DNA of 64,000 nucleotides, taken from contig LBSX01000002.1 of NCBI GenBank assembly GCA_000990355.1, positions 6,000 through 69,999 on the forward strand, in the 5' to 3' direction. Under the pieces are notes generated by a model, which saw only the letters and a list, made by a program, of their open reading frames with translations, did not search any database and was not told the DNA's origin. The translations under genes and the position numbers were made by a program. Source of the DNA: Candidatus Magasanikbacteria bacterium GW2011_GWC2_37_14. Lineage in GTDB: Bacteria > Patescibacteriota > Patescibacteriia > Magasanikbacterales > UBA922. This document shows, piece after piece, positions 1 to 64,000 of this stretch. Numbering within the stretch: position 1 is the stretch's first letter; each line of letters starts with the position of its first letter.

Positions 1-2
1 CT

Positions 3-572
3 TTGTTAAAAAAAGAATTCGATATTCATCGAGCCAAAAATCAACAACATCCTTTGCAAGAAAAATATGGCATAGATGCTGTACCAGCACAACACGAAAA
101 ATTAAATGAATGGCGCGAGAATTTTGTAGGTATTCAGTATGAACATCCGGAATTAGGAATCACTATTACTGGGGCAATTGATGATTTATGGGTAAATTCA
201 GCTGGTGAATATATTGTGGTAGATTATAAATCTACTTCCAAGGCCGAAAAAATTGAAGCCTTGGATCAAGAGTGGCAAAATGGTTACAAAAGACAAATGG
301 AAGTTTACCAATGGCTTTTGCGAAAAAATGGTTACCAGGTTTCTAATACTGGATATTTTGTGTATTGTAATGGCGATACCGACAAAGAAGCTTTTGATGG
401 TAAATTAGAATTTGAAATTACTTTAATTGTTCACGAAGGTAATGATAGTTGGGTAGAACAAAGAATTAAAGAAGCTCATGAATGTTTAAAAATTGATAGT
501 TTGCCTAACCCGGGCAAAGCTTGTGATTATTGCGCTTATCGCCAGGGAGTGAAAGAAGTTTTGAGTGTTTAA
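3..572 (+). CDS. PD-(D/E)XK nuclease family protein (Cas4/RecB-like), 5'-partial
   Basis: The ORF runs off the window start. It carries a D...EYIVVDYKS nuclease motif and a C-terminal C-x5-CDYC cysteine cluster of the kind seen in Cas4/AddB-type nucleases. Confidence 0.45.
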   Translation: MLKKEFDIHRAKNQQHPLQEKYGIDAVPAQHEKLNEWRENFVGIQYEHPELGITITGAIDDLWVNSAGEYIVVDYKSTSKAEKIEALDQEWQNGYKRQMEVYQWLLRKNGYQVSNTGYFVYCNGDTDKEAFDGKLEFEITLIVHEGNDSWVEQRIKEAHECLKIDSLPNPGKACDYCAYRQGVKEVLSV

Positions 573-574
573 TT

Positions 575-1072
575 ATGCAGTTACCATATAGAAAACCAGG
601 AAAATATAGTCAAATAAAAATTGATCTTCTTTTAACAGAAGAGAAATTTAATGAACTTAAAAAAGATTTAGAAAAATTAAAAAGAAAACAACCTCAGGCA
701 GCTGCCGAAGTGGTTCGTTTGGCGGAGCTTGGTGATTTTTCGGAAAATGTAGAGTACCAATTAGCCAAGGGTAAGTTAAGGGGGATAAATAATGCTATTC
801 TAAAATTGGAATATCAAATAGATCATGCAGAAATAATTAAACCAGAAAAACAAAAAAATACAGTGCAAATTGGTCACGAGGTTTGGGTGCTCGTGAGTGG
901 CCAAGAAAAAAGATTCCAAATTTTGGGTTCAAGCGAGACTAATCCCGAAAAAGGGATTGTGTCTTATTCATCACCACTTGGTTTGGCGCTTTTGGGGCAT
1001 AGAGTCGGGGAGCATGTAAGAGTGAGTTTAGGTGAGCGGGAAATAGAGTACCAGATTTTAAAAATTGAGTAA
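575..1072 (+). CDS. greA: transcription elongation factor GreA
   Basis: LSENAEY-like motif (GDFSENVEYQ), a C-terminal FKBP-like domain and typical length. Start placed at the internal ATG at 575 (MQLPYRK). Confidence 0.8.
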   Translation: MQLPYRKPGKYSQIKIDLLLTEEKFNELKKDLEKLKRKQPQAAAEVVRLAELGDFSENVEYQLAKGKLRGINNAILKLEYQIDHAEIIKPEKQKNTVQIGHEVWVLVSGQEKRFQILGSSETNPEKGIVSYSSPLGLALLGHRVGEHVRVSLGEREIEYQILKIE

Positions 1073-1075
1073 ATC

Positions 1076-1104
1076 TTGACAATTCTTTGTAAATAGTGTA
1101 TACT
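1076..1104 (+). promoter_or_regulatory. sigma70-like promoter upstream of the cold-shock gene
   Basis: TTGACA (1076-1081), 17-nt spacer, TATACT (1099-1104). It lies about 85 nt upstream of the csp start, so the gene would have a long 5'UTR. Confidence 0.5.
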
Positions 1105-1188
1105 AAAAATCTACAAAATATCCTTAGAAAACTAGTCGACCTTCTTCAGTGATATATAATTTGTATTTTATTCATTACATTTCATACT

Positions 1189-1389
1189 ATGAAAGGTGCA
1201 ATTAAGACCATCGTTGCTGAAAAGCATTTTGGTTTCATCACCCCTGAGGATGGTTCTAAAGACGTTTTCTTCCATGAATCCGGTTTAGTAGACCTTCAAT
1301 TTGGTGACTTAAAAGCTGGTGATATGGTAAGTTTCGACGTTGAGCAGTCCGACAAAGGACCACGCGCTATCAACGTTGTTCGCGCTTAA
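1189..1389 (+). CDS. cold-shock protein (CspA family)
   Basis: 66 aa with the RNP1-like KGFGFI motif (here HFGFITPEDGSKDVFFH). Confidence 0.9.
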   Translation: MKGAIKTIVAEKHFGFITPEDGSKDVFFHESGLVDLQFGDLKAGDMVSFDVEQSDKGPRAINVVRA

Positions 1390-1405
1390 TCATTCAGATT
1401 AAAAA

Positions 1406-1434
1406 CACCCCGCATTTTGCGGGGTGTTTTTTTT
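1406..1434. terminator. rho-independent terminator (bidirectional)
   Basis: acaccccgc-atttt-gcggggtgt stem-loop followed by T8, with an A-run upstream. It sits between the convergent csp gene and the minus-strand 1500-2129 gene. Confidence 0.8.
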
Positions 1435-1443
1435 AATATTTTC

Positions 1444-1497
1444 CCTCCCCTATGAGGGGAGGGGTAGCCTGCCTGCCGGTAGGCAGGGGTGGGGTTT
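1444..1497. repeat. two GC-rich palindromic hairpin modules (family B)
   Basis: ccctcccctatgaggggaggg and gcctgcctgccggtaggcagg. Near-identical modules recur at 37929-37947, 38421-38450 and 47248-47274. Confidence 0.6.
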
Positions 1498-1499
1498 GT

Positions 1500-2129
1500 T
1501 TATTTCTTCTTTTTTGCAACAACTTTTTTTACAGCTGCTTTTGTTTTAGTTTTCTTTTCTTTTGTAGCTTCTTTTTCAACTACTTCTTTAACAACAGTTT
1601 CTTTGGTTTTTTTTGTTTCAGGTTTGCTTTCAGTAACAACTCCCAAAAACTTCATTAATTTATCAATTTTTACATGAAGTTGCTTGATTTGTTCTGTTAC
1701 GTCGCCATTATCTCTACTACCTCTGTTTTCGTCTTTTTTAAAGCAATTACTACAATATACAGGTTTATCAGTTGGTCGAAAAGGCACTTGGCAATTGTCG
1801 CCACATTTAGCGCAAGTAGCATCATGCATCTGGCGATCAGCACCAAAGTTTGGTCTTTCGCGACGGTCGCTGGCAAAATTACTTGGTCTACTGCCGCCAC
1901 CATTGTCTTGCTGTTTGCCAAAGCAATTACTGCAAAACACTGGACGTTCACCAGATGGTCTAAATGGTAATTCACAGTTGTCTCCACATTCACTGCAAAC
2001 AGCCTTAAAACGAGCTGGTTTATCTCCATCACGGTCAAATCTACCTCCACCGCCAAATGATTTACCGCCACCAAATTTACGGCCAAAACCACCACTAGAT
2101 TTTCGATCGTCTCTATTAAAATTTTTCAT
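1500..2129 (-). CDS. Gly/Arg-rich protein with two CxxC..CxxC zinc-ribbon repeats and a Lys-rich C-terminal tail
   Basis: N-terminal GGFGRKFGGG repeats, a twice-repeated C-x2-C-G-x2-C-x2-PFRP-x5-PV(F/Y)CSNCF motif, and a KKTKTKAAVKKVVAKKKK tail that resembles histone H1 or HU tails. Confidence 0.55.
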   Translation of the reverse strand: MKNFNRDDRKSSGGFGRKFGGGKSFGGGGRFDRDGDKPARFKAVCSECGDNCELPFRPSGERPVFCSNCFGKQQDNGGGSRPSNFASDRRERPNFGADRQMHDATCAKCGDNCQVPFRPTDKPVYCSNCFKKDENRGSRDNGDVTEQIKQLHVKIDKLMKFLGVVTESKPETKKTKETVVKEVVEKEATKEKKTKTKAAVKKVVAKKKK

Positions 2130-2207
2130 ATTTCAATATTTTATATTAATTAAACAACAAGTGACCTAAGCTTACCACAGAATGGTATAAAAAACAAGGG
2201 GCGTGGT

Positions 2208-3380
2208 CTAAAAATGATTTGTTTGAGCTTCTTGATATAATTTTTCAAAAGCAAGAATAGTGGTAGAGACATCGTGTTTTTTAATAATTTCCAAACTTTC
2301 TTGGCCAAATTTTTGGCGTAAGTCACTATTTTCTAGTAATTGTTTAAGATAATTAGCCAATTCCAAATAGTTATTATCATTAAACAAAAAACCATTTTCA
2401 TTAGGGTAAACTAATTCTGGTAAAGCCAAAGCATTGGCAGCTACCACAGGTAAACTAGTAGCCATAGCTTCCATTGTTACCAAACTTTGTAATTCTGCAG
2501 TGCCAGCCATTACAAAAATATTTGCCAAAGGATAAACAAAAGGTAAGTCTTCGTCACTTACATATCCCAAAAATGTTACATTATTACTAATATTTAAATT
2601 TTTAGCCAAATTTTCCAAATTTTGTCTTTCATTACCATTGCCAGCAACTATAAAATGTATATCAATATTTTTTTTCAATTCTGCAACAGCGCGTAATACT
2701 GTATCAACATGTTTTTCTGGGGATAGACGATTAACTACTAAAATAGTTGGTTTGTTTGGTAAATTATGGCGTTTTTTTAAATAATCACTATTATTATTTG
2801 GATTAAATTTTTTCATGTCTATACCACAAGAGAGAGGAATAATTTCTTGAGTTAGGCCAATTTTTTTTAAAACATTAGCTGCTGTTTTGGTAGGTGTAGT
2901 AATAATGGGTAACTTGGAAAAATTTCTTTTAAAATGCCACCAGAGTAAATTATTTAAAAGTTTTTTTATTTTTTTTGGTAAAGCCACATAATGGGTTAAA
3001 TTATCTGGCATGAAGTGGTTGGTGGCCACAATTGGCAAATGATTTTTTTTGGCAATTTGTATTAAAGCATTTTCCACGAAAAAATGTCCTTGTACGTGAA
3101 TTACGTCAGGTTTAAAGTTTAAGACAACTGGTTCTAGATGTTTTAACAAACCAAAGGGTAAACTAAAACAATAATCTTTATGAAAGCCCGAGGGCCAAGA
3201 ACTAACCCCTAAAATATTAACTTGATTATGCGTAGAGTAAATGTCATTAAAACTTTTGCCAGGGGCAATTACTAGCACTTCGTGGCCTCGCAATACTAAT
3301 TGTTCGGCCAAGCGTTGCGTAAAATAAGAAGCACCGTCGATGTTTGGATAATAAGTATCTGCGCCGATAATAATTTTCAT
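2208..3380 (-). CDS. glycosyltransferase family 4
   Basis: GT-B C-terminal E-x7-E signature (MEAMATSLPVVAANALALPELV). Confidence 0.8.
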   Translation of the reverse strand: MKIIIGADTYYPNIDGASYFTQRLAEQLVLRGHEVLVIAPGKSFNDIYSTHNQVNILGVSSWPSGFHKDYCFSLPFGLLKHLEPVVLNFKPDVIHVQGHFFVENALIQIAKKNHLPIVATNHFMPDNLTHYVALPKKIKKLLNNLLWWHFKRNFSKLPIITTPTKTAANVLKKIGLTQEIIPLSCGIDMKKFNPNNNSDYLKKRHNLPNKPTILVVNRLSPEKHVDTVLRAVAELKKNIDIHFIVAGNGNERQNLENLAKNLNISNNVTFLGYVSDEDLPFVYPLANIFVMAGTAELQSLVTMEAMATSLPVVAANALALPELVYPNENGFLFNDNNYLELANYLKQLLENSDLRQKFGQESLEIIKKHDVSTTILAFEKLYQEAQTNHF

Positions 3381-3383
3381 AAT

Positions 3384-3977
3384 TTATTTGATAAGTTTTT
3401 TCTCTAAATAATTACCAATAAATAAATAGCCAATAAAGATTAAAATAATTATAACCGAAAAAATAATTGTGCCATAAGTTAAATAAGAATTAATTTTTTC
3501 TGAAAGTTGGCCAAGGTAATATCCAATGATTAAAAAAAATAAGGTTTTGGGTATGGTAGCCATTAAATCATATAAGAAAAAAAGCCACCAGTTTATTTTA
3601 ATTATACCAGCGGCTATAAGTATTGGTACTCCGGCCATGTGGGTGATTTTTCCAATGATTAGGGTTTTTCTAGGATGATTGTGAAAAATGTGTTTTAAAA
3701 AATTTAGACGTTTTTCTGACAATTTAGTAAAATTAGCATATTTTTCTGCGAGTTTTTTTCCACCCCAATAACCAGCTAAATAATAAAGACTGTCACTTAC
3801 CATTTCTGCGGCTATAATAATTACAAAAGCCAATAACCAATTAAACAAATCGTGAGCTAATAAAAAACCCACAAACATAGTTATTAGTGGGCCCTCAATA
3901 ATTACAAAAATAAAAACCAGCAAATAACGGTATATAGGTAAAAGTGTGGCAATTGTTGTTAGAGTTAAGAGGTCCAT
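3384..3977 (-). CDS. DedA/VTT-family membrane protein
   Basis: Multi-TM protein with a VTT-like VIIEGPLIT...LLAHDLF region. Start placed at the internal MDLL to avoid overlap with the upstream gene. Confidence 0.55.
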   Translation of the reverse strand: MDLLTLTTIATLLPIYRYLLVFIFVIIEGPLITMFVGFLLAHDLFNWLLAFVIIIAAEMVSDSLYYLAGYWGGKKLAEKYANFTKLSEKRLNFLKHIFHNHPRKTLIIGKITHMAGVPILIAAGIIKINWWLFFLYDLMATIPKTLFFLIIGYYLGQLSEKINSYLTYGTIIFSVIIILIFIGYLFIGNYLEKKLIK

Positions 3978-3991
3978 TTTAATGTTATACA

Positions 3992-6583
3992 TTATATAGC
4001 AAATAAAAACCCATAACTCAAAGAAGTATAGGCCATATCTTGCCAAACAGTAAATTCATTCATATCCGGCATGCGGGCCCAAGGAGCATATTGTCGAAGG
4101 GCAGGAATATTTTTTGGGGTGGGATAAAAATTATTATACACCAAACAACCCCAAGCATCGGTAGGTTCACAATCGCCGTCATAATCTCGTGCATGGGGAC
4201 CATAAATAGGTAATCCAGGGACTGGTTTTTCTTGTTGGTCATACATAGAATTCAAATGTAGTGGAAATTCGGGATTTCTAATTCCTAATCCAGTTATCCA
4301 AGAAAGACCCAAAGGATTTTCTCCTAATTGATAATCAGCATTTAAAGAAATTGCGTCGATATATTTTTGATCTTTGGTAAAATAATATGCCATTGCAGTG
4401 CCAACAATACTTCTCATAGAGTTTGATCCCGAGCCCCAAGCAATTGCGTAATTAAAATTAGTAGAATTTTTATATTTATTTTCCATAATTTGTTCTACTT
4501 CGTCATTGCCAATTTCAATAATTCTATTTTTTACTTGTTCTTGAAAATCTCTGTCAACGTTGGTGCCATTGGCATTGCTATAACCCCAAAAAGAATAAAT
4601 ATTTGCAAACCAAGTAGGACCACGATAGGTTGGGTACAATTGTTTAAATACATTTTGATATTTTGTTTCATTGGTTAAAGCAAATAATTCTCCGGCGGCG
4701 TACATTTTTTCTCTTTCTAGTTCATTCAGTTTGTCTTCGTTACTTCTTTCTACAGGCGCTGTCGTGCCAAGGCTAGTTTGTTTTTCTGCCCAATCCCAAG
4801 CTTTCAAGGCTTTATTTTTTAAATCAGTGGCTTTGTTTTTTCCGGCGGGATAATTTTCCAAAATTCTCGCTAAATGTGCAGCTGCTCCGGCAAATTTATA
4901 AGAAGTCCATCTGTTTGGAGCATATGTCCAGTAGGGAAGTGTGTCACCCTCACATGTAGAAGAACCTGGGTGAGCATAACTCTCAACGCCAGCTCTTACT
5001 CCGCCGTCTGATTCTTGTAAAGTTTCCCATAATTTTATTCCCCATAAAGCTTCATCCAAAACATCTGGAATTTGGTTTCCACTTTCCGGAATATTTAATT
5101 GATTGTCTGTAAATTTATTAGGAAACATTTCTTGTAAGGTTGTTAAATCTTCGACAATTAGTAAATGCATTGGTCTTAAATCAAAATCACCAGCATCAAA
5201 CCAACCACCACTAATATTTATCGGGTTATTTTTGGAAGTATTTTTAGAAAATTTTTCACCAAAATCTTCCAATATATTTGTTTCAAATACTTGGTTCAGG
5301 CACATTTTATGAATCCAGTTGGTATATTTTGATTCTAGGGCTGTGCCAGCCCGTTGGTGGTACAAACCGCGAATTGCTGTATAAAAGGCTGTAAAAGCAG
5401 AATCTAGCCCTACGCTAAAGACAAGAGATCGACCAATTCCTTCTACCTCAAGATAATAATTACCTTCGTTTAAATCACTTAAATCTAATTCATATAAAAT
5501 TTCTCCACTTAGATTGTCCGATCCTAAGTTTGTTGATTTTCCCGAACTGACCAATTGTTTGGAACTGGCATTATACACTTGATAATTTAATTGTGTCGGC
5601 AATATTAAAGCACCGCCAGAACCTAACCAATAACCAACATAAGCATAGCGTTCTTTTGCTTTTAAAGAAAAACCATGTTGATTAATTTTAATAGCTTTGG
5701 CAATTTGCAAATCTTTGCCAGGCATTAAATTCCAAGAAGAAAATTGTTCATTGGAAAAATAACCAATTGTTCCGTTATAAACATATTTTTTACCTGTTGG
5801 GTTAATAAGTTCTACTGTATAATTTTGATCATTTTTTAATTCTTTAGGTAAAGTTAAATACAAAGTATGTCTTAAAACAACGTCGGCTTGGTTTTGGCCG
5901 TTATAATCTCTGTCTTCAGCATCTAATACTGCCGAAAATCGATCAATTTTTGTAGGATGAACAATATTTTTGTAATTTATATCACTAGTAGAAATAATAT
6001 TCCAATTGTTTGCATTCATTATAAAATTTAAATCAATTTCACCATCAAAAATTACTTCCGCTATTTTATTAGTAATTAGTCCAATTGAATTATTTTTTAT
6101 TACGACTTCAGAAGTAGTAAATTCACTGTCTGGATATATTTCCGAGTTGTTTATGGTTAATATTCTGTCCCAGCGATAGCCCAAATTATTAAAAGCAGTT
6201 TCATTAGCAATGTGTTTTTTTAATAAAATTCCTTTTTCACTGTATTCTAAGCGATAAACTTTATTACTATTAGCATATTTTATAATTGTAAATTCTGGGT
6301 GATGGTCAGTGTAATTTATTTCACCGGCAGTTTCGTATTTATTTAATAATTCGACATCAATATTTTCAATCCAATTCCAAGGGTATTTTAAAGAGTTAAA
6401 AATATTTTCAGATTTTATCCAATATTTTTTATTGTTCAATAATATATACACCTTTGGGTCGTTGGGAATTTTTACCAAAGCGCCATGCAGGGTGTTATTA
6501 ATAGAAAATGCTTTTGGCACAAACAATACAAAGGCAAAAACTAAGTTTAAAACAATTAAACTAAATATTTTTCTTTTATTCAT
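3992..6583 (-). CDS. large secreted glycoside hydrolase, GH9-like
   Basis: N-terminal signal peptide. GGWFDAGDFDLRPMH resembles the GH9 GGWYDAGDH motif, and C-terminal LGENPLGLSWITGLG.RNPEFP resembles the GH9 NP...SYVVGYG...PHHR region. Confidence 0.5.
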   Translation of the reverse strand: MNKRKIFSLIVLNLVFAFVLFVPKAFSINNTLHGALVKIPNDPKVYILLNNKKYWIKSENIFNSLKYPWNWIENIDVELLNKYETAGEINYTDHHPEFTIIKYANSNKVYRLEYSEKGILLKKHIANETAFNNLGYRWDRILTINNSEIYPDSEFTTSEVVIKNNSIGLITNKIAEVIFDGEIDLNFIMNANNWNIISTSDINYKNIVHPTKIDRFSAVLDAEDRDYNGQNQADVVLRHTLYLTLPKELKNDQNYTVELINPTGKKYVYNGTIGYFSNEQFSSWNLMPGKDLQIAKAIKINQHGFSLKAKERYAYVGYWLGSGGALILPTQLNYQVYNASSKQLVSSGKSTNLGSDNLSGEILYELDLSDLNEGNYYLEVEGIGRSLVFSVGLDSAFTAFYTAIRGLYHQRAGTALESKYTNWIHKMCLNQVFETNILEDFGEKFSKNTSKNNPINISGGWFDAGDFDLRPMHLLIVEDLTTLQEMFPNKFTDNQLNIPESGNQIPDVLDEALWGIKLWETLQESDGGVRAGVESYAHPGSSTCEGDTLPYWTYAPNRWTSYKFAGAAAHLARILENYPAGKNKATDLKNKALKAWDWAEKQTSLGTTAPVERSNEDKLNELEREKMYAAGELFALTNETKYQNVFKQLYPTYRGPTWFANIYSFWGYSNANGTNVDRDFQEQVKNRIIEIGNDEVEQIMENKYKNSTNFNYAIAWGSGSNSMRSIVGTAMAYYFTKDQKYIDAISLNADYQLGENPLGLSWITGLGIRNPEFPLHLNSMYDQQEKPVPGLPIYGPHARDYDGDCEPTDAWGCLVYNNFYPTPKNIPALRQYAPWARMPDMNEFTVWQDMAYTSLSYGFLFAI

Positions 6584-6632
6584 ATCTTTTATTTTACTCT
6601 AATAAGTGAGTAAAAACAATTTATTTATAAGA

Positions 6633-6666
6633 TATAAAAAAATAATGGCCCAATAAAGCCATTATT
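6633..6666 (-). terminator. rho-independent terminator (minus strand)
   Basis: aataatggc-ccaataaa-gccattatt stem. On the minus strand it is followed by a T6 run and lies directly downstream of the small ORF at 6693-6806. Confidence 0.6.
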
Positions 6667-6692
6667 TCATTTATTTTACAATTTTTGTAAAA

Positions 6693-6806
6693 TTATGCTT
6701 GAGGTTCAACTGGAGTTTCTTCTGGGGTAGGTTCTACTGGAGTTGCTGTTTCCTCGACTGGAGTAGTGGCTGTAGTTTCGTCTGTAGTAGGTTCGTCTTG
6801 CATCAT
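6693..6806 (-). CDS. candidate small ORF, 37 aa, Thr/Pro/Glu-rich (MMQDEPTTDETTATTPVEETATPVEPTPEETPVEPQA)
   Basis: Not in the ORF track because it is under 60 aa. It is bracketed by a consensus promoter and a terminator on the same strand. It could equally be a non-coding RNA. Confidence 0.3.
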   Translation of the reverse strand: MMQDEPTTDETTATTPVEETATPVEPTPEETPVEPQA

Positions 6807-6856
6807 ATGTGTGATACTTATGTATAAAGGCCAACTAGTGTTAGTCAGTGGAATCA

Positions 6857-6885
6857 ATTATATCACGTTTTGATTATCTTGTCAA
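6857..6885 (-). promoter_or_regulatory. consensus sigma70 promoter on the minus strand
   Basis: Read on the minus strand: TTGACA, 17-nt spacer, TGaTATAAT (extended -10). Plus-strand coordinates are tgtcaa 6880-6885 and attata 6857-6862. Confidence 0.6.
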
Positions 6886-6945
6886 TGATAAATTTTACCT
6901 TACACTACTTGGCTCGGGGTCACGAACGACGTTCGAACCAGCTTG

Positions 6946-7404
6946 TTAGAATTTTAAAAGACTGGCAATACACAAAACTACCCCAGCACCAAAAAGACAA
7001 CCAGCCATTTTACCAACCGCGGATTTAAGCATTGTCCTTTCTTCAGACACAAATTGAAGTCTTAATTTTTCGGCAGAATAGCCCTCAAAGATCCCCGCTA
7101 TTCCGTCTGTTATGGCATTTCCGACAACACCGCCAAGGATAGCCCCTGTTACCCCACCAAAATGACCGCCAAAGATTGCCATTATCGCTAGAATACCATT
7201 ATCTATCAATCCGAAGTATATATCCGGCAAAACGGATTTTATATTTATTTTAAAAGGTAAAAGAGAGAGAAGACAAAGTATGGACAATAAAATCAACACA
7301 AGACCTATCCAGTGACCGTCGTTAACAAGATATATGCTAACCGCACCGATTATAATACAAAGTGCAAGTATGTTAACGATAGCTAAAAAGAACTTCTTAT
7401 TCAT
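6946..7404 (-). CDS. small membrane protein with a glycine-zipper segment
   Basis: TM helices plus a GGVTGAILGGVVGNAITDGIAGIFEG glycine-zipper-like segment. Confidence 0.45.
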   Translation of the reverse strand: MNKKFFLAIVNILALCIIIGAVSIYLVNDGHWIGLVLILLSILCLLSLLPFKINIKSVLPDIYFGLIDNGILAIMAIFGGHFGGVTGAILGGVVGNAITDGIAGIFEGYSAEKLRLQFVSEERTMLKSAVGKMAGCLFGAGVVLCIASLLKF

Positions 7405-7406
7405 AT

Positions 7407-8585
7407 TTATTTATTAATGTTTAATCTTTTTTTGTACTTGTTTGGCTTATTAGCAACAATCTCCTTGTATATCGTCATCAATTTTGTTGTCATGTTTTTT
7501 GAACTAAATTGTTTTGAGCTTGCAAGCGCTCCTGCGGACAGTTTTTTCCGCAGAACATCATCACTTAAAATAAGCTGAATTTTTTCAACCATTTCTTTTT
7601 CAGAATTAACCAAATACCCATTAACGCCATCCTTAATGATTTCCGGAGCTACTCCGACAGGGAACGTTACGGGAATAATTCCTTGTGACATGCCTTCAAC
7701 CATACTCAAACAAAACCCTTCATAACGGGAAGTAACCAATAATATACTACCACAGAGGGCACTCAATTTTTCTTTAATTTCTGGTTTATACAGGTTTGTA
7801 TAAACAGTGTGAAGATTTATAGACGATCTTAACCAAGAACTAATGTTTTTATTAGCCGTCATTAGAATGCTAAGTTTGGGCACATCTCTAAACGCTCGAT
7901 AAGCATAAATAAGACGATCTAGCCCTTTTAATTTGAGGGTAAACACATTTTGGCCGATACGTCCCAAATAAACAAGAAAAGGGGCTGTTGTGGTCGTTGT
8001 TGGACTGTTTTCAAACCAAAAATCTTCTATCGCATTATGGACTACATGAATTTTTGTTTCATCAATTCCGCTGTTTATCAAATCGTTCTTTACTATCTCC
8101 GAGGTTGCCACAATAGCCGTGACTCGTTTAGCGACTAAATTTTCGATATCCGCTATATCTCTTAGTGGTCTTCTGGTTTTTATATTAAGTTCATTAATAA
8201 TTTTGGCTTGTTTTAATTCGTTCCAAATTTTTCTTAATTTTGGTTCAGTTTGGTTTGTGTGAGGTGTTGCGTGGATAAAACCACTCGTTGTTGAACCAAA
8301 ATGAGAAACGATAGGGGTTGAAAAAGATAAGAATGCAATCGTTGTGTATGTAGTTCCTTGGATAATATCACAGCTCAAAACTTTATTTCTATGTTCTAAC
8401 AAACTAAAAAAGAATAATATATTGTTGAAACCTTTCATGTGGTGTGGAGCGTCTACCAATTTTACTTTAGGATAAAAATGTATCATTTCGACGCCCTCTC
8501 CTTCTAATTTGCAAGAAATCAGGCTGTTTATACAACCTGCCCCAGTTTTTAATTTTTTATCTTGGTGAATAAAGGCGATTTTCAT
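7407..8585 (-). CDS. glycosyltransferase family 4
   Basis: E-x7-E signature (EGFCLSMVEGMSQGIIPV). Confidence 0.75.
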   Translation of the reverse strand: MKIAFIHQDKKLKTGAGCINSLISCKLEGEGVEMIHFYPKVKLVDAPHHMKGFNNILFFFSLLEHRNKVLSCDIIQGTTYTTIAFLSFSTPIVSHFGSTTSGFIHATPHTNQTEPKLRKIWNELKQAKIINELNIKTRRPLRDIADIENLVAKRVTAIVATSEIVKNDLINSGIDETKIHVVHNAIEDFWFENSPTTTTTAPFLVYLGRIGQNVFTLKLKGLDRLIYAYRAFRDVPKLSILMTANKNISSWLRSSINLHTVYTNLYKPEIKEKLSALCGSILLVTSRYEGFCLSMVEGMSQGIIPVTFPVGVAPEIIKDGVNGYLVNSEKEMVEKIQLILSDDVLRKKLSAGALASSKQFSSKNMTTKLMTIYKEIVANKPNKYKKRLNINK

Positions 8586-8690
8586 ATGGTAAGTCTATCA
8601 TAAAATATGATATACAACTAGGTACATTATGCCATGCAGTTTATTTTCCAGTTCAAACGTCTTGCCTCCACCTAAGGCAACTTGCATAAA

Positions 8691-9737
8691 TCAATTAGCC
8701 TTGATTTCTCCCACAATCGCTTCCAAAATATCATGAAAAGTAATAATCCCCATAATTACATCTTTATTTTTACTATTTTTATCTGTAACCAGAGCCATAT
8801 TTAGTGATGAACGTTTAAGACGTTCAATAGCCACTAATGCAGGAGTGTCAACATCAATTTTTATTGCGGGTTGGGATAAATTTCTAAGATTAATTTTTTC
8901 TTCCACATTGCCTTTAAAATAATGAGACAAAATATCTTTTACTTCTAAAATACCAATAAAATTGTCTAGAGTGTTTTCACACAGTAAAAAGATAGAACGG
9001 TCACTGGTGGATATTTTACGTTTAATCTCATCATAGGAATCATTGGTGTCTAACCATATTATCGCGTTTCGTAATGTCATAAAATCTTTAATCGGGCGAT
9101 TACCTAAATGAAAAATACTTTCCACCATTTTTTGTTCGGCTCTTTCAAATACCCCACTTTCTGCACCCTCAGCTATTAGAAGTTTAATTTCATCTTCTGT
9201 AACAATCTGTTCAGGAGCTGGCTTAATATGAAGTAACTTAAGCAATATCGTAGTTGATGAACTTAGCAGATTCACTAAAGGGGTGGCAATTTTCATTATT
9301 ATTTTTATTGGTCCAGCAACTCTTAATGATAATTTTTCAGGATTTGATAGAGCAATTTGTTTTGGCACAAGCTCGCCAATTATTAATGATAAATATGTAA
9401 TAACTATAACCACTACTGCCACGCTGATTAGCTCGCTATATCCAGTAATAGGAGGAAATACTGACAAAAATTTTTCCAAGTGTTCAGCCACAGTCGCCCC
9501 GCCAAAAGCACCAGCGAATATTCCGATAACTGTAATGCCTATTTGGATTGTAGAAAGCATTTCAGGAGATTTACGTGTCAAAAATAATGCATTTTGTGCT
9601 TTTTTGCTTCCTTGTTTAGACAAGTGTCTAAGACGGCTTTTTTTAACGCTTAACAAGGCTATTTCTGACATGGAGAAATAACCATTTAAAATAATCAAAG
9701 CAATTATTAAGAGAATTTCAATTAAGACATTTGGCAT
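8691..9737 (-). CDS. CNNM/CorC/TlyC-family protein (DUF21 TM domain, CBS pair, CorC_HlyC)
   Basis: N-terminal DUF21-like TM region, CBS-like middle region and a C-terminal transporter-associated domain. Start placed at the internal MPNVLIE. Confidence 0.75.
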   Translation of the reverse strand: MPNVLIEILLIIALIILNGYFSMSEIALLSVKKSRLRHLSKQGSKKAQNALFLTRKSPEMLSTIQIGITVIGIFAGAFGGATVAEHLEKFLSVFPPITGYSELISVAVVVIVITYLSLIIGELVPKQIALSNPEKLSLRVAGPIKIIMKIATPLVNLLSSSTTILLKLLHIKPAPEQIVTEDEIKLLIAEGAESGVFERAEQKMVESIFHLGNRPIKDFMTLRNAIIWLDTNDSYDEIKRKISTSDRSIFLLCENTLDNFIGILEVKDILSHYFKGNVEEKINLRNLSQPAIKIDVDTPALVAIERLKRSSLNMALVTDKNSKNKDVIMGIITFHDILEAIVGEIKAN

Positions 9738-9830
9738 ATTAATAAGTTTACCATTTACAACAAAATATAACAATTGATTTTATATTGTATCGAACTTAAT
9801 GAATTAATTTGAATCTCAGCTGTAGTCAAC

Positions 9831-9859
9831 AAAAATAAGGCTTTAATTAGGCCTTATTT
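9831..9859 (-). terminator. terminator downstream of tRNA-Asn
   Basis: aataaggc-tttaatta-gccttatt hairpin, followed on the minus strand by a T-run. Confidence 0.5.
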
Positions 9860-9865
9860 TATAAG

Positions 9866-9937
9866 CTCGGGAGGTGGGGATCGAACCCACGACCATCACG
9901 TTAACAGCGTGCCGCTCTACCGCTGAGCTACTCCCGA
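9866..9937 (-). tRNA. tRNA-Asn (anticodon GTT)
   Basis: Manual cloverleaf: acceptor TCGGGAG/CTCCCGA, D-arm GCTC/GAGC, anticodon loop CTGTTAA, T-arm GTGGG-TTCGATC-CCCAC, discriminator G. CCA is not encoded. Confidence 0.85.
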
Positions 9938-9944
9938 ATATAAA

Positions 9945-10097
9945 ATGTCTGTGTATTCACAGAAACTATGAACACATTAAATACCTTATACTTAAAGTGC
10001 GAAGCGGTACCACTGCCTGCCCGCCAAGCTTGCTGGTGATTGCGCCGGATGGTTGTGGTGTGAACCGAGAGGCGGGGGCTACTCCCGAATATAAATT
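9945..10097. repeat. GC-rich structured island bounded by an 18-19 bp direct repeat that duplicates the tRNA-Asn 5' end
   Basis: gctactcccgaatataaa occurs at 9927-9944 and again at 10078-10095. The roughly 130 bp between them is GC-rich with internal inverted repeats (gcccgcc / ggcgggggc). Confidence 0.4.
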
Positions 10098-10220
10098 GTT
10101 GGTATACTGTAAAATTGTGGTGAAATTATAACAAATAAAAAAACCAGTGTCAATAAGGATTATTAACAAGACGGCCAAAATTTTTGATTTATTTAAATTT
10201 AATGCTAAAATATATCTACT

Positions 10221-10778
10221 ATGTCAGACAATAAATATTTAAACATCGTAAACGAAGCTGGCCAAATTATTGGTGAAGATTCTCGGGAAAATATTCATAA
10301 AAATGGTTTGCTACATCGCGAAGTTCATGTTTGGTTTTATACCCCTCAAGGTGAGATTATTTTGCAACACCGTGGTAAAAATGCCGAGACTTTTCCTGAT
10401 TTGTTATATGTTACTGTGGGTGGTCATGTAGAAATAGGAGAGGATTTCGAGCAAGCCGCTCTAAAAGAAGTACAAGAAGAAACAGGTGTAAAATTAAAAA
10501 TTAGTGATTTAGTTTTGGTATATAAAGCTCACGCGCCAATTGATACTGACACTGTTACTCATAAAATAAATAATACCATAAGAGCAGTTTACGTTTATTG
10601 TTATCGAGGAGCAATCAAAGATTTACAAACAGAAAAAGGTGTAGGGCAAGGTTTTGAAGTATGGCCTTTGACAAGAATATTAAATATTTCAAATGAAGAC
10701 CGAATAAAATTAATTTTTAGTATTTTAAAAGAACCAGCTTTGGGAATTTTAAAAAAGATTCAAACAATGATAAAATAG
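10221..10778 (+). CDS. NUDIX hydrolase
   Basis: Nudix box GGHVEIGEDFEQAALKEVQEETGV. Confidence 0.8.
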   Translation: MSDNKYLNIVNEAGQIIGEDSRENIHKNGLLHREVHVWFYTPQGEIILQHRGKNAETFPDLLYVTVGGHVEIGEDFEQAALKEVQEETGVKLKISDLVLVYKAHAPIDTDTVTHKINNTIRAVYVYCYRGAIKDLQTEKGVGQGFEVWPLTRILNISNEDRIKLIFSILKEPALGILKKIQTMIK

Positions 10779-10806
10779 ATTTAATTTAATTCATAAGTAT
10801 AAAACT

Positions 10807-11205
10807 ATGAAAGGCTACAAAAACAATATCGAAAAATTAACTCTAGAAAATGAAAATTTTCGCCAAGTGCTTTATACTGGCAAAAATTGTCAATTAGTCT
10901 TAATGACTTTAAAACCAAATGAGGAAATTGGTATGGAAGTGCATAGTGAAAACGACCAGTTTTTTCGTTTTGAAAGTGGAACTGGTAAAGTAGTAATTGA
11001 TGGCAATGAACAAGTAGTGGGCGATGGTGACGCGGTAATTGTACCAATGGGTGCAGAACACAATATTATAAATACCTCAACGACAGAAGCCTTAAAACTT
11101 TACACTATTTATGCTCCACCACACCATGCCGATGGTACAATACACCCTACCAAAGAAATAGCTTTGGCCGATGATGAAGAATTTGACGGTGTTACAACTG
11201 AGTAG
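10807..11205 (+). CDS. cupin-domain protein
   Basis: Cupin-2-like motifs (G.EVHSEN ... VIVPMGAEHNIIN). Confidence 0.65.
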   Translation: MKGYKNNIEKLTLENENFRQVLYTGKNCQLVLMTLKPNEEIGMEVHSENDQFFRFESGTGKVVIDGNEQVVGDGDAVIVPMGAEHNIINTSTTEALKLYTIYAPPHHADGTIHPTKEIALADDEEFDGVTTE

Positions 11206-11207
11206 TT

Positions 11208-11402
11208 ATGAATGGACAAAATCGTGCTGACATAAAAATTGGCTTGGCAGTGGAAATAGTTTTGAAAGCTGATCAAAGAACTGGTAAACTGACCAAGGGG
11301 ATTGTTGCAGAAATTTTAACGAGTTCAAGTTTTCACCCACATGGCATAAAAGTGAGATTGGCAGACGGTCAAGTGGGTAGGGTGGCCAAGATAATTGATT
11401 AA
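11208..11402 (+). CDS. YwbE-family protein (DUF2196)
   Basis: 64 aa; KDQRTGKLT...HPHGIKVRL..GQVGRV is characteristic of the YwbE family. Confidence 0.7.
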   Translation: MNGQNRADIKIGLAVEIVLKADQRTGKLTKGIVAEILTSSSFHPHGIKVRLADGQVGRVAKIID

Positions 11403-11410
11403 TAATATTT

Positions 11411-12049
11411 ATGATTTATTTAATTGGCGCACCGCCCAGATGTGGCAAGACCACTTTGGCCAAAAAAATGTCTAAGCAAATGAGAATTCCTTGGCTGTCT
11501 TCTGATACTCTGGATTCCATAACCCAAGTATTAACAACAAAAGGAAAATTTGCTAAAAAATTTCCTTATTCTTTTTTGCGAAAAAAAGGCAGTGCCAAAA
11601 ACAATGATTCGTTTTATAATGTCTACTCACCAGAAAAAATAGTTAGTGTTTTAAAAAAAGAAGCCGAGGCAGTTCATTTAGCGATTGATACTGTAATTGC
11701 TTGTGAAATAGCCGACGGCAATGATTATATTATTGAAGGTTATCATTTATTGCCTGGTTTTGTTAATAAAATGATTAAAAAGTATGGTAAACAAAATATT
11801 CGGGCAGTTTTCTTAACTAAGTTTGATGCGAATAAATTTGCCGTAGATGTTCACAAAAGTACCACGCCCAATGATTGGTTACTGGTTTTAACTAAAAAGC
11901 CAGAAACTTTTATTAAAGTTGGCAAAATGGTTTCTGCTTTTAGTAAATATTTTGAGCAGGAGGCAAAAAAGTTTGGTTTACAGACTTTTAATACTGATAT
12001 AAATTTTATTAGACAGATTTTTGAAGCTATAAAATGTTTAAAAGCTTAA
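11411..12049 (+). CDS. P-loop NTPase / small kinase-like protein
   Basis: N-terminal Walker A GAPPRCGKTT, and a size of about 210 aa, typical of small nucleotide or sugar kinases and zeta-like ATPases. Confidence 0.5.
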   Translation: MIYLIGAPPRCGKTTLAKKMSKQMRIPWLSSDTLDSITQVLTTKGKFAKKFPYSFLRKKGSAKNNDSFYNVYSPEKIVSVLKKEAEAVHLAIDTVIACEIADGNDYIIEGYHLLPGFVNKMIKKYGKQNIRAVFLTKFDANKFAVDVHKSTTPNDWLLVLTKKPETFIKVGKMVSAFSKYFEQEAKKFGLQTFNTDINFIRQIFEAIKCLKA

Positions 12050-12052
12050 TGT

Positions 12053-12493
12053 ATGAGCGATATTATATATTCAACAATGAAAAATTCAGAAGAAATTGAA
12101 TTTTTACGAGACAGAAGATCATTTAATTATTCATTCAACAAAGTTACAATGGATTCGCTAGAAAAGCATTTTAGACTAAAAGACAGCTTGTATTTGTTGG
12201 CTAAAAAAGAAGAAAGATTTGTGGCTTTTTGCTCTATTGATCGAGGGTGGTGGGAAGAAAATTTCTTTTTTATTCGTGAAATTTTGGTAGATCCAGACTT
12301 CCATAAGAGAGGAATAGGTGAAAAATTAATGAGTATGTGTATAGAACATGCAAAAAACTGTGGTACCGTGGGCGTTGTGACTGAAACAGATTTTGTAAAT
12401 ATTCCCATGCAAAAACTTTGTGAAAAACTAGGTTTTACGAAATGGGAAAATCCGCAATGGAAAGAGGGGATAACTTATAAATTGATTTTTTAG
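12053..12493 (+). CDS. GNAT family N-acetyltransferase
   Basis: Acetyl-CoA-binding motif A (R/Q-x-x-G-x-G/A), here KRGIGEKLM. Confidence 0.75.
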   Translation: MSDIIYSTMKNSEEIEFLRDRRSFNYSFNKVTMDSLEKHFRLKDSLYLLAKKEERFVAFCSIDRGWWEENFFFIREILVDPDFHKRGIGEKLMSMCIEHAKNCGTVGVVTETDFVNIPMQKLCEKLGFTKWENPQWKEGITYKLIF

Positions 12494-12494
12494 T

Positions 12495-13460
12495 ATGAAA
12501 ATGAACAGCAATACAATAAAAATTATCAAAGCCGAACCAAAAGATGTGTTGGGTATTGCAGAAGTAAAAAAAGTTACCTGGCTTGCAACATATCCCAATA
12601 AAAAAGCTGGGATAACAATTGAGGATTTACAAAAAAGTAATTTTTTTGATATAGAAAAAATTAAACGGCGACAAAAAGAGATAAGAGAAAATATAAATCG
12701 TCAATTTTGGGTTGCCAAAGATGATAAAAAGACAGTTGGTTTTTGTGGGGCAATGAGAGAAAAAGAAAAATATGAAATTGGTGCTATCTATGTTTTACCA
12801 GAATATCAGGGTCAGGGGATTGGTAAGATGTTCATTGATAAGGCATTTGTCTGGCTTGGTGGTAATAGAGATATTATCGTTAAAGTGGTAAGCTATAATA
12901 AACAGGCGATTAATTTTTATAAAACAGTAGGCTTTAAGTTGGCTAAAGGAGTTAAAAAGTCTGAATGGCATAAATTGGCGTGTGGCAAATTACTTCCCGA
13001 GATTGAGATGTTAAGAAAGGGTGTAAAATGCAAACTTGCAACAATAAATGATACAAAAATACTTTTGAAACTAAACAGCCTTCTTGACCTAGAAGAAAAA
13101 AATAAAAAGGAAAAAATAAGTGAAGCAGTTAAAAAGAAATTAATTTGGGTTGCTGAGTGTGATAAAAAAATTGTCGGGTATGTTCTTGTTAGACTGTTTG
13201 ATAAAATGCACGAACAACTACCAAATTCTGTTTTTCTTTCTGATTTGTGTGTGCTAGATAACTATCGCGGGCAGGGTATTGGTAGAATGTTGGTACAGAA
13301 AACATTGGATAAAAAATATCCTAAACAATATCATTATTTTTCATTAACACACGATCCAAAAGAAAAAGATTTAACTAATTTTTATAAAACTTTTGGTTTT
13401 AAAGTGAAAGGAAAAACTAAAGCTGGGAATGTTAAGTTGGTTAAAAATATAATTGTATGA
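12495..13460 (+). CDS. tandem GNAT acetyltransferase (two GNAT domains)
   Basis: Two Q/RGQGIG motifs (QGQGIGKMFI and RGQGIGRMLV), one in each half. Confidence 0.7.
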   Translation: MKMNSNTIKIIKAEPKDVLGIAEVKKVTWLATYPNKKAGITIEDLQKSNFFDIEKIKRRQKEIRENINRQFWVAKDDKKTVGFCGAMREKEKYEIGAIYVLPEYQGQGIGKMFIDKAFVWLGGNRDIIVKVVSYNKQAINFYKTVGFKLAKGVKKSEWHKLACGKLLPEIEMLRKGVKCKLATINDTKILLKLNSLLDLEEKNKKEKISEAVKKKLIWVAECDKKIVGYVLVRLFDKMHEQLPNSVFLSDLCVLDNYRGQGIGRMLVQKTLDKKYPKQYHYFSLTHDPKEKDLTNFYKTFGFKVKGKTKAGNVKLVKNIIV

Positions 13461-13870
13461 AAAATAATTACGACTGGGAAAGTGTTGGTTTGGATTTTGG
13501 AAATTGGGATGAAGAAAAAATATGGGCGTTAAATTTGACTGTTGTAGAAATAGACATTAATGAATTGTTGTGGCATTTTGATGCTCCTTGGTGGCCAAAT
13601 GATACCGATGAACGGTGGACTGTTACTCCTTGGGATGTGTTGAATAAAACAGTAGATAGTAAAAAACAACAAGATATTACAGATCAAGTTGATCTTTCTT
13701 ATCCTATTGATATCTTTAAGAATAAAGGTAAGTGGCTTATTTTGGATGGGATTCACCGTCTGGTAAAATCATATAAACAGGGTTTAAAGAAAGTTAAGGT
13801 ACATATCATTCCACCAGAGAGGCTTCCTGAAATTTTGTCCGGTTTACCAATTGAGTTACCTAATAGTTAA
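13457..13870 (+). CDS. hypothetical protein with a ParB/sulfiredoxin-like DGxHR motif
   Basis: Trp-rich N-terminus, and C-terminal LILDGIHRL resembling the ParB/Srx DGHHR signature. Weak evidence. Confidence 0.3.
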   Translation: MKNNYDWESVGLDFGNWDEEKIWALNLTVVEIDINELLWHFDAPWWPNDTDERWTVTPWDVLNKTVDSKKQQDITDQVDLSYPIDIFKNKGKWLILDGIHRLVKSYKQGLKKVKVHIIPPERLPEILSGLPIELPNS

Positions 13871-13879
13871 TTTCTTTTT

Positions 13880-14464
13880 ATGAAAAAAATAATTCCAATA
13901 ATAAATTGCGCCACCCGACTGGCATTAGTAAATAGAACGGTTGGTTATCGTGACGGCCATTTTGAGAATGACGCCGAACATAGTTATCAACTAGCCTTGG
14001 CTTGTTGGGCGGCAAATAAACAATATAATCTTGGCCTAAATGATGAATTAATACTTAAATTTGCGTTGATACATGATTTGGTTGAGGTGTATGCCGGTGA
14101 TGTAGATGCTTTTGGCGATCCACAACAAATTGTTTTGAAAAAGGAAAATGAGAAAAAAGCCTTCGCGAAATTAAAAACAGAATTTGGTCAATTTGAGGAC
14201 ATCATAGGTATGATTGAAAAGTATGAAGAAAGAAAAGAAATTGAAGCCGAGCTGGTTTATGTATTTGATAAGCTGATCACGGATGTTAATATTTATAATA
14301 GCAAAGGAGATTATTATAAGAGTAGAAAAATTGGCGTAGACGGGTGGAAAAGTTGGTTTTTAAATAAAATAAATTACGATTCATTAGATCTGAAGCTTAA
14401 GCCACTAGTAGATGAATCAATAAAAGAAGTAGAGGAAAATTTTAAGAGTAGTTTTTATGGATAA
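13880..14464 (+). CDS. HD-domain phosphohydrolase (YfbR-like 5'-deoxynucleotidase family)
   Basis: H...HD...D pattern (EHSYQLA ... LIHDLVEVYAGDV). Confidence 0.65.
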   Translation: MKKIIPIINCATRLALVNRTVGYRDGHFENDAEHSYQLALACWAANKQYNLGLNDELILKFALIHDLVEVYAGDVDAFGDPQQIVLKKENEKKAFAKLKTEFGQFEDIIGMIEKYEERKEIEAELVYVFDKLITDVNIYNSKGDYYKSRKIGVDGWKSWFLNKINYDSLDLKLKPLVDESIKEVEENFKSSFYG

Positions 14465-14499
14465 TACTATAATAAATGAAATTTTTTAAATAATTAACT

Positions 14500-15159
14500 A
14501 TGAAACTACTTCTTACATCCGCTGGTTGGGGAGAGAGCCCGGTGATTGGTCAGAAATTTTTGAAATTGGTTGGAAAAAAGCCTTCTGAAATTAGGATATT
14601 TTTAGTGGTGACCCCAATTAAATATCTTAAACGAAATAAATATATTTTGAACCAACTGTTGCAGTTCAAAGGAATTAAGATACCAGAGAAAAATATTACT
14701 TTTTTCAAATTAGATAGAAAACTCGCACCAGATGATTTGAAAAATATAGATGTTGTTTTTGTCTTTGGGGGAAACACTTTTGAATACTTAGACAGAATTA
14801 AAAAAACTGGCTTAGATAAAATTATTAAAAGTTTTGTTAAAAAAGGTGGTGTTTATTTGGGATTAAGTGCTGGCAGTTATGTTGCTTGTCCCACAATTGA
14901 AATGGCGACTTGGAAAAATGCTGACCCTAATTTGATTGGTCTTAAAAATTTAAAAGGTTTGGATATCGTGCCTTTTTTGGTTACCGCTCACTTTGAAGAA
15001 AAATGGCGTGAGGTCATTGAGCAGAGTGCTAAGAAAACAAAATACCAAACTATTGCCTTAACAGACAAACAAGCAATTTTGGTAAAAGGGAAAAGCATAA
15101 AGATAATTGGTAGTGGCAAGAAAAATATTTTTAATGGTAAAAAATACCAAAGTAATTAA
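14500..15159 (+). CDS. S51 peptidase (peptidase E-like)
   Basis: LLLTSAG, FVFGGNTF and the GLSAGS nucleophile motif. Confidence 0.6.
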   Translation: MKLLLTSAGWGESPVIGQKFLKLVGKKPSEIRIFLVVTPIKYLKRNKYILNQLLQFKGIKIPEKNITFFKLDRKLAPDDLKNIDVVFVFGGNTFEYLDRIKKTGLDKIIKSFVKKGGVYLGLSAGSYVACPTIEMATWKNADPNLIGLKNLKGLDIVPFLVTAHFEEKWREVIEQSAKKTKYQTIALTDKQAILVKGKSIKIIGSGKKNIFNGKKYQSN

Positions 15160-15241
15160 AATGAAATTAATTTTATAAATTCCTTCTATCGTGCTATAAT
15201 TTATTAAACACAGTTTATTAATATAAATTAAACTAATATTT

Positions 15242-16564
15242 ATGTTAGAATCAATCGCTTTTAAACTATTTTTGTCAATACTAATTGGTGCCGCTATTGG
15301 TCTAGAAAGACAAAGTGGAGCTACACAAGAAGCACCTGGTGGTATTAGAACTTTTTCCATTGTCTCATTAATGGGTGCTTTAGGAGGAGTACTCCTTACT
15401 TCGGGTGCTAATGTGTTGTTTGCCATAATGAGCGCATTTGTGGCACTGTTAATTTTGGCTTATTATGTTATTTATTCATTAAAATCAAACAAACTTGGTT
15501 TTACCAACGAACTGGCAGTATTTTTTGCATATCTTTTGGGCTTTTTAGTAACTGCCTCTAGTCTATCATTACAAGTTGTGATTGCAATTTTTGTAGTTGT
15601 GCTTTTAATTTTATCTTTTAAACACAAAGTTAAGCACTTCATGGCTAGAGTTTCTCGGAGTGAAACAGAGTCTTTTATTAGTTATGCTATTATTGCTTTG
15701 GTAGTTATGCCATTTTTACCGAATACCGCTATTCATGTTAGTGATATTCCACTTTTACAAACTATTCTAAATGGTTATCAAATAAATTTAGGCGCTTTTG
15801 GTAGTATGGAAATATTTAATCCTCGAAATATTTGGTATATTGTAGTTTTGGTAACTGGTATTGATGTTTTTGGTTATTTATTGGGTAAATTATTTGGCAA
15901 CAAACGTAGTTTTGTTCTTACTAGTTTAATTGGTGGCTTTATTTCTTCTACTTCTACAACTATAGCGATGGCCAATAAAAGTAAAAAAGGTGGTGTGGTT
16001 AATCATTTGGTAGGGGCGACGTTAATTGCCAATATGGCCAGTATTTTTCCAATTTTTTTATTGGTTGGGCCAATAAATGGAGCCTGGTTAGCGACAATTG
16101 TTCCGACATTGGTTTTAGTTATTTTAAGTGCAGCTATTTTAGGAGCTGTTTTTCTCTTAAAAAAGACTGAAAAAAAAGATGAGGCAAATAAATTGGATAC
16201 TTCTGCAGAAAAGAAGGGTAAAGTGTTTTCATTAATGCCAGCTTTAAAATTTGCTCTTATTTTAATTGCAGTAAAATTTGTTACCAAAATTTGTTTAGTG
16301 GTTTTTGGTAACTCAGGATTTATAATTAGTTCAATGATTGCTTCGCTCGCTGGTTTAGATGCCATAGTTATAAATTTGGCAGACATGGCGGGTAAGACTA
16401 TTACTTTTCATACAGCTTTATTCACTCTTATCTTGGTAAGTGCTACCAACATGGTTGGCAAAATGGTCTATTCATTTATTCAAGGAAAAGGCTCATTTGC
16501 TCTCAAATTATCACTCTCCTTAGCTGTGGTTATTGGTGTAAGTTTTATAGGTCTATTTATTTAA
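15242..16564 (+). CDS. MgtC/SapB family membrane protein with a C-terminal DUF4010 domain
   Basis: N-terminal LIGAAIGLERQ...GIRTF MgtC signature, followed by a multi-TM C-terminal domain. Confidence 0.7.
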   Translation: MLESIAFKLFLSILIGAAIGLERQSGATQEAPGGIRTFSIVSLMGALGGVLLTSGANVLFAIMSAFVALLILAYYVIYSLKSNKLGFTNELAVFFAYLLGFLVTASSLSLQVVIAIFVVVLLILSFKHKVKHFMARVSRSETESFISYAIIALVVMPFLPNTAIHVSDIPLLQTILNGYQINLGAFGSMEIFNPRNIWYIVVLVTGIDVFGYLLGKLFGNKRSFVLTSLIGGFISSTSTTIAMANKSKKGGVVNHLVGATLIANMASIFPIFLLVGPINGAWLATIVPTLVLVILSAAILGAVFLLKKTEKKDEANKLDTSAEKKGKVFSLMPALKFALILIAVKFVTKICLVVFGNSGFIISSMIASLAGLDAIVINLADMAGKTITFHTALFTLILVSATNMVGKMVYSFIQGKGSFALKLSLSLAVVIGVSFIGLFI

Positions 16565-16595
16565 TTGACTTTGCATTTATAAGAAAAAATATTTA

Positions 16596-16625
16596 AACAT
16601 CTCAACCTAACTGAGATGTTTTTTA
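16596..16625 (+). terminator. rho-independent terminator
   Basis: aacatctca-acctaac-tgagatgtt followed by T6. Confidence 0.7.
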
Positions 16626-16654
16626 ACCCTTTTATTTTCAATTAGTGCTGGGGG

Positions 16655-16683
16655 TTGACAAACAATTAAATTTTCGCTATAAT
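16655..16683 (+). promoter_or_regulatory. consensus sigma70 promoter for typA
   Basis: TTGACA (16655-16660), 17-nt spacer, TATAAT (16678-16683), about 15 nt before the typA ATG. Confidence 0.6.
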
Positions 16684-16697
16684 TAGGCAATTCTTAT

Positions 16698-18512
16698 ATG
16701 CAGATTAGAAATATTGCCATTATTGCCCACGTAGACCACGGTAAAACCAAATTAACCGATGGTTTGTTGCGTTTTACTGGCATGGTTACGGACGAAAGTG
16801 TAAGTATGGATTCTAATGCTTTGGAGCAAGAACGTGGCATTACAATTTATTCCAAAAATACTTCTGTTTTTTATAAAGGAACAAAAATTAATATTGTGGA
16901 CACTCCTGGTCACGCTGATTTTGGCTCCGAAGTAGAACGTGTACTTCGTTCCATTGATTCAGTATTATTGGTTGTTGATGCACAAGAAGGTCCGATGCCT
17001 CAAACAAAATTTGTCTTAAAAAAATCATTAGATTTGGGTTTAAAGCCGATTGTGGTGATTAACAAAATAGATAAAGCCGCCGCTCGACCCGAATGGACTC
17101 ATGATAAGGTTTTGGAATTATTTATGGATTTGGGTGCCAATGATGCACAATTAAATTTTACTACTGTTTATGCCATTGCAAAAAATGGCATTGCCAAAAG
17201 AAATTTAGCCGATGAAAGTAATGATTTAGCACCTTTACTTGATACAATTTTAGAAGTTGTTGAACCAGCCAAGGTAGACACCACATTGCCATTTACTTTT
17301 CAACCTTTTAATTTGGCTTATGATAATTACTTGGGTCGTTTAGGTATTGGCCGTATTTATCAAGGCACTTTAAAAGCTAATGACCGAGTGTTTGATAAAA
17401 AAGTTGACGGTGAAATAATTTCTGGTAGTGTAAATAAAATTTTTACTTTTGAAGGCATGGCTCGCAAAGAGGTAAGTGAAGTGATTGCTGGCGACATTGT
17501 CATGGTTGCCGGTCTTCCCGAAATTTATATTGGTGATACTGTTTGTGCCAACAAAGATCAAGAAACTTTACCAGCGATTAGTGTAGATGAACCAACCATT
17601 TGTCTTAATTTTTTGGTAAATAATTCTCCTTTTGCCGGACGTGAAGGTAAATATGTAACCAGTCGCCAAATTAAAGAACGTTTGGAAAAAGAATTAGAGG
17701 TAAATGTAGGTTTAAAAATTGATTTTTCGGCTACTGACTACTATAAAGTTTATGGTCGTGGTGAATTGCATATTGCAATTTTATTAGAAAATATGCGCCG
17801 CGAAGGTTTTGAAGTACAAGTTTCGCAACCACAGGTAATTATTAAGGAAATTCCTTCGGCAAGCTCAGGACAAGTAATTAAATGTGAACCTTTTGAAGAA
17901 ATTACCGTAGATATTCCCGATAATTGTGTGGGTGGAGTAATTGAAAAATTATCCAAACGTAAAGCGGTAATGACAGAAATGCGTCCTGAAGGTAATCATA
18001 CTCGTTTACTCTTTATTATTCCTACTCGCGGACTCTTGGGTTATCGCAATGAATTTATTGTGGATACTCGTGGTGAAGGAATTTTATGTAGTGAAATGAT
18101 TGGATTTCAACCCTATGTTGGTGAAATAGAAAAACGCGATGTAGGTTCCATGATTTCTGGTGAAACTGGTAAAGTGTTGGCTTATTCATTGGCCAATTTA
18201 CAAGATCGCGGTGTATTGTATGTAGCACCAAATGTAGATGTTTATACTGGACAAGTAATTGGCAATACTGCCAAGGGTCAAGATATGACCGTTAACCCTA
18301 TTAAAGGTAAGCATCTCACCAATATGCGTTCTTCCAATTCAGATATGGCAGTGCAATTAACTCCGCCAATGGATTTATCACTAGAAAGAGCCATGGAAGT
18401 AATGGCTGAAGATGAATTTTTGGAAATTACTCCCAAAAGTATTCGCTTGCGTAAACAATTTTTAACCGAAAATGATCGGATTCGGCAAGAAAGAAAAGAA
18501 GCTAAAGAATAA
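16698..18512 (+). CDS. typA: translational GTPase TypA/BipA
   Basis: G1 [11 protein letters not shown]3 [12 protein letters not shown], and the EF-G-like domain order. Confidence 0.95.
17852..17875 (+). repeat. 24-bp GC-rich in-frame repeat (family C), copy in typA
   Basis: tccttcggcaagctcaggacaagt matches 20168-20191 in nifS at 23 of 24 positions. It encodes PSASSGQV. Confidence 0.6.
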
Positions 18513-18539
18513 ATCGCCAAAACTGGCGATTTTTTTTTA
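18513..18539 (+). terminator. rho-independent terminator after typA
   Basis: atcgcca-aaac-tggcgat followed by T9. Confidence 0.75.
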
Positions 18540-18578
18540 TTTATGCTAAACTGTGCTAGTTATAACTAAATTTATTTT

Positions 18579-19163
18579 ATGTCAAAAGAAATCGTTTTGG
18601 ATATTGAAACCATTGGCGATATTCGTGATTTTAATAGTTTAAAAGTTACTGTTGTTTCTATTTATGAATATGAAACCGATAAATATACTAGTTTTGTAGA
18701 ATCTGAATTAGGAAATTTGTGGCCAATTTTGGAAAAAAGCGAACGGATAATTGGTTACAATAGTGAACATTTTGATTTGCCAATATTAAATAAATATTAT
18801 GCTGGGGATCTTTTAAAATTTCCCCAATTAGATATATTAAAAGTAATCAAAGAAACTAGTGGTTCACGTTTTAAATTAAATGATATTGCTAAAGCTACCT
18901 TGCAAATCGAAAAAAGTGCCGATGGTTTACAAGCCATGAAATGGTGGGAAGAGGGGAAAGTGGATGAAATCAAAAAATATTGTGAGCAAGATGTAAAAGT
19001 TACCAAAGAGATTTATGAATATGGTCGCAAAAATAAAATGTTGTATTTCTTTACTCTCACCGGCGACCTTACACCAATTGCGGTGAATTTTGAGCCAATA
19101 CCACAATCCACAACAAAAAATGGTAGTACCGTCTCCAATATCAATTTAACCCTGCCCTTGTAG
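18579..19163 (+). CDS. DEDD-family 3'-5' exonuclease (RNase H-like fold, YprB-like)
   Basis: Exo I LDIETIG, Exo II YNSEHFDLPIL, Exo III YCEQDV. Confidence 0.55.
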   Translation: MSKEIVLDIETIGDIRDFNSLKVTVVSIYEYETDKYTSFVESELGNLWPILEKSERIIGYNSEHFDLPILNKYYAGDLLKFPQLDILKVIKETSGSRFKLNDIAKATLQIEKSADGLQAMKWWEEGKVDEIKKYCEQDVKVTKEIYEYGRKNKMLYFFTLTGDLTPIAVNFEPIPQSTTKNGSTVSNINLTLPL

Positions 19164-19193
19164 TTGACATCTCATACTTAGATAGTATATAAT
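19164..19193 (+). promoter_or_regulatory. sigma70-like promoter for the Rrf2-nifS-nifU-fdx operon
   Basis: TTGACA (19164-19169), about 18-nt spacer, TATAAT (19188-19193). The spacer contains an ATACT-n5-AGTAT inverted repeat that could be an operator. Confidence 0.45.
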
Positions 19194-19219
19194 GAATTTA
19201 CTTTTATATACTTATTTAT

Positions 19220-19630
19220 ATGTTACAATTCAACAAAGAAGTAGACTATGCTTTGCAACTGCTTTTGGCATTAAAAAGTTTACCCGAAGGCCAGCTTTTG
19301 AGTTTAAGAAATTTTTCTAAAGGTAGTAAAATTTCTTTTTTATTTTTACAGCGTATCGCCTTTAAATTAAAAAATTCAGGAATTGTTAAGTCCGTAAAGG
19401 GGGCGCAAGGGGGTTATTATTTAGCCCAAAAACCACAAAAAATTACTTTTAAGAATGTGGTTGATTCTTTGGAAGGGGAATGTGTGGTAGCCAATTGTTT
19501 GCGAGCAGGTTTTTGTTGTGAAAAACAAAAGACTTGCAAGGTGCACGATGTTTTTTTCAATATCAACACCAAAATTTTGGAATATTTAAGTGCTATAAAT
19601 CTAGGTACAATTGCTAATTATGACAAATAA
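19220..19630 (+). CDS. Rrf2-family transcriptional regulator (IscR-like, Cys-containing)
   Basis: N-terminal Rrf2 helix-turn-helix region and a Cys cluster CLRAGFCCEKQKTCKVH for an Fe-S ligand set. Confidence 0.8.
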   Translation: MLQFNKEVDYALQLLLALKSLPEGQLLSLRNFSKGSKISFLFLQRIAFKLKNSGIVKSVKGAQGGYYLAQKPQKITFKNVVDSLEGECVVANCLRAGFCCEKQKTCKVHDVFFNINTKILEYLSAINLGTIANYDK

Positions 19631-20927
19631 TTTACCTAAAAAACCAAAAACAAAAAAATTAGTATATTTGGATCATGCCGCTACTACATATGTAAGTCAA
19701 GAGGTAGAAAAAGCCACAAAGCCTTTTATAACCAAGATTTTTGGGAACCCCAGTAGTTTGTATGAACTAGGTAGAATTGCTAATGGTGAATTAAATGATT
19801 GCCGACGTAAAGTGGCGGAGATTTTACACGCCCTGCCTGACAATATTATTTTTACGGGTGGTGGTAGTGAATCAGATAACTTGGCTATTTTTGGTGTTTG
19901 TAGAAAAATTGGTAAAGGTCATATTATTGCTACCAGGATAGAACATCACGCAGTGCTTTATCCTTGCCAACAATTAGAAAAAGAAGGTTTTACTGTTACT
20001 TACCTAGAACCAGATTCACAAGGTTTTATTTCACCCAAAAAAGTTTTAGCGGCAATTAAACCAGACACAATTTTGATTTCTATAATGTATGCTAATAATG
20101 AAATTGGTACTGTAGAACCAATTGCTGATATTGGTCGCGAGATTTTAAAATATCGTAAAGCCAACAATCCTTCGGCAGGCTCAGGACAAGTTCAGTATCC
20201 TATTTTTCATACCGATGCTTGCCAAGCCGGTGGAGTGCTGGAATTAGATGTAGAAAAATTACATGTGGACCTAATGACACTTAATGGTAGTAAAATTTAT
20301 GGACCAAAAGGTGTGGGTTTGCTTTACAAACGTCGTGGAGTAAATATTCAACCACTTATTTTTGGTGGTGGTCAAGAAATGAATTTGCGTAGTGGTACTG
20401 AAAATTTAGCTGGCATTGTAGGTTTTACCAAAGCTTTGGAAATTGCTCAAGAAAATCGTCACGAAGAAAATATGCGTTTAGTAGATTTGCGCAATTATTT
20501 TTTTGATCAAATACAAAAGAATATTAAAAATATTAGACTCAATGGTCCCCAACTTCACTCTGATAAAAATCAGAGTTACACTGGGCAAGCTGGTTCTGAA
20601 GTTCTAAACAGATTACCTAACAATCTAAATATTACATTTATTGATGTAGAAGGTGAGGCAATGCTTCTTTATTTAGATGCTTACGGAATTTGTTGTTCTA
20701 CTGGTTCGGCTTGTACTTCAATGTCATTAGAACCTTCACATGTTCTTACCGCTTTAGGTTTGCCCTATGAATACGCTCATGGTAGTTTAAGATTTACTTT
20801 GGGTTATTGTAATACAAAACAAGATATTGATTATGTAATGAGATACTTACCAGCAATTGTAGAAAAATTACGGGAAATGAGTCCGGTGCAGATGGGGAAA
20901 GTTCAACATGCCAAATATAAAAAATGA
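19620..20927 (+). CDS. nifS: cysteine desulfurase (NifS/IscS type)
   Basis: PLP-lysine region GSKIYGPKG and active-site Cys loop CCSTGSAC. The ORF could start 9 nt earlier, at 19611. Confidence 0.9.
   Translation: MTNNLPKKPKTKKLVYLDHAATTYVSQEVEKATKPFITKIFGNPSSLYELGRIANGELNDCRRKVAEILHALPDNIIFTGGGSESDNLAIFGVCRKIGKGHIIATRIEHHAVLYPCQQLEKEGFTVTYLEPDSQGFISPKKVLAAIKPDTILISIMYANNEIGTVEPIADIGREILKYRKANNPSAGSGQVQYPIFHTDACQAGGVLELDVEKLHVDLMTLNGSKIYGPKGVGLLYKRRGVNIQPLIFGGGQEMNLRSGTENLAGIVGFTKALEIAQENRHEENMRLVDLRNYFFDQIQKNIKNIRLNGPQLHSDKNQSYTGQAGSEVLNRLPNNLNITFIDVEGEAMLLYLDAYGICCSTGSACTSMSLEPSHVLTALGLPYEYAHGSLRFTLGYCNTKQDIDYVMRYLPAIVEKLREMSPVQMGKVQHAKYKK
20168..20191 (+). repeat. 24-bp GC-rich in-frame repeat (family C), copy in nifS
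   Basis: tccttcggcaggctcaggacaagt, same reading frame as the typA copy. It encodes PSAGSGQV. Confidence 0.6.
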
Positions 20928-21024
20928 CAAATTACTAATATCTAATACCTAATGAAATGACAAATTTTAAAATTTAACATTAAGAATTTCATTAGAAATT
21001 AGTAATTAGACATTAGAAATTATT

Positions 21025-21705
21025 ATGCTTAATAAATCAATCAAAAAAGAAAATTTGGAAAACCCAGTTGACATAAGAAACACTGACGGTTCTGGTTGGT
21101 TGTATTCTGATATTGTAAAAGACCATTTTTTCAACCCGCGCAATTTTATGCAATATGGTGAGGAAGAAAAGTTTAAGTTTAATGGTCTGGGCCGAGTTGG
21201 TTCACCAGCTTGTGGTGATGAAATGGTGTTGTGGATTTTGGTAGATGAAAAAAGTGAAAAAATTATTGATTGCCGTTGGCGTACTTTTGGTTGTGGTTCA
21301 GCGATTGCTTCTACTAGTGTTTTAAGCGAAATGATTATTGAAAATGACGGAATGAAACTAGAGGAGGCTTTGAAAATCAAGCCTCAAGACATTTTAGAGC
21401 GTTTAGGTGGTTTGCCAGCGAGAAAGGTACATTGTTCGGTTTTGGGGGATAAGGCCCTTCAAGAGGCAATTAATGACTATTTTAGGCAAACTGGACAACA
21501 CAATCGCATAATTACAGCGGGTAAAAAGGTTATTGACAAAGTTTTAAATATTACGGATAATGACATTGAAGAAGCAGTTTTGGAAGGGGCACGGACTTTG
21601 GAAGATTTACAAAAAAAATTAAAAGTTGGTGTTGGTGATCCAGAAGCCATTCCTCAAATTGAAGAATTATTAAAATTTTATTTTGAAAAATATTATGAAG
21701 TGTAA
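21025..21705 (+). CDS. nifU: Fe-S cluster scaffold, NifU/IscU N-terminal domain with a C-terminal extension
   Basis: Three conserved Cys in the GSPACGDEM, FGCGSAIASTS and HCSVLGDKALQ contexts. Confidence 0.85.
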   Translation: MLNKSIKKENLENPVDIRNTDGSGWLYSDIVKDHFFNPRNFMQYGEEEKFKFNGLGRVGSPACGDEMVLWILVDEKSEKIIDCRWRTFGCGSAIASTSVLSEMIIENDGMKLEEALKIKPQDILERLGGLPARKVHCSVLGDKALQEAINDYFRQTGQHNRIITAGKKVIDKVLNITDNDIEEAVLEGARTLEDLQKKLKVGVGDPEAIPQIEELLKFYFEKYYEV

Positions 21706-21880
21706 AGTAGACAAAGACCTGTGTATTGGCTGTGCCACTTGTACAATTTTGGCTGCCAATAGTTTTAAAATGAATGACGACAACAAAGCTGTGGAAATTA
21801 ATCCTCCAGGTGATGACGCCGAAGCTTTAAAAGATGCCAAAGATAATTGTCCGGTTGCTGCCATTACTATAGAAGAATAA
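21695..21880 (+). CDS. small ferredoxin ([4Fe-4S]/[3Fe-4S] type)
   Basis: CIGCATC...CP motif, about 60 aa. Overlaps the nifU stop. Confidence 0.7.
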   Translation: MKCKVDKDLCIGCATCTILAANSFKMNDDNKAVEINPPGDDAEALKDAKDNCPVAAITIEE

Positions 21881-21888
21881 ACAACAAA

Positions 21889-21916
21889 AACAGCTTGCAA
21901 AAAAGCTGTTTTTTTG
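21889..21916 (+). terminator. rho-independent terminator after the ferredoxin gene
   Basis: aacagctt-gcaaaa-aagctgtt followed by T7. Confidence 0.75.
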
Positions 21917-21929
21917 TTAAGCTTATTAT

Positions 21930-22649
21930 ATGGAAAATATTGGAAAACTTTATATTGTTGCCACCCCAATTGGCAATTTAGGCGACATTACTTTACGCGC
22001 TTTGGAAACATTAAAAAGTGTTGATTTTGTTTTGTGTGAAGATACCAGAGTTACCCAAAATTTACTAAATCATTTTGCTATTAAAACAAAAAGTATTTCC
22101 TACCACCAACATAGCGGTGTAGAAAAAATAAGTGAAATTATTAAATTATTAGAGACCGGTAAAAATTTAGCTCTTGTAACCGATGCTGGCACTCCCGGTA
22201 TCTCTGATCCTGGGAATTATTTGATAGCTGAAATTGTCAAAAAATGTCATGCTGAATTTATTTCAGCATCTCAGGGGATCCTGAAACCAGTTCAGGATGA
22301 CAGTATTGTACCAATCCCAGGTGCTTCGGCAGTCATTACTGCTTTATCAATTTCTGGTTTTTCAACAGATAAATTTTTATTTCTGGGTTTTCCGCCACAT
22401 AAAAAGGGTCGCAAGACGTTTTTTGAAGAATTAGCAAAAGTAGAACACACAGTTTGTTTTTATGAATCAAATCATCGAATTAAAAAATGTTTAGGAGAAT
22501 TAGCCGACGTTTTGGAAGAAGATAGACAAATGTGCGTGTGCCGTGAATTAACAAAAAAATTTGAAACTATTTATCGTGGAACAATAAAAGAAATATTAAC
22601 AAAAAATATTTCCGAAAAAGGCGAATTTGTAATAGTAATTAGTAATTAA
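21930..22649 (+). CDS. rsmI: 16S rRNA (cytidine1402-2'-O)-methyltransferase RsmI
   Basis: YIVATPIGNLGDIT...CEDTR tetrapyrrole-methylase-fold signature of RsmI. Carries an in-frame 19-aa insert; see the mobile element at 22245-22302. Confidence 0.9.
   Translation: MENIGKLYIVATPIGNLGDITLRALETLKSVDFVLCEDTRVTQNLLNHFAIKTKSISYHQHSGVEKISEIIKLLETGKNLALVTDAGTPGISDPGNYLIAEIVKKCHAEFISASQGILKPVQDDSIVPIPGASAVITALSISGFSTDKFLFLGFPPHKKGRKTFFEELAKVEHTVCFYESNHRIKKCLGELADVLEEDRQMCVCRELTKKFETIYRGTIKEILTKNISEKGEFVIVISN
22245..22302 (+). mobile_element. MITE-like palindromic element (family A, GTCAT...ATGAC termini), in-frame inside rsmI
   Basis: tGTCATgctgaa-tttat-ttcagcatc...gatcctgaa-accag-ttcaggATGACa: two 8-bp-stem hairpins with inverted termini. 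Same termini as the 34082 and 63252 copies. Confidence 0.6.
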
Positions 22650-22650
22650 T

Positions 22651-24135
22651 ATGAAAAATTTTTATTTAACAACTACACTTCCATATGTAAATGCCGAACC
22701 TCACATTGGTTTTGCTTTGGAAATTATTCAAGCTGATGTAATTGCTCGTTATCATAAGTTGCTAGGTGAAGAAGTAATTTTTAATACTGGTACTGATGAG
22801 CATGGTTTAAAAATATATCGTAAAGCAATAGAACTGGGTGTTGAACTACAAAAATATTGCGACGAATATGCTGCCAAGTTCGATGCTTTAAAGCAAGCCT
22901 TAAATTTAAGTTATACTCATTTTATTCGTACTACCGACCCACATCATCTCAAAGCTGCTCAGGAATTTTGGTTACGTTGTGAAAAAAATGGTGATATTTA
23001 TAAAAAGAATTATAAAGTAAAATATTGTGTAGGTTGTGAATTAGAAAAAACTGATTCCGAATTGGTAGACGATAAATGTCCAGTGCATCCAAATTTAAAT
23101 ATTGAATTAATTGAAGAAGAAAATTATTTTTTTAAATTTTCTAAATTTCAAAAGCCATTACTGGAACTTTATAAAAAGAATCCAAAATTTGTTATTCCAG
23201 CCAATCGTCAATTAGAAATAAAAAACTTTGTGGAAAAAGGTTTGGAAGATTTTAGTATTTCTAGATTAAAAGAAAAAATGCCTTGGGGTATTCCAGTGCC
23301 AAATGATGCTGATCATGTAATGTACGTTTGGTTTGATGCTCTTATAAACTATATATCTACATTAGGTTGGCCAGAAGATGAAAATAATTTTAATAATTTT
23401 TGGCCAGGAATTCAAGTAGCCGGAAAAGATAATTTACGCCAACAATCGGCAATGTGGCAAGCAATGCTGTTGTCTGCAGGGTTGCCAACGTCAAAACAGA
23501 TATTTATTCATGGTTTTATTACCTCCGAAGGACAAAAAATGAGTAAGAGTTTCGGTAATGTTGTTGAACCTTATAAAATTGTAGATAAATATGGCACTGA
23601 TGCCACGCGTTATTTCTTGCTTGGTGGTTTGCCTTCATATGAAGATGGTGATTTTTCTATTGAACGTTTTGAAGAATTTTATACTGCTCATCTTGTAAAT
23701 GGAGTAGGGAATTTATCAAGTCGAATTTTGACGATGATTGAAAAATATTCAGAATCAAAAATACCAGCTCAAATAGCAGATAACAAATATCAGTTAACAG
23801 AATTTTGGGCAAGTTATGATAAATTTATTAATGAATATAGATTTGAATCAATTGTTGAATTGGTGAATAGTCTTGTTGGCCAACTTGATGGAATGATTTC
23901 AACAGAAAAACCATGGGAAAAAGCGAAAAAAGGTGAAGATATTTCTGGTTTACTTTATCAACTAGCTGAAGGTTTGCGTCATATTGCTGTAGCACTTTTA
24001 CCAATTATTCCCGAAACTGCAGAAAAGATTTTAAAACAATTAGGCACAGAAGATACTTCGCGCGACTGGGGAAAATTAGAAGAAGGTGGTATAATAAAAA
24101 AAGGCGTGATACTTTTCCCAAGACTGGAAAAATAA
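22651..24135 (+). CDS. metG: methionyl-tRNA synthetase
   Basis: HIGH-like PHIGFA, KMSKS (KMSKSFGN) and CxxC zinc knuckles. Short form without the C-terminal dimerisation domain. Confidence 0.9.
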   Translation: MKNFYLTTTLPYVNAEPHIGFALEIIQADVIARYHKLLGEEVIFNTGTDEHGLKIYRKAIELGVELQKYCDEYAAKFDALKQALNLSYTHFIRTTDPHHLKAAQEFWLRCEKNGDIYKKNYKVKYCVGCELEKTDSELVDDKCPVHPNLNIELIEEENYFFKFSKFQKPLLELYKKNPKFVIPANRQLEIKNFVEKGLEDFSISRLKEKMPWGIPVPNDADHVMYVWFDALINYISTLGWPEDENNFNNFWPGIQVAGKDNLRQQSAMWQAMLLSAGLPTSKQIFIHGFITSEGQKMSKSFGNVVEPYKIVDKYGTDATRYFLLGGLPSYEDGDFSIERFEEFYTAHLVNGVGNLSSRILTMIEKYSESKIPAQIADNKYQLTEFWASYDKFINEYRFESIVELVNSLVGQLDGMISTEKPWEKAKKGEDISGLLYQLAEGLRHIAVALLPIIPETAEKILKQLGTEDTSRDWGKLEEGGIIKKGVILFPRLEK

Positions 24136-24265
24136 TTTTCATTTTACAATTTACAATTTTCAATAAATTATCAATTTTCAATTACCAATTTGGAAATTGT
24201 TTCATTGAAAATTTATTGTAAATTGATTATTGATAATTGTAAATTTTATTTTTTAATTTTTTATG
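24136..24265. repeat. AT-rich TTTNCAA heptamer array containing a 22-bp block identical to one upstream of atpF
   Basis: ttttacaa/tttacaa/ttttcaa... repeats. ttgaaaatttattgtaaattga at 24205-24226 is identical to 31141-31162. Confidence 0.45.
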
Positions 24266-24267
24266 TT

Positions 24268-24810
24268 ATGAGTTTATTCGACATAATATTATTAATCATC
24301 ATTGGTGGTTTTACCATGTTTGGTTTTTGGTTTGGTTTGATTCACACTCTTGGTTCACTCTTGGGTACAGTGTTTGGGGCTTATTTGGCTGCCAGATTTT
24401 ATGAACCAATGGCTGGGTGGCTGATGAATATTACCGGTTGGGGTGGTAATATTTCCAAAGTTTTAATGTTTATTATCGCCTTTATAATTATCAACCGTTT
24501 GGTTGGTTTTGCTTTTTGGATTGTGGAAAAAATTACCAATGTTATTACTTATCTACCATTTATTCAAGGAATTAATAGACTTCTTGGCATGATTTTGGGT
24601 TTGGCCGAAGGTTTAATTACTTTGGGTTTAATTTTTTATTTTATTGAACGTTTTCCTCTTTCCGATACTTTTATGCAATGGATGGCTAATTCGGTAGTAG
24701 TACCATACACACTCTCTATTGCCGCTGTTTTAATTCCACTACTCCCTGAAGCCTTAAAAATGCTAAAATCTACAGTGGATTATGTAGAGCATACGCTGAT
24801 TAAATTGTAA
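24268..24810 (+). CDS. cvpA: CvpA-family membrane protein
   Basis: MSLFDIILLIIIGGFTMFGFWFG is a CvpA-like N-terminus, with four TM helices. Confidence 0.55.
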   Translation: MSLFDIILLIIIGGFTMFGFWFGLIHTLGSLLGTVFGAYLAARFYEPMAGWLMNITGWGGNISKVLMFIIAFIIINRLVGFAFWIVEKITNVITYLPFIQGINRLLGMILGLAEGLITLGLIFYFIERFPLSDTFMQWMANSVVVPYTLSIAAVLIPLLPEALKMLKSTVDYVEHTLIKL

Positions 24811-24814
24811 AACA

Positions 24815-24840
24815 AAGCTCCGTTCGCGGAGCTTTTAAAA
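24815..24840 (+). terminator. putative terminator
   Basis: aaagctccg-ttcg-cggagcttt followed by a T/A-run. The T-tract is weak. Confidence 0.5.
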
Positions 24841-24842
24841 TT

Positions 24843-26696
24843 ATGAGGAAATATTTACTAATGTTTATTTTATTATTTATTACTGGTTGTACCGGTGTTT
24901 CTTTAGTTAACGAACAAAACACAACAACAAATAATAAAATAAATTATCAATACAGCAAACCTTGGGATAAAGAATTGTTTGATAATTTTTATAAAAATAA
25001 ATTATCACCAACCTCAACTTTACCAAGTATTAAAGGTGGAATTATTCCTCATCATTTATTGGCAGGTAACTATATTGCCAGTTTTTTGGCTACCTTGGAA
25101 AAACAAAAACCCAGTGTCGTAGTTCTAATTGGTCCTAATCATTTTAGCGAAGGTCGGGGACAAGTAATTTCTTCAGTTTGGGATTGGCAAACTCCTTATG
25201 GTGTTTTGAAAACAAATGAAGAATTATTGAATAAATTGCACGACGAAAAATTTATAACTTTTGAAAATAATGTTTTTAAAACCGAACATAGTATTAATGG
25301 ACCAATAGCATTAATTAAAAAAATTCTACCCAAGACAACTATTATACCGCTTATTTTAAAAAATAATTTAAGCAACAAAGAATTGGATAATTTATCAATC
25401 AAATTAAAAGAAATTTTACCGGCTGACGCAGTAATTATTTCTTCCATAGATTTTTCACATTATCAAACATTAAACGCGGCTAATCTCCATGATGAATTTA
25501 GCGAAAGTGTAATCGCTAGTTTTGATTATACACGATTAAAAACTTTGGAAATTGATTCTGTACCTTCGTTATATGTGCTTTTAAAATTAATGGATAGTTA
25601 TGGTACTAAGAAAATTGTTCAGGCTTGGCACAGTAATAGTGCCGAAATTACTGGTCAACCAGATTTAGCACAATCTACTAGTTATTATTTACCACTATTT
25701 GGTAAAGGAGAAGCGAATACAGAAAAAGTTGCTAGTTTGTTATTTTTTGGCGACATGATGTTGGATAGGAACGTGGCCAAAAGAATAAGTGAAAATGGAG
25801 CAGATTATATTTTTACAAAATTAGCTGGTGAAGAAAATCGCTTTTTAAAAGGCGTGGATATTATTCATGCAAATTTGGAGGGGCCATTTGCCAATTATCG
25901 TCGACCCACGACCAAAGAAATTGCTTTTCAATTTAATCCGGAATTAATAAGTACTTTGAAAAAATATAATTTTAATTTGTTTTCAGTTGCCAATAATCAT
26001 ACTTTGGATATGGGTAGTGCCGGTTTGGCAGAATCAAAAGAAAATTTAACTAATGCTGGTTTGGAATTTTATGGTGATGGCTATGATATTGGACAGGATG
26101 CAACTCTTTTTAAAGAAATTGGAGGAGTTAAAATTGGTTTTGTGGGTTTCAATGACACCTATTTCCCACTGAGCGAAGAAAAAATTATTAATAAAATTAA
26201 ATTAGCCAAAGCCCAAAGTGACCTGGTAGTGGTAAATATTCACTGGGGATCAGAATATAAAGTTTTAAAATCCAATCAACGCCAACAATCTTTGGCGCAT
26301 TTAATGATTGATAACGGGGCTGATATAATTATTGGTCATCACCCACATGTAGTACAAGAGATGGAGATTTATAAAGATAAACCCATATTTTATTCTTTGG
26401 GAAATTTTGTTTTTGATCAGTATTTTTCCCAAGAAACCCAAGAAGAAATGGGTGTCGGTTTAGTCTGTCATTGCGAGGACGAAGGACAAAGCAATCCCAA
26501 TGATGTAAAAATAAGTCAGTGTCAGAAAAAATCTTTATCAATTTATGTCTTTCCTTTACAAAGTGTTAACAGCCAAATCAGTCAAATGCCACCTGAAAAT
26601 GGCAAAATTTGGTTTAAAAATTTTGTTGACAGTAGTCGTTTGAACGGCTATAATTTTGATACTAATAAACATTTAAATTTAATTTATGAAAAATAA
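24843..26696 (+). CDS. lipoprotein: N-terminal Memo/extradiol-dioxygenase-B-like domain fused to a C-terminal CapA (PGA_cap) metallophosphatase-like domain
   Basis: Lipobox LFITGC. CapA-like block FFGDMM...ANNHTLDMG...NIHWGSEY...IIGHHPHVVQ. The N-terminal GIIPHHLLAGNY region resembles Memo/LigB-type folds, but weakly. Confidence 0.55.
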   Translation: MRKYLLMFILLFITGCTGVSLVNEQNTTTNNKINYQYSKPWDKELFDNFYKNKLSPTSTLPSIKGGIIPHHLLAGNYIASFLATLEKQKPSVVVLIGPNHFSEGRGQVISSVWDWQTPYGVLKTNEELLNKLHDEKFITFENNVFKTEHSINGPIALIKKILPKTTIIPLILKNNLSNKELDNLSIKLKEILPADAVIISSIDFSHYQTLNAANLHDEFSESVIASFDYTRLKTLEIDSVPSLYVLLKLMDSYGTKKIVQAWHSNSAEITGQPDLAQSTSYYLPLFGKGEANTEKVASLLFFGDMMLDRNVAKRISENGADYIFTKLAGEENRFLKGVDIIHANLEGPFANYRRPTTKEIAFQFNPELISTLKKYNFNLFSVANNHTLDMGSAGLAESKENLTNAGLEFYGDGYDIGQDATLFKEIGGVKIGFVGFNDTYFPLSEEKIINKIKLAKAQSDLVVVNIHWGSEYKVLKSNQRQQSLAHLMIDNGADIIIGHHPHVVQEMEIYKDKPIFYSLGNFVFDQYFSQETQEEMGVGLVCHCEDEGQSNPNDVKISQCQKKSLSIYVFPLQSVNSQISQMPPENGKIWFKNFVDSSRLNGYNFDTNKHLNLIYEK

Positions 26697-28638
26697 AATT
26701 CTCTTGGTGGCATCTCTGCTTAGTGTTGCTTTAGTGTTTTCTGGTTGCCAATTTACTGACAATTTTAAAACTTTTTTTGCCAAAAAAGAAGCACCTGTGG
26801 TGGTAATACCTAACGATCCAAACACTAACTCTATCAATGAAGTAGCTGGTGAAAGTACTGAAATGGAAGTAGTAGAAGCTGTTTGGAGTGGTAAAGCAGA
26901 AAAAGTTTCTCTTGAAGAAACTAATACCTTATTAAATAAATTATATCCCAACTATCAAAAAACTGTTGAGTGGGTTAATAACTACAAAAAACTTTGTAGT
27001 AAAAATTTAAAAAATGAAATTTGTTCGCAAGCAGTTTCTCCAGATTCAATGACTAACCCAGAAATAGTTTTGTATAAAGTTGGTAAAACGAAAGTTGGTA
27101 ATTTTGATATTTATTACCTAACAGTACCAATTTTACCAATCATGGAAATGGGAACTCCCCAACAAAGTTGGCTGGCATATTTTGACAGTGTAAATAACAA
27201 AATGGTTGGTTTGCAGGCAAATAAAGAAATGGCCTTCAGTTACCCAACTTATGGAATTGATACTTTACCAAATTACGTAACAGGACCAAACAATTTCAAT
27301 TTAGGTCCAGAATATAAAAATGTGGAAATTTTTTCAGAAAATAAATTTTTAAGTTTACAAACAGAATTTTTAACTTTAGACGAGACTACCATCGAATTAC
27401 CTGGGGGCAATGTAAAGTTGACTCCCCTTGGTTTTTATAAGACAGGCTGGTCTAGTTGGTCAAATATTGAAATGCTGGGTGATTTTGGTTTAGATGATCC
27501 TTTGATTGGAAAAACTTACGAAGATAAAATAAATTCTTCAACTGATTTTATGGATGGTAAAATTTTACCAGGATTAAAATATCAAAATGGTTGTTTTTAT
27601 CGAGTTTTGACAAATGGTTCATTATTTTTTTATAAAGTCCAACCTTATTTCTTTAAACAAACATTGGAATCAATGGCATTGCAAACATACCCAGAAAGTT
27701 TTGTGGCAACAATTGAATGGAAAAATAAAAGTAATGAAAAAGATTTTTACTTTGCTTATGGCGAGTTAGGTGGTTGTGGATCTATTGTTTTTAACTGTAA
27801 AGAAATAGTAAATAATAAACCGTGGTTTAGTGAAAATGACTTGGTAGAAATTGGTAAAACTGCGAGCGCAGAAAAAGTTTATGAATTAAAAAACAAAAAG
27901 GATAATGAGTTCTACAAAGAATTTTTTCAAAATTACGGATCTGTAGTTTATGATAATTATGGAGAGTCTGAAAAAATACCCGAGGCAACTCGTTATGCTA
28001 ACTTTCTAAGTGATCAGCCAGTATTTTTTTGGAAAGATAACTGGGGAAATTGGCGTGTTTATCAAAAAATTAAATATAGGCCAATGGCAGAATGTGGTAA
28101 GCCAGTAATTTATTTATATCCAGAAGAAACTACTGATGTAAGCGTAAAAGTAGCACCAACTGGTGGATTAACGATTACCGAACCAATGTATAATAATGGT
28201 TGGTTGGTAAAAGCCACACCAAATAGTGAATTGTTTAATTATGCTAACCAAACTAATTATCCTTATTTATTTTGGGAAGGTAAAGCTAATGATTTTGTAA
28301 CTCCAGATTATGGCTATGTAATTAAACGTGAACAAGTTGCAATGAAAATGAAGGAAATCCTTGGTAAATTGGGTTTGAACACTAAAGAAACTGCTGATTT
28401 TCTAGAATTTTGGCAACCAAAGTTGGAAGTAAAACCATATGTGTTTGTAACCTTTGTACCACAAAGAGAGTTTGATAAAATGGCACCTCTAACAATTTCA
28501 CCAAAACCGGATAAAGTTATTCGTGTGTTTATGGATTATGAACCATTAGAAAAATTTATTAATGTTCCTGAGCCACAATTTAGCACTCCAATACGCACTG
28601 GGTTTACGGTTGTGGAATGGGGTGGTAGGTTGCACTAA
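26686..28638 (+). CDS. large hypothetical lipoprotein
   Basis: Signal peptide with lipobox VFSGC. No recognisable catalytic motif. Confidence 0.5.
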   Translation: MKNKILLVASLLSVALVFSGCQFTDNFKTFFAKKEAPVVVIPNDPNTNSINEVAGESTEMEVVEAVWSGKAEKVSLEETNTLLNKLYPNYQKTVEWVNNYKKLCSKNLKNEICSQAVSPDSMTNPEIVLYKVGKTKVGNFDIYYLTVPILPIMEMGTPQQSWLAYFDSVNNKMVGLQANKEMAFSYPTYGIDTLPNYVTGPNNFNLGPEYKNVEIFSENKFLSLQTEFLTLDETTIELPGGNVKLTPLGFYKTGWSSWSNIEMLGDFGLDDPLIGKTYEDKINSSTDFMDGKILPGLKYQNGCFYRVLTNGSLFFYKVQPYFFKQTLESMALQTYPESFVATIEWKNKSNEKDFYFAYGELGGCGSIVFNCKEIVNNKPWFSENDLVEIGKTASAEKVYELKNKKDNEFYKEFFQNYGSVVYDNYGESEKIPEATRYANFLSDQPVFFWKDNWGNWRVYQKIKYRPMAECGKPVIYLYPEETTDVSVKVAPTGGLTITEPMYNNGWLVKATPNSELFNYANQTNYPYLFWEGKANDFVTPDYGYVIKREQVAMKMKEILGKLGLNTKETADFLEFWQPKLEVKPYVFVTFVPQREFDKMAPLTISPKPDKVIRVFMDYEPLEKFINVPEPQFSTPIRTGFTVVEWGGRLH

Positions 28639-28640
28639 TT

Positions 28641-29771
28641 ATGATGATTGACACTCACTGTCATATACAATTCAATTCATATAAAGACGATTATGAAGAA
28701 GTAATAAAAAGATGCACTGAAAAGGGTATGATTTTGAATTGTGTGGGTTCACAAATTGATACTAGTAGACGAGCAGTAGAGTATGCGGAAAAGTATGAAA
28801 ATATTTATGCCACCATTGGGCTTCACCCCGTGCATTTGTTTTCCAGTGAAGTAGATGAAGAAGAAACAAAATTTAAAACGCGTGAAGAAAAGTTTGATTA
28901 TGAAGAATATAAAAAATTAGCAGAACACCCCAAAGTGATTGGCATAGGGGAGTGTGGCTTAGAATTATTTCATCTTCCAAAAGATGCTAACAAAGATGAA
29001 ATTTTGGCAAAACAAAAAGAAGGATTTTTGTTACAATACAAATTGGCACAAGAATTAGCCTTGCCAATGGTAATTCATGTACGTGATGCTTATGATGAAA
29101 TGGTAGAGTTTCTAACTGTCATTGCGAGGAGGTCAACAGCCGACGAAGCAATCCCCAGTCAGAATGGGATTGCCACACCTCGTTCGGGCGAGGTTCGCAA
29201 TGACATTTGTGGAGTAGTGCATTGTTACTCTGGTAATTGGGCTCAGGCCTCTAAATTCATTGATTTAGGCCTGTACCTAGGCTTTACTGGGATTCTAACC
29301 TATCCAACAAGAAAAACCAACCCAAAGCCTACAGAAGACCTTGTAGAGGTAGTTAAAAATTGTCCTATAGAGCGAATTTTAATCGAAACAGACGCTCCTT
29401 ATCTAGCACCGCAGAAATATCGTGGACAGCGTTGCGAGCCATGGATGGTAGAAGAAGTTGCTGTAAAAATAGCAGAAATAAAGGGAATAAGTGTAGAAGA
29501 AGTTCGAGAACAAACAGTAAAAAATGCTTTGAAATTGTTTAAAAAATTAGATATTTGGCATTTTCATACTTGTCCCCAAGCAAATCTAAAAATCCCCTTG
29601 ACCAAAGAGGGGTTTTTTAGTAAAATATGTGCGTTCTTCAATAAACAATATTCAAGAAGTATATGGCTCTTTTACCTACTGATTCCAAGGATCGTCAATA
29701 TATGTTACTTGGTTTGCGCATTGCTGGTGATTTTGGTGCTACAATTGCTGTTCCAATTGTTCTTTTTGTAA
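28641..29771 (+). CDS. tatD: TatD-family metal-dependent hydrolase (with a MITE insertion and an unusual C-terminal read-through)
   Basis: HxH (DTHCH), GECGLE, HCYSG and ETDAPYL TatD motifs. There is no in-frame stop until 29771, so the ORF overlaps the atp promoter and atpZ. Confidence 0.8.
   Translation: MMIDTHCHIQFNSYKDDYEEVIKRCTEKGMILNCVGSQIDTSRRAVEYAEKYENIYATIGLHPVHLFSSEVDEEETKFKTREEKFDYEEYKKLAEHPKVIGIGECGLELFHLPKDANKDEILAKQKEGFLLQYKLAQELALPMVIHVRDAYDEMVEFLTVIARRSTADEAIPSQNGIATPRSGEVRNDICGVVHCYSGNWAQASKFIDLGLYLGFTGILTYPTRKTNPKPTEDLVEVVKNCPIERILIETDAPYLAPQKYRGQRCEPWMVEEVAVKIAEIKGISVEEVREQTVKNALKLFKKLDIWHFHTCPQANLKIPLTKEGFFSKICAFFNKQYSRSIWLFYLLIPRIVNICYLVCALLVILVLQLLFQLFFL
29117..29205 (+). 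mobile_element. MITE-like element (family A-related) with 11-bp perfect terminal inverted repeats, in-frame inside tatD
   Basis: tGTCATTGCGA...TCGCAATGACa plus an internal gcaatccc/gggattgc hairpin. Adds about 29 aa between the conserved TatD motifs. Confidence 0.55.
29598..29626 (+). promoter_or_regulatory. sigma70-like promoter for the atp operon (overlapping a hairpin)
   Basis: TTGACC (29598-29603), 17-nt spacer, TAAAAT (29621-29626). The spacer forms a cccct-tgaccaaag-agggg-T6 stem-loop. Confidence 0.5.
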
Positions 29772-29920
29772 TAATTGGCCAGTGGTTAGAAGGTAAATAC
29801 GGTTATGCGCCTTGGTTTACAATTAGTGCTTTCCTTTTAGCAGCTGTTTTGTCTGGAATTAGTATTTATAAAAAAGCAAAAAAATACGGCGAAGAATATA
29901 AAAATTTTGATAAAAAGTAA
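29663..29920 (+). CDS. ATP synthase protein I / AtpZ-like small membrane protein
   Basis: 85 aa with two TM helices, immediately upstream of atpB. Confidence 0.5.
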   Translation: MALLPTDSKDRQYMLLGLRIAGDFGATIAVPIVLFVIIGQWLEGKYGYAPWFTISAFLLAAVLSGISIYKKAKKYGEEYKNFDKK

Positions 29921-29923
29921 TTT

Positions 29924-30712
29924 ATGTCCGGAACGATTCACATACCAACATTAGCCCCAGACGTACTATTTCAAATTGGTAATTTTAACATTACCAATAC
30001 TATGATTAATGTTTGGTTGGCAATGCTAATTTTTTTGGTCTTGGGAATTTTAATTAAAAGAAAAGTTAGTTTGCGCCCGGGAAAATTACAAAATATTTGC
30101 GAATTTTTTTTAGAAAGTGTTTTAAGTTATTTTGATCAAGTAACAGGAGATAGAAAAAAGACAATACGTTTTCTGCCAGTTGTCGGTTCTATCTTCTTTT
30201 TTATTTTGTTGTCTAATTGGTTAGGACTTTTGCCTGGTACTGGTAGTATTACTTGGGGTCATAAAATGTTGCTTCGCCCTGCTAATACTGATTTAAATTT
30301 AACAGTAGCTATGGCGTTAGTATCGGTTATTGCTTCGCATGTCTATGCCTTTATTGCGCTTGGTGTTTTTACACATTTGGGAAAGTTTATTCAAATAAAA
30401 AATTTGTTCAAGAGTATAAAAAAAGGACCGATTGCTATTTTTACGGCGATTATTGAATTTGCAGTTGGACTTATAGAAATTATTTCCGAATTGGCCAAAG
30501 TTTTGTCCTTATCATTGCGGTTGTTTGGAAATATTTTTGCAGGTGAGGTTTTGATTTCAGTTATTTCGGCATTAATTGCTGCTTTGGTGCCAACTCCGTT
30601 TATGCTTTTAGAATTATTGGTTGGTTTGATTCAAGCAGCTGTGTTTGCTATGTTAACGATTGTGTACTTAACGGTTGCTACGAGCGCCCCTCATGGAGCA
30701 GAGGAACACTAA
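29924..30712 (+). CDS. atpB: F0F1 ATP synthase subunit a
   Basis: LSLRLFGNIFAGE signature with the conserved Arg. Confidence 0.9.
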   Translation: MSGTIHIPTLAPDVLFQIGNFNITNTMINVWLAMLIFLVLGILIKRKVSLRPGKLQNICEFFLESVLSYFDQVTGDRKKTIRFLPVVGSIFFFILLSNWLGLLPGTGSITWGHKMLLRPANTDLNLTVAMALVSVIASHVYAFIALGVFTHLGKFIQIKNLFKSIKKGPIAIFTAIIEFAVGLIEIISELAKVLSLSLRLFGNIFAGEVLISVISALIAALVPTPFMLLELLVGLIQAAVFAMLTIVYLTVATSAPHGAEEH

Positions 30713-30794
30713 AATAATTAATTAATGTTGTTTTGATTAACGAGATTAAAAAACTAATTTCCTCTCGCTTAATTAAGACATAAATAATAAAAAT

Positions 30795-31016
30795 ATGGAA
30801 CATGCCTCAATTGTGGTATTGGCCAAAGCCTTTACTATGGGTATCGGTGGTATGATGCCAGCCTTGGCTATCGGTAAATTAGTAGCCAAAGCTATGGAAT
30901 CAATCGGTCGTAACCCAGAATCAGCTGGTAAATTATTTGTGCCAATGTTACTTGGCGCTGCGTTTGCCGAAGCGATTGCTATCTACGCTCTTGTAGTAGT
31001 ATTCACTTTAAAGTAA
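30795..31016 (+). CDS. atpE: F0F1 ATP synthase subunit c
   Basis: 73-aa hairpin proteolipid with GLGAAFAEA (here LGAAFAEAIAIYAL) and the conserved Glu. Confidence 0.9.
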   Translation: MEHASIVVLAKAFTMGIGGMMPALAIGKLVAKAMESIGRNPESAGKLFVPMLLGAAFAEAIAIYALVVVFTLK

Positions 31017-31020
31017 AATG

Positions 31021-31172
31021 TTTCGACCCAATGGACTGAATGGTCTGTTGGGATGGGAACGTTTTAAATTTACAATTACTCAATTTACAGTTTTCAATAA
31101 ATTTACAATTACTCAATTTTCAAATTGATAAATTGTAGGATTGAAAATTTATTGTAAATTGAAAATTAAAAA
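31021..31172. repeat. AT-rich TTNCAA heptamer array and roughly 35-bp tandem duplication upstream of atpF
   Basis: aaatttacaattactcaattt occurs twice (31066-31086 and 31103-31123), and the 22-mer at 31141-31162 is identical to 24205-24226. Confidence 0.45.
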
Positions 31173-31751
31173 TTGAAAATTATGAATATCATTGAAATAG
31201 CTAACGCCTCTACTGAAGAAACTGTAGTAGAGCATACAACAACACCAAATAACGAGAGTGTCGCTGCATCTCTAGGCTTAAATGGCCAGTTATTTGTTTT
31301 CCAATTAATTAATTTTGCGATAGTCGCAGGAATTGTTTGGTTTTTAATTTTAAAGCCTTTAACTTCAAAATTAGAGGAACGAAAAAATATTATTGATGAA
31401 AGTCTTGAGAAAGCAAAAGAAGTAGAAGCTAATTTAATAATGAGTAATGAAAAATTTACTGAAAAAATTAGCGAAGCCAAAGCTGAAGGTAATAAAATTA
31501 TTACCAAAGCAACTACCGATGCTGAAGAATTGGCAGTTTCTATGAAAGCCAAAGCCAAGGTTGAAATTGAAAATTTAGTAGAACAAGCAAGAGGAAAAAT
31601 TAAGGATGAAAAAGAAGAAGTAATGCAGGGTATTAAAAAAGAAACTGCTAGTTTAATTATGGCTGTGGTAGAGAAAGTTTTAAATGAAAAATTAACCGAT
31701 AAAAAAGATCAGCAATTGATTGAAGAATCATTAAAAAATTTGCATAAATAA
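31173..31751 (+). CDS. atpF: F0F1 ATP synthase subunit b
   Basis: N-terminal TM helix followed by a long charged coiled-coil, in operon context. Confidence 0.8.
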   Translation: MKIMNIIEIANASTEETVVEHTTTPNNESVAASLGLNGQLFVFQLINFAIVAGIVWFLILKPLTSKLEERKNIIDESLEKAKEVEANLIMSNEKFTEKISEAKAEGNKIITKATTDAEELAVSMKAKAKVEIENLVEQARGKIKDEKEEVMQGIKKETASLIMAVVEKVLNEKLTDKKDQQLIEESLKNLHK

Positions 31752-31782
31752 TTTGTCCCCACAAGGGAGGGAAACAGAATGT

Positions 31783-32172
31783 ATGAAAAAGAAATTAAGT
31801 ACAAAACAATTCGCCGTAGCCCTTTACGAAATTACCGAGGGATTAAAAAGTGAAAAATTGGATGAGGCCTTGCGTCAATTTGTTTTGTTGCTAATAAAAT
31901 ATCACAAATTAAAACAAGGTGCACGAATCATTGTTGAATTTGAAAAATATGCTAAAAAGAAAGCTGGTATTGTAGAAATAGAAATTACCTCAGCCCGAAA
32001 ATTATCTGGTACTACTCTAAATCATATTAAAAAAATATTTGGCGAGCATATTGAATCAGTGGAAAATATTGACGAAGCGCTTTTGGGTGGAATGAAAGTT
32101 AAAACCGAAGATAAAATTTTGGATGCAAGTTTAAAAACACAGTTAAATAATTTTAAAAATAGTTTGATTTAA
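31783..32172 (+). CDS. atpH: F0F1 ATP synthase subunit delta (short)
   Basis: OSCP-like C-terminal region in operon position. Start chosen at the internal MKKKL. Confidence 0.65.
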   Translation: MKKKLSTKQFAVALYEITEGLKSEKLDEALRQFVLLLIKYHKLKQGARIIVEFEKYAKKKAGIVEIEITSARKLSGTTLNHIKKIFGEHIESVENIDEALLGGMKVKTEDKILDASLKTQLNNFKNSLI

Positions 32173-32176
32173 TAAT

Positions 32177-32560
32177 ATGGCGGGAAAACCAAAACAAACA
32201 GATTACTCAGAAAGAATGAAATGGGCATTAAATTTTTCGCAACAGCTGTATGATTTAGAGTCTGGTACTAAAATTGCAGTTGATACTGGATATATTACTT
32301 TTGATGAATTAGTAATTACGACCTTCATTAATGATTTATGTAATGAACATGATCCCTATCCTGTGGCATCTGAACAGAAAAAAATATTTGGATTAGTTGC
32401 TCAATTATATTCTAAAACAGAAGATAAAATTTTGGAAATTTGGGAGAGAAGAAACTTGATTCCTAGAGCCGCTGAAACTGTTGAACAATTTAAACAGATG
32501 TTGGAAAAGAACCGTGAATTTATGGAAGGAAGAAAACAGGGTAGAGTAATTTTTAAATAA
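32177..32560 (+). CDS. hypothetical protein inserted between atpH and atpA
   Basis: 127 aa with no motif I recognise, tightly packed in the atp operon. Confidence 0.45.
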   Translation: MAGKPKQTDYSERMKWALNFSQQLYDLESGTKIAVDTGYITFDELVITTFINDLCNEHDPYPVASEQKKIFGLVAQLYSKTEDKILEIWERRNLIPRAAETVEQFKQMLEKNREFMEGRKQGRVIFK

Positions 32561-32592
32561 AATTGTTATATTATTTTTATTAATCATTTGAT

Positions 32593-34080
32593 ATGTCAAC
32601 AAATACTATAGTAAACGAACTAAAAAAACACATTGCCGCTTTTGAAAAAACTGTCCAAGTAGAAGAAATTGGCACAGTAATTGAAGTCGGTGATGGCATT
32701 GCCCGCATGTCTGGCCTAACCAAGTGTCAATATCAAGAAATGTTGGAATTTACTGGTGGGGTATTTGGTGTGGCCTTAAATTTGGAAGAAGAAACTGTAG
32801 GTGCGGTTATTTTGGGTGATTACAAACAAATTAAAGAAGGTGATAGTGTAAAACGCACTGGCCGTATTTTGTCGGTACCAGTTGGTAAAAATGTGATAGG
32901 CAGAGTAGTAAATGCTTTGGGACAACCAATCGATGGAAAGGGCGATATTAAGTCAGACAAATTTTATCCAGTAGAAAAAATTGCTCCCGGCGTAATGACT
33001 CGCGAAGGTGTACACGAACCAGTACAAACTGGTATTAAAGCAATTGATGCCATGATCCCAATTGGGCGTGGACAACGCGAACTTATTATTGGTGATCGTC
33101 AAACTGGTAAAACTGCAATTGCGATTGATGCAATTATTAATCAAAAAGGCCAAGACATGAAATGTATTTATGTGGCGATTGGCCAAAAAGAATCCAAAGT
33201 TGCTAGAATCGTAGCCAAATTACAAGAAGCTGGAGCTATGGAATATACCACTGTCGTGGTAGCTGGTGCTTCGGATCCTGCTTCAATGTCTCTTTTTGCT
33301 CCTTATGCTGGAGTAGCCATGGCTGAATATTTCGCTGATCAAGGTGAAGATGTTTTGATTATTTATGATGATTTAACTAAACAAGCTTGGGCTTATCGTG
33401 AAATTTCCTTACTCCTTCGTCGTCCACCAGGACGTGAAGCTTATCCCGGTGATGTATTTTATTTACATTCTCGTTTACTTGAACGCGCTTGTAAATTAAA
33501 TGAAAAATACGGTGGCGGTTCAATTACTGCATTACCAATTATCGAAACTCAAGCAGGGGATGTAACTGCTTATATTCCTACCAATGTAATTTCAATTACT
33601 GATGGACAAATTTTCTTGGAAACCGATTTATTCTATCGTGGTATTCGTCCAGCTTTAAATGTAGGTATTTCTGTATCTCGTGTAGGTGGTTCTGCACAAA
33701 TCAAGCCAATGAAGAAAGTTGCTGGTAAATTAAAATTAGCCATGGCACAATTTCGTGAATTAGAAGCATTCTCTGCCTTATCATCCGACCTAGATGTCGA
33801 CACCAAGCGCCAGATTGACTTGGGTCAACGTATGACAGAGCTTTTAAAACAGCCACAATATTCACCAATGGCAGTAGAAGACCAAGTGGCGGTAATTTAT
33901 GCAGTATCTAACGAATTCTTTAATAAATTTTCTGTTAAAGAAATCAAAGACACAGAAAAGAAATTTTTGGAATTTTTGCATAAAAGCAAAAAAGCTTTGT
34001 TGGACAAAATTGCCAAAGGTGATTGGGAAGAAGACACAGAAAAAGAATTAAAAGAAGCTTGTTTGGAGTTCGCCAAGTAA
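32593..34080 (+). CDS. atpA: F0F1 ATP synthase subunit alpha
   Basis: Walker A GDRQTGKT and the alpha-type C-terminal domain. Confidence 0.95.
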
Positions 34081-34081
34081 T

Positions 34082-34176
34082 TGTCATGCTGAATTTATTT
34101 CAGCATCTCTTCGATAGATTACTTTTTGCTAAAATAATTAAATTAAGAAAGATCCTGAAACGAGTTCAGGATGACA
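34082..34176 (+). mobile_element. MITE-like element (family A), intergenic atpA-atpG
   Basis: 95 bp: tGTCATgctgaa-tttat-ttcagcatc, a variable core, then gatcctgaa-acgag-ttcaggATGACa. Its right end AGGATGA lies 6 nt before the atpG ATG. Confidence 0.6.
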
Positions 34177-34182
34177 GACAAT

Positions 34183-35136
34183 ATGCCCGTAAATACCAAA
34201 GCAATTAAAAGAAGAATTAAATCTGTTAGCTCGACCAAAAAAATTACCCGAGCTATGGAAATGATTTCCGCAGTAAAAATGCGTAAAGCTATTGAAGCAG
34301 CAATTAATACTCGTACTTATGCTACTTTGGCTTGGGATTTGCTCGTAAAATTAGCTAAAGTTAAAAAAGATAATTTAGTTCTTTTGGAAGTTCGTCCTGT
34401 AAAAAAGTTATTAGTAATTTTAATAACTTCTAATCGCGGACTTTGTGGTAGTTTCAATGCTAATATTATTAAAAAAACTGCTGCTCAGTTGGCTGATCCT
34501 AAGAATATTAGTCGTCAAAGAGTAGAAAATGGCCATTTAGAGCCAGCAAATATTGTAGAAGTGGATGTTGTAGGTGTGGGTAAAAAAGGTGCTGATTTCG
34601 CCAAAAAAATGGGTTATAATTTGATTGCTAGTTTTTCCGATTTTTCTGATACCTTAAAATTAAACGATGTTTTACCAATTTGTAAAATGGTGATTGATGA
34701 GTATAGTAAAAAAAATTATGACAAAGTTGTGGTGGCCTACACCGATTTCAAATCCACCGTTAATCAAGTAGCCAAGCTACGTCAAGTTTTGCCAATTTCC
34801 GAACTTGATTTAGAAAAGATGATTACCGATCTAGGTACAGAAATTGCCGAAAAAAATAAAATTACCGAACTTGAACTAGATAATTATATTTTTGAACCAA
34901 CACAAGATGATGTTTTGGAAATTATTTTACCACGTTTGGTAGAAACACAGATTTATCAAGCAACATTAGAATCTGCAGCTTCCGAACATAGCGCTCGCAT
35001 GATCGCTATGAGAAATGCTAGTGATGCTGCTTCCGACATGATTAAAGAATTAACCTTAACATTTAATAAAGCACGTCAAGCTGGCATTACACAAGAAATT
35101 GCTGAAATTGCTGGTGGGGCAGCAGCTTTAGAATAA
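34183..35136 (+). CDS. atpG: F0F1 ATP synthase subunit gamma
   Basis: N-terminal IKRRIKSV..TKKITRAMEM and C-terminal MI..RNAS.A signature. Start chosen at MPVNTK; the track start at 34171 lies inside the MITE terminus. Confidence 0.85.
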   Translation: MPVNTKAIKRRIKSVSSTKKITRAMEMISAVKMRKAIEAAINTRTYATLAWDLLVKLAKVKKDNLVLLEVRPVKKLLVILITSNRGLCGSFNANIIKKTAAQLADPKNISRQRVENGHLEPANIVEVDVVGVGKKGADFAKKMGYNLIASFSDFSDTLKLNDVLPICKMVIDEYSKKNYDKVVVAYTDFKSTVNQVAKLRQVLPISELDLEKMITDLGTEIAEKNKITELELDNYIFEPTQDDVLEIILPRLVETQIYQATLESAASEHSARMIAMRNASDAASDMIKELTLTFNKARQAGITQEIAEIAGGAAALE

Positions 35137-35145
35137 TTTTTATAA

Positions 35146-36546
<1,401 letters not shown>

Positions 36547-36548
36547 TT

Positions 36549-36980
36549 ATGAATACGTTAAAGTTCAAAATTGCCACACCAGAAAAAGTCGTTTATGAAA
36601 ACGAAATTTTTCAGGTTTCTATTCCTACTACTACCGGAGAAATTACCATACTACCTAATCATTCACCCCTCGTTTCTATTTTGCAAGCAGGTGAATTAAG
36701 ATTTAAAGACAATGAAGGCGAACATTTAATGGCTGTTTCTGGTGGATTTTTGGAAATTCGCGCCAATAATGAATTAATAATTTTGGCAGATAACGCCGAA
36801 CGTGCTGAACATATTGATATTGACCGTGCTGAAGAAGCTCGAAATAGGGCTGAAGAACAAATGAAAGCTGTTAAAACTGGAGAGGATATTGATTATGCTA
36901 AGTTACAGGCAATAATAGAGAGAGAAGTGAATAGAATGAGAGTTGGTAAAAAATATAAAAATATAAAAATTAACAGTTGA
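36549..36980 (+). CDS. atpC: F0F1 ATP synthase subunit epsilon
   Basis: About 140 aa with a beta-sandwich N-terminal region, in operon position. Confidence 0.8.
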   Translation: MNTLKFKIATPEKVVYENEIFQVSIPTTTGEITILPNHSPLVSILQAGELRFKDNEGEHLMAVSGGFLEIRANNELIILADNAERAEHIDIDRAEEARNRAEEQMKAVKTGEDIDYAKLQAIIEREVNRMRVGKKYKNIKINS

Positions 36981-37037
36981 CACCTTTTTTAGAGTATTTT
37001 ATAATATAATTATTAATTATAATTTTTAATTTATAGT

Positions 37038-37160
37038 ATGGCAGATTGCCCACAATGTGGTATGCCCATGGACGAAGATATTTCTTGTCCAAAGTGCGAT
37101 GCTTGCGATCAGTGTTGTAAATGTTTTGAAGGAGAAGAAACCTTGGAAGAAAATGAATAA
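37038..37160 (+). CDS. candidate small Cys-rich protein (40 aa, 9 Cys: MADCPQCGMPMDEDISCPKCDACDQCCKCFEGEETLEENE)
   Basis: Not in the ORF track. CxxC pairs suggest a zinc ribbon. A strong terminator follows it. Confidence 0.4.
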   Translation: MADCPQCGMPMDEDISCPKCDACDQCCKCFEGEETLEENE

Positions 37161-37165
37161 AATTC

Positions 37166-37194
37166 AAAACCCGTTTTTTAGGCGGGTTTTGTTA
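37166..37194 (+). terminator. rho-independent terminator
   Basis: aaacccg-loop-cgggttt followed by a T-run. Confidence 0.6.
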
Positions 37195-37399
37195 TCCACA
37201 GTTTAAGTGGTCTTGACAGTTTTCATACTAAATTAGTATACTATACTTAGTTTAAGTCACTTTTTAATTATAATTATATGTGTGGTGGATGTTCTTGCTA
37301 AATTAGCCAAAAATATCCCGACTAAGTCGGGATATTTTTTTATTGCCTTTTTTATACTTGGATGCTAGAATAGTGTACATATACAAGCTAAAAGAGAGC

Positions 37400-40384
37400 A
37401 TGAAAGATCTGAATTTAGAACAAAAACAAGCAGTAGAATACACCTCTGGTCCGCTTTTGATTGTCGCCGGAGCTGGTACTGGTAAAACTACAGTAATCAC
37501 CCAAAAGATTACTTTTTTGGTTAAGCAAAATTTGGCCAAACCCGAAGAAATTTTGGCTTTAACTTTTACAGAAAAGGCAGCCGGGGAGATGCAGGAGCGC
37601 GTGGATCAACTATTGGATTTGGGTTATTCAGACATGCAGATTTCAACTTTTCATGCTTTTTGTCAAAAACTTTTAGAATTTCATGGGCTAGACATTGGCT
37701 TGTCAAATCAATTTAAATTATTAACTCCCACTGATGCTTGGCTCTTGGTACGTAAAAATTTAGATAAATTTAATTTGGATTATTATCGACCCCTGGGTAA
37801 TCCTACGCGCCATATCCATGAATTAATTAAACATTTTTCTAAGTGTAAGGATGAATTAATTACGCCAGCAGAATATTTAAAATATGCGGAAGAAGTGAGT
37901 TTGGATGATGATGCCGACCCCACCCCATCCTCCCCTACAAGGGGAGGGGAACGTAAGCGTCTCACTGAAATAGCTAATGCTTATCATACTTATAATCAAC
38001 TTTTGCTGGATAATAATTGTCTGGACTTTGGTGATCTAATTTTTTATGGCCTTAAATTGTTAAAAGAACGGCCAAATATTTTAAAATTATTGCAAAATAA
38101 ATATAAATATATTTTGGTTGACGAGTTTCAAGATGTTAATTATGCACAGTATGAATTGGTAAAATTGTTTACGACTAATGGAAATCAGTTAACAGTTGTG
38201 GGAGACGATGACCAGTCAATTTACGCCTTCCGCGGAGCATCGGTTTCCAATATCTTACGTTTTAAAGATGATTTTCCTAATGCCAAAGAAATTGTTTTAA
38301 CAGAAAATTATCGTTCAGGCCAAGAAATATTAGATTTAGCCTATAAATCAATACAAAATAATAATCCCGATCGTCTAGAGATTAAATTAAATATCAATAA
38401 ACAATTAAAGTCAGTAGTTAGTAGCCTGCCTGCCGGCGAGGCAGGTCTAAAGTCTGAAGTCGAATACAAGCATTTTAATACTTCAACTGAAGAAATTAAT
38501 TTTGTAATTAATAAAATTTGTGAGATTTGTAAAGATGAATCTGTAGTTTTGTCAGATTTTGCAATTTTAATTCGCGCCAATAGTCAGGCCGAACCGTTTA
38601 TTAATGCTTTTGAAAAAGTTGGTCTGCCTTATGAGTATCTGGCTTCGTCTGGATTATATCGCCAGCCATTAATTTTAGATTGTATTAACTTTTTAAAAGT
38701 ATTGGACAACTATCACGAATCCAGTGCTATTTTTCGTTTATTACATTTACCTTTTTTAAAATTTAATCCAGATGATTTACAAAAAATAACCTATTTTTCT
38801 AAGAAAAAAAGCATTTCTTATTATGAAACTCTAAAACGTGGATTGGAAATTAATTTATCAAAAACAGGTATTGAAATAGTCAATAAATTGTTAAATATAA
38901 TAAACAGTGGCACACAAATGGCCAAGGAAAAAAAACCTATAATAATTTTATTAGATTTTTTAGAACAAAGTGGTTATTTTAAATATCTTGCCTTGGAAGA
39001 TGAACAAGGTAATAGAGAAATAATTAAACAAATTAAAGAGCTACGAAGTTTTTTTGAAGAAGTTAAACACTACGAAGAATCAGTGCCTCAAGCACGCGTG
39101 TCAGATTTTTTGGAACATTATAATTATATTTTAGAGTCTGGTGATGAAGGGCAAATGTTTAAAAATCTAGAAGAAACAGAAGCGATAAAAATTTTAACGA
39201 TTCATTCTGCCAAGGGCTTAGAATTTAAATATGTTTTTGTTGTTAACTTGGTGGAAGAACGTTTTCCTAGTCGTAAACGTGGAGAAGCTATTGAATTGCC
39301 TGTATCATTAATTAAAGAAAATCTATCAGAAGTGGATTACCATGTTAATGAAGAAAGACGTTTATTTTATGTGGCCTGTACCAGAGCCAAAGAAAAATTA
39401 TTTTTAACTAGCGCGGATGATTATGGTGGGGTGAGAAAGAAGAAAGTTAGTAGGTTTATTGATGAATTAAATTTAAGTATGGAAGCAAGGCAACAATATA
39501 ACAATGTAACTATTGACACATTGCCACATTGTCACACTGTTGACAAAAAAGATATTAATCAGTCTAAAAGTACTACAATTTTATCTGACACCTTTTCCTA
39601 CTCCCAAATCAATTCATATCTTCGCTGTCCTTATCAGTATAAATTAGCCCATGTATTAAAAATTCCTACCACAGGCAATGCTAGTTTTAGTTTTGGTTCA
39701 ACTATACATAATACTTTACAAAAATTTTATAACCAGGTTATTGAATTAAATAGTATTAAACAAGATTCGTTGTTTGTTCAACATACTACAACTAAACAAG
39801 TTGGAGAAATAAAAGTTCCAACATTGGATAATTTACTAAAATTTTATAAAGATTCTTGGCAAGATGACTGGTATCAAAATAAACAACAACGAGAGGAATT
39901 TTACAAAAAAGGACATAAAATATTGGAAATATTTTATTCTTCAGAGCAAAAAAATGGCTGGACTGTGCCAGTTTTTCTAGAGAGCGGTTTTAAAATTAAA
40001 ATAGGAGATTATTTTATAAATGGACGCATAGATCATATTGATAAATTATCGGCTGGTGCTTTAAAGATTATTGATTATAAAACCGGTAAAGCTAAAGAAA
40101 AAGTAGTTGGCGATGATAAAAATCAACTGCTAATTTATCAAATTGCCGCGGAAATTTTACCTGAATACAAAAATATTGGCCCAGTTAGTGAATTAACTTT
40201 TTATTATTTAGAAGAAAATCTTACAACGTCTTTTGTTGGCGACGATAAAGACAAAACAAAACTACAAGAAAAAATTATCAAAACAATTGGGGAAATAAAC
40301 GATTCTAATTTTGTTGCCACACCCAGTGAACACATTTGTCAGCATTGTGATTTTAGAGACATTTGTCAGTTTAGACAATTATAA
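37400..40384 (+). CDS. UvrD/PcrA-like SF1 helicase fused to a C-terminal PD-(D/E)XK (RecB/Cas4-like) nuclease
   Basis: Motif I AGAGTGKT and motif II DEFQD. C-terminal region with IDYKTGK and a Cys cluster CQHCDF..C. Contains two short GC-palindrome inserts. Confidence 0.85.
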   Translation: MKDLNLEQKQAVEYTSGPLLIVAGAGTGKTTVITQKITFLVKQNLAKPEEILALTFTEKAAGEMQERVDQLLDLGYSDMQISTFHAFCQKLLEFHGLDIGLSNQFKLLTPTDAWLLVRKNLDKFNLDYYRPLGNPTRHIHELIKHFSKCKDELITPAEYLKYAEEVSLDDDADPTPSSPTRGGERKRLTEIANAYHTYNQLLLDNNCLDFGDLIFYGLKLLKERPNILKLLQNKYKYILVDEFQDVNYAQYELVKLFTTNGNQLTVVGDDDQSIYAFRGASVSNILRFKDDFPNAKEIVLTENYRSGQEILDLAYKSIQNNNPDRLEIKLNINKQLKSVVSSLPAGEAGLKSEVEYKHFNTSTEEINFVINKICEICKDESVVLSDFAILIRANSQAEPFINAFEKVGLPYEYLASSGLYRQPLILDCINFLKVLDNYHESSAIFRLLHLPFLKFNPDDLQKITYFSKKKSISYYETLKRGLEINLSKTGIEIVNKLLNIINSGTQMAKEKKPIIILLDFLEQSGYFKYLALEDEQGNREIIKQIKELRSFFEEVKHYEESVPQARVSDFLEHYNYILESGDEGQMFKNLEETEAIKILTIHSAKGLEFKYVFVVNLVEERFPSRKRGEAIELPVSLIKENLSEVDYHVNEERRLFYVACTRAKEKLFLTSADDYGGVRKKKVSRFIDELNLSMEARQQYNNVTIDTLPHCHTVDKKDINQSKSTTILSDTFSYSQINSYLRCPYQYKLAHVLKIPTTGNASFSFGSTIHNTLQKFYNQVIELNSIKQDSLFVQHTTTKQVGEIKVPTLDNLLKFYKDSWQDDWYQNKQQREEFYKKGHKILEIFYSSEQKNGWTVPVFLESGFKIKIGDYFINGRIDHIDKLSAGALKIIDYKTGKAKEKVVGDDKNQLLIYQIAAEILPEYKNIGPVSELTFYYLEENLTTSFVGDDKDKTKLQEKIIKTIGEINDSNFVATPSEHICQHCDFRDICQFRQL
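37913..37950 (+). repeat. GC-rich palindrome (family B), in-frame in the helicase gene
   Basis: gaccccacccc...cctcccctacaaggggagg is near-identical to the module at 1444-1464. Encodes PTPSSPTRGGE. Confidence 0.6.
38421..38450 (+). repeat. GC-rich palindrome (family B), in-frame in the helicase gene
   Basis: gtagcctgcctgccggcgaggcagg is near-identical to 1466-1487. Encodes SLPAGEAGL. Confidence 0.6.
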
Positions 40385-40418
40385 ATAATCGTGCTAAAAT
40401 AGCCTTATAACCAAATTT

Positions 40419-40673
40419 ATGAAACAATTGAAAAATAATGCCTCAGTAAATGACGAATTGATACTTTTAGCCGAAACAATTTTAGCCGAAGTTTTGGGTT
40501 TAGAAAATGCTATTTTTGTAAAACCTTTGTTTTTAAAAAATCGTACTCTTACGGTTGCGTGCACAAAAGTTGATTTAGCCCCTAGTATTAGAGAAAAACA
40601 GCAAATAATTGTCGAGAAAATTAATGAAAAATTAGGTAAAAACGAAGTAGACAGAATTCGTTATTTGTTGTAA
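40419..40673 (+). CDS. DUF721/DciA-like small protein
   Basis: KPLFLKNRTLTVACTKVDLAP...VDRIRY resembles the DUF721 pattern (V.V.SS.W..EL....I...LN..G...V.RIRF). Confidence 0.5.
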   Translation: MKQLKNNASVNDELILLAETILAEVLGLENAIFVKPLFLKNRTLTVACTKVDLAPSIREKQQIIVEKINEKLGKNEVDRIRYLL

Positions 40674-40681
40674 GATAATCT

Positions 40682-41104
40682 ATGAATTTAAGGCAATATT
40701 TTATAACTATGCTCATTGGCACAATTTTGTGCTGGCTAGCTTGGAGTATAGTAATTATCAATGTAAATCCTGCTGTTGACAGCGGATTGGGTTTTTTCTT
40801 TTTCTATCTCAGTTTGGGATTAGCCTTGTTGGGAACAATCTCTCTGTTAATTTTTGTAATATATTATTTTTTTTCAAAAAAAGAATTACCTTTATTTCGT
40901 TTTGTAAAAAAAAGTTTTCAGACAGCATTGTTTTTAACTTTTTTATTAATTATAATTTTGTATTTACAAGGTAAAGGCTATTTAAGCTGGTGGAATATAT
41001 TATTATTATTTATTATTGTTATTTTATTAGTTATTTTTAAAAAACTGAGTAAAACTTATGAAACAGAGCCAATTATTTACGAAAACAACCAAAAACATTC
41101 CTAA
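40682..41104 (+). CDS. hypothetical membrane protein
   Basis: Four predicted TM helices and no other motif. Confidence 0.4.
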   Translation: MNLRQYFITMLIGTILCWLAWSIVIINVNPAVDSGLGFFFFYLSLGLALLGTISLLIFVIYYFFSKKELPLFRFVKKSFQTALFLTFLLIIILYLQGKGYLSWWNILLLFIIVILLVIFKKLSKTYETEPIIYENNQKHS

Positions 41105-42302
41105 AGATGAACTGGCCAAAAATGCCGAACTTTTAATTCGTGCTGGTTTTATTCACAAAGAAATGGCAGGGGTTTATTCTCTTATGCCATTGGGTTTTAG
41201 GGTAATCAAAAATATTAAAAATATAGTTGCCGAAGAAATGGAAAAAATTGGTTCTGAAGAAATAATAATGTCTACTTTACAAAATAAAGAAATTTGGCAA
41301 AAAACCGACAGATGGGATGATGAAAAAGTGGATGTTTGGTTTAAATCACAATTAAAAAATGGTAACGAAGTAGGCTTTGGTTGGTCTCACGAGGAACCAA
41401 TTACCGAAATGATGAAATCATTTATAGTTAGTTACAACGACTTACCAAGATTTGTACATCAATTTCAAAATAAATTAAGGAATGAAATAAGAGCAAAAAG
41501 TGGAATTATAAGATGTCGGGAATTTATTATGAAAGACATGTATGCTTTTTGTGCTACAGACGAAGAAAACATGAATTTTTATAATAAAACCACTGAGGCT
41601 TATCTAAAAGTCTTTAAAAGAGTAGGTTTAGGTGATATTACTTATGTAACTTCAGCATCGGGGGGGCTCTTTACCGATAAATTTAGTCATGAGTTTCAAA
41701 CTATTTGTGAAACTGGTGAAGACATTATTTATATAAATAAAGAAAAAAATATTGCTGTTAACAAAGAAATTTACAACAAAGAAAATCTAGAAAAAATGAA
41801 AATGGAGATGAAAGATTTTGAGGAAAAGAAAACAGCCGAGGTAGGAAACATTTTTAATTTCGGCACTAATAAGTGCGAACAAATGGGTCTTTATTTTAAT
41901 GATAAAGATGGAAGTAAAAAACCTGTATATTTAAGTTCCTATGGGATTGGTATTACTAGACTTATGGGAGTTTTGGTGGATGTTCACCATGATGATAAAG
42001 GTATAATTTGGCCAGGCGAAGTTGCTCCATTTGATTATCATCTTATTTCTTTGGCCAAAACTGATGAAGAAAAAAAAGAAGCAGAAAAAGTATACGAAAA
42101 ATTAAAACAAATTGGCAAGGAAGTATTATTTGATGATAGAACAAATAAAACCGCTGGAGAAAAATTTGCTGACAGTGATTTAATAGGTATCCCTGTGCGT
42201 TTAATATTAAGCACTAAAACGTTGGAAGCTGGTGGTTTAGAAATTAAAAATAGAAATGAAAATGAAAGTAAAATAATTAAAATTGGTGAACTACTCCATT
42301 AA
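41058..42302 (+). CDS. proS: prolyl-tRNA synthetase (short form lacking the editing insertion)
   Basis: N-terminal MKQSQLF..LIRAGFI...GVYSLMPLGFRV pattern with class II motifs. Confidence 0.8.
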   Translation: MKQSQLFTKTTKNIPKDELAKNAELLIRAGFIHKEMAGVYSLMPLGFRVIKNIKNIVAEEMEKIGSEEIIMSTLQNKEIWQKTDRWDDEKVDVWFKSQLKNGNEVGFGWSHEEPITEMMKSFIVSYNDLPRFVHQFQNKLRNEIRAKSGIIRCREFIMKDMYAFCATDEENMNFYNKTTEAYLKVFKRVGLGDITYVTSASGGLFTDKFSHEFQTICETGEDIIYINKEKNIAVNKEIYNKENLEKMKMEMKDFEEKKTAEVGNIFNFGTNKCEQMGLYFNDKDGSKKPVYLSSYGIGITRLMGVLVDVHHDDKGIIWPGEVAPFDYHLISLAKTDEEKKEAEKVYEKLKQIGKEVLFDDRTNKTAGEKFADSDLIGIPVRLILSTKTLEAGGLEIKNRNENESKIIKIGELLH

Positions 42303-42305
42303 AAT

Positions 42306-43358
42306 ATGTTTTTAAATAATTTATTTAAAAAATTTAACAAAGAAATTGGAATTGATTTGGGTACTGCAAATACTTTGGTGTTTGTAAAAGACAAGGGAAT
42401 TATAATCAATGAACCCTCGGTAGTAGCTATAAATACTCGCACCGAACAAATTTTGGCCGTTGGTAATGAAGCCAAGAGTATGTTGGGTAAAACTCCACCT
42501 CATATTACAGTTACCAAACCACTAACCAATGGTATTATTTCTGATTATGAAGTAACTGAAAAAATGCTTAAATATTTTTTGGATAAGGCCAATGAAGGAA
42601 ATTATTCGTTTTTTAATCGGCCAAGAGTAATCATTTGTGTTCCTTTAGAAGTAACAGAGGTAGAAATTAAGGCTGTTGAAGATGCTACATTAGCAGCAGG
42701 TGCAGGAGAAGTGTTTGTTGTTCAGGAACCTATGGCAGCTGCTATTGGAGCACGCATGCCAATTCAAGATCCTGTGGGTAATATGATAGTTGATATTGGT
42801 GGAGGAAACTGTGAAGTAGCAGTAATTTCATTAAACGGTGTGGTAGCTTGGAAATCAATTATTATCGCTGGTGATGAAATGAATAGAAACATTACACAGT
42901 ATGCACGTGAAGTATTCAATTTATTTATTGGAGAAACACAAGCAGAACAAATAAAAATTAAAATAGGTTCTGCTATTGATGATGGAAATCCAACAGAGTT
43001 TGCTATGCGTGGTCGCGATGTTGTTACTGGATTACCAAGAGAAATAATGGTGACCGACACTCATATTCGCGAAGCTTTATCTCGCTCAGTAAACAGTATT
43101 GTTGAATCTATAAAAATGACATTGGAAATTACCCCACCAGAACTTACCGCCGATATACATGAAAGAGGCTTACTTTTAACGGGAGGTGGTTCATTATTAA
43201 AAGGTTTGGACAGAGTCATTGCCGAATCAACAGAAATACCAGTTAGAATTGCTGATGATCCATTGAGCGCTGTGGTTAGAGGTACAGGAATACTTCTAGA
43301 AGAAAAAGAATTACTAAAAGAAATTGCTTTACCTTCGGCCAGAATTAGTAAAAAATAG
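42306..43358 (+). CDS. mreB: rod shape-determining protein MreB
   Basis: IGIDLGTANTLV actin-fold phosphate-1 motif. Confidence 0.9.
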   Translation: MFLNNLFKKFNKEIGIDLGTANTLVFVKDKGIIINEPSVVAINTRTEQILAVGNEAKSMLGKTPPHITVTKPLTNGIISDYEVTEKMLKYFLDKANEGNYSFFNRPRVIICVPLEVTEVEIKAVEDATLAAGAGEVFVVQEPMAAAIGARMPIQDPVGNMIVDIGGGNCEVAVISLNGVVAWKSIIIAGDEMNRNITQYAREVFNLFIGETQAEQIKIKIGSAIDDGNPTEFAMRGRDVVTGLPREIMVTDTHIREALSRSVNSIVESIKMTLEITPPELTADIHERGLLLTGGGSLLKGLDRVIAESTEIPVRIADDPLSAVVRGTGILLEEKELLKEIALPSARISKK

Positions 43359-43363
43359 TTTTT

Positions 43364-44158
43364 ATGAAAAATAAATCTAAAACTTTTTTGGCTATAAGTG
43401 TTGTTATATTGTTAACAACATTTTTTCATTATATTGGTTTGTTAAAACCTTTGGAAAATTTAATTAGAAGTTTTATAAGTCCAGTATCCAAAGTAATGTA
43501 TGATTTAAGTTTAGAAATAAAAGGACAAAATCAAAATTTTTCAACAGTAGAAGAATTAAAAAATGCTTATATAATTTCCGAGGAGAAATTATTAGAAAAA
43601 GAAATTTTTGACTCTCAAATTAAATTAGTCTCAGCCGAAAATGAGGAGTTACGCAAAGAACTTAATTTTCTTAAAAAGAATAGTTATCAAACATTGGGAG
43701 CAGATGTAATTGGTAAAAATATTGATTCATTGGGTAATACTATCATTATAAACAGAGGGGAAGATTCAAATTTAAAAGTTGGGCAATCAGTTGTTGTTAG
43801 TGAAGGAGTTTTGATTGGAAAAATAATTAAAGTAGAAAAAAGTAATTCTGTAATACGTCTTATAAATGATAATCAAAGTAAAATTGCTGCCACAATATTA
43901 AATGAAAATAAAAGCATTGGTTTAGTTGAGGGCGGTTATGGTATAAGTATTTATCTTAATTTTGTGCCCCAAACCGAAAAAATTATTATTGGTGATGTTG
44001 TCGTTACTTCGGGGTTAGAAACCAATATACCAAAAGGATTACTGTTGGGTAAAGTAGAGGCAGTTGAAAAGGAAGCTTATCAACCTTTTCAAAAAGCTAT
44101 ACTTACACCTTTTGTTGATTTAGAAAAAATTTTTGTTGTTAGTGTTATTTTAATATAA
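43364..44158 (+). CDS. mreC: rod shape-determining protein MreC
   Basis: N-terminal TM, coiled-coil, and a C-terminal GDVVVTSG..P.GL.LGKV motif, following mreB. Confidence 0.75.
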   Translation: MKNKSKTFLAISVVILLTTFFHYIGLLKPLENLIRSFISPVSKVMYDLSLEIKGQNQNFSTVEELKNAYIISEEKLLEKEIFDSQIKLVSAENEELRKELNFLKKNSYQTLGADVIGKNIDSLGNTIIINRGEDSNLKVGQSVVVSEGVLIGKIIKVEKSNSVIRLINDNQSKIAATILNENKSIGLVEGGYGISIYLNFVPQTEKIIIGDVVVTSGLETNIPKGLLLGKVEAVEKEAYQPFQKAILTPFVDLEKIFVVSVILI

Positions 44159-44163
44159 CAAAT

Positions 44164-44709
44164 ATGCCCAGTTGGTTAAGATTTATTTTCATAATTTTGT
44201 TTATTGTTTTTATCACAAGTTTGCACGTTGGAGCTGTTTATCTTTTACCATACCCACTATCAAAAATGAATGTTTTATTTTCTTTTTTTATTATAATGTT
44301 ATTATGGCAAAATTCTGGTAAAATTGTCTGGATGGTTTTTTTTTCACATTTTTTAATAGAACTTTTTACTGTCAGCCCTTTCGGTATAATATTGTTTTCT
44401 AGTGTAATCGCTTTTTTAATAAGTTATTGGCTGTACCAAAATGTGTTTACAAATCGATCATGGTATGCAGCTTTAGTTTTATCTGTTTTTACGTTATCTA
44501 TATACAGAATTTTATATATAACATTATTATTTTTAGGTCAATTGTTGGGATGGCAAAACAACACACCATTACGTTTGGTTTTGGTAACTTCTTTTTGGGA
44601 ATTATTAACTACAACCGGATTTTTAATAATTATTTACTTTATATTTTCTCGTTTTTCAAAAAAATTAAGTTCAGCTGTTGTAATTGAAAGTTCAATATAT
44701 GGTAGATAA
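44164..44709 (+). CDS. mreD: MreD-like membrane protein
   Basis: Polytopic small membrane protein in the mreBCD position. Confidence 0.45.
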   Translation: MPSWLRFIFIILFIVFITSLHVGAVYLLPYPLSKMNVLFSFFIIMLLWQNSGKIVWMVFFSHFLIELFTVSPFGIILFSSVIAFLISYWLYQNVFTNRSWYAALVLSVFTLSIYRILYITLLFLGQLLGWQNNTPLRLVLVTSFWELLTTTGFLIIIYFIFSRFSKKLSSAVVIESSIYGR

Positions 44710-46687
44710 AAAATCATATTTTTTTGGTGAACCATTGTTTTCTGGTAAAAAATTAGAAGGTAAATTTAGAAATACATGGGTAGAAGAGTCTTTTTATTTT
44801 GAAAAGACTTTTGGTAAACAAAAAGAATTGGCTGGCACTACAAAAGAATATTTAGGAAATAACTTTACTAAAAATAAATATTTAATTAGTCTATTAACTA
44901 TAATTGCTGTATTTTTTTTAATTCTTTTCCGATTAATTTATTTACAAGTCTTTTCTGGTTCCGACTATAGAATTTTAGCAGAAAATAATCGTCAAAGAAT
45001 AATTCCTATTCCAGCTGAGAGGGGTTTAATCTACGATAGAAACAACATACCTCTTACAAAAAATATTCCAAATTTTGTTTTAACTCTTATTCCACAAACA
45101 TTACCAAAAGACGAAAACAAAAAAAATGAAATTATTAACAAATTAGCAGAATTAACAGCTATACCAAATGATGAAATTAAAATGATTATTGAAGAGTATG
45201 GTAATTATACATACGAATCTGTAGTAATAAAAGATAATATAGAATATGAAAAAGCCTTGTCAATCCTTATTGCTCTTGGAGATTTGCCTGGTATAGAAAT
45301 CAAGCAGGGTAGCAAACGTTTGTATATAAATAAAGAAGAAGTTATTTCTACCTCTACCCCAAGTTCTTTAGCCCATGTTTTGGGATATATTGGAAAATTA
45401 AACAAAAAAGAACTAGATAATTTGCACAGTAAAGGCTATTTACCATCAGATGTGATTGGAAAGGTAGGAATTGAAAAAACTTTTGAAACTTATTTACGAG
45501 GTATTTATGGTAAAAAAAGAATAGAAGTTAATGCCACGGGCAAAGAACAAAGCATTTTGGCGGAAGAAGCTCCAATACCAGGCAAACATTTAATTCTTAC
45601 CATAGACAAAAAAATTCAAAATAAACTAGAAGAAATAATTAGTAGTTATTTAAAAAATTTTCCATCCAAAAGGGCTGCTGCAGTAGCAATAAACCCACAA
45701 AATGGTGAAGTGTTAGCACTAATTAGTTTACCAGCGTTTGATAATAATGATTTTTCTGGTGGAATTAAATCAGTGGTTTATAATAATTACTTAAACGATA
45801 AAAATCAACCTCTTTACAATAGAGTAATTAGTGGTCTTTATCCATCGGGTTCTTCAATCAAGCCAGCAATCGCTGCTATAGCATTAGAAGAAGGAATTAT
45901 TACATCAGTAACTTCTTTTTTAAGTACCGGTGGTTTACAAGTGGGGGATTGGTTTTTCCCAGATTGGCAAGCCGGAGGTCATGGTAATACAAATGTTCGT
46001 AAGGCAATTGCTTGGTCAGTGAATACTTTCTTTTATTATATTGGGGGTGGTTACCGAGATTTTACTGGTTTAGGTGTAGAAAAAATTGTTGAATATTTAA
46101 AAAAGTTTGGATTTTCAACTCAAACAGGTATTGATTTACCAGCAGAAAATCAAGGTTTTTTACCTAGTAAAAAATGGAAGGAAGAAACCAAAAAAGAAAG
46201 GTGGTATGTTGGTGATACTTACAATGTTTCAATCGGACAAGGTGATATTTTAGTAACTCCATTACAAATTGCCAACATGACAGCTTTTTTTGCTAATGGT
46301 GGTGTTTTATACAAACCACAGATAATTAAATCCATTATTGACCCTGTAACAAATTTAGAAACAGAAAAAATTATTCCACAAATCATTAATAGAGATTTTA
46401 TTAAAAAAGAAAATATTAATACTGTAAAGTTAGGAATGAAAGATTGTGCCGATTATGGTTCTTGTCGTCGTTTAAGTTTGCTTCCTTTTTCGACTGCTGG
46501 AAAAACTGGCACAGCGCAATGGAACAAAAACAAACCAAACCATGCCTGGTTTACTTCCTTTGCTCCATACGAAAACCCACAAATTGTAGTAACTGTTTTA
46601 GTAGAAGAAGGTGGAGAGGGTAGTAGTATTGCTGTACCAATAGTTTATGATTTTTACAAATGGTGGGCAAACAATGGTTTAAAATAA
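44684..46687 (+). CDS. mrdA: penicillin-binding protein 2 (transpeptidase)
   Basis: SxxK (SSIKP), SxN (SVN) and KTG (KTGTAQ), with an N-terminal TM anchor, following mreD. Confidence 0.85.
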   Translation: MKVQYMVDKKSYFFGEPLFSGKKLEGKFRNTWVEESFYFEKTFGKQKELAGTTKEYLGNNFTKNKYLISLLTIIAVFFLILFRLIYLQVFSGSDYRILAENNRQRIIPIPAERGLIYDRNNIPLTKNIPNFVLTLIPQTLPKDENKKNEIINKLAELTAIPNDEIKMIIEEYGNYTYESVVIKDNIEYEKALSILIALGDLPGIEIKQGSKRLYINKEEVISTSTPSSLAHVLGYIGKLNKKELDNLHSKGYLPSDVIGKVGIEKTFETYLRGIYGKKRIEVNATGKEQSILAEEAPIPGKHLILTIDKKIQNKLEEIISSYLKNFPSKRAAAVAINPQNGEVLALISLPAFDNNDFSGGIKSVVYNNYLNDKNQPLYNRVISGLYPSGSSIKPAIAAIALEEGIITSVTSFLSTGGLQVGDWFFPDWQAGGHGNTNVRKAIAWSVNTFFYYIGGGYRDFTGLGVEKIVEYLKKFGFSTQTGIDLPAENQGFLPSKKWKEETKKERWYVGDTYNVSIGQGDILVTPLQIANMTAFFANGGVLYKPQIIKSIIDPVTNLETEKIIPQIINRDFIKKENINTVKLGMKDCADYGSCRRLSLLPFSTAGKTGTAQWNKNKPNHAWFTSFAPYENPQIVVTVLVEEGGEGSSIAVPIVYDFYKWWANNGLK

Positions 46688-46800
46688 AATGATATCCACA
46701 GTATTCTTTGCTCTTTTTTGTTTTTTTTTCTATACTACTCATTATCCGCAAGTTGCGGTTTATTTTATTAAGATTTTATATGCAAGATGATATTCAATAC

Positions 46801-47244
46801 ATGTCCGAAGAAAAATTAGCAGAATTAAAAAAAGAACTAATTTATTTAAAAAATGAAAAATCAATACAATTACGTAAACGTATAGATGAAGCTCGACAAA
46901 TGGGTGATTTATCAGAAAATGCTGAATATCACCAAGCTCGAGAAGATTTGTCTTGGGCATTATCACGAGTAAATGAAATCCAGTCAATTTTAGGTAATGC
47001 CCAGATCATTGTTAACACTGTTGGCAAGGGCGTTTCTCTTGGCTCTTTTGTAAAAGTAGAAGATAAAAGTGGTAAAGAAAAAGAATTTACTATTGTAGGT
47101 GCGCAAGAAGCAAACCCTTTAATTGGTAAAATTTCCAATGAATCACCACTTGGTAACGCTCTTTTAGGTAAGAACAAAGGTGACAAAGTAGAAATAAATA
47201 CTCCAGGTGGTATCCAGATATACAAAATCCTAAAAGTTGGCTAA
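46801..47244 (+). CDS. greA: transcription elongation factor GreA (second paralog)
   Basis: GDLSENAEYHQA motif. Start could be at 46780. Confidence 0.75.
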   Translation: MSEEKLAELKKELIYLKNEKSIQLRKRIDEARQMGDLSENAEYHQAREDLSWALSRVNEIQSILGNAQIIVNTVGKGVSLGSFVKVEDKSGKEKEFTIVGAQEANPLIGKISNESPLGNALLGKNKGDKVEINTPGGIQIYKILKVG

Positions 47245-47247
47245 AAT

Positions 47248-47274
47248 TAGTCTACCTACTGGCAGGCAGGCTAA
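47248..47274. repeat. GC-rich palindrome (family B, inverted orientation)
   Basis: tagtctacctactggcaggcaggcta is the reverse complement of the tagcctgcctgcc(g/a)gtagg module. Confidence 0.5.
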
Positions 47275-47396
47275 ATATTCTACAAATACCTCAAAAAAAT
47301 GGGGTATTTGTGTTTTTTGTGGTTTTTTGCTAAAATAAAAGATAATAAATCCCTGTAAAAAGGATCTTTTTTCACTACAAATAACTAGCTAATTTT

Positions 47397-49484
47397 ATGG
47401 AAAAAATAACAAACATCAACGACGAAAAAACTATTAGAATTGGTAAATTAAACGATTTAAAAAAACTTGGAGTAAATCCTTATCCAGCCAAAGCGCATAA
47501 AAAAAATACTTTAGAAGAAGCATTAAGCATGACCGATGGTGAGAAAGTTTGTTGTGCTGGTAGAATTATTACTTTTAGAGAAATGGGTAAATTAACTTTT
47601 TGTCATTTACAAGATGCTAGTGCAAAAATGCAAATTGCCTTAAAAGATGGTGAGATTGATAAAGAAAGTTATCATTTGTTTTTAAAGAAAATTGATTCTG
47701 GTGATATTATTCAAGTAGAAGGAGAAAGATTTACTACCCACAAAGGCGAAGCTTCTATTTTAGTTAAAAAATGGACCTTGCTTAGCAAATCACTTCTACC
47801 TTTACCAGATAAATTTCATGGATTACAAGATGAAGAGATTCGTTTGCGTAAACGATATTTAGAAATGATTGACAATCCCGAAGTAAAAGATATTTTTATT
47901 CGTAAAAGTAAATTTTGGAATAGTACTCGTCAATTTTTATTAAAAGAAGGATTTTTGGAAGTCGAAACCCCAGCCTTGGAAGTAACTGCTGGTGGAGCCA
48001 GTGCTACTCCATTTGTTACACATCACAATGCCCTAGATATTGATGTTTATTTACGAATTTCTATGGGTGAACTTTGGCAAAAAAGATTAATGGTTGCTGG
48101 TTTTGAAAAAACATTTGAAATTGGTAGACAATTTAGAAATGAAGGCATGAGTCGTGAGCATTTGCAAGATTATACACAAATGGAATTTTATTGGGCCTAT
48201 GCGGATTACAACATGGGTATGGAATTAGTAGAAAAATTAATTAAATATATTGCCAAAGAAACATATAACACACTAAAATTTACGATTGGTGATTTTGGTG
48301 AAATTGATTTAGGTGAAAAATGGGAGCGTTATGATTATGTTTCTATAATTAAAGAAAAAACTGGCGTAGATGTTTTAAAGACTAATGATAAGGAATTGAA
48401 AATTGAACTTAAAAAATTAAAAGTAGCCTATGAAGAAACCGAGGGTCGTAGTAGTTTAATTGATGCTTTATGGAAATTTTGTCGCCGGTCATTAAAAGGT
48501 CCTGGTTTTTTAATTAATGTACCTGTAGCTGTGTCTCCTTTAGCCAAAAGAAAAACCGATAACCCAGAATTAACCGAAAGATTTCAAATTATTATTGCTG
48601 GTTCTGAATTGGGCAATGGTTATTCCGAATTAAATGATCCAATCGATCAAGCAGAAAGATTTAAAGAGCAGGCCAGCATGCGTGAAGCCGGGGATAATGA
48701 AGCACAAATGCATGACACAGACTTTGTAGAAGCTTTGGAACATGGTATGCCACCAACCTGTGGTTTTGGTTTTTCCGAACGTTTATTTTCGTTTTTAGAG
48801 AACAAACCAATTCGCGAGTGTGTAATTTTTCCTTTGATGAGACCAGAAAAGGGTGATTTAGAAAAAATCAGTGTTGTCAGTAAAAAAAACAATGATGTTT
48901 TATTAAAACTTCCAATTACTCGTGAGGAGGCGTTATGTGCTATAAAAAAGTATACTAAAAAACCAGCAAATTTAAATCATTACCTAGAATCAGAAGTGGT
49001 AATGCGTGCTCTAGCAACACATTTAAAACAAAACGTGGAATATTGGGGTATGCTTGGGTTACTTCATGATATTGATTGGGAAATGACTGAGGATGACTCT
49101 ATAAAACATTTGACTAAAGCTCCAGAATTGTTAAAAGGATTAGGTTTTGATGATTATTTTATTGAAATTATTTTGTCTCATGGTTATGGTTGTAATTGTG
49201 CTGGGTTGAATGATAAAAAACGTTCAAAACAATTAGAATTTGCTTTGGCCTGTGCTGAGACAGTAACTGGGTTAATTTACAGTGTATCTTTAATGAGACC
49301 GGATAAAATTGCTACTTTAGATGCTAAATCGGTAATGAAGAAATTTAAGGATAAGAAATTTGCGGCTAAAGTAGATCGTGAGGTAATTAAAGAATGTGAA
49401 AAGATCGGTTTGGGTGTTGAGGAATTTTTACAATTATCAATCGAAGCTATTCGTTCGATTGCTGGTCAAATTGGTTTAAAATAA
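47397..49484 (+). CDS. lysS: lysyl-tRNA synthetase (class II) with a C-terminal HD-domain extension of about 195 aa
   Basis: N-terminal OB fold and class II catalytic core (FRNEG, GGAxA). The C-terminus carries H...LLHDIDW...H...D, an HD phosphohydrolase signature. Confidence 0.85.
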   Translation: MEKITNINDEKTIRIGKLNDLKKLGVNPYPAKAHKKNTLEEALSMTDGEKVCCAGRIITFREMGKLTFCHLQDASAKMQIALKDGEIDKESYHLFLKKIDSGDIIQVEGERFTTHKGEASILVKKWTLLSKSLLPLPDKFHGLQDEEIRLRKRYLEMIDNPEVKDIFIRKSKFWNSTRQFLLKEGFLEVETPALEVTAGGASATPFVTHHNALDIDVYLRISMGELWQKRLMVAGFEKTFEIGRQFRNEGMSREHLQDYTQMEFYWAYADYNMGMELVEKLIKYIAKETYNTLKFTIGDFGEIDLGEKWERYDYVSIIKEKTGVDVLKTNDKELKIELKKLKVAYEETEGRSSLIDALWKFCRRSLKGPGFLINVPVAVSPLAKRKTDNPELTERFQIIIAGSELGNGYSELNDPIDQAERFKEQASMREAGDNEAQMHDTDFVEALEHGMPPTCGFGFSERLFSFLENKPIRECVIFPLMRPEKGDLEKISVVSKKNNDVLLKLPITREEALCAIKKYTKKPANLNHYLESEVVMRALATHLKQNVEYWGMLGLLHDIDWEMTEDDSIKHLTKAPELLKGLGFDDYFIEIILSHGYGCNCAGLNDKKRSKQLEFALACAETVTGLIYSVSLMRPDKIATLDAKSVMKKFKDKKFAAKVDREVIKECEKIGLGVEEFLQLSIEAIRSIAGQIGLK

Positions 49485-49489
49485 AAATT

Positions 49490-49909
49490 ATGAAAACCGT
49501 AATGATCTTTGGCACTTTTGATATTGTCCATGCTGGACATTTGCATATGTTTAAAGAAGCCAAGAAATATGGTGATTTTTTAGTCGTTGTGGTTGCACGT
49601 GATCAAAATGTAGAAATAATTAAGGGTTTAGGGTCATTACATAGTGAAGAAGAAAGATTGTTGTTTTTAGAAAATATTAAATTAATTGATCAGGTTTTGT
49701 TGGGAGACAAAACTGATGTTTATAAAGTCGTAAATGAAATTAAACCAAATATAATTGCTTTAGGTTATGATCAAAAAATTTATGTAGACAATCTTGAAAA
49801 GGCTATCACCAATTTCGGGTTGAATACTAGAATAGTACGATTAGCACCTTATCAAGAAAATCGTTTAAAAAGTAATAAAATTCGTAAATATATTGAACGT
49901 TTAGTATAG
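49490..49909 (+). CDS. HxGH-type nucleotidyltransferase (cytidylyl/adenylyltransferase-like, FMN adenylyltransferase-like)
   Basis: GTFDIVHAGH motif; 139 aa. Confidence 0.6.
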   Translation: MKTVMIFGTFDIVHAGHLHMFKEAKKYGDFLVVVVARDQNVEIIKGLGSLHSEEERLLFLENIKLIDQVLLGDKTDVYKVVNEIKPNIIALGYDQKIYVDNLEKAITNFGLNTRIVRLAPYQENRLKSNKIRKYIERLV

Positions 49910-49912
49910 ATT

Positions 49913-50941
49913 ATGCAAAAAGTTTTAATTGCGACAACCAACCAAGGAAAATTTAATGAAACCAAGGAATTTTTGAGTGATTTGGCTTTTAATTTTATTA
50001 GTTTAAATGATTTGAACAAAAAAATTTCTCCACCAGAAGAAAACGAAGATAATTTGGAAAAAAATGCCATGTCTAAAGCGGTTTATTATGGAGAAAAAAC
50101 CGGTTTAATTACACTTTGTGATGATTCTGGTTTGTTTGTTAAAACTTTAAAAAACTTTCCCGGTATTTATTCAGCGCGAATTGCAAAAACCGATAAAGAG
50201 CGTTGTAAAATTATTTTAGAAAAATTAAAAAATAAAAAAAGCCGTTCTGCTATTTTTGCTTTAGTTTATGCACTCTATAACCCCAGCAATCAGGATCTAT
50301 ATTTAGCCAGTGGTATGACCAAGGGCAAAATTACCGAAAAGGAAATTGGCAAAAATGGTTTTGGTTATGACCAAATTTTTTATGTAAATGAAAAAAAGAA
50401 AACTTACGCTCAAATGAAAATTCAAGAAAAAAATTCTTGTTCGCATCGAGCTAAGGCCTTAAACAAAGTAAAATATTTTTTATTAAATCAGTTTGACCCA
50501 AAACATATTGTCGTTCCTTTTGGTATTATTGTAAAAGAAGGCAAAATGTTAATATCTCTACGTAATGATCCTCATCGTCCAAAATCCCACAAAAAATGGG
50601 AAATGCCTGGTGGGGGAGTAGATTTTGGAGATAATGTAGAATCTACATTATTAAAAGAAGTAAAAGAAGAAACAGGTTATAAAATAAAAATTATTAAGCA
50701 ATTGCAAGGAATTACTGTTAAAAGTGTTGCATACCCAAATTACAAATATCAAGTTTTTTTAGTTCCTTTTGTTTGTAAAATTATTAGTGGTAAATTAGCA
50801 TTGAACAGTAATGAAGTTTTGACTACAAAATGGATTAAACCAAATGATTACAAAAATTACAAATTTTTAGAAGGTAATAATATCATGTTAAAAAAATTAT
50901 TACCGCAATTAAAACAAGTTATTAAAGATTTTAAATTATAA
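49913..50941 (+). CDS. Ham1/RdgB non-canonical NTP pyrophosphatase fused to a C-terminal NUDIX domain
   Basis: N-terminal KVLIATTNQGKF...SHRAKAL (ITPase family), and C-terminal Nudix box GGGVDFGDNVESTLLKEVKEETGY. Confidence 0.7.
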   Translation: MQKVLIATTNQGKFNETKEFLSDLAFNFISLNDLNKKISPPEENEDNLEKNAMSKAVYYGEKTGLITLCDDSGLFVKTLKNFPGIYSARIAKTDKERCKIILEKLKNKKSRSAIFALVYALYNPSNQDLYLASGMTKGKITEKEIGKNGFGYDQIFYVNEKKKTYAQMKIQEKNSCSHRAKALNKVKYFLLNQFDPKHIVVPFGIIVKEGKMLISLRNDPHRPKSHKKWEMPGGGVDFGDNVESTLLKEVKEETGYKIKIIKQLQGITVKSVAYPNYKYQVFLVPFVCKIISGKLALNSNEVLTTKWIKPNDYKNYKFLEGNNIMLKKLLPQLKQVIKDFKL

Positions 50942-50944
50942 AAT

Positions 50945-52183
50945 ATGCTAGATATTAAATTCATTCGTGAAAATGTGGAATTAATCAAAACTAACTGCGC
51001 TAATCGACATGTAAAAGTTGATATTGAAAAATTAGTAGAATTTGACGACAAAAGACGAGGGATGCTAAAAAGAATTGAAGATTTAAGAGCTAGTAGAAAT
51101 CAAAATTCCAAGCAAAAACCAAGTGAAGAAGAAATTGCTAAAATGAAGATTGTTGGAGAAGGCATAAAAGCCTTGGAAGTGGAAATGCAGACAATTGACG
51201 CTGAATATTTAAATTTGTTAAAACAAATTCCAAATTTATCCCATCCAGAGAGTCCAATTGGCGGTGAAGCAGATTATAAAGTAATTTGTGAAAGTGGTAA
51301 GCCACCTAAATTTGACTTTGTACCCAAAGATCATGAAACCCTAATGACAAGTTTAGATTTAATTGATTTTGAACGAGGAGCTAAAGTGTCGGGTTCTAAG
51401 TTTTATTTCGTAAAAAATGACGCTGTACGGCTCAATTTTGCCCTTTTGAGCTATGGTATGGATATTGTGAATAAATATGGCTACACCCTAATGGAAACCC
51501 CGGATTTGGCCAAAAATGAGATTTTGAGCGGTACTGGTTATAACCCTAGGGGTAATGAAACAGCAATTTATTCTGTCGAAAATACTGACCTAAGTTTAAT
51601 AGCCACTGCCGAAATCACTGTTGGTGGTTATCATGCCAATGAAGTTTTGGATTTGTCTAGTGGACCAAAAAAATATGTTGCCTTATCACATTGTTTTCGT
51701 ACCGAAGCAGGGTCCTATGGCCAGGAATCCAAAGGCCTGTATCGCGTTCATCAATTTACTAAATTAGAAATGTTTGTTTTTTGTAAACCAGAAGAAAGTG
51801 AAAAATATCACGAAGAAATATTAAATATTGAAAAAGAAATTTGTGATGGCTTAAAATTAAATTATCGCGTGATTGATATTCCGACAGGCGATTTGGGCGG
51901 GCCCGCTTATCGCAAATTTGATCTAGAAGCTTGGATGGTGATGAAAGACGGCTATGGTGAAATTACTTCTACTTCCAATTGTACAGATTATCAAGCACGA
52001 CGATTAAATATTAAATACAAAAATGAACAAGGCAATAATGAATATGTTCATACTTTAAATGGTACTGCTGTAGTCTTGAGCCGTTTTCCTCTGTCAATAG
52101 TTGAACAATACCAGCAAGCTGATGGGAGTGTTAAAATTCCTGCAGTGTTGGTAAAATATTTGGGTAAAAAAATTATTAAATAA
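50945..52183 (+). CDS. serS: seryl-tRNA synthetase
   Basis: N-terminal coiled-coil arm and class II motifs (FRTEAGS, GDLGGPAYRKFDLE). Confidence 0.9.
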   Translation: MLDIKFIRENVELIKTNCANRHVKVDIEKLVEFDDKRRGMLKRIEDLRASRNQNSKQKPSEEEIAKMKIVGEGIKALEVEMQTIDAEYLNLLKQIPNLSHPESPIGGEADYKVICESGKPPKFDFVPKDHETLMTSLDLIDFERGAKVSGSKFYFVKNDAVRLNFALLSYGMDIVNKYGYTLMETPDLAKNEILSGTGYNPRGNETAIYSVENTDLSLIATAEITVGGYHANEVLDLSSGPKKYVALSHCFRTEAGSYGQESKGLYRVHQFTKLEMFVFCKPEESEKYHEEILNIEKEICDGLKLNYRVIDIPTGDLGGPAYRKFDLEAWMVMKDGYGEITSTSNCTDYQARRLNIKYKNEQGNNEYVHTLNGTAVVLSRFPLSIVEQYQQADGSVKIPAVLVKYLGKKIIK

Positions 52184-52184
52184 A

Positions 52185-52955
52185 ATGACTAAAAAAACTT
52201 TGATAATTCTACCTGGATGGGGTGGAAACAAAGAAACGTGGAAAAATTTTGCAGAACTTGCGAGCAAAGATTTTGACGTACATATTATTGAATTGCCGTG
52301 TTTTGGCGATGAACCCTGCCCAAAAACAGTTTGGGATATTGAAGATTATGTTGAGTTTGTTAAAAATAAACTTCTTGAGCGTCATTCCCGCGAAGGCGGG
52401 AATCTTAAATTGGTGAAAGATCCCCGTTTTCACGGGGATGACGCAGTGCTATTAGGTCACTCATTTGGTGGACAAGTAGCCACGGTCTTTGCTTCCAAAT
52501 ACCCAGAGATGATTGAAAAACTTATTTTAACAGCACCGGCTGTTTTCCGCCCTAAAAAAACTTTTCGACGAGTAGTTTTCAATATTGGAGCAAAATTTGG
52601 TAAATTAATTTTTAAAATTCCTTGGATAGAAAATGGTTCCCTCTGGGCCGAAAAAATTTATCACCAAGCAATTGGTGCCAAAGATTATCATGATAGTTCG
52701 GGCATTAAACGAGAAATTTTTAAAAATATTATTCGTCAAGACAGGGGAGTGGAAGCTAGTAAAATTACTATACCAACTCTAATTGTTTGGGGTACAATGG
52801 ATGGTTATCTACCAGTTGCTGATGCTAATCAATTGAATAAATTAATAAAAAACTCTAAACTTGAAATAGTTAATGGTGGAAGACATGGATTACACCTACA
52901 AATACCAGAAAAACTTTTATATTTAATAAAATCTTTTCTTGAAAAAAATATATGA
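52185..52955 (+). CDS. alpha/beta hydrolase
   Basis: GHSFGG nucleophile elbow. Contains an in-frame palindromic insert just upstream of it. Confidence 0.7.
   Translation: MTKKTLIILPGWGGNKETWKNFAELASKDFDVHIIELPCFGDEPCPKTVWDIEDYVEFVKNKLLERHSREGGNLKLVKDPRFHGDDAVLLGHSFGGQVATVFASKYPEMIEKLILTAPAVFRPKKTFRRVVFNIGAKFGKLIFKIPWIENGSLWAEKIYHQAIGAKDYHDSSGIKREIFKNIIRQDRGVEASKITIPTLIVWGTMDGYLPVADANQLNKLIKNSKLEIVNGGRHGLHLQIPEKLLYLIKSFLEKNI
52380..52443 (+). mobile_element. MITE-like element (family A-like, GTCAT...ATGAC termini), in-frame in the hydrolase gene
   Basis: cGTCATtcccgc-gaag-gcgggaatc...gatccccg-ttttca-cggggATGACg: two subterminal hairpins. Encodes RHSREGGNLKLVKDPRFHGDD. Confidence 0.55.
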
Positions 52956-54532
52956 TTAACACCATAAACATAATTATTCTTGTTTTTTGGTTGATTAGTG
53001 CATTAGCTGATTATTTACAACTCACTTATTATTGGCAATTGAAAGAATGGCGCTGGGACAGAGCCAAAGATTTTTTATCCACTATACAAGGAAGACAATT
53101 GATTTTTCAACGACGTATCTCATTACGTATTATTTTAATTATTGTTGCACTTTTTTTACCATTCAATTTATTAATTTTTAAATTTTCTATAATTTTTATT
53201 TTGACATTAGATTTTTTAAATGCGTTTTACAAATTTTACTCTAGAAAGTTACTACATCCTGTTTTTACAAAAAAAGCCTTGTTAATTTTATTATTCACTT
53301 TCTGTTTAGAAGGTGGACTTTTCTTAAAATCACATGATTGGGAGATTCTACTCTTCTTATTAATGATAAGAGCTTTTTTACTTGGTTTTGTTATCTATTT
53401 TGTCAATTTATTTACTATTTTGGTTAAAAAATATTATATTAAAAAAGCTACAAAAAAAATAGAGAAACAAAAAAACTTAATAGTAGTTGGCATAACTGGT
53501 AGCTATGGAAAAACTACAGTAAAAAATTTCTTATATCATGTTTTAGAAAAAAAATTTAAAGTTATAAAAACGCCACGCAATATTAATACTGAAATTGGTG
53601 TAGCTAAATTTATTTTAAAAAATGATTTTAAAAATTCAGAAATTTTTATTTGTGAAATGGGTGCTTACAACGAAGGTGATATTCAAGCTATTTGCGATAT
53701 GGTACATCCGAAAATTGGTATTTTAACGGCTATAAATGAACAGCATTTATCATTATTCGGCGATATCAAAATTACACAAAAAACCAAATATGAACTTTTA
53801 AAATCTTTACCAGGAAACGGTTTGGCAATAATTAATTCGGACAACAACCTTTGTCGTGGTTTAATTCATGAATTAAATTGCGAAGTACATACTTTTGGCT
53901 ATAACGAAGAATACAAACCAACCTTTCTTCTAAAGAATATTAAATCTACAAATCAAGGAATTCTTTGTGAAGGAATTTTTTCTAATCAAACCATAATTAT
54001 TGAAGCTTCTATTGTAGGAGAACACAACTTTATGAATATAGCGCCCTGTTATTTAGTAGCAAAATTTCTAAAAATGTCCGATGATGACATAATCAAAAGT
54101 TGCAAAATTTTATCAATGCCCGATGGATCATTTCATATAAAAAATTATGGTTTGGCAATTATTATAAATGATAGTTATAATTCTAACCCAGACGGTTTTA
54201 AGGCTGCTTTGGGTGTAATGCAAAAATATTCATCACAAAAAAGAAGAATCGTAATTACTAGAGGAATGTTGGAGCTAGGTGGAAACAGTGAAGAGCTTCA
54301 TGAGTGTATTGGTGAAGAGATTTCTTTGGTAGCTGAAGAGTTAGTAATTATTACTCGTGACAATGAAGAAGCCCTGCGAAAGGGAGTTGGCACTAAATAT
54401 AAAACAGAAATAAAAAGTATTTTTGATCCAACAGATCTATTATCTTATTTTAGATCATTAAAAGACAAGGAATGTGTAATTTTATTGGAAAATCGTATGC
54501 CCATAGATATTATTAAAGAATTGGAAAAATAA
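52952..54532 (+). CDS. murF: UDP-MurNAc-pentapeptide synthetase MurF with an N-terminal polytopic membrane domain
   Basis: Mur ligase motifs GITGSYGKTT, NINTEIGV, EMGA...GDI, TAINEQHL, NSDN. The first 170 aa or so are hydrophobic TM segments. Confidence 0.75.
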   Translation: MINTINIIILVFWLISALADYLQLTYYWQLKEWRWDRAKDFLSTIQGRQLIFQRRISLRIILIIVALFLPFNLLIFKFSIIFILTLDFLNAFYKFYSRKLLHPVFTKKALLILLFTFCLEGGLFLKSHDWEILLFLLMIRAFLLGFVIYFVNLFTILVKKYYIKKATKKIEKQKNLIVVGITGSYGKTTVKNFLYHVLEKKFKVIKTPRNINTEIGVAKFILKNDFKNSEIFICEMGAYNEGDIQAICDMVHPKIGILTAINEQHLSLFGDIKITQKTKYELLKSLPGNGLAIINSDNNLCRGLIHELNCEVHTFGYNEEYKPTFLLKNIKSTNQGILCEGIFSNQTIIIEASIVGEHNFMNIAPCYLVAKFLKMSDDDIIKSCKILSMPDGSFHIKNYGLAIIINDSYNSNPDGFKAALGVMQKYSSQKRRIVITRGMLELGGNSEELHECIGEEISLVAEELVIITRDNEEALRKGVGTKYKTEIKSIFDPTDLLSYFRSLKDKECVILLENRMPIDIIKELEK

Positions 54533-54534
54533 AT

Positions 54535-55782
54535 ATGTCTTTTTTACAAAAACAAATTTTTACTGGTTTTGCCCCTAATCTTACTAAAGACGATTTAATT
54601 TTGTCTTTAAAATATTTATTTTTACCTTGGTACTGGAAAAATATTCAAAAAGGTAATGAAACAAACAAGGCCGAAGAATATTTAGAAAAATATTTAAACG
54701 TAAACAAGATCATTACTTTTGATAGTGGTCGAACAGCACTTTATTTTGTTCTACAAACACTTGGCAGTACACGGAATAGTGAAATTCTAGTCCAGGCTTA
54801 TACTTGTATGGTAGTAATCAATGCTATTCGTTGGACTGGCGCTACTCCTGTTTATGTAGATGTGAATGATGATTTTAACATGAGTGAAGATGATTTAATA
54901 AAAAAAATAACACCCAAAACCAAAATATTAATTATCCAACATACTTTTGGTAAACCAGCTAATTTAGAAAAGTTATTAATTGTTGCTAAAGAACATAATA
55001 TAAAAATTATTGAAGACTGTGCACACTCACTTGGCGCTAAATATAATAATCAATATCTGGGTACTTTTGGTGAAGCAGCTATAATTAGTTTTGGACCAGA
55101 CAAAATTATCTCATGTATTCGAGGTGGGGGAGTAATTACCAATAATAAAATATTAACAGAGAGATTAATTGAAATTCAAAAACAATTACCAAAAACCCCG
55201 CTTAAAAAAGTTATTCAACATTTGGTTTATTATCCGATATTTTATTTTTGCAAACCATTGTATAATCTTTTGCTTGGTAAAATAATTTTAAAAATTGCTA
55301 AAACCTTAAAATTTTATGGAAGAATTATTTATAACGAAGAAAAAATAGGCTTGCCCGTAACTGCTTACCCAGCACAATTGCCAAACTGTTTAGCTCAAAT
55401 TTTAAATCAACAATTAGTAAATTTGGACAATAATTTAAAACATCGCCAAACTTTGGCTAAATATTATCACGATAATTTAATTAACAATTTATTTATTAAA
55501 CCAAATTGGGATAACGATTCTGTTTGGTTGCGTTATACAATTTTAACTAATAATCCTGACAAATTACACAAGTTTTCTAAAACAAATGATATTATTTTAG
55601 GTAATTGGTACGATGCCCCGGTGGCTCCCAAAGACATTGATCTATCAATCGCTGGCTATACATTAGGAAATTGCCCTAATGATGAAAAGCTTGCTCAAAT
55701 GTCTGTAAATTTACCAACTGACCCAACAATTAGTAAAAAAGATGCTAAACGTATAGTAGACTTGTTAAATAACTATGTATAA
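54535..55782 (+). CDS. DegT/DnrJ/EryC1/StrS-family PLP-dependent aminotransferase
   Basis: IEDCAHSLGAKY...FSFGPDKII is the PLP-Lys region typical of sugar aminotransferases. Confidence 0.75.
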   Translation: MSFLQKQIFTGFAPNLTKDDLILSLKYLFLPWYWKNIQKGNETNKAEEYLEKYLNVNKIITFDSGRTALYFVLQTLGSTRNSEILVQAYTCMVVINAIRWTGATPVYVDVNDDFNMSEDDLIKKITPKTKILIIQHTFGKPANLEKLLIVAKEHNIKIIEDCAHSLGAKYNNQYLGTFGEAAIISFGPDKIISCIRGGGVITNNKILTERLIEIQKQLPKTPLKKVIQHLVYYPIFYFCKPLYNLLLGKIILKIAKTLKFYGRIIYNEEKIGLPVTAYPAQLPNCLAQILNQQLVNLDNNLKHRQTLAKYYHDNLINNLFIKPNWDNDSVWLRYTILTNNPDKLHKFSKTNDIILGNWYDAPVAPKDIDLSIAGYTLGNCPNDEKLAQMSVNLPTDPTISKKDAKRIVDLLNNYV

Positions 55783-56776
55783 AATAGAAAAAATAACAAA
55801 TCATGAAATTTGGGAAAATTTCAATTTACAACAACTGAACACTTTGTTTGTCCAGTCTGTCCAATATGGTAAATTTTATGAAAAAATTGGTGAACAATTT
55901 TGGATTTTTGGTATTTTTGAAAATAATATTTTAATTGGGGGGTCGTTAGTAGTAACTGTCCATGCTAGACGAGGAAATTTTCTTTACTTACCCTATGGTC
56001 CAATTGGTGAAAGGGGATTAAAAGATTTTTTTTCTTATTTAAAAGAATTTGCTAAAAAAAATAATTATGACTTTATTAGAGTTAGTCCTTTTATAGAAGA
56101 TTCAATAAAAAATAAAGAATTATACAAAAATTTGGGTTTTAGATCATCCCCAATACACGTATTAGCCGAAACAACCTGGTTATTAGATTTAGCCACAACT
56201 CAAGAAGAATTATTACAGCAAATGGACAAAACCCATCGTTATTTAATTAAGCGTTGTGAAAAAGAAGGGGTAAAAATTGAAAAATCCGATGATATTAATA
56301 AATTTAATAAATTACATGATGAAACAGCCAAAAGACATAAATTTATTAGATTTTCTAATAAATACATAACTAATGAATTCAATTCTTTTACTTTAAAAGA
56401 TCAATGTTTAATATTTAATGGTTTTTTGTCAACAAACGAATTAGATTCTTCAGCTGTAATTATTTATTATGGTAATATGGCCGCCTACAGACATGGTGCT
56501 TCATTAAATTTAAATCACAAAATTTCAACCTCGTATTTACTCCAATGGGAAGCTATAAAAGAAGCAAAAAAAAGAGGAATAAAATATTATAATTTTTGGG
56601 GTATTGCCCCAGAAAATGCTAAAAAAAACCACCCATTTAAAGGTATCACTCATTTTAAAAAAGGTTTTGGTGGTTATCAGAAAGATCTGTTACACTGTCA
56701 AGATTTACCAATTTCTTATAAATATTGCTTTGCCTGGATTATAGAAACATTGCGAAGAATTAAAAGAAGATTTTAA
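55775..56776 (+). CDS. FemAB-family / GNAT-fold peptidyltransferase-like protein (tentative)
   Basis: About 330 aa, the size and composition of FemX/FemAB-type lipid II aminoacyl transferases, in a wall-synthesis cluster. The motif match is weak. Confidence 0.45.
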   Translation: MYKIEKITNHEIWENFNLQQLNTLFVQSVQYGKFYEKIGEQFWIFGIFENNILIGGSLVVTVHARRGNFLYLPYGPIGERGLKDFFSYLKEFAKKNNYDFIRVSPFIEDSIKNKELYKNLGFRSSPIHVLAETTWLLDLATTQEELLQQMDKTHRYLIKRCEKEGVKIEKSDDINKFNKLHDETAKRHKFIRFSNKYITNEFNSFTLKDQCLIFNGFLSTNELDSSAVIIYYGNMAAYRHGASLNLNHKISTSYLLQWEAIKEAKKRGIKYYNFWGIAPENAKKNHPFKGITHFKKGFGGYQKDLLHCQDLPISYKYCFAWIIETLRRIKRRF

Positions 56777-56781
56777 TATTT

Positions 56782-57780
56782 ATGTTTTTTAATCCATATA
56801 AATTCAAGAAACAAGTCAAAAGGGGAGTAAGAAGTGCCTCTTGTTTGGTATTTTCCAAAGACACTGGCCTGCGAAAAGCCACTTGGCAATATCATAAACA
56901 AAATTCATGCAAAATCAAACAAAAATCTAAAATTTTTGAGAAATTGAAAATTGTTTTATTGACTGTTAGTTTATTTGGCACTTTTGCTATATTAATTTAT
57001 CATCCTTTTTTTAATATTAATAAGATTACTCTGCAAGGAGAAGAAAGAATAAATAATGATAAGCTACAAGAAACTGTTAAGGGTATTATAAATTATTATC
57101 ATTTTGGTATATTACCAAAAAAAAATTACTTTTTAGTTAATTTAAGTGAAGTAAATGATATTTTAAAAGAACGCTACCCAATAGAAACAATTGCCACAGA
57201 AAAAATTTTTCCCAACGAATTAAAAATCACTATTAAAGAAAAAATATCACAAATTATTTATGATAATGGACAAAAATACTATTATTTGGATACTATAGGA
57301 CAAGTAATTGAGCCATTACGCTTAGTAGGTGATGATGAATGGCAAAAAACTACATCAATTTTGAATTCCACTTCAACCACTGGCACACCAATCTTAGTAG
57401 AAGAAATAAATAAAAAACATACTCCCAATGTAACGCAAATTAAAAAAGAAATGGGCGATTATCCTATCATTTACGATAAAAGAACTAACATAGATATTAA
57501 TCAAACAAATTTAAATGAACAAATAGTTAGTGACACCATAAGTTGGTTTAATCAATTAAATAAATATACAAATTTAAAATTTGAATACCTCTTAATAGAG
57601 AGCAACCCCTTAGAAGGGGAGATAATAACTAACAAGGGTTGGAATATAAAAATTAGGTTTGGTAATAATCCAGAAAATGATTTTGTTAAATTTCAGCATC
57701 TATTACAAAAAGAAAATGTAGATCAAAATAATTTAAAATATATTGATTTGCGATATTTAAATAAAATTTATTGGCAATAA
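56782..57780 (+). CDS. FtsQ/DivIB-like cell-division protein (POTRA domain)
   Basis: Single N-terminal TM helix, then a POTRA-like ITLQGEERI...FPNELKITIKEK. Confidence 0.5.
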   Translation: MFFNPYKFKKQVKRGVRSASCLVFSKDTGLRKATWQYHKQNSCKIKQKSKIFEKLKIVLLTVSLFGTFAILIYHPFFNINKITLQGEERINNDKLQETVKGIINYYHFGILPKKNYFLVNLSEVNDILKERYPIETIATEKIFPNELKITIKEKISQIIYDNGQKYYYLDTIGQVIEPLRLVGDDEWQKTTSILNSTSTTGTPILVEEINKKHTPNVTQIKKEMGDYPIIYDKRTNIDINQTNLNEQIVSDTISWFNQLNKYTNLKFEYLLIESNPLEGEIITNKGWNIKIRFGNNPENDFVKFQHLLQKENVDQNNLKYIDLRYLNKIYWQ

Positions 57781-57805
57781 TTTTTGTTAAACACTGGTAG
57801 GGAAT

Positions 57806-57826
57806 AGAGGCAAAGAGCCTCTTTTC
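57806..57826 (+). terminator. rho-independent terminator
   Basis: agaggc-aaaga-gcctct followed by T4. Confidence 0.5.
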
Positions 57827-57838
57827 CAAAGGTATATA

Positions 57839-58040
57839 ACGTCGCACAATGTATATTATACGACGCTATATAGTAAGTAAAACCCTTCTTTCTACTACTT
57901 TCGATAATCCTAAACTAATCTTATTATTTACACCTCATTTGCGTCGTATAATATCAACCAGATTGTACAACAAAAAGTTGTCGCACAATCTGGTTATTCA
58001 ATAGCACGTATAATATTTATTTTATAAAATATTTTCTAAT
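57839..58040. repeat. structured intergenic region with nested inverted and direct repeats
   Basis: 13-bp perfect inverted repeat atattatacgacg (57853-57865) / cgtcgtataatat (57942-57954). GTCGCACAAT is repeated at 57841 and 57980. There is a long hairpin aaccagattgtacaac-aaaaa-gttgtcgcacaatctggtt. The whole region is bracketed by terminators. Confidence 0.5.
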
Positions 58041-58044
58041 AATT

Positions 58045-58067
58045 AAAAGGCCGTTTAACGGCCTTTT
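58045..58067. terminator. bidirectional rho-independent terminator
   Basis: aaaa-ggccg-tttaa-cggcc-tttt, downstream of the minus-strand M23 peptidase gene. Confidence 0.7.
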
Positions 58068-58096
58068 ATAATACATTTATACCCTTAATTTAGCAT

Positions 58097-59338
58097 TTAA
58101 GGCAAATAATTGAGTGGATTGACTGGTATGCCATTGGAACGCACCTCAAAATGCAAATGTGGGCCAGTAACAAATGGTCCGGCCCCAACAGTGCCACGTG
58201 TACCTCCAGAATATGCAATTACATCACCACGAGTTACAAACTGATCAGCTTTTACAACAATCTTGCTTAAATGACCATATACTGTGGCCAAACCATCAGA
58301 ATGAACCAACATTATATAACTATAACAACTAGCCAAGCTACAAACCTTTGCCATGGCTACATAACCACTAGCAGCTGCTTTTACTGGTGTACCTTGGGAA
58401 GCTCTAATGTCTGCTCCTGTATGCTCAAATACATTACGATAAGGATAATCGGGATCATGAAAATTTGAAGTTACGTAATGACTTTGTACTGGCCAGCCAA
58501 AAATAGTGTCAGCATCTCCAGAATCATCAATTTTTTTCTCAGCCTCTAGTTTTTTTCTTACTTGTTTTTCAATTCCAGCAATTTCACCTTCAATTTGTTG
58601 ATACTGTGTACGTAAACTACCCAATAAAGTATTATATTTAAGTTCGGATGACTGTACTTGTGCCAATAAATTACTTTTAAGATTTGCCTGATCTTCCCAA
58701 TCTTGTTTTTTTTGTTTTAATTCTTCTTGAGTTTTTTCGTAAGTTAATTTTTGTTCAGTAACTTTTAATTTTTTTAGGTCCAATTCCCCTTTTATAATTC
58801 GTAAGCCTCTTACACTTTGGCCCAAGCTATCTTGTACAGTACGTAAATATTGAAATTGATTATAAAAATCAGAAAAATTATTATAAGTAGCAATAATTTC
58901 TAAATAATTTTTATCACCTTGATAATAAATCGAACGAATCAAACCACCTAAAATCTTTTTCTGTTTGGCCAAACTTGCTTCTTTGTCTTGTATAGATAGT
59001 TGCAAAGCTTCTATTTCTAAATTAAGAGAAGCAATTTTTTGTTCGGTGACTTGTACGTTCAAGGCTAATTCTGCGACACGATTATCAATAATTGCCATTT
59101 GATTTTTTAACGAAACTGCTTCAGAACGTTTTTGACTAATTTTATTTTTATAATCCTCAATACTTTTTTCTAATTCTTTAATTTTGTTTTGTTTTTCGGC
59201 AATTTGTTTATTTAAAGTATCAATTTCTGTGCTATTACCACCAGTTTCCACAACACTTCGGCTTGGCTCAGCATAAACAAAAAATGGCACTATCAAAATG
59301 CTGATTAAAACAATAAAAATAGCCAGAAATTTCTTCAT
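58097..59338 (-). CDS. M23-family peptidoglycan endopeptidase with an N-terminal coiled-coil (EnvC-like)
   Basis: Signal/TM segment, long coiled-coil, and a C-terminal M23 domain (HTGADI...GPHLHFEV). Confidence 0.8.
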   Translation of the reverse strand: MKKFLAIFIVLISILIVPFFVYAEPSRSVVETGGNSTEIDTLNKQIAEKQNKIKELEKSIEDYKNKISQKRSEAVSLKNQMAIIDNRVAELALNVQVTEQKIASLNLEIEALQLSIQDKEASLAKQKKILGGLIRSIYYQGDKNYLEIIATYNNFSDFYNQFQYLRTVQDSLGQSVRGLRIIKGELDLKKLKVTEQKLTYEKTQEELKQKKQDWEDQANLKSNLLAQVQSSELKYNTLLGSLRTQYQQIEGEIAGIEKQVRKKLEAEKKIDDSGDADTIFGWPVQSHYVTSNFHDPDYPYRNVFEHTGADIRASQGTPVKAAASGYVAMAKVCSLASCYSYIMLVHSDGLATVYGHLSKIVVKADQFVTRGDVIAYSGGTRGTVGAGPFVTGPHLHFEVRSNGIPVNPLNYLP

Positions 59339-59367
59339 GACTATATTATAACATAAATAAATTTCTC

Positions 59368-60834
59368 TCACAATTTTGCAATTGCTTGATTAATACGTCG
59401 TAAACTTTCATCTTTACCTAAAACTTCCGCAATTTCATATGGCCCAGGAGAATTTTTTTGTCCGGAAAGTGCCACACGCATAGGCCATAAAACGTCGCCA
59501 GTGCCTATATTTTCTGCTTTTAGCCACTCCCCTATTACCAATTCAAGTTTTTCCTTTGAAAAATCACTCAATTTAGCTAAAATTTGGCTTAATTTAGCCA
59601 AATTTTCCTTAGTTTTGGCTTTATCACTTTTTTTCCAAACCAATAATTCGGCTTCATATTCCCCTAATTCAAAAACAAATTTTACATTTTCTACTAACTC
59701 TACCAAGGTAGTAGCTCTTTCTTTTTCAAGTCCTACAACTTTATCAAGTGCTATCTGACATTTGTTATCTGAAATATGATACTTTTCTTCAAACAAAACT
59801 CCACATCTCTTAACTAACTCTTCATTGCTCATTTTTTTCAAATATTCCCTATTGTACCAATCCAATTTTTCCAAATTAAATACTGCCCCAGCTTTATTTA
59901 CTTTTTCCAAAGAAAATTCTTTAACCAATTCTTCTAAACTAAAAATTTCCCGTTCATCGCCTGGATTCCAACCCAAAAATGCTACGAAATTTATTACTGC
60001 CTCAGGCAAATACCCTTTTTTAATATAATCTTCTACCGCCACATCACCTTGACGTTTACTAAGTTTGGAACGATCTGGATTTAAAAGTAATGGTAAATGA
60101 GCAAACAATGGTGGTTGCCAGCCAAACATTTTATAAAGTTCAATATGTTTTGGTGTAGAAGAAAGCCATTCTTCGCCACGAACGATGTGGGTGATCTTCA
60201 TTAAATGGTCATCCACAACCACTGCTAAATGATAAGTGGGGAAACCATCAGACTTTAAAATTACTTGATCGTCAACAAGCTTATTCTCAAAACTTACTTC
60301 GCCACGAATTAAATCAGTAAATTTAGTAACACCTTCTTTGGGCATTTTCATTCTAACTACTGCCGACTCCCCTGCTTCAATCATTTTTTTTGCTTCTTCT
60401 AAACTAATATTACGACAATGACCATCGTAACCACTTGCTTGTTTATTTAATTCTTGAATTTTTCGCACCTCATCCAAACGCTCTTTGGAACAAAAACAAT
60501 AATAAGCATGGTTGTTATTTATAAGCTCATTTACAAATTGACGATAGATAGACAATCGTTCCGATTGAATATATGGACCTTTACCGCCAATTTGAACAAT
60601 TTTATTGTTCAAATCAAATTTTACACCTTCGTCTGGTTCAATTCCCGCCCATTTTAAAGTTCGTAGTAAACTTTCCATAGCACCATCAACCAATCTTTCT
60701 CTATCTGTATCCTCAATTCGTAAAACAAACTCCCCGCCGTTTTGTTTGGCAAGTATAAAATCTGTTAATGCCATTTTAAAATTTCCAATATGTAAAAAAC
60801 CTGTTGGTGAAGGTGCAAAACGTGTACGAATCAT
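59368..60834 (-). CDS. gltX: glutamyl-tRNA synthetase
   Basis: RFAPSPTGFLHIGN (HIGH region) and KLSKRQGD (KMSKS). Confidence 0.9.
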   Translation of the reverse strand: MIRTRFAPSPTGFLHIGNFKMALTDFILAKQNGGEFVLRIEDTDRERLVDGAMESLLRTLKWAGIEPDEGVKFDLNNKIVQIGGKGPYIQSERLSIYRQFVNELINNNHAYYCFCSKERLDEVRKIQELNKQASGYDGHCRNISLEEAKKMIEAGESAVVRMKMPKEGVTKFTDLIRGEVSFENKLVDDQVILKSDGFPTYHLAVVVDDHLMKITHIVRGEEWLSSTPKHIELYKMFGWQPPLFAHLPLLLNPDRSKLSKRQGDVAVEDYIKKGYLPEAVINFVAFLGWNPGDEREIFSLEELVKEFSLEKVNKAGAVFNLEKLDWYNREYLKKMSNEELVKRCGVLFEEKYHISDNKCQIALDKVVGLEKERATTLVELVENVKFVFELGEYEAELLVWKKSDKAKTKENLAKLSQILAKLSDFSKEKLELVIGEWLKAENIGTGDVLWPMRVALSGQKNSPGPYEIAEVLGKDESLRRINQAIAKL

Positions 60835-60839
60835 ATTAA

Positions 60840-61238
60840 TTAATAAACATCATCATGATTTAATTGTTTAACATCTCTTAAAAATCTATTGAATCTTTTT
60901 AAAACAAAACTACGAACATTTACCGGTACATCTTCATATTTTAATATTTGTAACTTAATATTCTTTGGCACTTTATCTTCTTGTTTCAAATATTCTCTAA
61001 GTAAGTCATCGAAATTTTCTATAACAAACTCTGTATCAGCCTGTCTGCCTTTTTCAATATCAGTTAATATGTTATCTGGAGTATGTGTAGCCAACCTAAT
61101 CGTTCCTTCGTGCAAAATTGGTGCCACTAGTGGTCTATGACCAACATCACATTGTTCTAAATGAAGTATATCATGAAGAAATCCGTCATTGGGAAAAAAT
61201 TGACGACCCCCACCAATATCTTGGCCTTTTTCAGGCAT
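60840..61238 (-). CDS. hypothetical protein
   Basis: 132 aa with His/Asp-rich motifs (FLHDILH...GHRP...ILHEG) but no family I can assign. Confidence 0.35.
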   Translation of the reverse strand: MPEKGQDIGGGRQFFPNDGFLHDILHLEQCDVGHRPLVAPILHEGTIRLATHTPDNILTDIEKGRQADTEFVIENFDDLLREYLKQEDKVPKNIKLQILKYEDVPVNVRSFVLKRFNRFLRDVKQLNHDDVY

Positions 61239-61242
61239 AAAA

Positions 61243-62070
61243 TTAAATCTTACTTAATAAAATTCCACAAGCTACAGCCACATTAAGTGATTCGGCTTGC
61301 CCTGCCTTCGACCCGAGCTCAGGCCGAGGGTAGCCTGCCGAAGGGCAACCTAGAATAGTATACTTATTATCTAGCATTTTTTCAACTTCTGGTCGTATTC
61401 CGTGCGATTCACTACCAAAAACATAAATATTCATATTTTTCTTATTAACTTTGTCCAACTTATCACCATTCATTACCATGCCATTAAGCACATAACCATT
61501 TTTTTGAAGCTTTGTAAGGTCTTGAACAACATTAGTACTCTCTAAAATATTTAGATGAAAAATAGAACCCATAGTACTCCGCACAGCTTTAGGATTGTAT
61601 AAATCCACGCAATCTTCGGATAATAATATGCTTTTAACACCAAACCAATCTGCAGTGCGAATAATTGTTCCCAAATTTCCTGGGTCTTTAACCCCGTCTA
61701 AACAAATAATTGTCCCGTCAAAATCATTTAAAATTACTTTTGGTTGTTTTATAACAGCCAAAATCCCAGGAAAAGTCTCAGTGGTTTTAAGTTTCTTGGC
61801 TTCTTTTTCGTTACAATATTCAATCAAAATATCATTTTTGGTAGCCAGGTTAATTAAATCTAAAAAATCTGGCTCACTATCCTTTGTTTTTTCAATTACT
61901 AACAAAACAACATTCGCTTGAGCAAGCATTGCTTCTTTTACACCTTTAACACCTTCAACAATAAATTCACCCTGTGCTTGGCGAAATTTCTTTTGCTCTA
62001 TCTTATTTAAATGTTTTAGACTTTTTTGTGAAAGCATAAATAATAAATAAAAACTACTGTCGCCTTCCAA
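61243..62070 (-). CDS. SpoU/TrmH-family RNA 2'-O-methyltransferase (RlmB-like)
   Basis: Motifs ICLDGVKDPGNLGTIIRTA and ESLNVAVACGILL. Has a C-terminal in-frame GC-rich insert. Confidence 0.8.
   Translation of the reverse strand: MEGDSSFYLLFMLSQKSLKHLNKIEQKKFRQAQGEFIVEGVKGVKEAMLAQANVVLLVIEKTKDSEPDFLDLINLATKNDILIEYCNEKEAKKLKTTETFPGILAVIKQPKVILNDFDGTIICLDGVKDPGNLGTIIRTADWFGVKSILLSEDCVDLYNPKAVRSTMGSIFHLNILESTNVVQDLTKLQKNGYVLNGMVMNGDKLDKVNKKNMNIYVFGSESHGIRPEVEKMLDNKYTILGCPSAGYPRPELGSKAGQAESLNVAVACGILLSKI
61293..61350. repeat. GC-rich palindromic insert inside the spoU-like gene (related to families B and C)
   Basis: ttgccctgccttcg...gagctcaggccgagggtagcctgccgaagggcaa. Shares gtagcctgcc with family B and ccttcg...gctcagg with family C. 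Encodes about 12 extra aa (GYPRPELGSKAGQA) before the ESLNV motif. Confidence 0.55.
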
Positions 62071-62888
62071 ATCCTTTTAATTCTTTGTGGTTGTTTGATT
62101 AAGCGATACAACCATTCTAACCCAATTTGACGTAAAAATAAAGGGGCGCGTTTAACAGTTCCGGATATATAATCAAAAGCTCCACCCACACCCATGGCAA
62201 TTCTGACACTTGGTAAGTCTTTTAAATTTTCATTAATCCACTTTTCTTGTTTACCATGACCAAAGGCGACAAAAAGGATGTCTGGGGCCGACATAATAAT
62301 CTGTTGAACAATTTCGTCATTTTCTTCTTTATCATAACTAATCTTGTAATCTTTTAATCTTTTAATCTTCATCCCCTTGTTTAACCCAACGATCTGTAAA
62401 TTTTTAAATTTTTTTCTTAATTCGTCACCTGTCTTTCTTATTACCTCTTCGCTTCCCGACCCTAATAAATATACACTTTTATTCGTTTTCTCTGCGAAAG
62501 CACAAATATCATGCATTAAGTCTATACCAGGGTAACGCGTTATCCTCCTCTTTCTAAGAGGAGGTGGCCGAAGGCCGGTAGAGTTTGCCGGAGTTTCATC
62601 AGCTTCGGCAACTCCCCCCGCCTGCCTTGACGGCATGTCGGGCAGGCCTACCCCCTCTTGGAAAGAGTGGGGCAACCACATTGCTAGCTTTAAACCCGTT
62701 CCATCACAAACATTCAAATCTCCACTATTTAAAACAGTTTTAAAATAGTTGTCTTTTTGCGCGTCAACCAGTATTTCTGGATTAGGGGTAAAAATTTTAT
62801 GCGATTTGTTTGAATTCAAAAATTCAGTAACTTTTTCAAGTACTTCTGTTATTGATAAATTGTCTATTCTTACATTAAGAACGTTCAC
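62016..62888 (-). CDS. WecB/TagA/CpsF-family glycosyltransferase (GT26)
   Basis: N-terminal pattern including DG.G. Carries an insert of about 40 aa in the middle. Confidence 0.65.
   Translation of the reverse strand: MNVLNVRIDNLSITEVLEKVTEFLNSNKSHKIFTPNPEILVDAQKDNYFKTVLNSGDLNVCDGTGLKLAMWLPHSFQEGVGLPDMPSRQAGGVAEADETPANSTGLRPPPLRKRRITRYPGIDLMHDICAFAEKTNKSVYLLGSGSEEVIRKTGDELRKKFKNLQIVGLNKGMKIKRLKDYKISYDKEENDEIVQQIIMSAPDILFVAFGHGKQEKWINENLKDLPSVRIAMGVGGAFDYISGTVKRAPLFLRQIGLEWLYRLIKQPQRIKRIWKATVVFIYYLCFHKKV
62543..62690. repeat. cluster of four GC-rich hairpin modules, in-frame inside the tagA-like gene
   Basis: cctcctc-tttctaa-gaggagg; ggccgaaggcc; gcctgcc-ttgacggcatgtcg-ggcaggc; cccctctt-ggaa-agagtgggg. 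Encodes GVGLPDMPSRQAGGVAEADETPANSTGLRPPPLRKRRI. Confidence 0.55.
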
Positions 62889-62898
62889 AATGGATAAA

Positions 62899-63207
62899 TT
62901 ATTTATTACTTTTTTCTGATTTCAAAATATAAATAGACACAACCACAATCACAATCGTAATAATCACCGCATAAATAAATTTGGCCAAAAGTCCCCCACC
63001 AGAAGCAAGGGGAAAATATCTTTCAATTAATCCTTTTATAGCTTCATTCCAGGCCAAACCAGCCACTAACCCAAATCCAGCCAAAACATAAGTACCAATT
63101 TTTTGTTTAACTTCTGTCCCAACTTTTTTTGTTTCTTTTTTGAAATTGTCTAGCATACGTTCAATGATTAATATATTAATATTAGCAAATTTGACAAAAA
63201 AAATCAA
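62899..63207 (-). CDS. small hypothetical membrane protein
   Basis: Two TM helices. The real start is probably internal (MLDNFKK). Confidence 0.4.
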   Translation of the reverse strand: MIFFVKFANINILIIERMLDNFKKETKKVGTEVKQKIGTYVLAGFGLVAGLAWNEAIKGLIERYFPLASGGGLLAKFIYAVIITIVIVVVSIYILKSEKSNK

Positions 63208-63251
63208 GCTGGTATAATATTAGCACTCAAAGGTAGTGAGTGATAACTCAC

Positions 63252-63346
63252 TGTCATGCTGAACTTGTTTCAGCATCTATCCTTGTAAACACATTTCTAA
63301 AAAATTATAACTTTATGAAAGATCCTGAAATAAATTCAGGATGACA
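63252..63346 (+). mobile_element. MITE-like element (family A), immediately upstream of clpB
   Basis: 95 bp, with the same termini and hairpin modules as 34082-34176. Its right end AGGATGACA lies 6 nt before the clpB ATG. Confidence 0.6.
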
Positions 63347-63352
63347 ACCATT

Positions 63353-64000
63353 ATGAACCCACAAAATTTTACCCACAAATCACAAGAAGCATTGCAACGT
63401 GCTTCACAAATTGCTAGCGATAATGGTCACCCTCAAGTAGAACCACCTCATCTTTTTGCTGCATTACTGGAAGATGAAACTGGTGTGGTAGTTTCAATTT
63501 TTAAAAAATTAAATATAAATTTGGAAGAATTAAGAACCGAAATTAACAAGATGGTTAATTCTATTCCCAAACAATTTTCTGGTCCTCAGCCGGGGAATTT
63601 AGGGCAAATATTACTTGGACCAGGAATGGTGTATATTCTGCAAAATGCGCAAAACGAAGTACAAAAAATGGGTGATGAATACATTAGTGTAGAACATTTG
63701 CTCTTGGCTTTTTTAACCAATAAAAACCCAATTAGTGATGCTTTGTCACGCCAAGGAGTACAATATAATGAGATTTTAAAAACTTTAGCCAAAATCCGTG
63801 GCACGCAAAAAGTTGACTCCCCTGCCCCAGAACAAAAATATCAAGCCTTGGAAAAATATGGCAAAAATTTAACTGATTTGGCCCGCAAAGAAAAACTAGA
63901 TCCAGTAATTGGCCGAGATGATGAAGTGCGTCGGGTAATGCAGGTATTAACTCGTCGTACCAAAAATAATCCTGTCTTGATTGGTGAACCTGGGGTTGGT
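63353..64000 (+). CDS. clpB: chaperone ClpB, N-terminal part (3'-partial, runs off the window)
   Basis: Clp N-domain repeats, then the first AAA+ Walker A GEPGVG at the window edge. Not in the ORF track because it has no stop. Confidence 0.85.

Follow-up and report, generated by a model that had tools for sequence, protein, structure and literature searches.

GC-rich palindromic modules dispersed in intergenic and coding DNA of a Candidatus Magasanikbacteria genome

Introduction

REP families are usually species-specific and extragenic, and the conserved GTAG head of REPs was reportedly described by Nunvar in 2010 and Ton-Hoang in 2012. The SDR4-6 elements of Nostoc and related cyanobacteria are said to have been presented by Elhai et al. 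in 2008 (Genome Res 18:1484) as 21-27-nt hairpin-forming mobile repeats, and SDRs, by the same account, are reportedly nearly identical between genomes and typically sit inside arrays of tandem heptamers or inside other repeats.

In the REPIN/RAYT system, REP elements are mobilised by RAYT (Y1 HUH) transposases (PMC3116915). RPEs are confined to Rickettsia. They are ~150 bp long, each with an ORF encoding a conserved peptide, and interrupt, in frame, unrelated housekeeping genes at positions that the protein fold permits; the host genome is small and AT-rich (PMC10969869). The GC clusters of yeast mitochondria are GC-rich palindromes whose host genome is very AT-rich; most lie between genes, and some are in frame in a coding region (var1). 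TAG/AG repeats stand at their ends, clusters fuse and are shuffled to form composites, and variation is fastest in the loops (PMC8811140). The 'byp' GC clusters of Magnusiomyces mitochondria are bypassed in translation (PMC8811140).

The DNA described here comes from an uncultivated groundwater member of Candidatus Magasanikbacteria (CPR/Patescibacteria), strain designation GW2011_GWC2_37_14, with a genome of ~32% GC. The window is the whole 64,000-nt stretch analysed (contig LBSX01000002.1, positions 6,000 to 69,999 of the forward strand). No known family fits its GC-rich palindromes fully; REP, SDR and GC-cluster elements provide a better comparison than RPEs.

Results

Palindromic modules in an AT-rich window

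The GC content of the window is 27-37% in 2-kb bins, and all of the module copies lie in GC islands of 65-71% GC, in agreement with the original prediction that the modules are GC-rich in an AT-rich genome. At a threshold of at least 70% GC in 24 nt, such islands account for 38 window starts, against 0-8 in shuffled sequence. Module A (CCTCCCCT-loop-AGGGGAGG, with a stem of 8-9 bp) has exactly two copies, and its sequence CCTCCCCTAYRAGGGGAGG is matched exactly at nt 1444-1462 and 37929-37947 and in none of 100 dinucleotide shuffles. Module B (CCTGCCTGCCGG..AGGCAGG) has a stem of 7-10 bp and a core that is a perfect 20-nt palindrome, CCTGCCTGCCGGCAGGCAGG; the window holds two copies and one degenerate version, and shuffled sequence holds none. 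TAG precedes all five B-type copies in the window, and GTAG four of the five.

The same contig was independently assembled from several samples. Between them, three independent assemblies hold the 1444-1497 composite, as well as the SpoU and TagA inserts described below, in identical form, so these features of the window are not assembly artefacts. The copies known in ~81 kb of host sequence are two of module A, three of module B and two B-like stems; in the window, coding DNA holds more than half of the insertion sites, and inverted doublets were not seen. The modules are a real, non-random and dispersed family of GC-rich palindromes.

Intergenic copies

The composite at nt 1443-1497 lies between convergent genes, 12 nt past the intrinsic terminator (1401-1431) of a csp-like (cold-shock-like) gene. 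It consists of three parts, all on the plus strand. The module A hairpin, CCCTCCCCT-ATG-AGGGGAGGG (1443-1463), is an exact pattern match with a perfect 9-bp stem. GTAG and the 20-nt form of module B, CCTGCCTGCCGGTAGGCAGG, follow at 1464-1487 (module B proper at 1468-1487), the B loop being one base shorter than in the 21-nt form. The G-run tail of the A-type element, GGGTGGGGTT, occupies 1488-1497, so that module B separates the A hairpin from its G-rich tail. A-type elements without B, of the form ...AGGGGAGGGG-(N)-GGGGTGGGG, are seen at the Bacteroidetes loci L019, L049 and L108, where the architecture is A-(optional hairpin)-GGGGTGGGGTC, as at 1443-1497; the A-B-GGGGTGGGG composite is also present at metagenome loci L137 and L155. 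There are four G-runs in A-type elements (GGGGAGGGG...GGGGTGGGG). Folded as single-stranded DNA, nt 1440-1500 form two hairpins (z = -4.2), and Rfam gave only sub-threshold, terminator-like matches across 1350-1550.

An inverted copy had been predicted at 47248-47274, and corresponds to a degenerate, intergenic module B on the minus strand (47252-47273), reading CTACCTACTGGCAGGCAGG then CTA, with TTAG before it (minus strand TAG-CCTGCCTGCCAGTAGGTAG). It lies 8 nt past the greA stop codon and stands just before a terminator-like hairpin (47281-47312).

In-frame copies in a UvrD-like helicase-nuclease gene

The two modules of the intergenic composite recur separately, as predicted, inside a UvrD-like ORF with UvrD and PD-(D/E)XK nuclease domains. 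The first site is an A-type element, GACCCCACCCCATCCTCCCCTACAAGGGGAGGGGAA (37916-37951, plus strand), which is in frame, encodes DPTPSSPTRGGE and represents a net gain of 21 nt over the closest orthologue. At the second site (38421-38445, plus strand), GTAG is followed by the 21-nt form of module B, CCTGCCTGCCGGCGAGGCAGG (38425-38445), also in frame, encoding SLPAGEAG and adding exactly 21 nt. The ORF translates through both modules, as ...DPTPSSPTRGGE... and ...SSLPAGEAGL.... A DNA comparison with a 70%-identical orthologue (L293) placed 21 extra nt in the window gene at each of the two sites, and at the second site the length difference is the 21-nt B module itself. Neither PTPSSPTRGG nor SLPAGEAGL occurs in any of the 21 UvrD-like orthologues compared. 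Related 'LPAEAG' and 'LPAQAG' hairpins are found in the same loop of two distant CPR helicases (P0148 and P0157), and P0123 has a two-hairpin insert there.

Inserts in methyltransferase and glycosyltransferase genes and a candidate insert in a hydrolase gene

A SpoU/TrmH-type methyltransferase gene on the minus strand carries a 42-nt (14-codon) GC-rich insert at 61307-61348, the boundaries of which are uncertain by a few bases. It falls between the TIPG strand and the (N)GQAESLNV helix, where the closest relatives read ...YTIPG|NGQAESLNV, and the empty sites on contigs L004 and L005 read ACTATACCAGG|AAATGG. Contig L001 has a 15-nt version equal to the window insert minus its inner 27 nt, a relationship that, judged from the two sequences, points to nested growth or internal deletion. 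On the plus strand, the insert includes GTAG-CCTGCC. This loop is variable across the family: it is longer in PDB 2i6d, and other Magasanikbacteria have unrelated inserts there.

A WecG/TagA-type glycosyltransferase gene, also on the minus strand, has an insert of ~120 nt (40 codons) at 62550-62669. The original prediction of about 40 extra residues was accurate; its count of four hairpins was not, as folding gives five consecutive GC-rich hairpins (z = -5.5). The window protein, which is 100% identical to a protein of the GW2011_GWC2 Magasanikbacteria bacterium, has 290 aa, compared with about 242-255 aa in most of the best 120 homologues. The 40 extra residues come after CDGxGLxLA and are absent from the closest relatives among those listed, P0002 (76% identical) and P0003 (71% identical); in other Magasanikbacteria, this loop holds inserts that are unrelated. 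Read on the coding strand, hairpin 1 is A-style, with a pyrimidine arm and a purine arm, and hairpin 2 has a B-like stem, GTAG-GCCTGCC...GGCAGGC, with a hairpin nested in it. The first part of the insert therefore repeats the A-GTAG-B architecture of 1443-1497. These tagA hairpins have no repeats elsewhere in the window.

A homologous composite, with the same hairpins in the same order, is present in L001 and missing from L004 (77% identical), which is a closer relative than L001. Between the window and L001, nucleotide identity is 80.7% in the insert versus 68.6% in the rest of the gene (Fisher p = 0.008), and by inspection the differences lie mainly in the hairpin loops. This pattern argues for constraint or mobility acting at the nucleic-acid level, and against a protein loop that drifts.

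The spoU and tagA inserts had been put forward as degenerate or composite copies of the two modules. As frame-preserving, GC-rich inserts they are real; as copies of A or B they are not, and all they have in common with B is GTAG followed by a CCTGCC/GGCAGG stem. On sequence comparison, they are best described as composites of other hairpins, of the same style and a different sequence family from A/B. Two more hairpins, GTCATTCCCGCGAAGGCGGGAAT and GATCCCCGTTTTCACGGGGATGAC (52377-52443, plus strand), lie in frame in an alpha/beta-hydrolase gene as a candidate insert, encoding RHSREGGN...DPRFHGDD immediately before the GHSFGG nucleophile elbow. They are the same phenomenon as the A/B inserts in yet another sequence family.

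The boundaries of the A insertion in the UvrD-like gene and of the SpoU and TagA inserts are fuzzy because host bases were replaced as well as added, and a clean transposition signature is therefore missing for them. The host reading frame is kept throughout, as had been predicted, with coding inserts of +21, +21, +42 and +120 nt. Close orthologues lack the inserts, and the alignments indicate that the coding copies in UvrD, SpoU and TagA are lineage-specific in-frame insertions relative to orthologues. The inserts (PTPSSPTRGGE, SLPAGEAGL, GCPSAGYPRPELGSKAG and the TagA insert) are presumably translated. AlphaFold2 models built on the SpoU and TagA alignments were confident overall (mean pLDDT 89 and 81, respectively), and pLDDT fell below 50 at SpoU residues 234-243 and TagA residues 74-113, so that both inserts are predicted to lie in disordered loops.

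Four small ORFs had been regarded as side-effects of the GC islands. Three of them (37783-37965, 38341-38580 and 52209-52433) overlap modules in antisense; the ORF at 61595-61921 does not belong with them, as it has no overlap with the spoU GC island.

Modules A and B beyond the window

The modules are not confined to the window, and both were found in other genomes or in metagenome and viral contigs. Neither of the two outcomes that the original prediction named as refuting it, modules restricted to the window or inserts conserved as protein in orthologues of unrelated lineages, was observed. A genome scan for module A (pattern CCTCCCCTNNNAGGGGAGGGG, any loop) gave at least 120 matches, those listed being from Sphingomonads, Clostridia, Selenomonadaceae, Geobacter, Betaproteobacteria, Chloroflexi, Nostoc and Bacteroidetes; CPR genomes were not among them. 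Several composite contexts recur among these listed matches, and Nostoc (L102 and L112) has an A-type hairpin whose loop, TATGA, is the same. A-type hairpins are present in many phyla.

Module B was found in at least 120 metagenome contigs by a scan in which TAG was imposed in the pattern, so that the contexts recovered are biased, and in 47 viral-contig stretches by a scan without TAG; some of the viral contigs hold three to six copies. The chance expectation for ~20 specified bases, as a rough estimate, is below about 10 in the metagenome set and below 1 in the viral set. The host contigs range from 30% to 70% GC, and one of them (L199) is annotated as Patescibacteria group bacterium. Around 87% of the metagenomic copies (TAG-imposed scan) are outside long ORFs and ~13% inside; the enrichment in ORFs raised by the original prediction is replaced by depletion. 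Across the sample, 21-nt variants of B are weakly enriched in long ORFs (p = 0.046).

The contexts of module B include short tandem repeat arrays, the flanks of terminators, tRNA fragments and phage contigs. A nested arrangement, with B between a pyrimidine/purine hairpin and a G tail, was seen for 10 of 162 copies versus 2 of 1200 control positions. Insertion of B at the apex of pre-existing hairpins was considered and rejected: flanking stems of at least 5 bp were found for 8% of copies versus 3% of controls, but the overall distribution did not differ (Mann-Whitney p = 0.92). TAG as a general insertion target, by analogy with IS200/IS605, was also dropped: among the 53 copies of the viral sample, which is unbiased, TAG precedes only 2, and in the metagenome scan the pattern itself had imposed it. 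In a TypA/BipA gene, an independent in-frame B adds SLPAGRQ in a loop, as compared with solved PDB structures of BipA.

One clean pair of filled and empty sites is in tRNA sequence. On contig L199, a 5′ fragment of tRNA-Lys reads GGGGCGTTAG, then the 20 nt of module B, then CTCAG; 37 nt further downstream lies the intact tRNA, which reads GGGGCGTTAGCTCAG. The filled site is longer by exactly 20 nt, any target duplication is limited to one ambiguous G (at most 1 nt), and TAG is present on the 5′ side only. Module B is likewise found in truncated tRNA duplicates beside intact tRNA genes on L141, L193, L228 and L184. The idea that B interrupts functional tRNAs was discarded, as its excision gave no tRNAs detectable by ARAGORN and the pieces are mostly truncated duplicates; the exception is viral contig L276, where a predicted tRNA-Met of 92 nt has B as its long variable arm.

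Candidate partners and relatives were sought in several ways. All-against-all BLAST of the ORFs within 2.5 kb of module B gave no protein family present at more than 6 of 167 loci. Pfam annotation of ~17 kb of extra flanking contig contained no transposase, and the corresponding screen of the window covered six ORFs. In PLSDB plasmids, B has only partial matches, in GC-rich plasmids (the best is an uninformative 17-nt fragment in Sphingomonas), and none on cyanobacterial plasmids. Rfam 15 at the gathering score matched only a tRNA-Asn in the window and nothing in ten A-bearing loci. A full-text literature search for the 20-mer and for palindromic insertions in CPR genomes found nothing.

Discussion

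The modules resemble REP/BIME/REPIN elements in being GC-rich palindromes of ~20-40 nt that are mostly extragenic and often lie past terminators between convergent genes. Their likeness to REP/RAYT and IS200/IS605 systems is based on the hairpin form, on the absence of long target duplications, as in REPs, and on the (G/T)TAG found ahead of each B-type copy of the window, like the GTAG head. They differ from REPs in having only ~5 copies in ~81 kb, in the lack of inverted doublets among those seen, and in having more than half of the window sites in coding DNA. No RAYT was found near the copies (167 B loci and the ~17 kb of flanks). Module B also has one and the same sequence in hosts that differ widely, some of its copies are in frame in genes, and the TAG head is mostly absent elsewhere. 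Its rarity in the viral sample makes a REP-like GTAG 'head' uncertain, and the analogy with REP/RAYT is weakened by this figure (2/53), by the failure to find a linked enzyme, and by a 20-mer that is identical across such hosts.

The comparison with RPEs, raised by the original prediction, holds for the behaviour of the elements, as RPEs are palindromic selfish DNA and the modules probably are too, both being placed in frame in unrelated genes at structurally permissive sites. Membership does not follow, since the units here are 20-36 nt rather than ~150 bp, contribute 7-12 residues each and occur in many lineages. Yeast mitochondrial GC clusters share an AT-rich host, GC-rich palindromes, composites, loop variation, in-frame insertion and TAG/AG termini, a likeness of behaviour only, which does not imply homology; they are organelle elements with no sequence similarity to the modules, the L199 site has no TAG/AG target duplication, and bypassing is not indicated here. 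SDRs, as they are reportedly described, appear closest in size and nesting behaviour: module B is found in nested and tandem-repeat contexts, and an A-type hairpin with the TATGA loop is present in Nostoc. The differences are the CPR host, the prominence of in-frame coding copies and the absence of B from cyanobacterial plasmids in PLSDB. The modules are also unlike MITEs, as the L199 insertion has no duplication of more than 1 nt and no related IS was found among the ORFs near B (167 loci).

The modules are probably ultra-small, non-autonomous, GC-rich palindromic selfish DNA, in units of ~20-36 nt, with insertions filtered by selection. Such elements would be mobile rather than inherited. 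They would insert at the DNA level into the AT-rich CPR genome, often beside or inside one another, giving composite arrays. Selection would then leave most survivors in intergenic DNA, typically right after terminators, and the survivors in genes would be those with a length that is a multiple of three, free of stops and placed in a surface loop. The genic copies would simply be translated, giving short stretches of disordered chain enriched in Pro, Gly, Ser, Ala and Arg. Mobilisation through a single-stranded DNA hairpin and a trans-acting HUH/Y1 enzyme, of the RAYT or IS200/IS605 type, is a tentative proposal that is held with considerable doubt.

Palindromes could instead be made or extended in place, by template switching or hairpin-primed repair, and then enriched by GC-biased repair. 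The spoU insert, which looks nested (the L001 version plus an inner 27 nt), is of the kind expected from such a process, as are the tagA hairpins without repeats elsewhere in the window, the unrelated inserts in the same loops of other Magasanikbacteria (suggesting indel-prone hotspots), and the insert boundaries that replace host bases and show no clean addition. A local origin is nonetheless unlikely: module A is identical at two unrelated window sites, an identical 20-21-nt sequence is found in more than 160 unrelated contexts and hosts, and the exact 20-nt addition in the tRNA fragment cannot arise independently by local processes. The modules might also be functional rather than selfish, as stabilisers of mRNA 3′ ends or terminator adjuncts, as G-quadruplex or hairpin switches, or as adaptive protein loops, given that intergenic copies directly adjoin terminators, that A-type elements have four G-runs, and that the TagA insert has stems better conserved than the gene around it. 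This, too, has a low probability, because coding copies are in unrelated genes and in loops wholly missing from the closest relatives, the inserts are predicted to be disordered, no Rfam family matches, and the contexts are as heterogeneous as tandem repeats, tRNA fragments and phage contigs.

Proteins would be unaltered if coding copies were excised from the RNA or bypassed in translation, as are coding GC-rich palindromic clusters in yeast mitochondria (PMC8811140), and the presence of B inside tRNA sequences, where removal would be convenient, fits with this. It is very unlikely here. The added lengths (21, 21, 42 and 120 nt) keep the reading frame, which speaks against splicing or bypass, all five window coding inserts, including that of the hydrolase, being multiples of three and stop-free, as expected from selection on translated sequence. 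The 21-nt copy in UvrD, set against the 20-nt intergenic copy, argues the same way, as does the weak enrichment of 21-nt variants in long ORFs, and most of the B-carrying tRNA pieces are truncated duplicates by intact genes. A perfect palindrome recurring across many projects is also the pattern left by adaptors or chimeras, but an assembly or sequencing artefact is extremely improbable: the copies agree among independent assemblies of this genome, matches come from assemblies of JGI, ENA, NCBI and Logan, the copies keep the frame and have diverged (loop variants, and the diverged homologous composite in L001), and the 20-mer was not found in the full-text literature, where a published adaptor or primer would appear.

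One point against the preferred reading of the modules as selfish palindromes is that the same 20-mer in hosts of 30% to 70% GC is hard to explain by any single known transposase. It is conceivable, though rather doubtful, that B is an ultra-small mobile palindrome not described before, pan-bacterial and also carried by phages, spreading possibly without a dedicated linked transposase, for example by conserved host machinery for hairpin processing, replication or repair, or by travel with phages. If true, B would be a new class of mobile DNA, tolerated as extra tRNA arms and as loops of essential proteins, and a source of innovation in protein loops and RNA arms in reduced genomes.

Tolerance of selfish DNA in the tiny, streamlined genomes of CPR/Patescibacteria is unexpected. 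The enzymes affected here include a DNA-repair helicase, a cell-wall glycosyltransferase and an RNA methyltransferase, the last with its insert in the loop that precedes the conserved ESLNV helix; in them, the elements would give rise to lineage-specific disordered loops. The elements also produce spurious antisense ORFs, by which gene callers and alignments may be misled, and mark spots prone to recombination or indels. The system could illustrate how protein loops and extra arms of RNA originate from selfish DNA. That one 20-nt perfect palindrome is shared by well over a hundred unrelated contigs, both environmental and viral, raises the question of a mover that crosses phyla, and the main interest lies in this cross-lineage palindrome, tolerated in essential proteins and in tRNA sequences.

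Module B Palindromes at tRNA Genes

Copies of module B, the GC-rich element with a perfect 20-nt palindrome at its core, occur outside the window within tandem partial duplicates of tRNA genes. Such duplicates are present in L199 (a Patescibacteria contig, nt ~4535–4700), L141 (6956–7937), L193 (1021–1223), L228 and L184, and consist of either the 5′ or the 3′ half of a tRNA, with an intact gene of the same type lying ~40–300 nt from each. The palindrome was also found within predicted tRNA and tRNA-like sequences. ARAGORN predicts a 92-nt tRNA-Met on a viral contig from IMG/VR (L276, 2239–2330), with the 20-nt palindrome making up its long variable arm. At locus L287, the palindrome falls inside the D-loop of a tRNA-like sequence.

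A GC-rich segment of ~90 nt (9990–10095, minus strand) is found in the window upstream of the tRNA-Asn gene (9865–9937). The 5′ end of this tRNA, together with its upstream sequence, is duplicated ahead of the segment (TTTATATTCGGGAGTAG compared with TTTTATATTCGGGAGTGCTCAGC). The GC-rich part begins directly 3′ of GTAG and includes a B-like sequence, GGCGGGCAGGCAGTGG; neither Rfam nor ARAGORN returned a match to the segment. The arrangement resembles the pattern of truncated tRNA duplicate plus palindrome seen at the metagenome loci.

Other Palindromic Families and Further Loci

A palindrome family distinct from modules A and B (GTCATTCCCGCGAAGGCGGGAAT, GATCCCCGTTTTCACGGGGATGAC and TCGCGAGCGACGACAGGAGCGTGGCGATCCCC) lies in frame within an alpha/beta hydrolase gene (52377–52443), where it encodes RHSREGGN..DPRFHGDD, and is also carried by intergenic spacers of the same contig (L295, 891–965 and 2104–2138). 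The family is a widely familiar one and is probably the 'first family' of the original prediction.

The window's contig and its relative L004 have in common a small DUF559 gene (Vsr-like PD-(D/E)XK endonuclease) adjoining clpB (L295, 6378–6740; L004, 102–488). In L295, a G-rich island, AGGGGGGCTGGGGGGGG, adjoins the DUF559 gene.

A conserved two-hairpin composite comprises CCTCCCCTG(A/C)AAGGGGAGGGGGACC, a variable hairpin and GGTGGAGGGGT. Ruminococcus callidus ATCC 27760 has four copies within 2.7 kb (L084, 3998–6666), and similar sequences at loci of Sphingomonads, Selenomonadaceae and Oscillospiraceae extend it to distant phyla. No Rfam family matched the composite, which may represent a structured RNA or a repeat that has yet to be described.

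The 108 aa antisense ORF within the spoU-like gene (61595–61921, plus strand) had been attributed to the GC islands as a side-effect, but it overlaps none of them, and so is not explained by palindromic inserts.

In-Frame Palindromes in Proteins

The 20-nt palindrome (…NENSLPAGRQVSLEF…) is in frame in a TypA/BipA GTPase gene of a metagenome contig (L231, ~4473), where it gives one loop extra residues when compared with the solved structures of BipA.

The closest orthologue of the window's UvrD-like helicase, on L293, has a frameshift at a T-run (region 1640–1780) that divides it into two ORFs, one of 455 and one of 501 aa; this could be an assembly error or real pseudogenisation.

Diverged B-like hairpins occur in more distant UvrD-like helicases, those of Candidatus Staskawiczbacteria (GGACTGCCCGCAGAGGCAGGG, encoding GLPAEAG; L003, ~6690) and a further CPR helicase (P0157, encoding LPAQAGEG). 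Both occupy the loop that carries SLPAGEAGL in the window's protein, which implies that the loop is an insertion hotspot common to these helicases or that an old insert has been lost many times.

Follow-up and report, generated by a model that had tools for sequence, protein, structure and literature searches.

The tRNA-Asn(GTT) gene in the 64-kb stretch of DNA analysed here (the window) appears to have been entered by a short insertion through which the gene regained a 5' end. What is seen at the locus is best read as an insertion scar or a miniature element lying between a stranded fragment of the original tRNA 5' end and an intact tRNA gene, and we put the probability of such an insertion at about 0.7. 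The gene, the sole tRNA detected by ARAGORN in the window, lies on the minus strand at 9865-9937 with its 5' end at 9937; it is recognised by both ARAGORN and the tRNA model of Rfam (67 bits; threshold, 29) and does not encode CCA. Directly on its 3' side is a hairpin followed by a T-run (9832-9860, minus strand; inverted repeat I3, 10 nt, 100% complementary), which is likely to be the terminator of tRNA-Asn. On the tRNA strand, the 7 nt of upstream flank (TTTATAT) and tRNA bases 1-11 (TCGGGAGTAGC) together make up the 18-mer GCTACTCCCGAATATAAA, which is present in exactly two copies in the 64 kb, at 9927-9944 and 10078-10095, with a start-to-start distance of 151 bp. The initial annotation, which had described the first 11 nt of the tRNA and 7-8 nt of upstream flank as duplicated ~150 bp away, is thus borne out by an exact repeat. 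A third copy was not found in the 64 kb even when up to 3 mismatches were allowed, and two matches to the 18-mer were obtained in none of 100 shuffles. The repeat widens to 29 nt at 86% identity (9927-9955 versus 10078-10106, both on the minus strand): copy 1 comprises tRNA bases 1-11 (9937-9927), the exact flank (9938-9944) and a diverged flank (9945-9955), and copy 2, the stranded fragment, comprises tRNA bases 1-11 (10088-10078) and its flank. Outside the exact core 7 of the 11 flank bases match, for which we estimate p ~0.02 in AT-rich sequence. The locus is 100% identical over 6.5-7 kb in JGI and Logan contigs, and the protein adjoining it is also found in the NCBI MAG Candidatus Magasanikbacteria GW2011_GWC2, which belongs to the candidate phyla radiation (CPR); since the sequence is identical in three independent assemblies, the repeat is not an assembly artefact.

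A duplicated tRNA end could also be what is left of a tandem duplication of the whole tRNA-Asn gene, with copy 2 as a pseudogene in which an internal deletion joins bases 1-11 to the last ~14 bases. Indeed, the sequence directly behind copy 2 (13 bases, CCCCGCCTCTCGG, then T) agrees with the tRNA 3' end (CCCCACCTCCCGAG) in 11 of 14 positions, and both of the changes in the acceptor strand retain pairing. We consider this very improbable: the alignment beyond the 29-nt repeat is at chance level, its score being reached in 241 of 500 shuffles, ARAGORN run with relaxed settings did not return a second tRNA, and a tandem copy would leave unexplained why the same breakpoint, together with an inserted ORF, is seen at other tRNA genes of relatives (below).

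The position of the promoter indicates which of the two copies is the original one. A perfect sigma-70-type promoter (TTGACA-17 nt-TATAAT with a TG extension, 12/12 match) is located on the minus strand at 10125-10153, with exactly 36 nt between its -10 box and base 1 of copy 2, and it now stands ~178 nt upstream of the working tRNA-Asn; the consensus scan detected no comparable promoter ahead of copy 1, that is, of the working tRNA. The adjacent CNNM transporter gene served as the route to relatives; its closest homologue outside the strain is 73% identical, a near relative being absent from the collections. A tRNA-Asn near the CNNM gene is kept in three relatives (L004, L054 and L179), all three with equivalent promoters, and in L179 the sequence TTGACA-17-TATAAT is found exactly 36 nt ahead of base 1 of an uninterrupted tRNA-Asn. 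The leaders of the window and of L179 are not alignable (10/36 identical). Because the 36-nt promoter spacing of copy 2 is the same as in L179, the single comparator for this displaced fragment and its native flanking signal, the distal copy (10078-10088) most likely represents the 5' end with which the gene originally began, and the promoter at 10125-10153 is presumably the native tRNA-Asn promoter.

In the course of events that we propose, the tRNA-Asn gene would first have begun at 10088, 36 nt downstream of the consensus promoter, and a 151-bp segment (133 bp plus the 18-bp core) would have been inserted after tRNA base 11, behind the G-U-A-G-Y of positions 7-11. The far end of the segment would have brought ~18 nt of tRNA-upstream flank with tRNA bases 1-11, and this copy would have been joined in register to the resident bases 12-73 to give the intact tRNA (9865-9937), and the stranded remnant near the promoter at 10078-10088 would be the resident bases 1-11. 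The replacement 5' end and its flank may have been copied from a related tRNA-Asn locus, a source that the divergence of the outer flank (7/11) would fit. Transcription of tRNA-Asn would now most likely start at the old promoter and give a precursor whose leader of ~178 nt would include both the GC-rich hairpin region and the stranded fragment and would be cut off by RNase P. Just upstream of the tRNA 5' end, the consensus scan also picked out a terminator-like hairpin (UCUGUG-AAUA-CACAGA, followed by CAUUUUAUAU; 9948-9963, minus strand), which is a weak match (6 pairs, 3/6 G-C) and may reduce read-through. The suggestion made in the initial annotation, that a small element inserted at the tRNA 5' end and restored this end, agrees with the promoter spacing seen in L179 and with like duplications at a tRNA-Trp gene (L181) and a tRNA-Ser gene (L192), which are described below.

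The two copies are separated by 133 bp (9945-10077), which fall into two parts on the minus strand: a GC-rich part of ~82 bp (~9996-10077) with 66% GC and an AT-rich part of 51 bp (9945-9995) with the composition of the window, the mean of which is 32.7% GC. The description of the entire interval as a GC-rich island of ~130 bp therefore holds for ~9996-10077 and does not hold for 9945-9995. Read on the tRNA strand, the GC-rich part opens with GUAGC and then CCCCGCCUCUCGG. The hairpin scan returned an inverted repeat formed by CCCGCC (10020-10025) and GGCGGG (10071-10076), and CTGCCTGCC was located at 10013-10021, so that the gcccgcc/ggcgggggc inverted repeat and the ctgcctgcc-like motif noted earlier are both present; in addition, 10005-10013 pairs with 10055-10067 in a long imperfect hairpin. 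The AT-rich part contains two small hairpins that are mutually exclusive, as well as the triplets ATG TGT TCA TAG (9977-9966) after an AAGG-type ribosome-binding-like site, and the diverged flank of copy 1 forms its end. A GC content of 66% in a genome of 33% GC fits either a recent foreign origin or a constrained structure. The predicted fold of the insert is only marginally better than that of shuffled sequences, with z-scores of -1.8 on the tRNA strand and -0.4 on the opposite strand. When covariance models of Rfam were searched over 9700-10300, the tRNA was the sole match on either strand, both at the gathering threshold and at E<=10. No copy of the island was found elsewhere in the window or in the fetched loci of relatives, and searches of phage and plasmid collections gave no match; in viral contigs a 16-mer of the island had 40 chance matches that did not extend, and the 18-mer across the junction had none. 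Several candidates for the insert were considered and rejected: a T-box, hinted at by GUGGUACCGC, had no match to the model and its antiterminator partner is absent; 5S rRNA, for which there is a likeness by eye on both strands, was not matched by the Rfam model; a second or intron-containing tRNA yielded noise only in relaxed ARAGORN runs; and a MITE or other miniature transposon was set aside as the insert is single-copy in the window and the fetched loci and the 18-29-nt repeat is much longer than usual target-site duplications.

The location of the insert raises the question of whether it serves as a functional leader, that is, as a regulatory or processed RNA in the form of a stable small RNA, an RNase P substrate mimic or a competitor of acceptor-stem folding. 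The insert sits on the tRNA strand downstream of a perfect promoter, regulatory leaders precede tRNA-Asn in L004 and L054, and the high GC content in an AT-rich genome is suggestive of constraint. Moreover, UCGGGAG in the stranded fragment (10088-10082) is complementary to CUCUCGG (10071-10065), which gives a 7-bp acceptor-like helix that differs from the real tRNA 3' strand at 2 positions, both of which keep pairing via G-U. Set against this are the lack of an equivalent of the helix in L192, the absence of an Asn-codon ORF of the kind found in the leaders of the relatives, the fold z-scores (-1.8 and -0.4), the failure of any Rfam family, T-box included, to match at E<=10, and the lack of a homologue in relatives, phages, plasmids and viral contigs. 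A functional leader of this kind, which would be compatible with an origin by insertion, is accordingly an unlikely account of the locus, and the small structured RNA gene that the initial annotation had offered as an alternative is left unsupported, with no Rfam match at E<=10, a fold z-score of -1.8 and no homologue. A scan of metagenomes for the terminator motif common to L004 and L054 returned 120 generic terminators, none of them adjoining a tRNA-Asn, and a limited literature search found no work on leader-peptide control of tRNA genes, nor any on GIY-YIG cassettes in CPR tRNA genes.

Duplicated tRNA 5' ends recur in other CPR bacteria, where the insert between the copies holds a gene. 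A scripted search for tRNA-end duplicates, which covered 11 tRNAs from the window and the fetched CPR-related loci, returned the case in the window together with L179 and L181. In L181, a 14-nt repeat (TATGGGCGCGTAGT) covers positions -3 to +11 of a tRNA-Trp gene, with the duplicate 335 nt upstream, and reaches 22 nt when a single 6-nt indel is accepted; between the copies are a GC-rich stretch and an 87-aa GIY-YIG ORF whose stop lies 7 nt before the tRNA-Trp. Homologues of this GIY-YIG protein are numerous in Patescibacteria, and two of them were looked up. At a tRNA-Ser gene (L192/L193) an exact 22-nt repeat covers positions -9 to +13 and encloses two GC hairpins and an 86-aa GIY-YIG ORF, the stop codon of which is inside the regenerated tRNA-Ser. 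The same two hairpins and ORF are found in L187 after dnaX and without a tRNA. The leader of the cassette is conserved across three loci: hairpin 2 is CCGCC-GAAGA-GGCGG, and the outer pairs of hairpin 1 show compensatory changes (GTC/GAC, TGC/GCA and GTA/TAC). The breakpoints are at tRNA base 11 in the window, base 11 in L181 and base 13 in L192, and in two of the three tRNA cases the break directly follows the conserved GUAGY. In L181 and L192 a promoter could not be detected ahead of the stranded fragments. In viral contigs the GIY-YIG alignment had no match, and the hairpin-2 motif had 120 chance matches in GC-rich phage DNA, 0 of them with a GIY-YIG sequence.

The insert in the window has the layout of these cassettes. 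Behind the promoter come a stranded 5' fragment, GC hairpin sequence that follows at once, an A/T-rich spacer in which a ribosome-binding-like site and an ATG are present, and then a regenerated flank and tRNA; a terminal duplicate of the host gene flanks the insert, and the tRNA is intact (67 bits). The recurring layout is defined by three loci only, each at a tRNA gene. A remnant of a GIY-YIG gene was found neither in the insert nor in the 64-kb window, either by tblastn or by searching the profile against the six-frame translation; a 3.8-bit profile match in the latter, which overlaps the promoter, was dismissed as noise. Likewise, a profile of the leader built from the three cassettes did not find the island when run against the window with nhmmer (E=33), and the sole notable local similarity, between the island and L181, is weak (6/300 shuffles) and on the opposite strand. 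Since there is no shared gene and no significant sequence similarity, it is the layout that links the insert to the cassettes. On this basis we lean slightly towards the combined reading of an insertion with regeneration of the 5' end and kinship to the GIY-YIG cassettes. The narrower assignment of the 133-bp insert as an ORF-less member of the cassette class, either decayed or miniature, is tentative and in our estimate falls somewhat below even odds.

The GC-rich palindromes of the genome provide another possible source for the insert. Palindromes headed by GTAGCCTGCC number 3 in the window where 0.03 are expected, one GTAGGCCTGCC lies on the other strand, and the island resembles them in that it opens with GTAGCCCCCGCCTCTCGG, as compared to GTAGCCTGCCTGCCGG in the family, and contains GGCGGGCAGGCAG further on; a GTAG is present at the foot of hairpin 1 in L181 and L187 too. 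Accordingly, a REP-like, GTAG-headed palindrome of the genome's own population might have entered the tRNA gene at its GUAG (positions 7-10), and the duplication would then be secondary. To our knowledge, insertion of a REP or an IS200-type element does not give rise to a target duplication, so that this scenario leaves the duplication unexplained. In addition, none of the other GC islands in the window has flanking direct repeats, the island itself lacks both a simple palindromic form and a second copy, and no REP-associated (RAYT-type) transposase was identified among those window ORFs, a part of the total, that were put through Pfam. An origin from the resident palindromes is thus improbable. 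The likeness to the palindromes of family B to which the initial annotation had pointed is partial: the GTAG head and the GCC-rich stem are shared, but the island is single-copy in the window. GTAG-tagged REPs are a described class in which intragenic members are included (PMC3733652); they share with the island the GTAG head and the GC-rich palindromic stem, and some of the related palindromes of the genome also lie inside ORFs, but the island differs from them in being single-copy and long, in having no clean palindrome and in carrying an 18-29-nt flanking duplication.

An insertion that hands its host gene a new terminus has parallels outside tRNA genes. In Allomyces, GC-rich hairpin elements in AT-rich DNA (double-hairpin elements) accompany such inserts. 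The closest described analogue of the locus is the mobile endonuclease ORF (mORF) of fungal mitochondria, which carries a foreign gene terminus, as in atp6 of Allomyces macrogynus and in atp6, atp9, cox2 and nad3 of Glomus, and which normally encodes a GIY-YIG or LAGLIDADG endonuclease (PMC3630166). In both systems the insert lies within a gene and its own terminal copy would give a working hybrid gene, with the native terminal fragment displaced to the far side of the insert. The locus in the window differs in that the host is a bacterial tRNA gene in the CPR, that the replaced end is a 5' end (bases 1-11/13 and flank) and not the C-terminus of a protein, and that the copy in the window is without any endonuclease ORF. 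A second parallel is SegB of phage T4, a free-standing GIY-YIG homing endonuclease whose gene lies between tRNA genes. SegB resembles the cassettes as a small GIY-YIG gene beside tRNA genes, its spread being presumed to occur via cleavage of the nuclease-free allele and repair; unlike the cassettes, whose CPR nucleases are predicted, it neither splits a tRNA nor duplicates a tRNA end.

From these comparisons we put forward a proposal that we regard as rather doubtful in its full extent: an undescribed class of CPR selfish cassettes, made up of two GC hairpins and a ~86-aa predicted GIY-YIG nuclease, might enter tRNA genes in the D-arm at positions 11-13, after the universal U8-A9-G10-Y11, and might survive there by supplying a new 5' end together with its RNase P context. 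The window would hold an ORF-less member that would now make up the 178-nt leader of tRNA-Asn, with transcription starting at the stranded native promoter, and the acceptor-like helix UCGGGAG/CUCUCGG of this member might still be bound by enzymes of tRNA processing. If this were true, an invader could enter an essential tRNA gene, present as a single copy in a minimal genome, without killing it, and would supply a new 5' end in place of the usual 3' end, which, as far as a limited literature search goes, is undescribed for tRNA genes. The small GIY-YIG proteins of Patescibacteria would then gain a candidate target in the DNA of the tRNA D-arm. The direct biological weight of the feature in the window is modest, as in this genome it is probably a neutral scar; its interest is that it points to a recurrent and undescribed mode by which small cassettes may occupy CPR tRNA genes. 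It also calls for caution in annotation, since an annotator could take a stranded tRNA fragment by a strong promoter for an RNA gene.

Direct repeats of a tRNA end in which diverged arms surround an exact core are also the classic signature of att sites, and the locus could in principle be a scar left by an element with a tyrosine or serine integrase at the 5' end of tRNA-Asn, with the two copies as attL and attR and the remainder mostly deleted, as in a CIME. L179 provides a case that would suit an integrase, since a 17-nt duplicate of the 3' end of its tRNA-Asn (AATCCGACCCTGGGAGC), 164 nt from the original, begins in the T-loop, a typical crossover site of integrases. Such enzymes overwhelmingly target the 3' part of tRNA genes. 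The locus in the window is like integrative elements and CIMEs in having direct repeats of a tRNA end around foreign DNA and an intact tRNA, and is unlike them in that no integrase is present, the 5' end and not the 3' end is repeated, and merely 133 bp lie between the repeats. Furthermore, L181 and L192, which share the 5' breakpoint, carry a GIY-YIG gene and not an integrase, and no third repeat bounds a cargo in the 64 kb. The genes from 10221 onwards encode NUDIX, cupin, DUF2196, P-loop, GNAT, HD, S51, MgtC/DUF4010, BipA, exonuclease and Rrf2 proteins. Those at 10221-15159 had been taken for an island of small enzyme genes that begins at the insertion, with the advice to look for remnants of an integrase beyond the window. 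Pfam scans of all ORFs in 3992-19630 identified no integrase or recombinase, be it among the genes at 10221-19630 or among those to the left of the locus. The neighbours of the CNNM gene in relatives without the insertion belong to the same families (NUDIX and DUF2196 in L056, cupins in L054, MgtC/DUF4010 in L181 and GNAT in L184), which implies that the supposed island is the native neighbourhood of the locus and not the cargo of an element. An att scar thus appears unlikely, and an insertion that brought a replacement tRNA 5' end is preferred. As a separate observation on the neighbourhood, the NUDIX-DUF2196 block is inverted relative to that of L056, with a breakpoint in the tRNA region.

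GIY-YIG cassettes were found in three CPR loci, where they are inserted in a tRNA-Trp gene (L181:5501-5907), inserted in a tRNA-Ser gene (L192:1432-1832) or located directly after dnaX (L187:1455-1764). In all three loci, the cassette is made up of two conserved GC hairpins and a GIY-YIG ORF of 86-87 aa; the outer pairs of the first hairpin covary between the loci and the second hairpin is CCGCC-GAAGA-GGCGG. Two of the three cassettes, those in the tRNA-Trp and tRNA-Ser genes, are inserted after tRNA bases 11-13, and in both cases the tRNA 5' end together with its flank (14-22 nt) is duplicated. The tRNA-Ser(GGA) that adjoins its cassette (L192:1747-1832) has a lower Rfam score (44 bits), and its acceptor stem sets a 5' strand of GGAAGGG against a 3' strand of CCCCCCC, which results in two A-C mismatches; the resident 3' strand and the replacement 5' end may be mismatched here. 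An ORF homologous to the cassette GIY-YIG ORF also lies ~100 nt downstream of tRNA-Gln in another locus (L001), and this tRNA-Gln has no duplication.

A 3'-end counterpart of the 5' duplication of tRNA-Asn in the window is seen in a relative's locus (L179:2911-3037), in which the final 17 nt of tRNA-Asn from the T-loop on, AATCCGACCCTGGGAGC, are present twice, 164 nt apart from start to start. A terminator is located between the copies, as are small GC hairpins (CCGT-GAGA-CGG; CCCC...GGGG); this stretch has no ORF, and a second terminator follows the duplicate. Gene arrangement next to CNNM also differs between the window and another relative: in the latter (L056:2000-4035) DUF2196, NUDIX and CNNM are encoded on the same strand and no tRNA separates them, whereas in the window (9865-11402) the NUDIX-cupin-DUF2196 block has the opposite orientation with respect to CNNM, and tRNA-Asn and its insert are found at the junction.

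In two other relatives, a sigma-70-type promoter is separated from tRNA-Asn by an Asn-codon-rich mini-ORF (L004:3235-3459, product MKTTRLNNNNNNSPAGGV; L054:821-1043, product MKNMVNNNNVNNTP; both end at a stop codon). The mini-ORF is followed by an intrinsic terminator, CCCGCC-loop-GGCGGGTTTTTCAAT, and the tRNA begins 10-20 nt farther on. With the ribosome placed at the stop codon, constrained folding predicts the full terminator; otherwise a competing antiterminator is predicted, with a helix of 15 bp in L054. In both loci, the tRNA gene looks to be under the control of a trp/his-type leader-peptide attenuator. This leader is absent from the window and L179. To our knowledge, no leader-peptide attenuator controlling a tRNA gene has been described, and a literature search found no precedent for an attenuator-controlled tRNA gene.

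The window contains two palindrome families (1443-1487, 37929-37947, 38421-38445, 61330-61339 and 62620-62651). CCTCCCCTnnnAGGGGAGG occurs twice (0 expected), and in the GTAG(G)CCTGCC...GGCAGG family GTAGCCTGCC was observed three times compared to 0.03 expected, with one additional GTAGGCCTGCC on the minus strand. Larger GC islands at the ends of SpoU-type and WecG-type ORFs (61265-61365 and 62556-62692) had no match in Rfam. In this AT-rich genome, GC-rich palindromes also occur in-frame within protein-coding genes of the window, namely inside a UvrD-like ORF (37929-37947 and 38421-38445 in 37343-40384) and inside a TatD ORF (29123-29212 in 28641-29771), and resemble intragenic repetitive extragenic palindromes or Rickettsia palindromic elements. 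The TatD domain has ~46 extra residues, of which ~30 are encoded by the GC island.

Follow-up and report, generated by a model that had tools for sequence, protein, structure and literature searches.

The window, which is the whole 64,000-nucleotide stretch of DNA analysed here, derives from a Candidatus Magasanikbacteria genome (Patescibacteria, CPR) and has a G+C content of 32.7%. Two genes on its plus strand are of interest. One is typA/bipA (ORF 16698-18512, 604 aa), assigned by its homologues and by alignment with E. coli BipA, and the other encodes a NifS/IscS-like class-V cysteine desulfurase (nifS-like; ORF 19611-20927), assigned by its homologues. The desulfurase shows 100% identity to a protein of Candidatus Magasanikbacteria bacterium GW2011_GWC2_37_14. 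Each gene carries a short segment which, at 58-62% G+C, stands out from the surrounding DNA. The typA segment, TCCTTCGGCAAGCTCAGGACAAGT, lies at 17852-17875 (+) and is read as PSASSGQV, and the nifS segment, TCCTTCGGCAGGCTCAGGACAAGT, lies at 20168-20191 (+) and is read as PSAGSGQV. An earlier sequence-only reading of this DNA had reported that the two segments agree at 23 of 24 positions, and both direct reading and a search of the window bore this out, with the consensus TCCTTCGGCA(A/G)GCTCAGGACAAGT translated in the same frame to PSA(S/G)SGQV. When the window was searched with up to three mismatches, exactly these two sites were recovered, and 100 dinucleotide-preserving shuffles of the window gave 0 matches at that threshold.

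A compound relative of the segments was located at 61295-61344 on the minus strand, within the ORF of a TrmH/SpoU-family methyltransferase (61243-62070, minus strand; hereafter spoU). On the coding (minus) strand this element reads CCTTCGGCAGGCT-ACCCTCGGCCTGAGCTCGGGTCGAAGG-CAGGGCAAGC, encoding PSAG-YPRPELGSKA-GQA. Its first 13 bases are those of the nifS copy, its last 10 bases match the 3′ end of the unit, and the 27-base piece in the middle is an inverted unit-like sequence. The plus-strand CCTTCG...GCTCAGG at 61305-61323, from which a kinship between the 24-base segments and the spoU element had been proposed, is this inner inverted piece, and the kinship itself was upheld. As judged from its sequence, the spoU element is a derived compound form in which one unit is broken by an inverted unit-like piece.

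Other in-frame GC-rich insertions, belonging to different repeat families, were seen in the window in rsmI, in the ORFs at 28629-29768 and 52155-52952, in a WecG/TagA-like gene and, twice, in the ORF at 37307-40381. The nifS gene has two GC-rich in-frame insertions (the unit and a second one), typA has one, and spoU is also hit. The insertion process, whatever its nature, is thus not confined to the 24-base unit. The window contains one tRNA (Asn); it bears no relation to the unit, and a tRNA origin of the unit was rejected.

Filled and empty alleles at the TypA, NifS and SpoU sites

We aligned TypA and NifS with their relatives, and the alignments showed that, as suggested earlier, the loop of the homologues is shorter at both sites. 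At the TypA site, 116 of 120 aligned relatives have a plain x-G-x turn, mostly DG with V next. The relative nearest to the window TypA, P0001 (on L125; 96.7% amino acid and 90% nucleotide identity over the gene), is without the unit and reads KEI-NGE-KCEP, compared with 16 residues including the insert in the window TypA. At the DNA level, AATGGCGAA of P0001 corresponds to the 27 bases CCTTCGGCAAGCTCAGGACAAGTAATT at 17853-17879, a net gain of 18 bases. The window typA gene is intact, and its changes relative to this empty relative are mostly synonymous.

The same TypA turn is filled in a second lineage, represented by P0009 and P0032, where the insert reads PSAGSGQAP; P0021, with 99.2% protein identity, has DG-V and no insert. 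In the DNA of the second filled lineage, GAT GGT GTC has become GAC CCTTCGGCAGGCTCAGGGCAGGCTCCA ATC, which adds 24 bases net. The two filled alleles differ within the unit at three positions (GGACAAG versus GGGCAGG type) and in length (27 versus 30 bases), and their flanking DNA is as diverged as the remaining gene. We therefore read the P0009/P0032 copy as an independent event. Shared sites of this kind could also be filled patches that were moved among Magasanikbacteria by homologous recombination, in which case few of them would be true insertions. Patescibacteria probably take up DNA, in both filled TypA alleles the last codon ahead of the conserved Lys is Ile, and the distribution of filled sites among relatives is patchy. 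However, we regard this alternative as highly unlikely: the differences in unit sequence and length speak against a common patch, the sequences next to the insert resemble each other no better than the gene as a whole does, and Ile at that position is also found in empty alleles. Moreover, patch transfer cannot account for the unit in unrelated genes (typA, nifS, spoU, cysS, gatB, alaS and others). A second TypA turn, located after NTSxFY and reading KG in the window protein, is occupied by PSASSGQVP in P0056, by PSISSGRVP in P0025 and by a longer cassette form in P0060. In DNA, 30 bases stand there in place of AAAGGCGTA, which lengthens the gene by 21 bases net.

At the NifS site, relatives read KYRKANN-(S/T)-x-YP.FHTDACQ, compared with NN-PSAGSGQV-QYP in the window protein. 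The nearest NifS relative (L131/P0122, 82% nucleotide identity) is without the unit, and its TCTGTA corresponds to 27 bases at 20169-20195 of the window, a net gain of 21. Five other lineages have short inserts at this site that share SA plus Q or G, including SAQGKQH, SAQVKH, SAGSAQG and SAQAKK, and P0198 has a long PSA...GSGQA form. From their peptides, the short inserts probably derive from the 24-base repeat family. The SpoU site is empty in L132, which reads GGA AAT GGT CAA GCA GAG. It carries a short unit, RPSASSGQA, in a different lineage (L133/P0247), and is also occupied in P0271 and P0244. The net gain at this site is 15 bases, and the native GGT CAA GCA (Gly-Gln-Ala) coincides with the 3′ end of the unit, GGA CAA GC, so that only the 5′ 15 bases are new. 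This site gives the clearest hint of microhomology anchoring.

Five filled/empty comparisons were thus available, with net changes of +18, +24, +21, +21 and +15 bases. The net length change was a multiple of three in every event, and 3-9 target bases were lost per event, usually those of an x-Gly-x turn; with 5-18% DNA divergence between the filled and empty alleles in these pairs, part of the apparent replacement and some junction differences could be later changes. None of the five comparisons showed a target-site duplication; target bases were lost instead. Likewise, no general duplication was detected when the 128 copies listed were examined for lengths of 2-4 bases at all offsets. A marginal signal of 2-base direct repeats flanking the unit was seen (13 observed versus 8 expected), and one GATC-flanked subfamily, described below, is an exception to the absence of duplication. 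The 5′ end of the unit, CCTTCGGC, and its 3′ end, GGACAAG, are not complementary, so the unit has no terminal inverted repeats. When the 24-mer and both window sites with their flanks were folded as DNA, z values ranged from -0.55 to +0.66 against shuffles, and folding of four empty target sites gave no convincing hairpin, the nearest being a weak 6-bp A/T stem at the second TypA site. We also tried a single insertion rule, with a Gly codon or a GAT/GT microhomology as the anchor. It fitted cleanly at one of the five sites (SpoU) and was rejected; since the other four misfit simple anchoring, we claim no insertion rule. Taken together, these allele comparisons showed, at the level of sequence, that the insertions are recent and polymorphic and that independent lineages have been hit at the same turns, with the host genes left intact. 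This recurrence could partly reflect sites that tolerate insertion rather than targeting.

The unit across phyla, reading frames and hairpin loops

The unit has the core CCTTCGGCA(A/G)GCTCAGGACAAG with a pyrimidine before it. We identified exact copies of the 22-base core CCTTCGGCARGCTCAGGACAAG in at least 120 stretches of a species-representative genome collection, in which about 0.1 would be expected by chance (our own arithmetic). The matches listed come from Chloroflexota, Patescibacteria, Planctomycetota, Acidobacteriota, Bacteroidota, Nitrospirota, Actinomycetota, Desulfobacterota and others, and the 22-mer was also found in 4 viral contigs. The flanks of the 22-mer are unrelated among the matches listed. 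A pyrimidine directly precedes the core in 97% of the copies listed, and in low-GC genomes the copies listed have (G/A)AT before the core and mostly T after it. Perfect tandem arrays repeat every 24 bases in L017 (three units) and L032 (two units), and family variants of the form CCTTCG(G/A)CA(A/G)GCTCAGG(A/G)CA(A/G)G lie close by in many loci. The tandems and the exact, widespread copies indicate that the 24-mer is one unit of a widespread family. It had been proposed to be probably a minimal or decayed member of the family of the larger spoU element. As worded, that proposal was not supported, given the letter-perfect 24-mer in at least 120 genome stretches and the 24-base tandems; the 24-mer is the canonical unit and no decayed form of the spoU element.

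No Rfam 15 family overlapped the unit at the gathering threshold in the window and nine carrier loci, or at a permissive E-value on 17700-20400. In the literature, the peptide readings of the unit were not found, its DNA strings matched unrelated primers only, and searches by topic returned only background on Rickettsia palindromic elements (RPEs) and MITEs.

We then considered how the unit is read. In genomes with less than 45% G+C, 24 of the 37 copies listed are intragenic. Using ORFs of at least 150 codons, 21 of 24 copies listed from these genomes lie in the sense orientation and in the PSA.SGQ frame. The unit can be read through in five of its six frames, and we estimate the binomial probability of this bias against 1/5 at about 1e-12. 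A Pfam scan of ten low-GC hosts with the PSA.SGQ frame identified nine conserved enzymes, namely a TrxR-like protein, GT1, trigger factor, SNase, CysRS, AlaRS, an M20 peptidase, GatB and a GHMP kinase; the tenth host, from L056, matched no Pfam family. The rare frames are LVLSLPKD, in a presumed ligase and a presumed membrane protein (L014 and L034), and LRQAQDK, in a presumed PolX (L103). We infer that the frame bias comes from selection, PSASSGQ being the only small and polar reading, from anchoring at glycine codons, or from both.

The position of the unit in protein structures was then assessed. Alignments to PDB entries placed the unit at the turn EIDG|RKQEP of E. coli BipA (5a9v) and at the turns YADGK of SNase, KPGE of CysRS and VGDE of TrxR. 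In the AlphaFold model of the window TypA, residues 387-392 are predicted as coil, forming a hairpin loop between strands 383-386 and 393-406, in a model with a mean pLDDT of 68 and values of 71-80 across the pair of ten-residue blocks covering the insert. On the best reading of these placements, the unit lengthens a surface loop as Pro-Ser-Ala-Ser/Gly-Ser-Gly-Gln, and the fold tolerates it.

The shared frame in both window genes and in those 21 of 24 low-GC intragenic copies is what would be expected if PSA(S/G)SGQV were a convergent or functional protein motif. Nevertheless, that explanation can be regarded as effectively refuted. The codons are identical across unrelated genes and phyla, even in this AT-rich genome; the identical 22-mer also appears outside coding sequence and in other frames, including in other phyla; and close orthologues are without the segment, as are the 116 of 120 TypA relatives. 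The claim that the segments are a repeat at the DNA level, not a shared protein motif, is therefore well founded, and the additional copies together with the residues that orthologues do not conserve speak clearly against convergent conservation of protein. An assembly artefact fares no better. The NifS protein with its insert was found on 6 contigs from independent sources and the SpoU protein on 2, and the unit is present in long-read, chromosome-level assemblies and in one isolate, Dokdonella soli.

In GC-rich genomes, the unit occurs in every frame and lies for the most part outside convincing genes. Of 126 copies listed, 20 occupy the loop of a hairpin whose stem is at least 6 bp long and particular to the host, where about 3 would be expected from permuted flanks; some of these copies are co-amplified, so that about 14 were counted as independent. 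The hairpin copies adjoin the 5′ arm, at an offset of 0-2 except for one at 4, and leave 1-8 loop bases on the 3′ side. In L064, L076 and L097, the unit plus CGCCA was apparently inserted at the GATC centre of a perfect palindrome, a different one in each locus. This subfamily suggests a preference for single-stranded loops or for palindrome centres.

A unit that sits in the loops of hairpins whose stems differ and are nonetheless paired, as in these three loci, could also be a selected nucleic-acid signal, for example a protein or RNA binding site or a translation pause at a domain boundary. Its extreme conservation across phyla and its intact state in a 33% G+C genome (22/22 and 21/22) would agree with selection. 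We consider such a role quite unlikely, because the unit is present or absent between near-identical strains that show no other change, because older copies apparently decay at the protein level (e.g. PSISSGRVP), and because the host genes are unrelated and have no common pathway. In addition, the unit has no Rfam match and no intrinsic structure, and the encoded peptide explains the frame bias more simply.

Mode of spread and comparison with known repeats

Based on the above results, we propose that the two segments in the window are copies of a discrete, GC-rich, non-palindromic interspersed repeat of about 24 bases, which spreads at the DNA level and is kept in proteins as in-frame loop extensions. 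We assign this explanation a probability of roughly 70%. The unit would propagate at the DNA level across many bacterial phyla. In a streamlined, AT-rich genome with little non-coding DNA, the surviving copies would be those lying in frame in surface turns of proteins, precisely because there is little non-coding DNA to receive others. The effect on the proteins is probably neutral or nearly so, which would make the unit selfish or stowaway DNA. One point against this explanation is that the plasmids of cultured organisms (7.3 Gb) gave 3 weak partial matches only and that the unit was not found in phages of cultured organisms (2.3 Gb); this near-absence leaves the spread across phyla unexplained.

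As to how the unit moves, classical transposition is disfavoured by the sequences at hand, which have no duplication, no inverted ends and variable junctions. The unit might still be part of a classical transposable element, or one isolated end of it (a MITE, an IS terminal inverted repeat or a REP mobilised by a RAYT/IS200-type transposase), with a dedicated transposase, encoded at another genomic locus or by a phage, to move it. It is discrete and sharply bounded, and 22-24 bases is a length typical of IS terminal repeats. Some genomes, such as L040 and L043, hold inverted pairs of units that form hairpins. Hairpin loops are the targets of some IS elements (IS1397 and some IS110-family elements), and copies of the unit are enriched in such loops; GATC stands on both sides of the unit in the palindromes of L064, L076 and L097. 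On the other hand, no general target-site duplication accompanies the unit, which has neither inverted termini nor a fold. The net gain varies, with target bases lost in the five comparisons, and head-to-head and tail-to-tail pairs both occur at spacings that are not constant. Two perfect inverted copies in L052 enclose glmS and a nuclease with no transposase; a composite transposon at that locus was rejected since only housekeeping genes lie between the copies. Altogether, an origin as a transposon end appears unlikely.

The interspersed repeat proposed here would instead be copied without the cut-and-paste of a classical transposase. Candidate routes include microhomology-anchored template switching, short-patch illegitimate recombination and a trans-acting activity that prefers single-stranded hairpin loops. 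Neither an enzyme that mobilises the unit nor a donor copy was found; with low confidence, we favour microhomology-anchored copying or the trans-acting, loop-preferring activity. A more far-reaching proposal, which is possible and in our view rather doubtful, is that an undescribed process unlike transposition writes a 24-base cassette into at least 10 phyla, prefers hairpin loops and glycine-turn codons, and repeatedly makes surface loops in essential proteins of Patescibacteria. A trans-acting enzyme might be responsible, or a side reaction of replication or repair.

If our reading holds, a tiny repeat common to distant phyla remodels essential, conserved proteins of the CPR, among them translation GTPases, tRNA synthetases and Fe-S cluster enzymes. 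It would then be a concrete source of lineage-specific protein loops and a marker of very recent strain divergence, and it would pose the puzzle of how 24 bases that are identical across phyla are copied without the hallmarks of transposition. In practice, such segments inflate apparent protein divergence, and in GC-rich genomes they give rise to spurious ORFs reading LRQAQDK, FGKLRTS or VLSLPKD.

We finally compared the unit with known systems. It resembles REP/BIME sequences and MITEs as a short, GC-rich, high-copy interspersed repeat, and in GC-rich genomes it often lies near hairpins and other repeats of this type. However, REPs are palindromic, extragenic and species-specific, whereas the unit is non-palindromic and, in the window, intragenic; MITEs have terminal inverted repeats and target-site duplications, and the unit has neither. 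The GC clusters of yeast mitochondria, which are palindromic, and the byp elements, which are skipped by the ribosome, are likewise short, GC-rich mobile segments in a very AT-rich genome, some of them in coding regions. In contrast to these, the unit is open in frame, and nothing suggests that it is bypassed.

Among known phenomena, the RPEs appear to be the closest analogue. They are palindromic elements of about 100-150 bp that are confined to Rickettsia (Ogata et al. 2000, as summarised in review PMC10969869). Both RPEs and the unit are found in frame in many unrelated essential genes of a small, AT-rich genome, both add a translated peptide that the fold tolerates, and both differ in presence and absence between relatives. 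The unit was found in frame and absent from orthologues in typA, nifS and spoU of the window and in the genes for TrxR, CysRS, AlaRS, GatB, trigger factor, SNase and others elsewhere. The analogy breaks down in size, palindromy and host range. The unit has 24 bases with net gains of 15-24, is without palindrome or fold, and is common letter for letter to many phyla; its host in the window is not Rickettsia, and host and description set it apart from the RPE families. Finally, an RPE adds a domain-like segment to its protein, whereas the unit described here replaces a tight turn.

Insertions and GC-rich segments in and beside genes

The nifS-like gene, which also hosts the second copy of the 24-base unit, carries a second insertion at 20574-20597, reading SYTGQAGS. 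Comparison of filled and empty alleles showed that this segment is part of a 39-base gain with respect to L131, the relative with the nearest allele that lacks the 24-base unit. Among NifS relatives, the neighbouring columns read GYGGQAS, GYAGQAN or DCAGQARS. The second insertion and the 24-base unit have the ending GGNCAAGC (G-Q-A) in common.

Another insertion, of about 120 bases and up to 75% G+C, was found at 62553-62674 in the minus-strand ORF 62016-62888, which was called WecG/TagA-like from the neighbour annotation in L132 (a relative with an empty spoU site) and L133 (a different lineage with a short 24-base-type unit at that site). It is in frame, reads LPHSFQEGVGLPDMPSRQAGGVAEADETPANSTGLRPPPLRKR, and includes the 5′ module CCTTCGGC together with a CCTGCC...GGCAGG palindrome. 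Two other genes each contain a further type of GC-rich repeat in frame, at 29122-29204 (ORF 28629-29768) and 52374-52446 (ORF 52155-52952), with the readings RRSTADEAIPSQNGIATPRSGEVRND and ERHSREGGNL...DPRFHGDD; we take both repeats to resemble ones that are widespread in other phyla too.

A GC-rich stretch of 97 bases (9996-10092, up to 75% G+C) is not within a long ORF and directly adjoins tRNA-Asn (9865-9937, minus strand), the sole tRNA gene of the window. This stretch had no match in Rfam or ARAGORN.

Palindromic repeats

A second repeat family in the window is built of two short palindromes, TGTCATGCTGAATTTATTTCAGCATCT ... GATCCTGAAACCAGTTCAGGATGACAG. One copy (22242-22303) lies inside the rsmI-like ORF 21930-22649, where it is in frame and reads CHAEFISASQGILKPVQDD, and the copies at 34079-34177 and 63249-63347 are not within a long ORF. 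The palindromes CCTCCCCTnnnAGGGGAGG and GCCTGCCTGCCGGnnGGCAGG occur together at 1440-1500, not within a long ORF, and also occur in frame in ORF 37307-40381, one of each at 37902-37965 and 38414-38456. There they are spaced about 450 bases apart, with the readings PTPSSPTRGGE and SSLPAGEAGL.

The 24-base unit and its neighbours in other genomes

L017 (53-122), a stretch from a genome with 39% G+C that is labelled 'uncultured Gammaproteobacteria', carries three perfect tandem 24-base units, read as (PSASSGQG)x3, close to an ORF's end. The unit is present in several such low-GC MAGs labelled 'Gammaproteobacteria', and their taxonomic labels may warrant checking. In L133, whose spoU gene holds the short unit, the next gene (1327-1683) matches 23S_rRNA_IVP / bAvd, a type of accessory protein of diversity-generating retroelements.

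Follow-up and report, generated by a model that had tools for sequence, protein, structure and literature searches.

The DNA analysed here (the window) is a 64-kb stretch of the groundwater genome of Candidatus Magasanikbacteria GW2011_GWC2_37_14, a member of the Patescibacteria (CPR). Its genes include those for an RsmI-like 16S rRNA methyltransferase, a TatD-family hydrolase and an alpha/beta-hydrolase, the pair atpA-atpG and, running off the end of the window, a gene that is probably clpB. Five short palindromic repeats that begin with GTCAT and end with ATGAC are found within or between these genes (Table 1); they measure 58–95 nt and have the consensus ends YGTCAT…ATGACR. All five loci had been listed in a preliminary description of this sequence, and all proved to be present. 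As that description claimed, three copies lie in-frame inside the rsmI, tatD and alpha/beta-hydrolase open reading frames, adding the codons indicated in Table 1, and the identity of the three host genes was confirmed with Pfam. None of the lengths 58, 64 and 89 nt is a multiple of three; the net insert therefore differs by 1–2 nt from the element as delimited. The two remaining copies are intergenic. The one at 34082 starts 1 nt past the atpA stop codon, and both end 6 nt before a start codon (for the former, the likely start of atpG, ATG 34183). A role as a ribosome-binding site was considered for them and rejected: the family as a whole shows just a loose excess at 1–14 nt from the start codon, as expected for short spacers.

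Table 1. Coordinates in the window of the repeat elements, their host genes and neighbouring features.
Feature	Position	Strand	Description
RsmI-like 16S rRNA methyltransferase gene	21930..22649	+	Host gene; Pfam TP_methylase
Element, 58 nt	22245..22302	+	In-frame in the rsmI-like gene; adds CHAEFISASQGILKPVQDD, 19 codons
Left arm of the 22245 element	22246-22269	+	GTC ATGCTGAA tttat TTCAGCAT C
Right arm of the 22245 element	22278-22301	-	GTC ATCCTGAA ctggt TTCAGGAT C
TatD-family hydrolase gene	28641..29771	+	Host gene; Pfam TatD_DNase
Element, 89 nt	29117..29205	+	In-frame in tatD; adds VIARRSTADEAIPSQNGIATPRSGEVRND, 29 codons
Element, 95 nt	34082..34176	+	atpA-atpG spacer
Alpha/beta-hydrolase gene (annotated as BioH-like)	52185..52955	+	Host gene; Pfam Abhydrolase
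Element, 64 nt	52380..52443	+	In-frame in the alpha/beta-hydrolase gene; adds RHSREGGNLKLVKDPRFHGDD, 21 codons
Promoter TTGACA-16-TATAAT	63191-63218	+	Upstream of the 63252 element; sequence reading
CIRCE-like repeat TTAGCACTC-N9-GAGTGATAA	63220-63246	+	Context of the 63252 element; sequence reading
Element, 95 nt	63252..63346	+	clpB 5'-UTR, between the CIRCE-like operator and the start codon (ATG 63353)
Predicted insert-junction peptide (example)			...IVKKCHAEFISASQGILKPVQDDSIVPIPG...

The surroundings of these loci have some further features. The promoter upstream of the 63252 element is of a perfect sigma-70 type, with a TG, and is followed by the CIRCE-like repeat, an indication that heat-shock control in this CPR genome is of the HrcA type. 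The tatD open reading frame specifies 375–376 amino acids, compared with 315 in a relative whose protein is 92% identical and with about 280 in a typical TatD; the extra C-terminal 60–75 residues or so (window 29540-29771) are hydrophobic and unrelated to TatD, and could result from the loss of a stop codon or from fusion with a small membrane ORF. Clusters of AT-rich inverted repeats occupy intergenic positions 20920-21024, 24128-24251 and 31080-31176, share motifs such as TTTACAATTT and ATTTTCAAT, and look like a second, unrelated repeat family.

To delimit the GTCAT repeats, all GTCAT...ATGAC pairs no more than 200 nt apart were collected from the 64 kb. Seven were found, exactly five of which had a terminal inverted repeat of at least 9 nt, while 200 dinucleotide-preserving shuffles of the window gave a mean of 0.46 such pairs (maximum, 3). 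The list of the preliminary description is therefore complete for the window. All five elements fold more stably than their shuffled versions (z = -3.6 to -5.0). A detector of GTC followed by a perfect hairpin returned eight modules, corresponding to four of the elements, together with a few AT-only chance matches. The hairpin of 8–9 bp previously assigned to every arm thus describes four elements, where a perfect 8-bp AT...AT stem directly follows GTC, and does not describe the 29117 copy. The weak hairpins of the latter (TTGCGAG-type arms) have 5-bp outer stems only (ATTGC/GCAAT) and imperfect interiors, and this copy was detected through its 11-nt terminal inverted repeat. Two other points of the earlier reading were upheld: the stems of the arms differ by a single base (GCTGAA versus CCTGAA), the termini being able to pair with each other, and the two 95-nt copies have near-identical ends (arms nearly identical, overall identity 75%). 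Four of the five loci, with their 20-nt flanks, were reproduced exactly in independent assemblies, which gave no coverage of the fifth; the 22245 element is present in L001–L003. At gathering thresholds, Rfam recognised one tRNA in the window and nothing else. It is thus confirmed that the five repeats are real, small inserted DNA elements, each made of two copies of a hairpin motif.

A full-text literature search with the DNA sequences of the arms led to a study of Ssn proteins, small single-domain GIY-YIG nucleases (CDD cd10448) that act on single-stranded DNA (Chenal et al., Nat Commun 2025; PMC11893778). The motif they recognise in Neisseria, NTS (CGTCATTCCCGCGMAVGCGGGAATCYRG), contains the dRS3 repeat and follows the grammar CGTCAT-palindrome-ATC; the same study defined a wider class of Ssn-related motifs (SRM). 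According to that work, Ssn binds the hairpin as single-stranded DNA only and cuts a few nucleotides 5' of it, on the same strand only; in N. meningitidis the GTC preceding the palindrome is the most important element for cutting, and the C right after the palindrome matters most for binding. An ssn gene typically has an SRM on either side, an arrangement termed IS-like, an IS-like origin being put forward there as a hypothesis only. Just 2% of the NTS copies of N. meningitidis are intragenic, and Rickettsia is among the genomes with more than 300 SRMs (PMC11893778).

All ten arms of the window (10/10) consist of GTC, an AT...AT palindrome and C. Agreement with the Neisseria NTS reaches 26 of 28 positions in the left arm of the 52380 element (CGTCATTCCCGCGAAGGCGGGAATC), which also contains a perfect dRS3, ATTCCC-N8-GGGAAT (52385-52404, ATTCCCGCGAAGGCGGGAAT); no other arm of the window agrees with the dRS3 definition. 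When the published SRM search pattern, HGTCWYN(0-2)YYVSBRHN(0-5)WNVSBRGN(0-2)RNCYNB, was applied, the right arm of this element matched in full and the left arm in all but the last base. Under strict and relaxed matching, the shuffled sequences gave 0.03 and 0.08 matches, respectively. The other eight arms (stems ATGCTGAA, ATCCTGAA and ATTGC..., that is, the GCTGAA/CCTGAA and TTGCGAG types) fail the pattern because their stems are AT-richer or weaker, a difference in stem composition only. The statement that no named repeat family has these termini has to be abandoned, since the arms are the NTS/SRM hairpin and one of them is a perfect Neisseria dRS3. Sequence comparison therefore gives good support to the view that the window elements are new members of the Ssn/SRM class, namely pairs of hairpins that enclose no gene, have new stem types and reside in a phylum that is new as a host.

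The likeness includes the (C/T)GTCAT-palindrome-ATC layout, the presence of arms with the same stems at the flanks of small GIY-YIG genes, and a distribution over many phyla. The window elements differ in that most of their arms fall outside the published pattern and are arranged as tight inverted pairs of 58–95 nt, in that three of the five are intragenic and lie in translated reading frames (against the 2% of Neisseria), and in that the host belongs to the Patescibacteria, with no ssn gene seen locally. Neisseria also harbours the intergenic mosaic elements (NIME), short cores bounded by inverted dRS3 repeats. These resemble the window elements in having a short variable core inside inverted ATTCCC-N8-GGGAAT-type hairpins; however, NIMEs form intergenic arrays, whereas the window elements occur singly and in part inside genes, and several of their stem types are found in the same genome.

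Family-wide features were derived from 114 independent mini-elements. In 95% of them a T or a C precedes GTCAT, and in 94% an A or a G follows ATGAC. These outermost bases co-vary (T..A, 67; C..G, 26; T..G, 10; C..A, 4), which makes YGTCAT...ATGACR the inverted repeat, in agreement with the limits given in the preliminary description. Target-site duplications, which that description had proposed to look for, were absent at the five window copies; in the 114-copy set, duplications of at least 2 nt occurred in 8%, compared with 7% for shuffled pairings of flanks, and no target consensus emerged. The absence of duplications argues against a MITE of the DDE type and fits a single-strand or recombinational route. 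Among intragenic copies, the inner length leaves a remainder of 2 or 0 on division by three, never 1 (8:3:0). This is because the arms contain stop codons: the left arm can be read TCA TGC TGA, and the right arm is open only in the frame ATC CTG...GAT GAC. Length modulo three was for this reason discarded as a guide to the insertion boundaries, the distribution being explained by the stop codons in the arms and not by a fixed insert length. Since the intragenic copies fall into two length classes, no single fixed boundary suits a clean cut-and-paste event.

Neither the window nor the adjoining 7.8 kb of the contig was found to contain a GIY-YIG/Ssn gene; the ∼72 kb seen represent ∼7% of a ∼1-Mb genome. 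The arms were followed in other genomes. A scan of one genome per species for GTCATSCTGAA-N5-TTCAGSATC gave at least 120 loci; the matches listed include Patescibacteria, Sphingomonadaceae, Bacteroidota, Treponema, Nitrospirota, Melainabacteria, Rickettsia and a Nanoarchaeota bin, and many of the listed loci are convergent arm pairs of 76–138 nt. A metagenome scan yielded at least 120 complete mini-elements of the window type. In a Pedobacter locus (L097), a gene for a 96-residue GIY-YIG protein lies between convergent arms, the right one being base-identical to the window arm at 22246. Units in which arms enclose an ssn-like gene, of about 350–440 bp, occur in L182 and L245, and in L184, L210, L099 and L016 an ssn-like gene is located 15–40 nt from mini-elements or is flanked by them. 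The proteins encoded by these arm-linked genes are all single-domain PF01541 polypeptides of 94–114 residues, an assignment based on Pfam and size class only; sequence searches yielded no solved homologue for them.

Closer to the window, a Magasanikbacteria relative (L005) carries two GIY-YIG genes within 20 kb, one of which lies between inverted hairpins with a variant head; the arms flanking its ssn-like gene are headed TTAAT. In a further relative (L004, 18355-18495), the atpA-atpG spacer, which in the window contains the 34082 element, holds an element of similar architecture with TTCAT...ATGAA termini (TTCATTCCGA...TCGGAATGAA). The head of the motif thus varies between lineages. Just upstream of tatD in L005 (13081-13248) there is a fragment of an ssn-like gene encoding 56 residues of a GIY-YIG protein, at a place where the window has an ordinary spacer. 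The GTCAT hairpin arm was also detected in 117 IMG/VR stretches. Six of these viral sequences (L284, L287, L291, L324, L329 and L333) have at least three arms each, and all of these arms (25 in total) are on one strand. A single ssn-like gene (L368, 541-840) was present in ∼1 Mb of IMG/VR sequence. Solo arms are thus strongly strand-biased in putative phage DNA.

To trace the history of the intragenic copies, 120 homologues were collected for each of the three host proteins. Of the 113 RsmI homologues that could be parsed, ∼70 have a loop of 9–16 residues at the site and ∼40 carry inserts of at least five mutually non-alignable types, most of which begin with V-I or C-H (GTCAT) and finish with -ND or -DD (ATGAC). 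The same pattern of empty sites and differing inserts was seen among the TatD and hydrolase homologues. The claim that the inserts are lineage-specific is borne out by empty sites in relatives for all three genes, none of these relatives being a near-identical strain. The orthologues do not bear out a conserved protein feature, which shared extra residues would have indicated: they carry different inserts at these positions or none. In the rsmI site of L005 the insert is GTCATATTGAGCG...CTCAGGATGAC; in L251 it has collapsed into a single hairpin of 38 nt that keeps both termini, and in L004 and L252 the site is empty. Neither of the two empty alleles has GTCAT at the site, and they thus give no support to a pre-existing GTCAT as landing pad.

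The insertions are concentrated in a narrow region of the protein. When the alignments were divided into inter-motif segments, 41 of the 43 RsmI insertions longer than five residues were located in one of nine segments, and all 29 TatD insertions in one of seven. On either side of each hot-spot lie the motifs that are best conserved in the host protein. Judged from the alignments, the three gene sites are recurrent insertion hot-spots, which the preliminary description had not anticipated. The insert types are scattered over a neighbour-joining tree of RsmI, a tree too poorly resolved to count independent insertions. A comparison with the relative whose TatD is 92% identical showed the arms to be identical at 71 of 73 positions, while the identity of the flanking coding sequence was 85.7% (P∼0.001) and the core had diverged. 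At the DNA level, then, constraint or homogenisation acts on the arms. In the AlphaFold model of RsmI (mean pLDDT 83), the insert is placed between a helix (residues 96–105) and a strand (126–129), with pLDDT below 50 for residues 114–120, which fits a surface linker. The same hot-spot loops of other RsmI, TatD and hydrolase homologues (for instance P0110, P0086, P0136, P0173 and P0214) contain inserts without the GTCAT/ATGAC signature, encoding motifs such as SPLFKEGIEGRS...PLKREG, PPYEGG, LGKGG and PPFQGG; these may represent a second class, a GC-rich hairpin repeat occupying the same sites.

The behaviour of the elements had been likened to that of the Rickettsia palindromic elements (RPE), and the likeness was reinforced. 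RPEs are the paradigm of palindromic repeats inserted in-frame in housekeeping genes and translated, and a 2024 review of MITEs (PMC10969869) names no enzyme for them. Both groups are small palindromic repeats found in-frame in unrelated housekeeping genes at sites compatible with protein structure. They differ in that RPEs form their own consensus families in Rickettsia, of ∼100–150 bp, whereas the window elements measure 58–95 nt and belong to an unrelated phylum. An 8-kb locus of a Rickettsia endosymbiont (L083) contains both arm types of the window, ATTCCCGC-gaag-GCGGGAAT and ATGCTGAA-N5-TTCAGCAT, in convergent pairs of RPE-like size (∼100–130 nt) that are partly nested; one of the arms lies inside a 3.4-kb open reading frame. 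At positions 592-723 of this locus, a GCTGAA-type arm (664-687) is nested between two NTS-like arms that form a 132-nt pair, an arrangement suggestive of the insertion of one element type into another. That RPEs may be SRM pairs is a lead, suggested indirectly by the L083 locus. Literature searches found no paper tying GIY-YIG proteins to the palindromic elements of Rickettsia, nothing relevant on in-frame palindromic elements or MITEs in CPR/Patescibacteria or on the insert peptides, and no follow-up paper on Ssn GIY-YIG nucleases and hairpin repeats.

The explanation that we consider probable is that the elements are non-autonomous, miniature Ssn-associated hairpin repeats of the SRM/NTS type, equivalent to SRM–ssn–SRM units that lack the gene, and nicked by Ssn. 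Each element comprises two inverted copies of Y-GTC-[AT-stem-loop-stem-AT]-C, separated by a variable core of short length. Because Ssn cuts 5' of the single-stranded hairpin and on that strand only, each strand would have one cleavable arm, located at the 5' boundary of the inverted pair. An Ssn protein encoded in another part of the genome, or one that the genome used to have, would nick the borders of the element when the DNA is single-stranded, as in replication or transformation, and the nicks would promote the copying or recombinational transfer of the unit. In genes, the survivors would be those copies that avoid the stop-containing frames of the arms and keep the frame of the host gene, to be translated as surface linkers of 19–29 residues; intergenic copies would be co-transcribed and form hairpins in the mRNA. 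What supports this explanation is the identity of the motif, the fact that orthologous sites differ in whether they are occupied and show turnover, the absence of target-site duplications, the conservation of the arms and the linkage to GIY-YIG genes elsewhere. The mobilisation itself is a step that we infer, Ssn being known to cleave DNA, not to transpose it.

An alternative to which we assign a low, though appreciable, probability is that the elements are relics or passengers: they would be of the SRM type by descent, with no Ssn acting in this genome now and a structural role only, as protein linker or mRNA hairpin, and would persist, and pass from one lineage to another, as whole alleles exchanged by homologous recombination in the highly conserved codons on both sides. 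The lack of an ssn gene in the ∼72 kb, the position of every hot-spot between the most conserved motifs, the scatter of insert types across the RsmI tree and the existence of decay products would all suit such a history. However, the portion of the genome seen is too small to establish that ssn is absent, and, even as the core drifts, the arms stay much better conserved than the coding background, which points to an ongoing constraint or homogenisation of the DNA that would not be expected of inert relics. A further proposal, in which no repeat was inserted and the additional residues represent either a conserved feature of the protein or an ordinary expansion of a loop, draws on the fact that the inserts occupy naturally variable loops. 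It is refuted by the presence of the same DNA arms in intergenic copies of the same window and by the homologues, most of which lack the insert while others have non-alignable ones that nevertheless start with GTCAT and end with ATGAC; we give it practically no credit.

Other known mobile systems account for part of the observations. REPINs (or REP-BIMEs) with their RAYT transposase share with the window family the inverted hairpin doublets, which can form one long hairpin, the lack of target-site duplications, a motif-flanked single-copy enzyme gene and a long residence in the genome. The head of a REP is nevertheless GTAG, not GTCAT, its enzyme is a Y1 transposase of the HUH class, and REPs are extragenic by definition, whereas the genes found between or beside the arms of the present family encode GIY-YIG proteins and no transposase-type domain was called in the annotated ORFs of the window. 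Elements derived from IS200/IS605 and associated with palindromes would belong to the same group of explanations, but the ends of IS200/IS605 are asymmetric on one strand and the arms of the window are symmetric; an origin of either kind seems very improbable. Classical MITEs, derived from an IS with a DDE transposase and mobilised in trans, would have terminal inverted repeats (7–11 nt here), a small size and many copies, all of which is observed. Against them stand the 114 independent copies, with neither target-site duplications nor a target consensus, and the full-length relatives, which carry a GIY-YIG gene and not a DDE gene, no IS with these ends having been seen; this origin is, if anything, even less credible than the previous one.

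Within the proposed Ssn-associated origin, a broader and clearly more speculative idea, to which we lend limited credence, is that Ssn GIY-YIG nucleases and GTCAT hairpins are the missing machinery of protein-coding palindromic repeats, RPEs included, and that insertion is targeted and not random. A resident element, or the structure adopted by the site as single-stranded DNA, might then serve as landing pad. Alternatively, element-bearing alleles might spread horizontally by transformation, recombination being biased by the nicks that Ssn makes at the arms. The idea draws on the insertions landing, almost without exception, beside the most conserved motifs, on the mutual replacement there of five or more arm types that do not align, and on the DNA-level constraint on the arms.

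These results give a name and a candidate enzyme to a repeat that had been described as unnamed. The Ssn/SRM system, which the 2025 study described chiefly in Proteobacteria and, for Neisseria, as lying almost never inside genes, is extended to a CPR genome in which most of the local copies are read as parts of enzymes. The hot-spots in genes and a possible link between Ssn and RPEs are the new points. In the light of the Rickettsia locus, RPEs and the Ssn system may be a single phenomenon, and the single-site hot-spots of RsmI, TatD and the hydrolase offer a comparative system in which random insertion followed by selection can be set against targeting. For those who annotate CPR genomes or predict protein structures, it is relevant that such repeats give rise to spurious peptide motifs and to length variation in CPR protein families.
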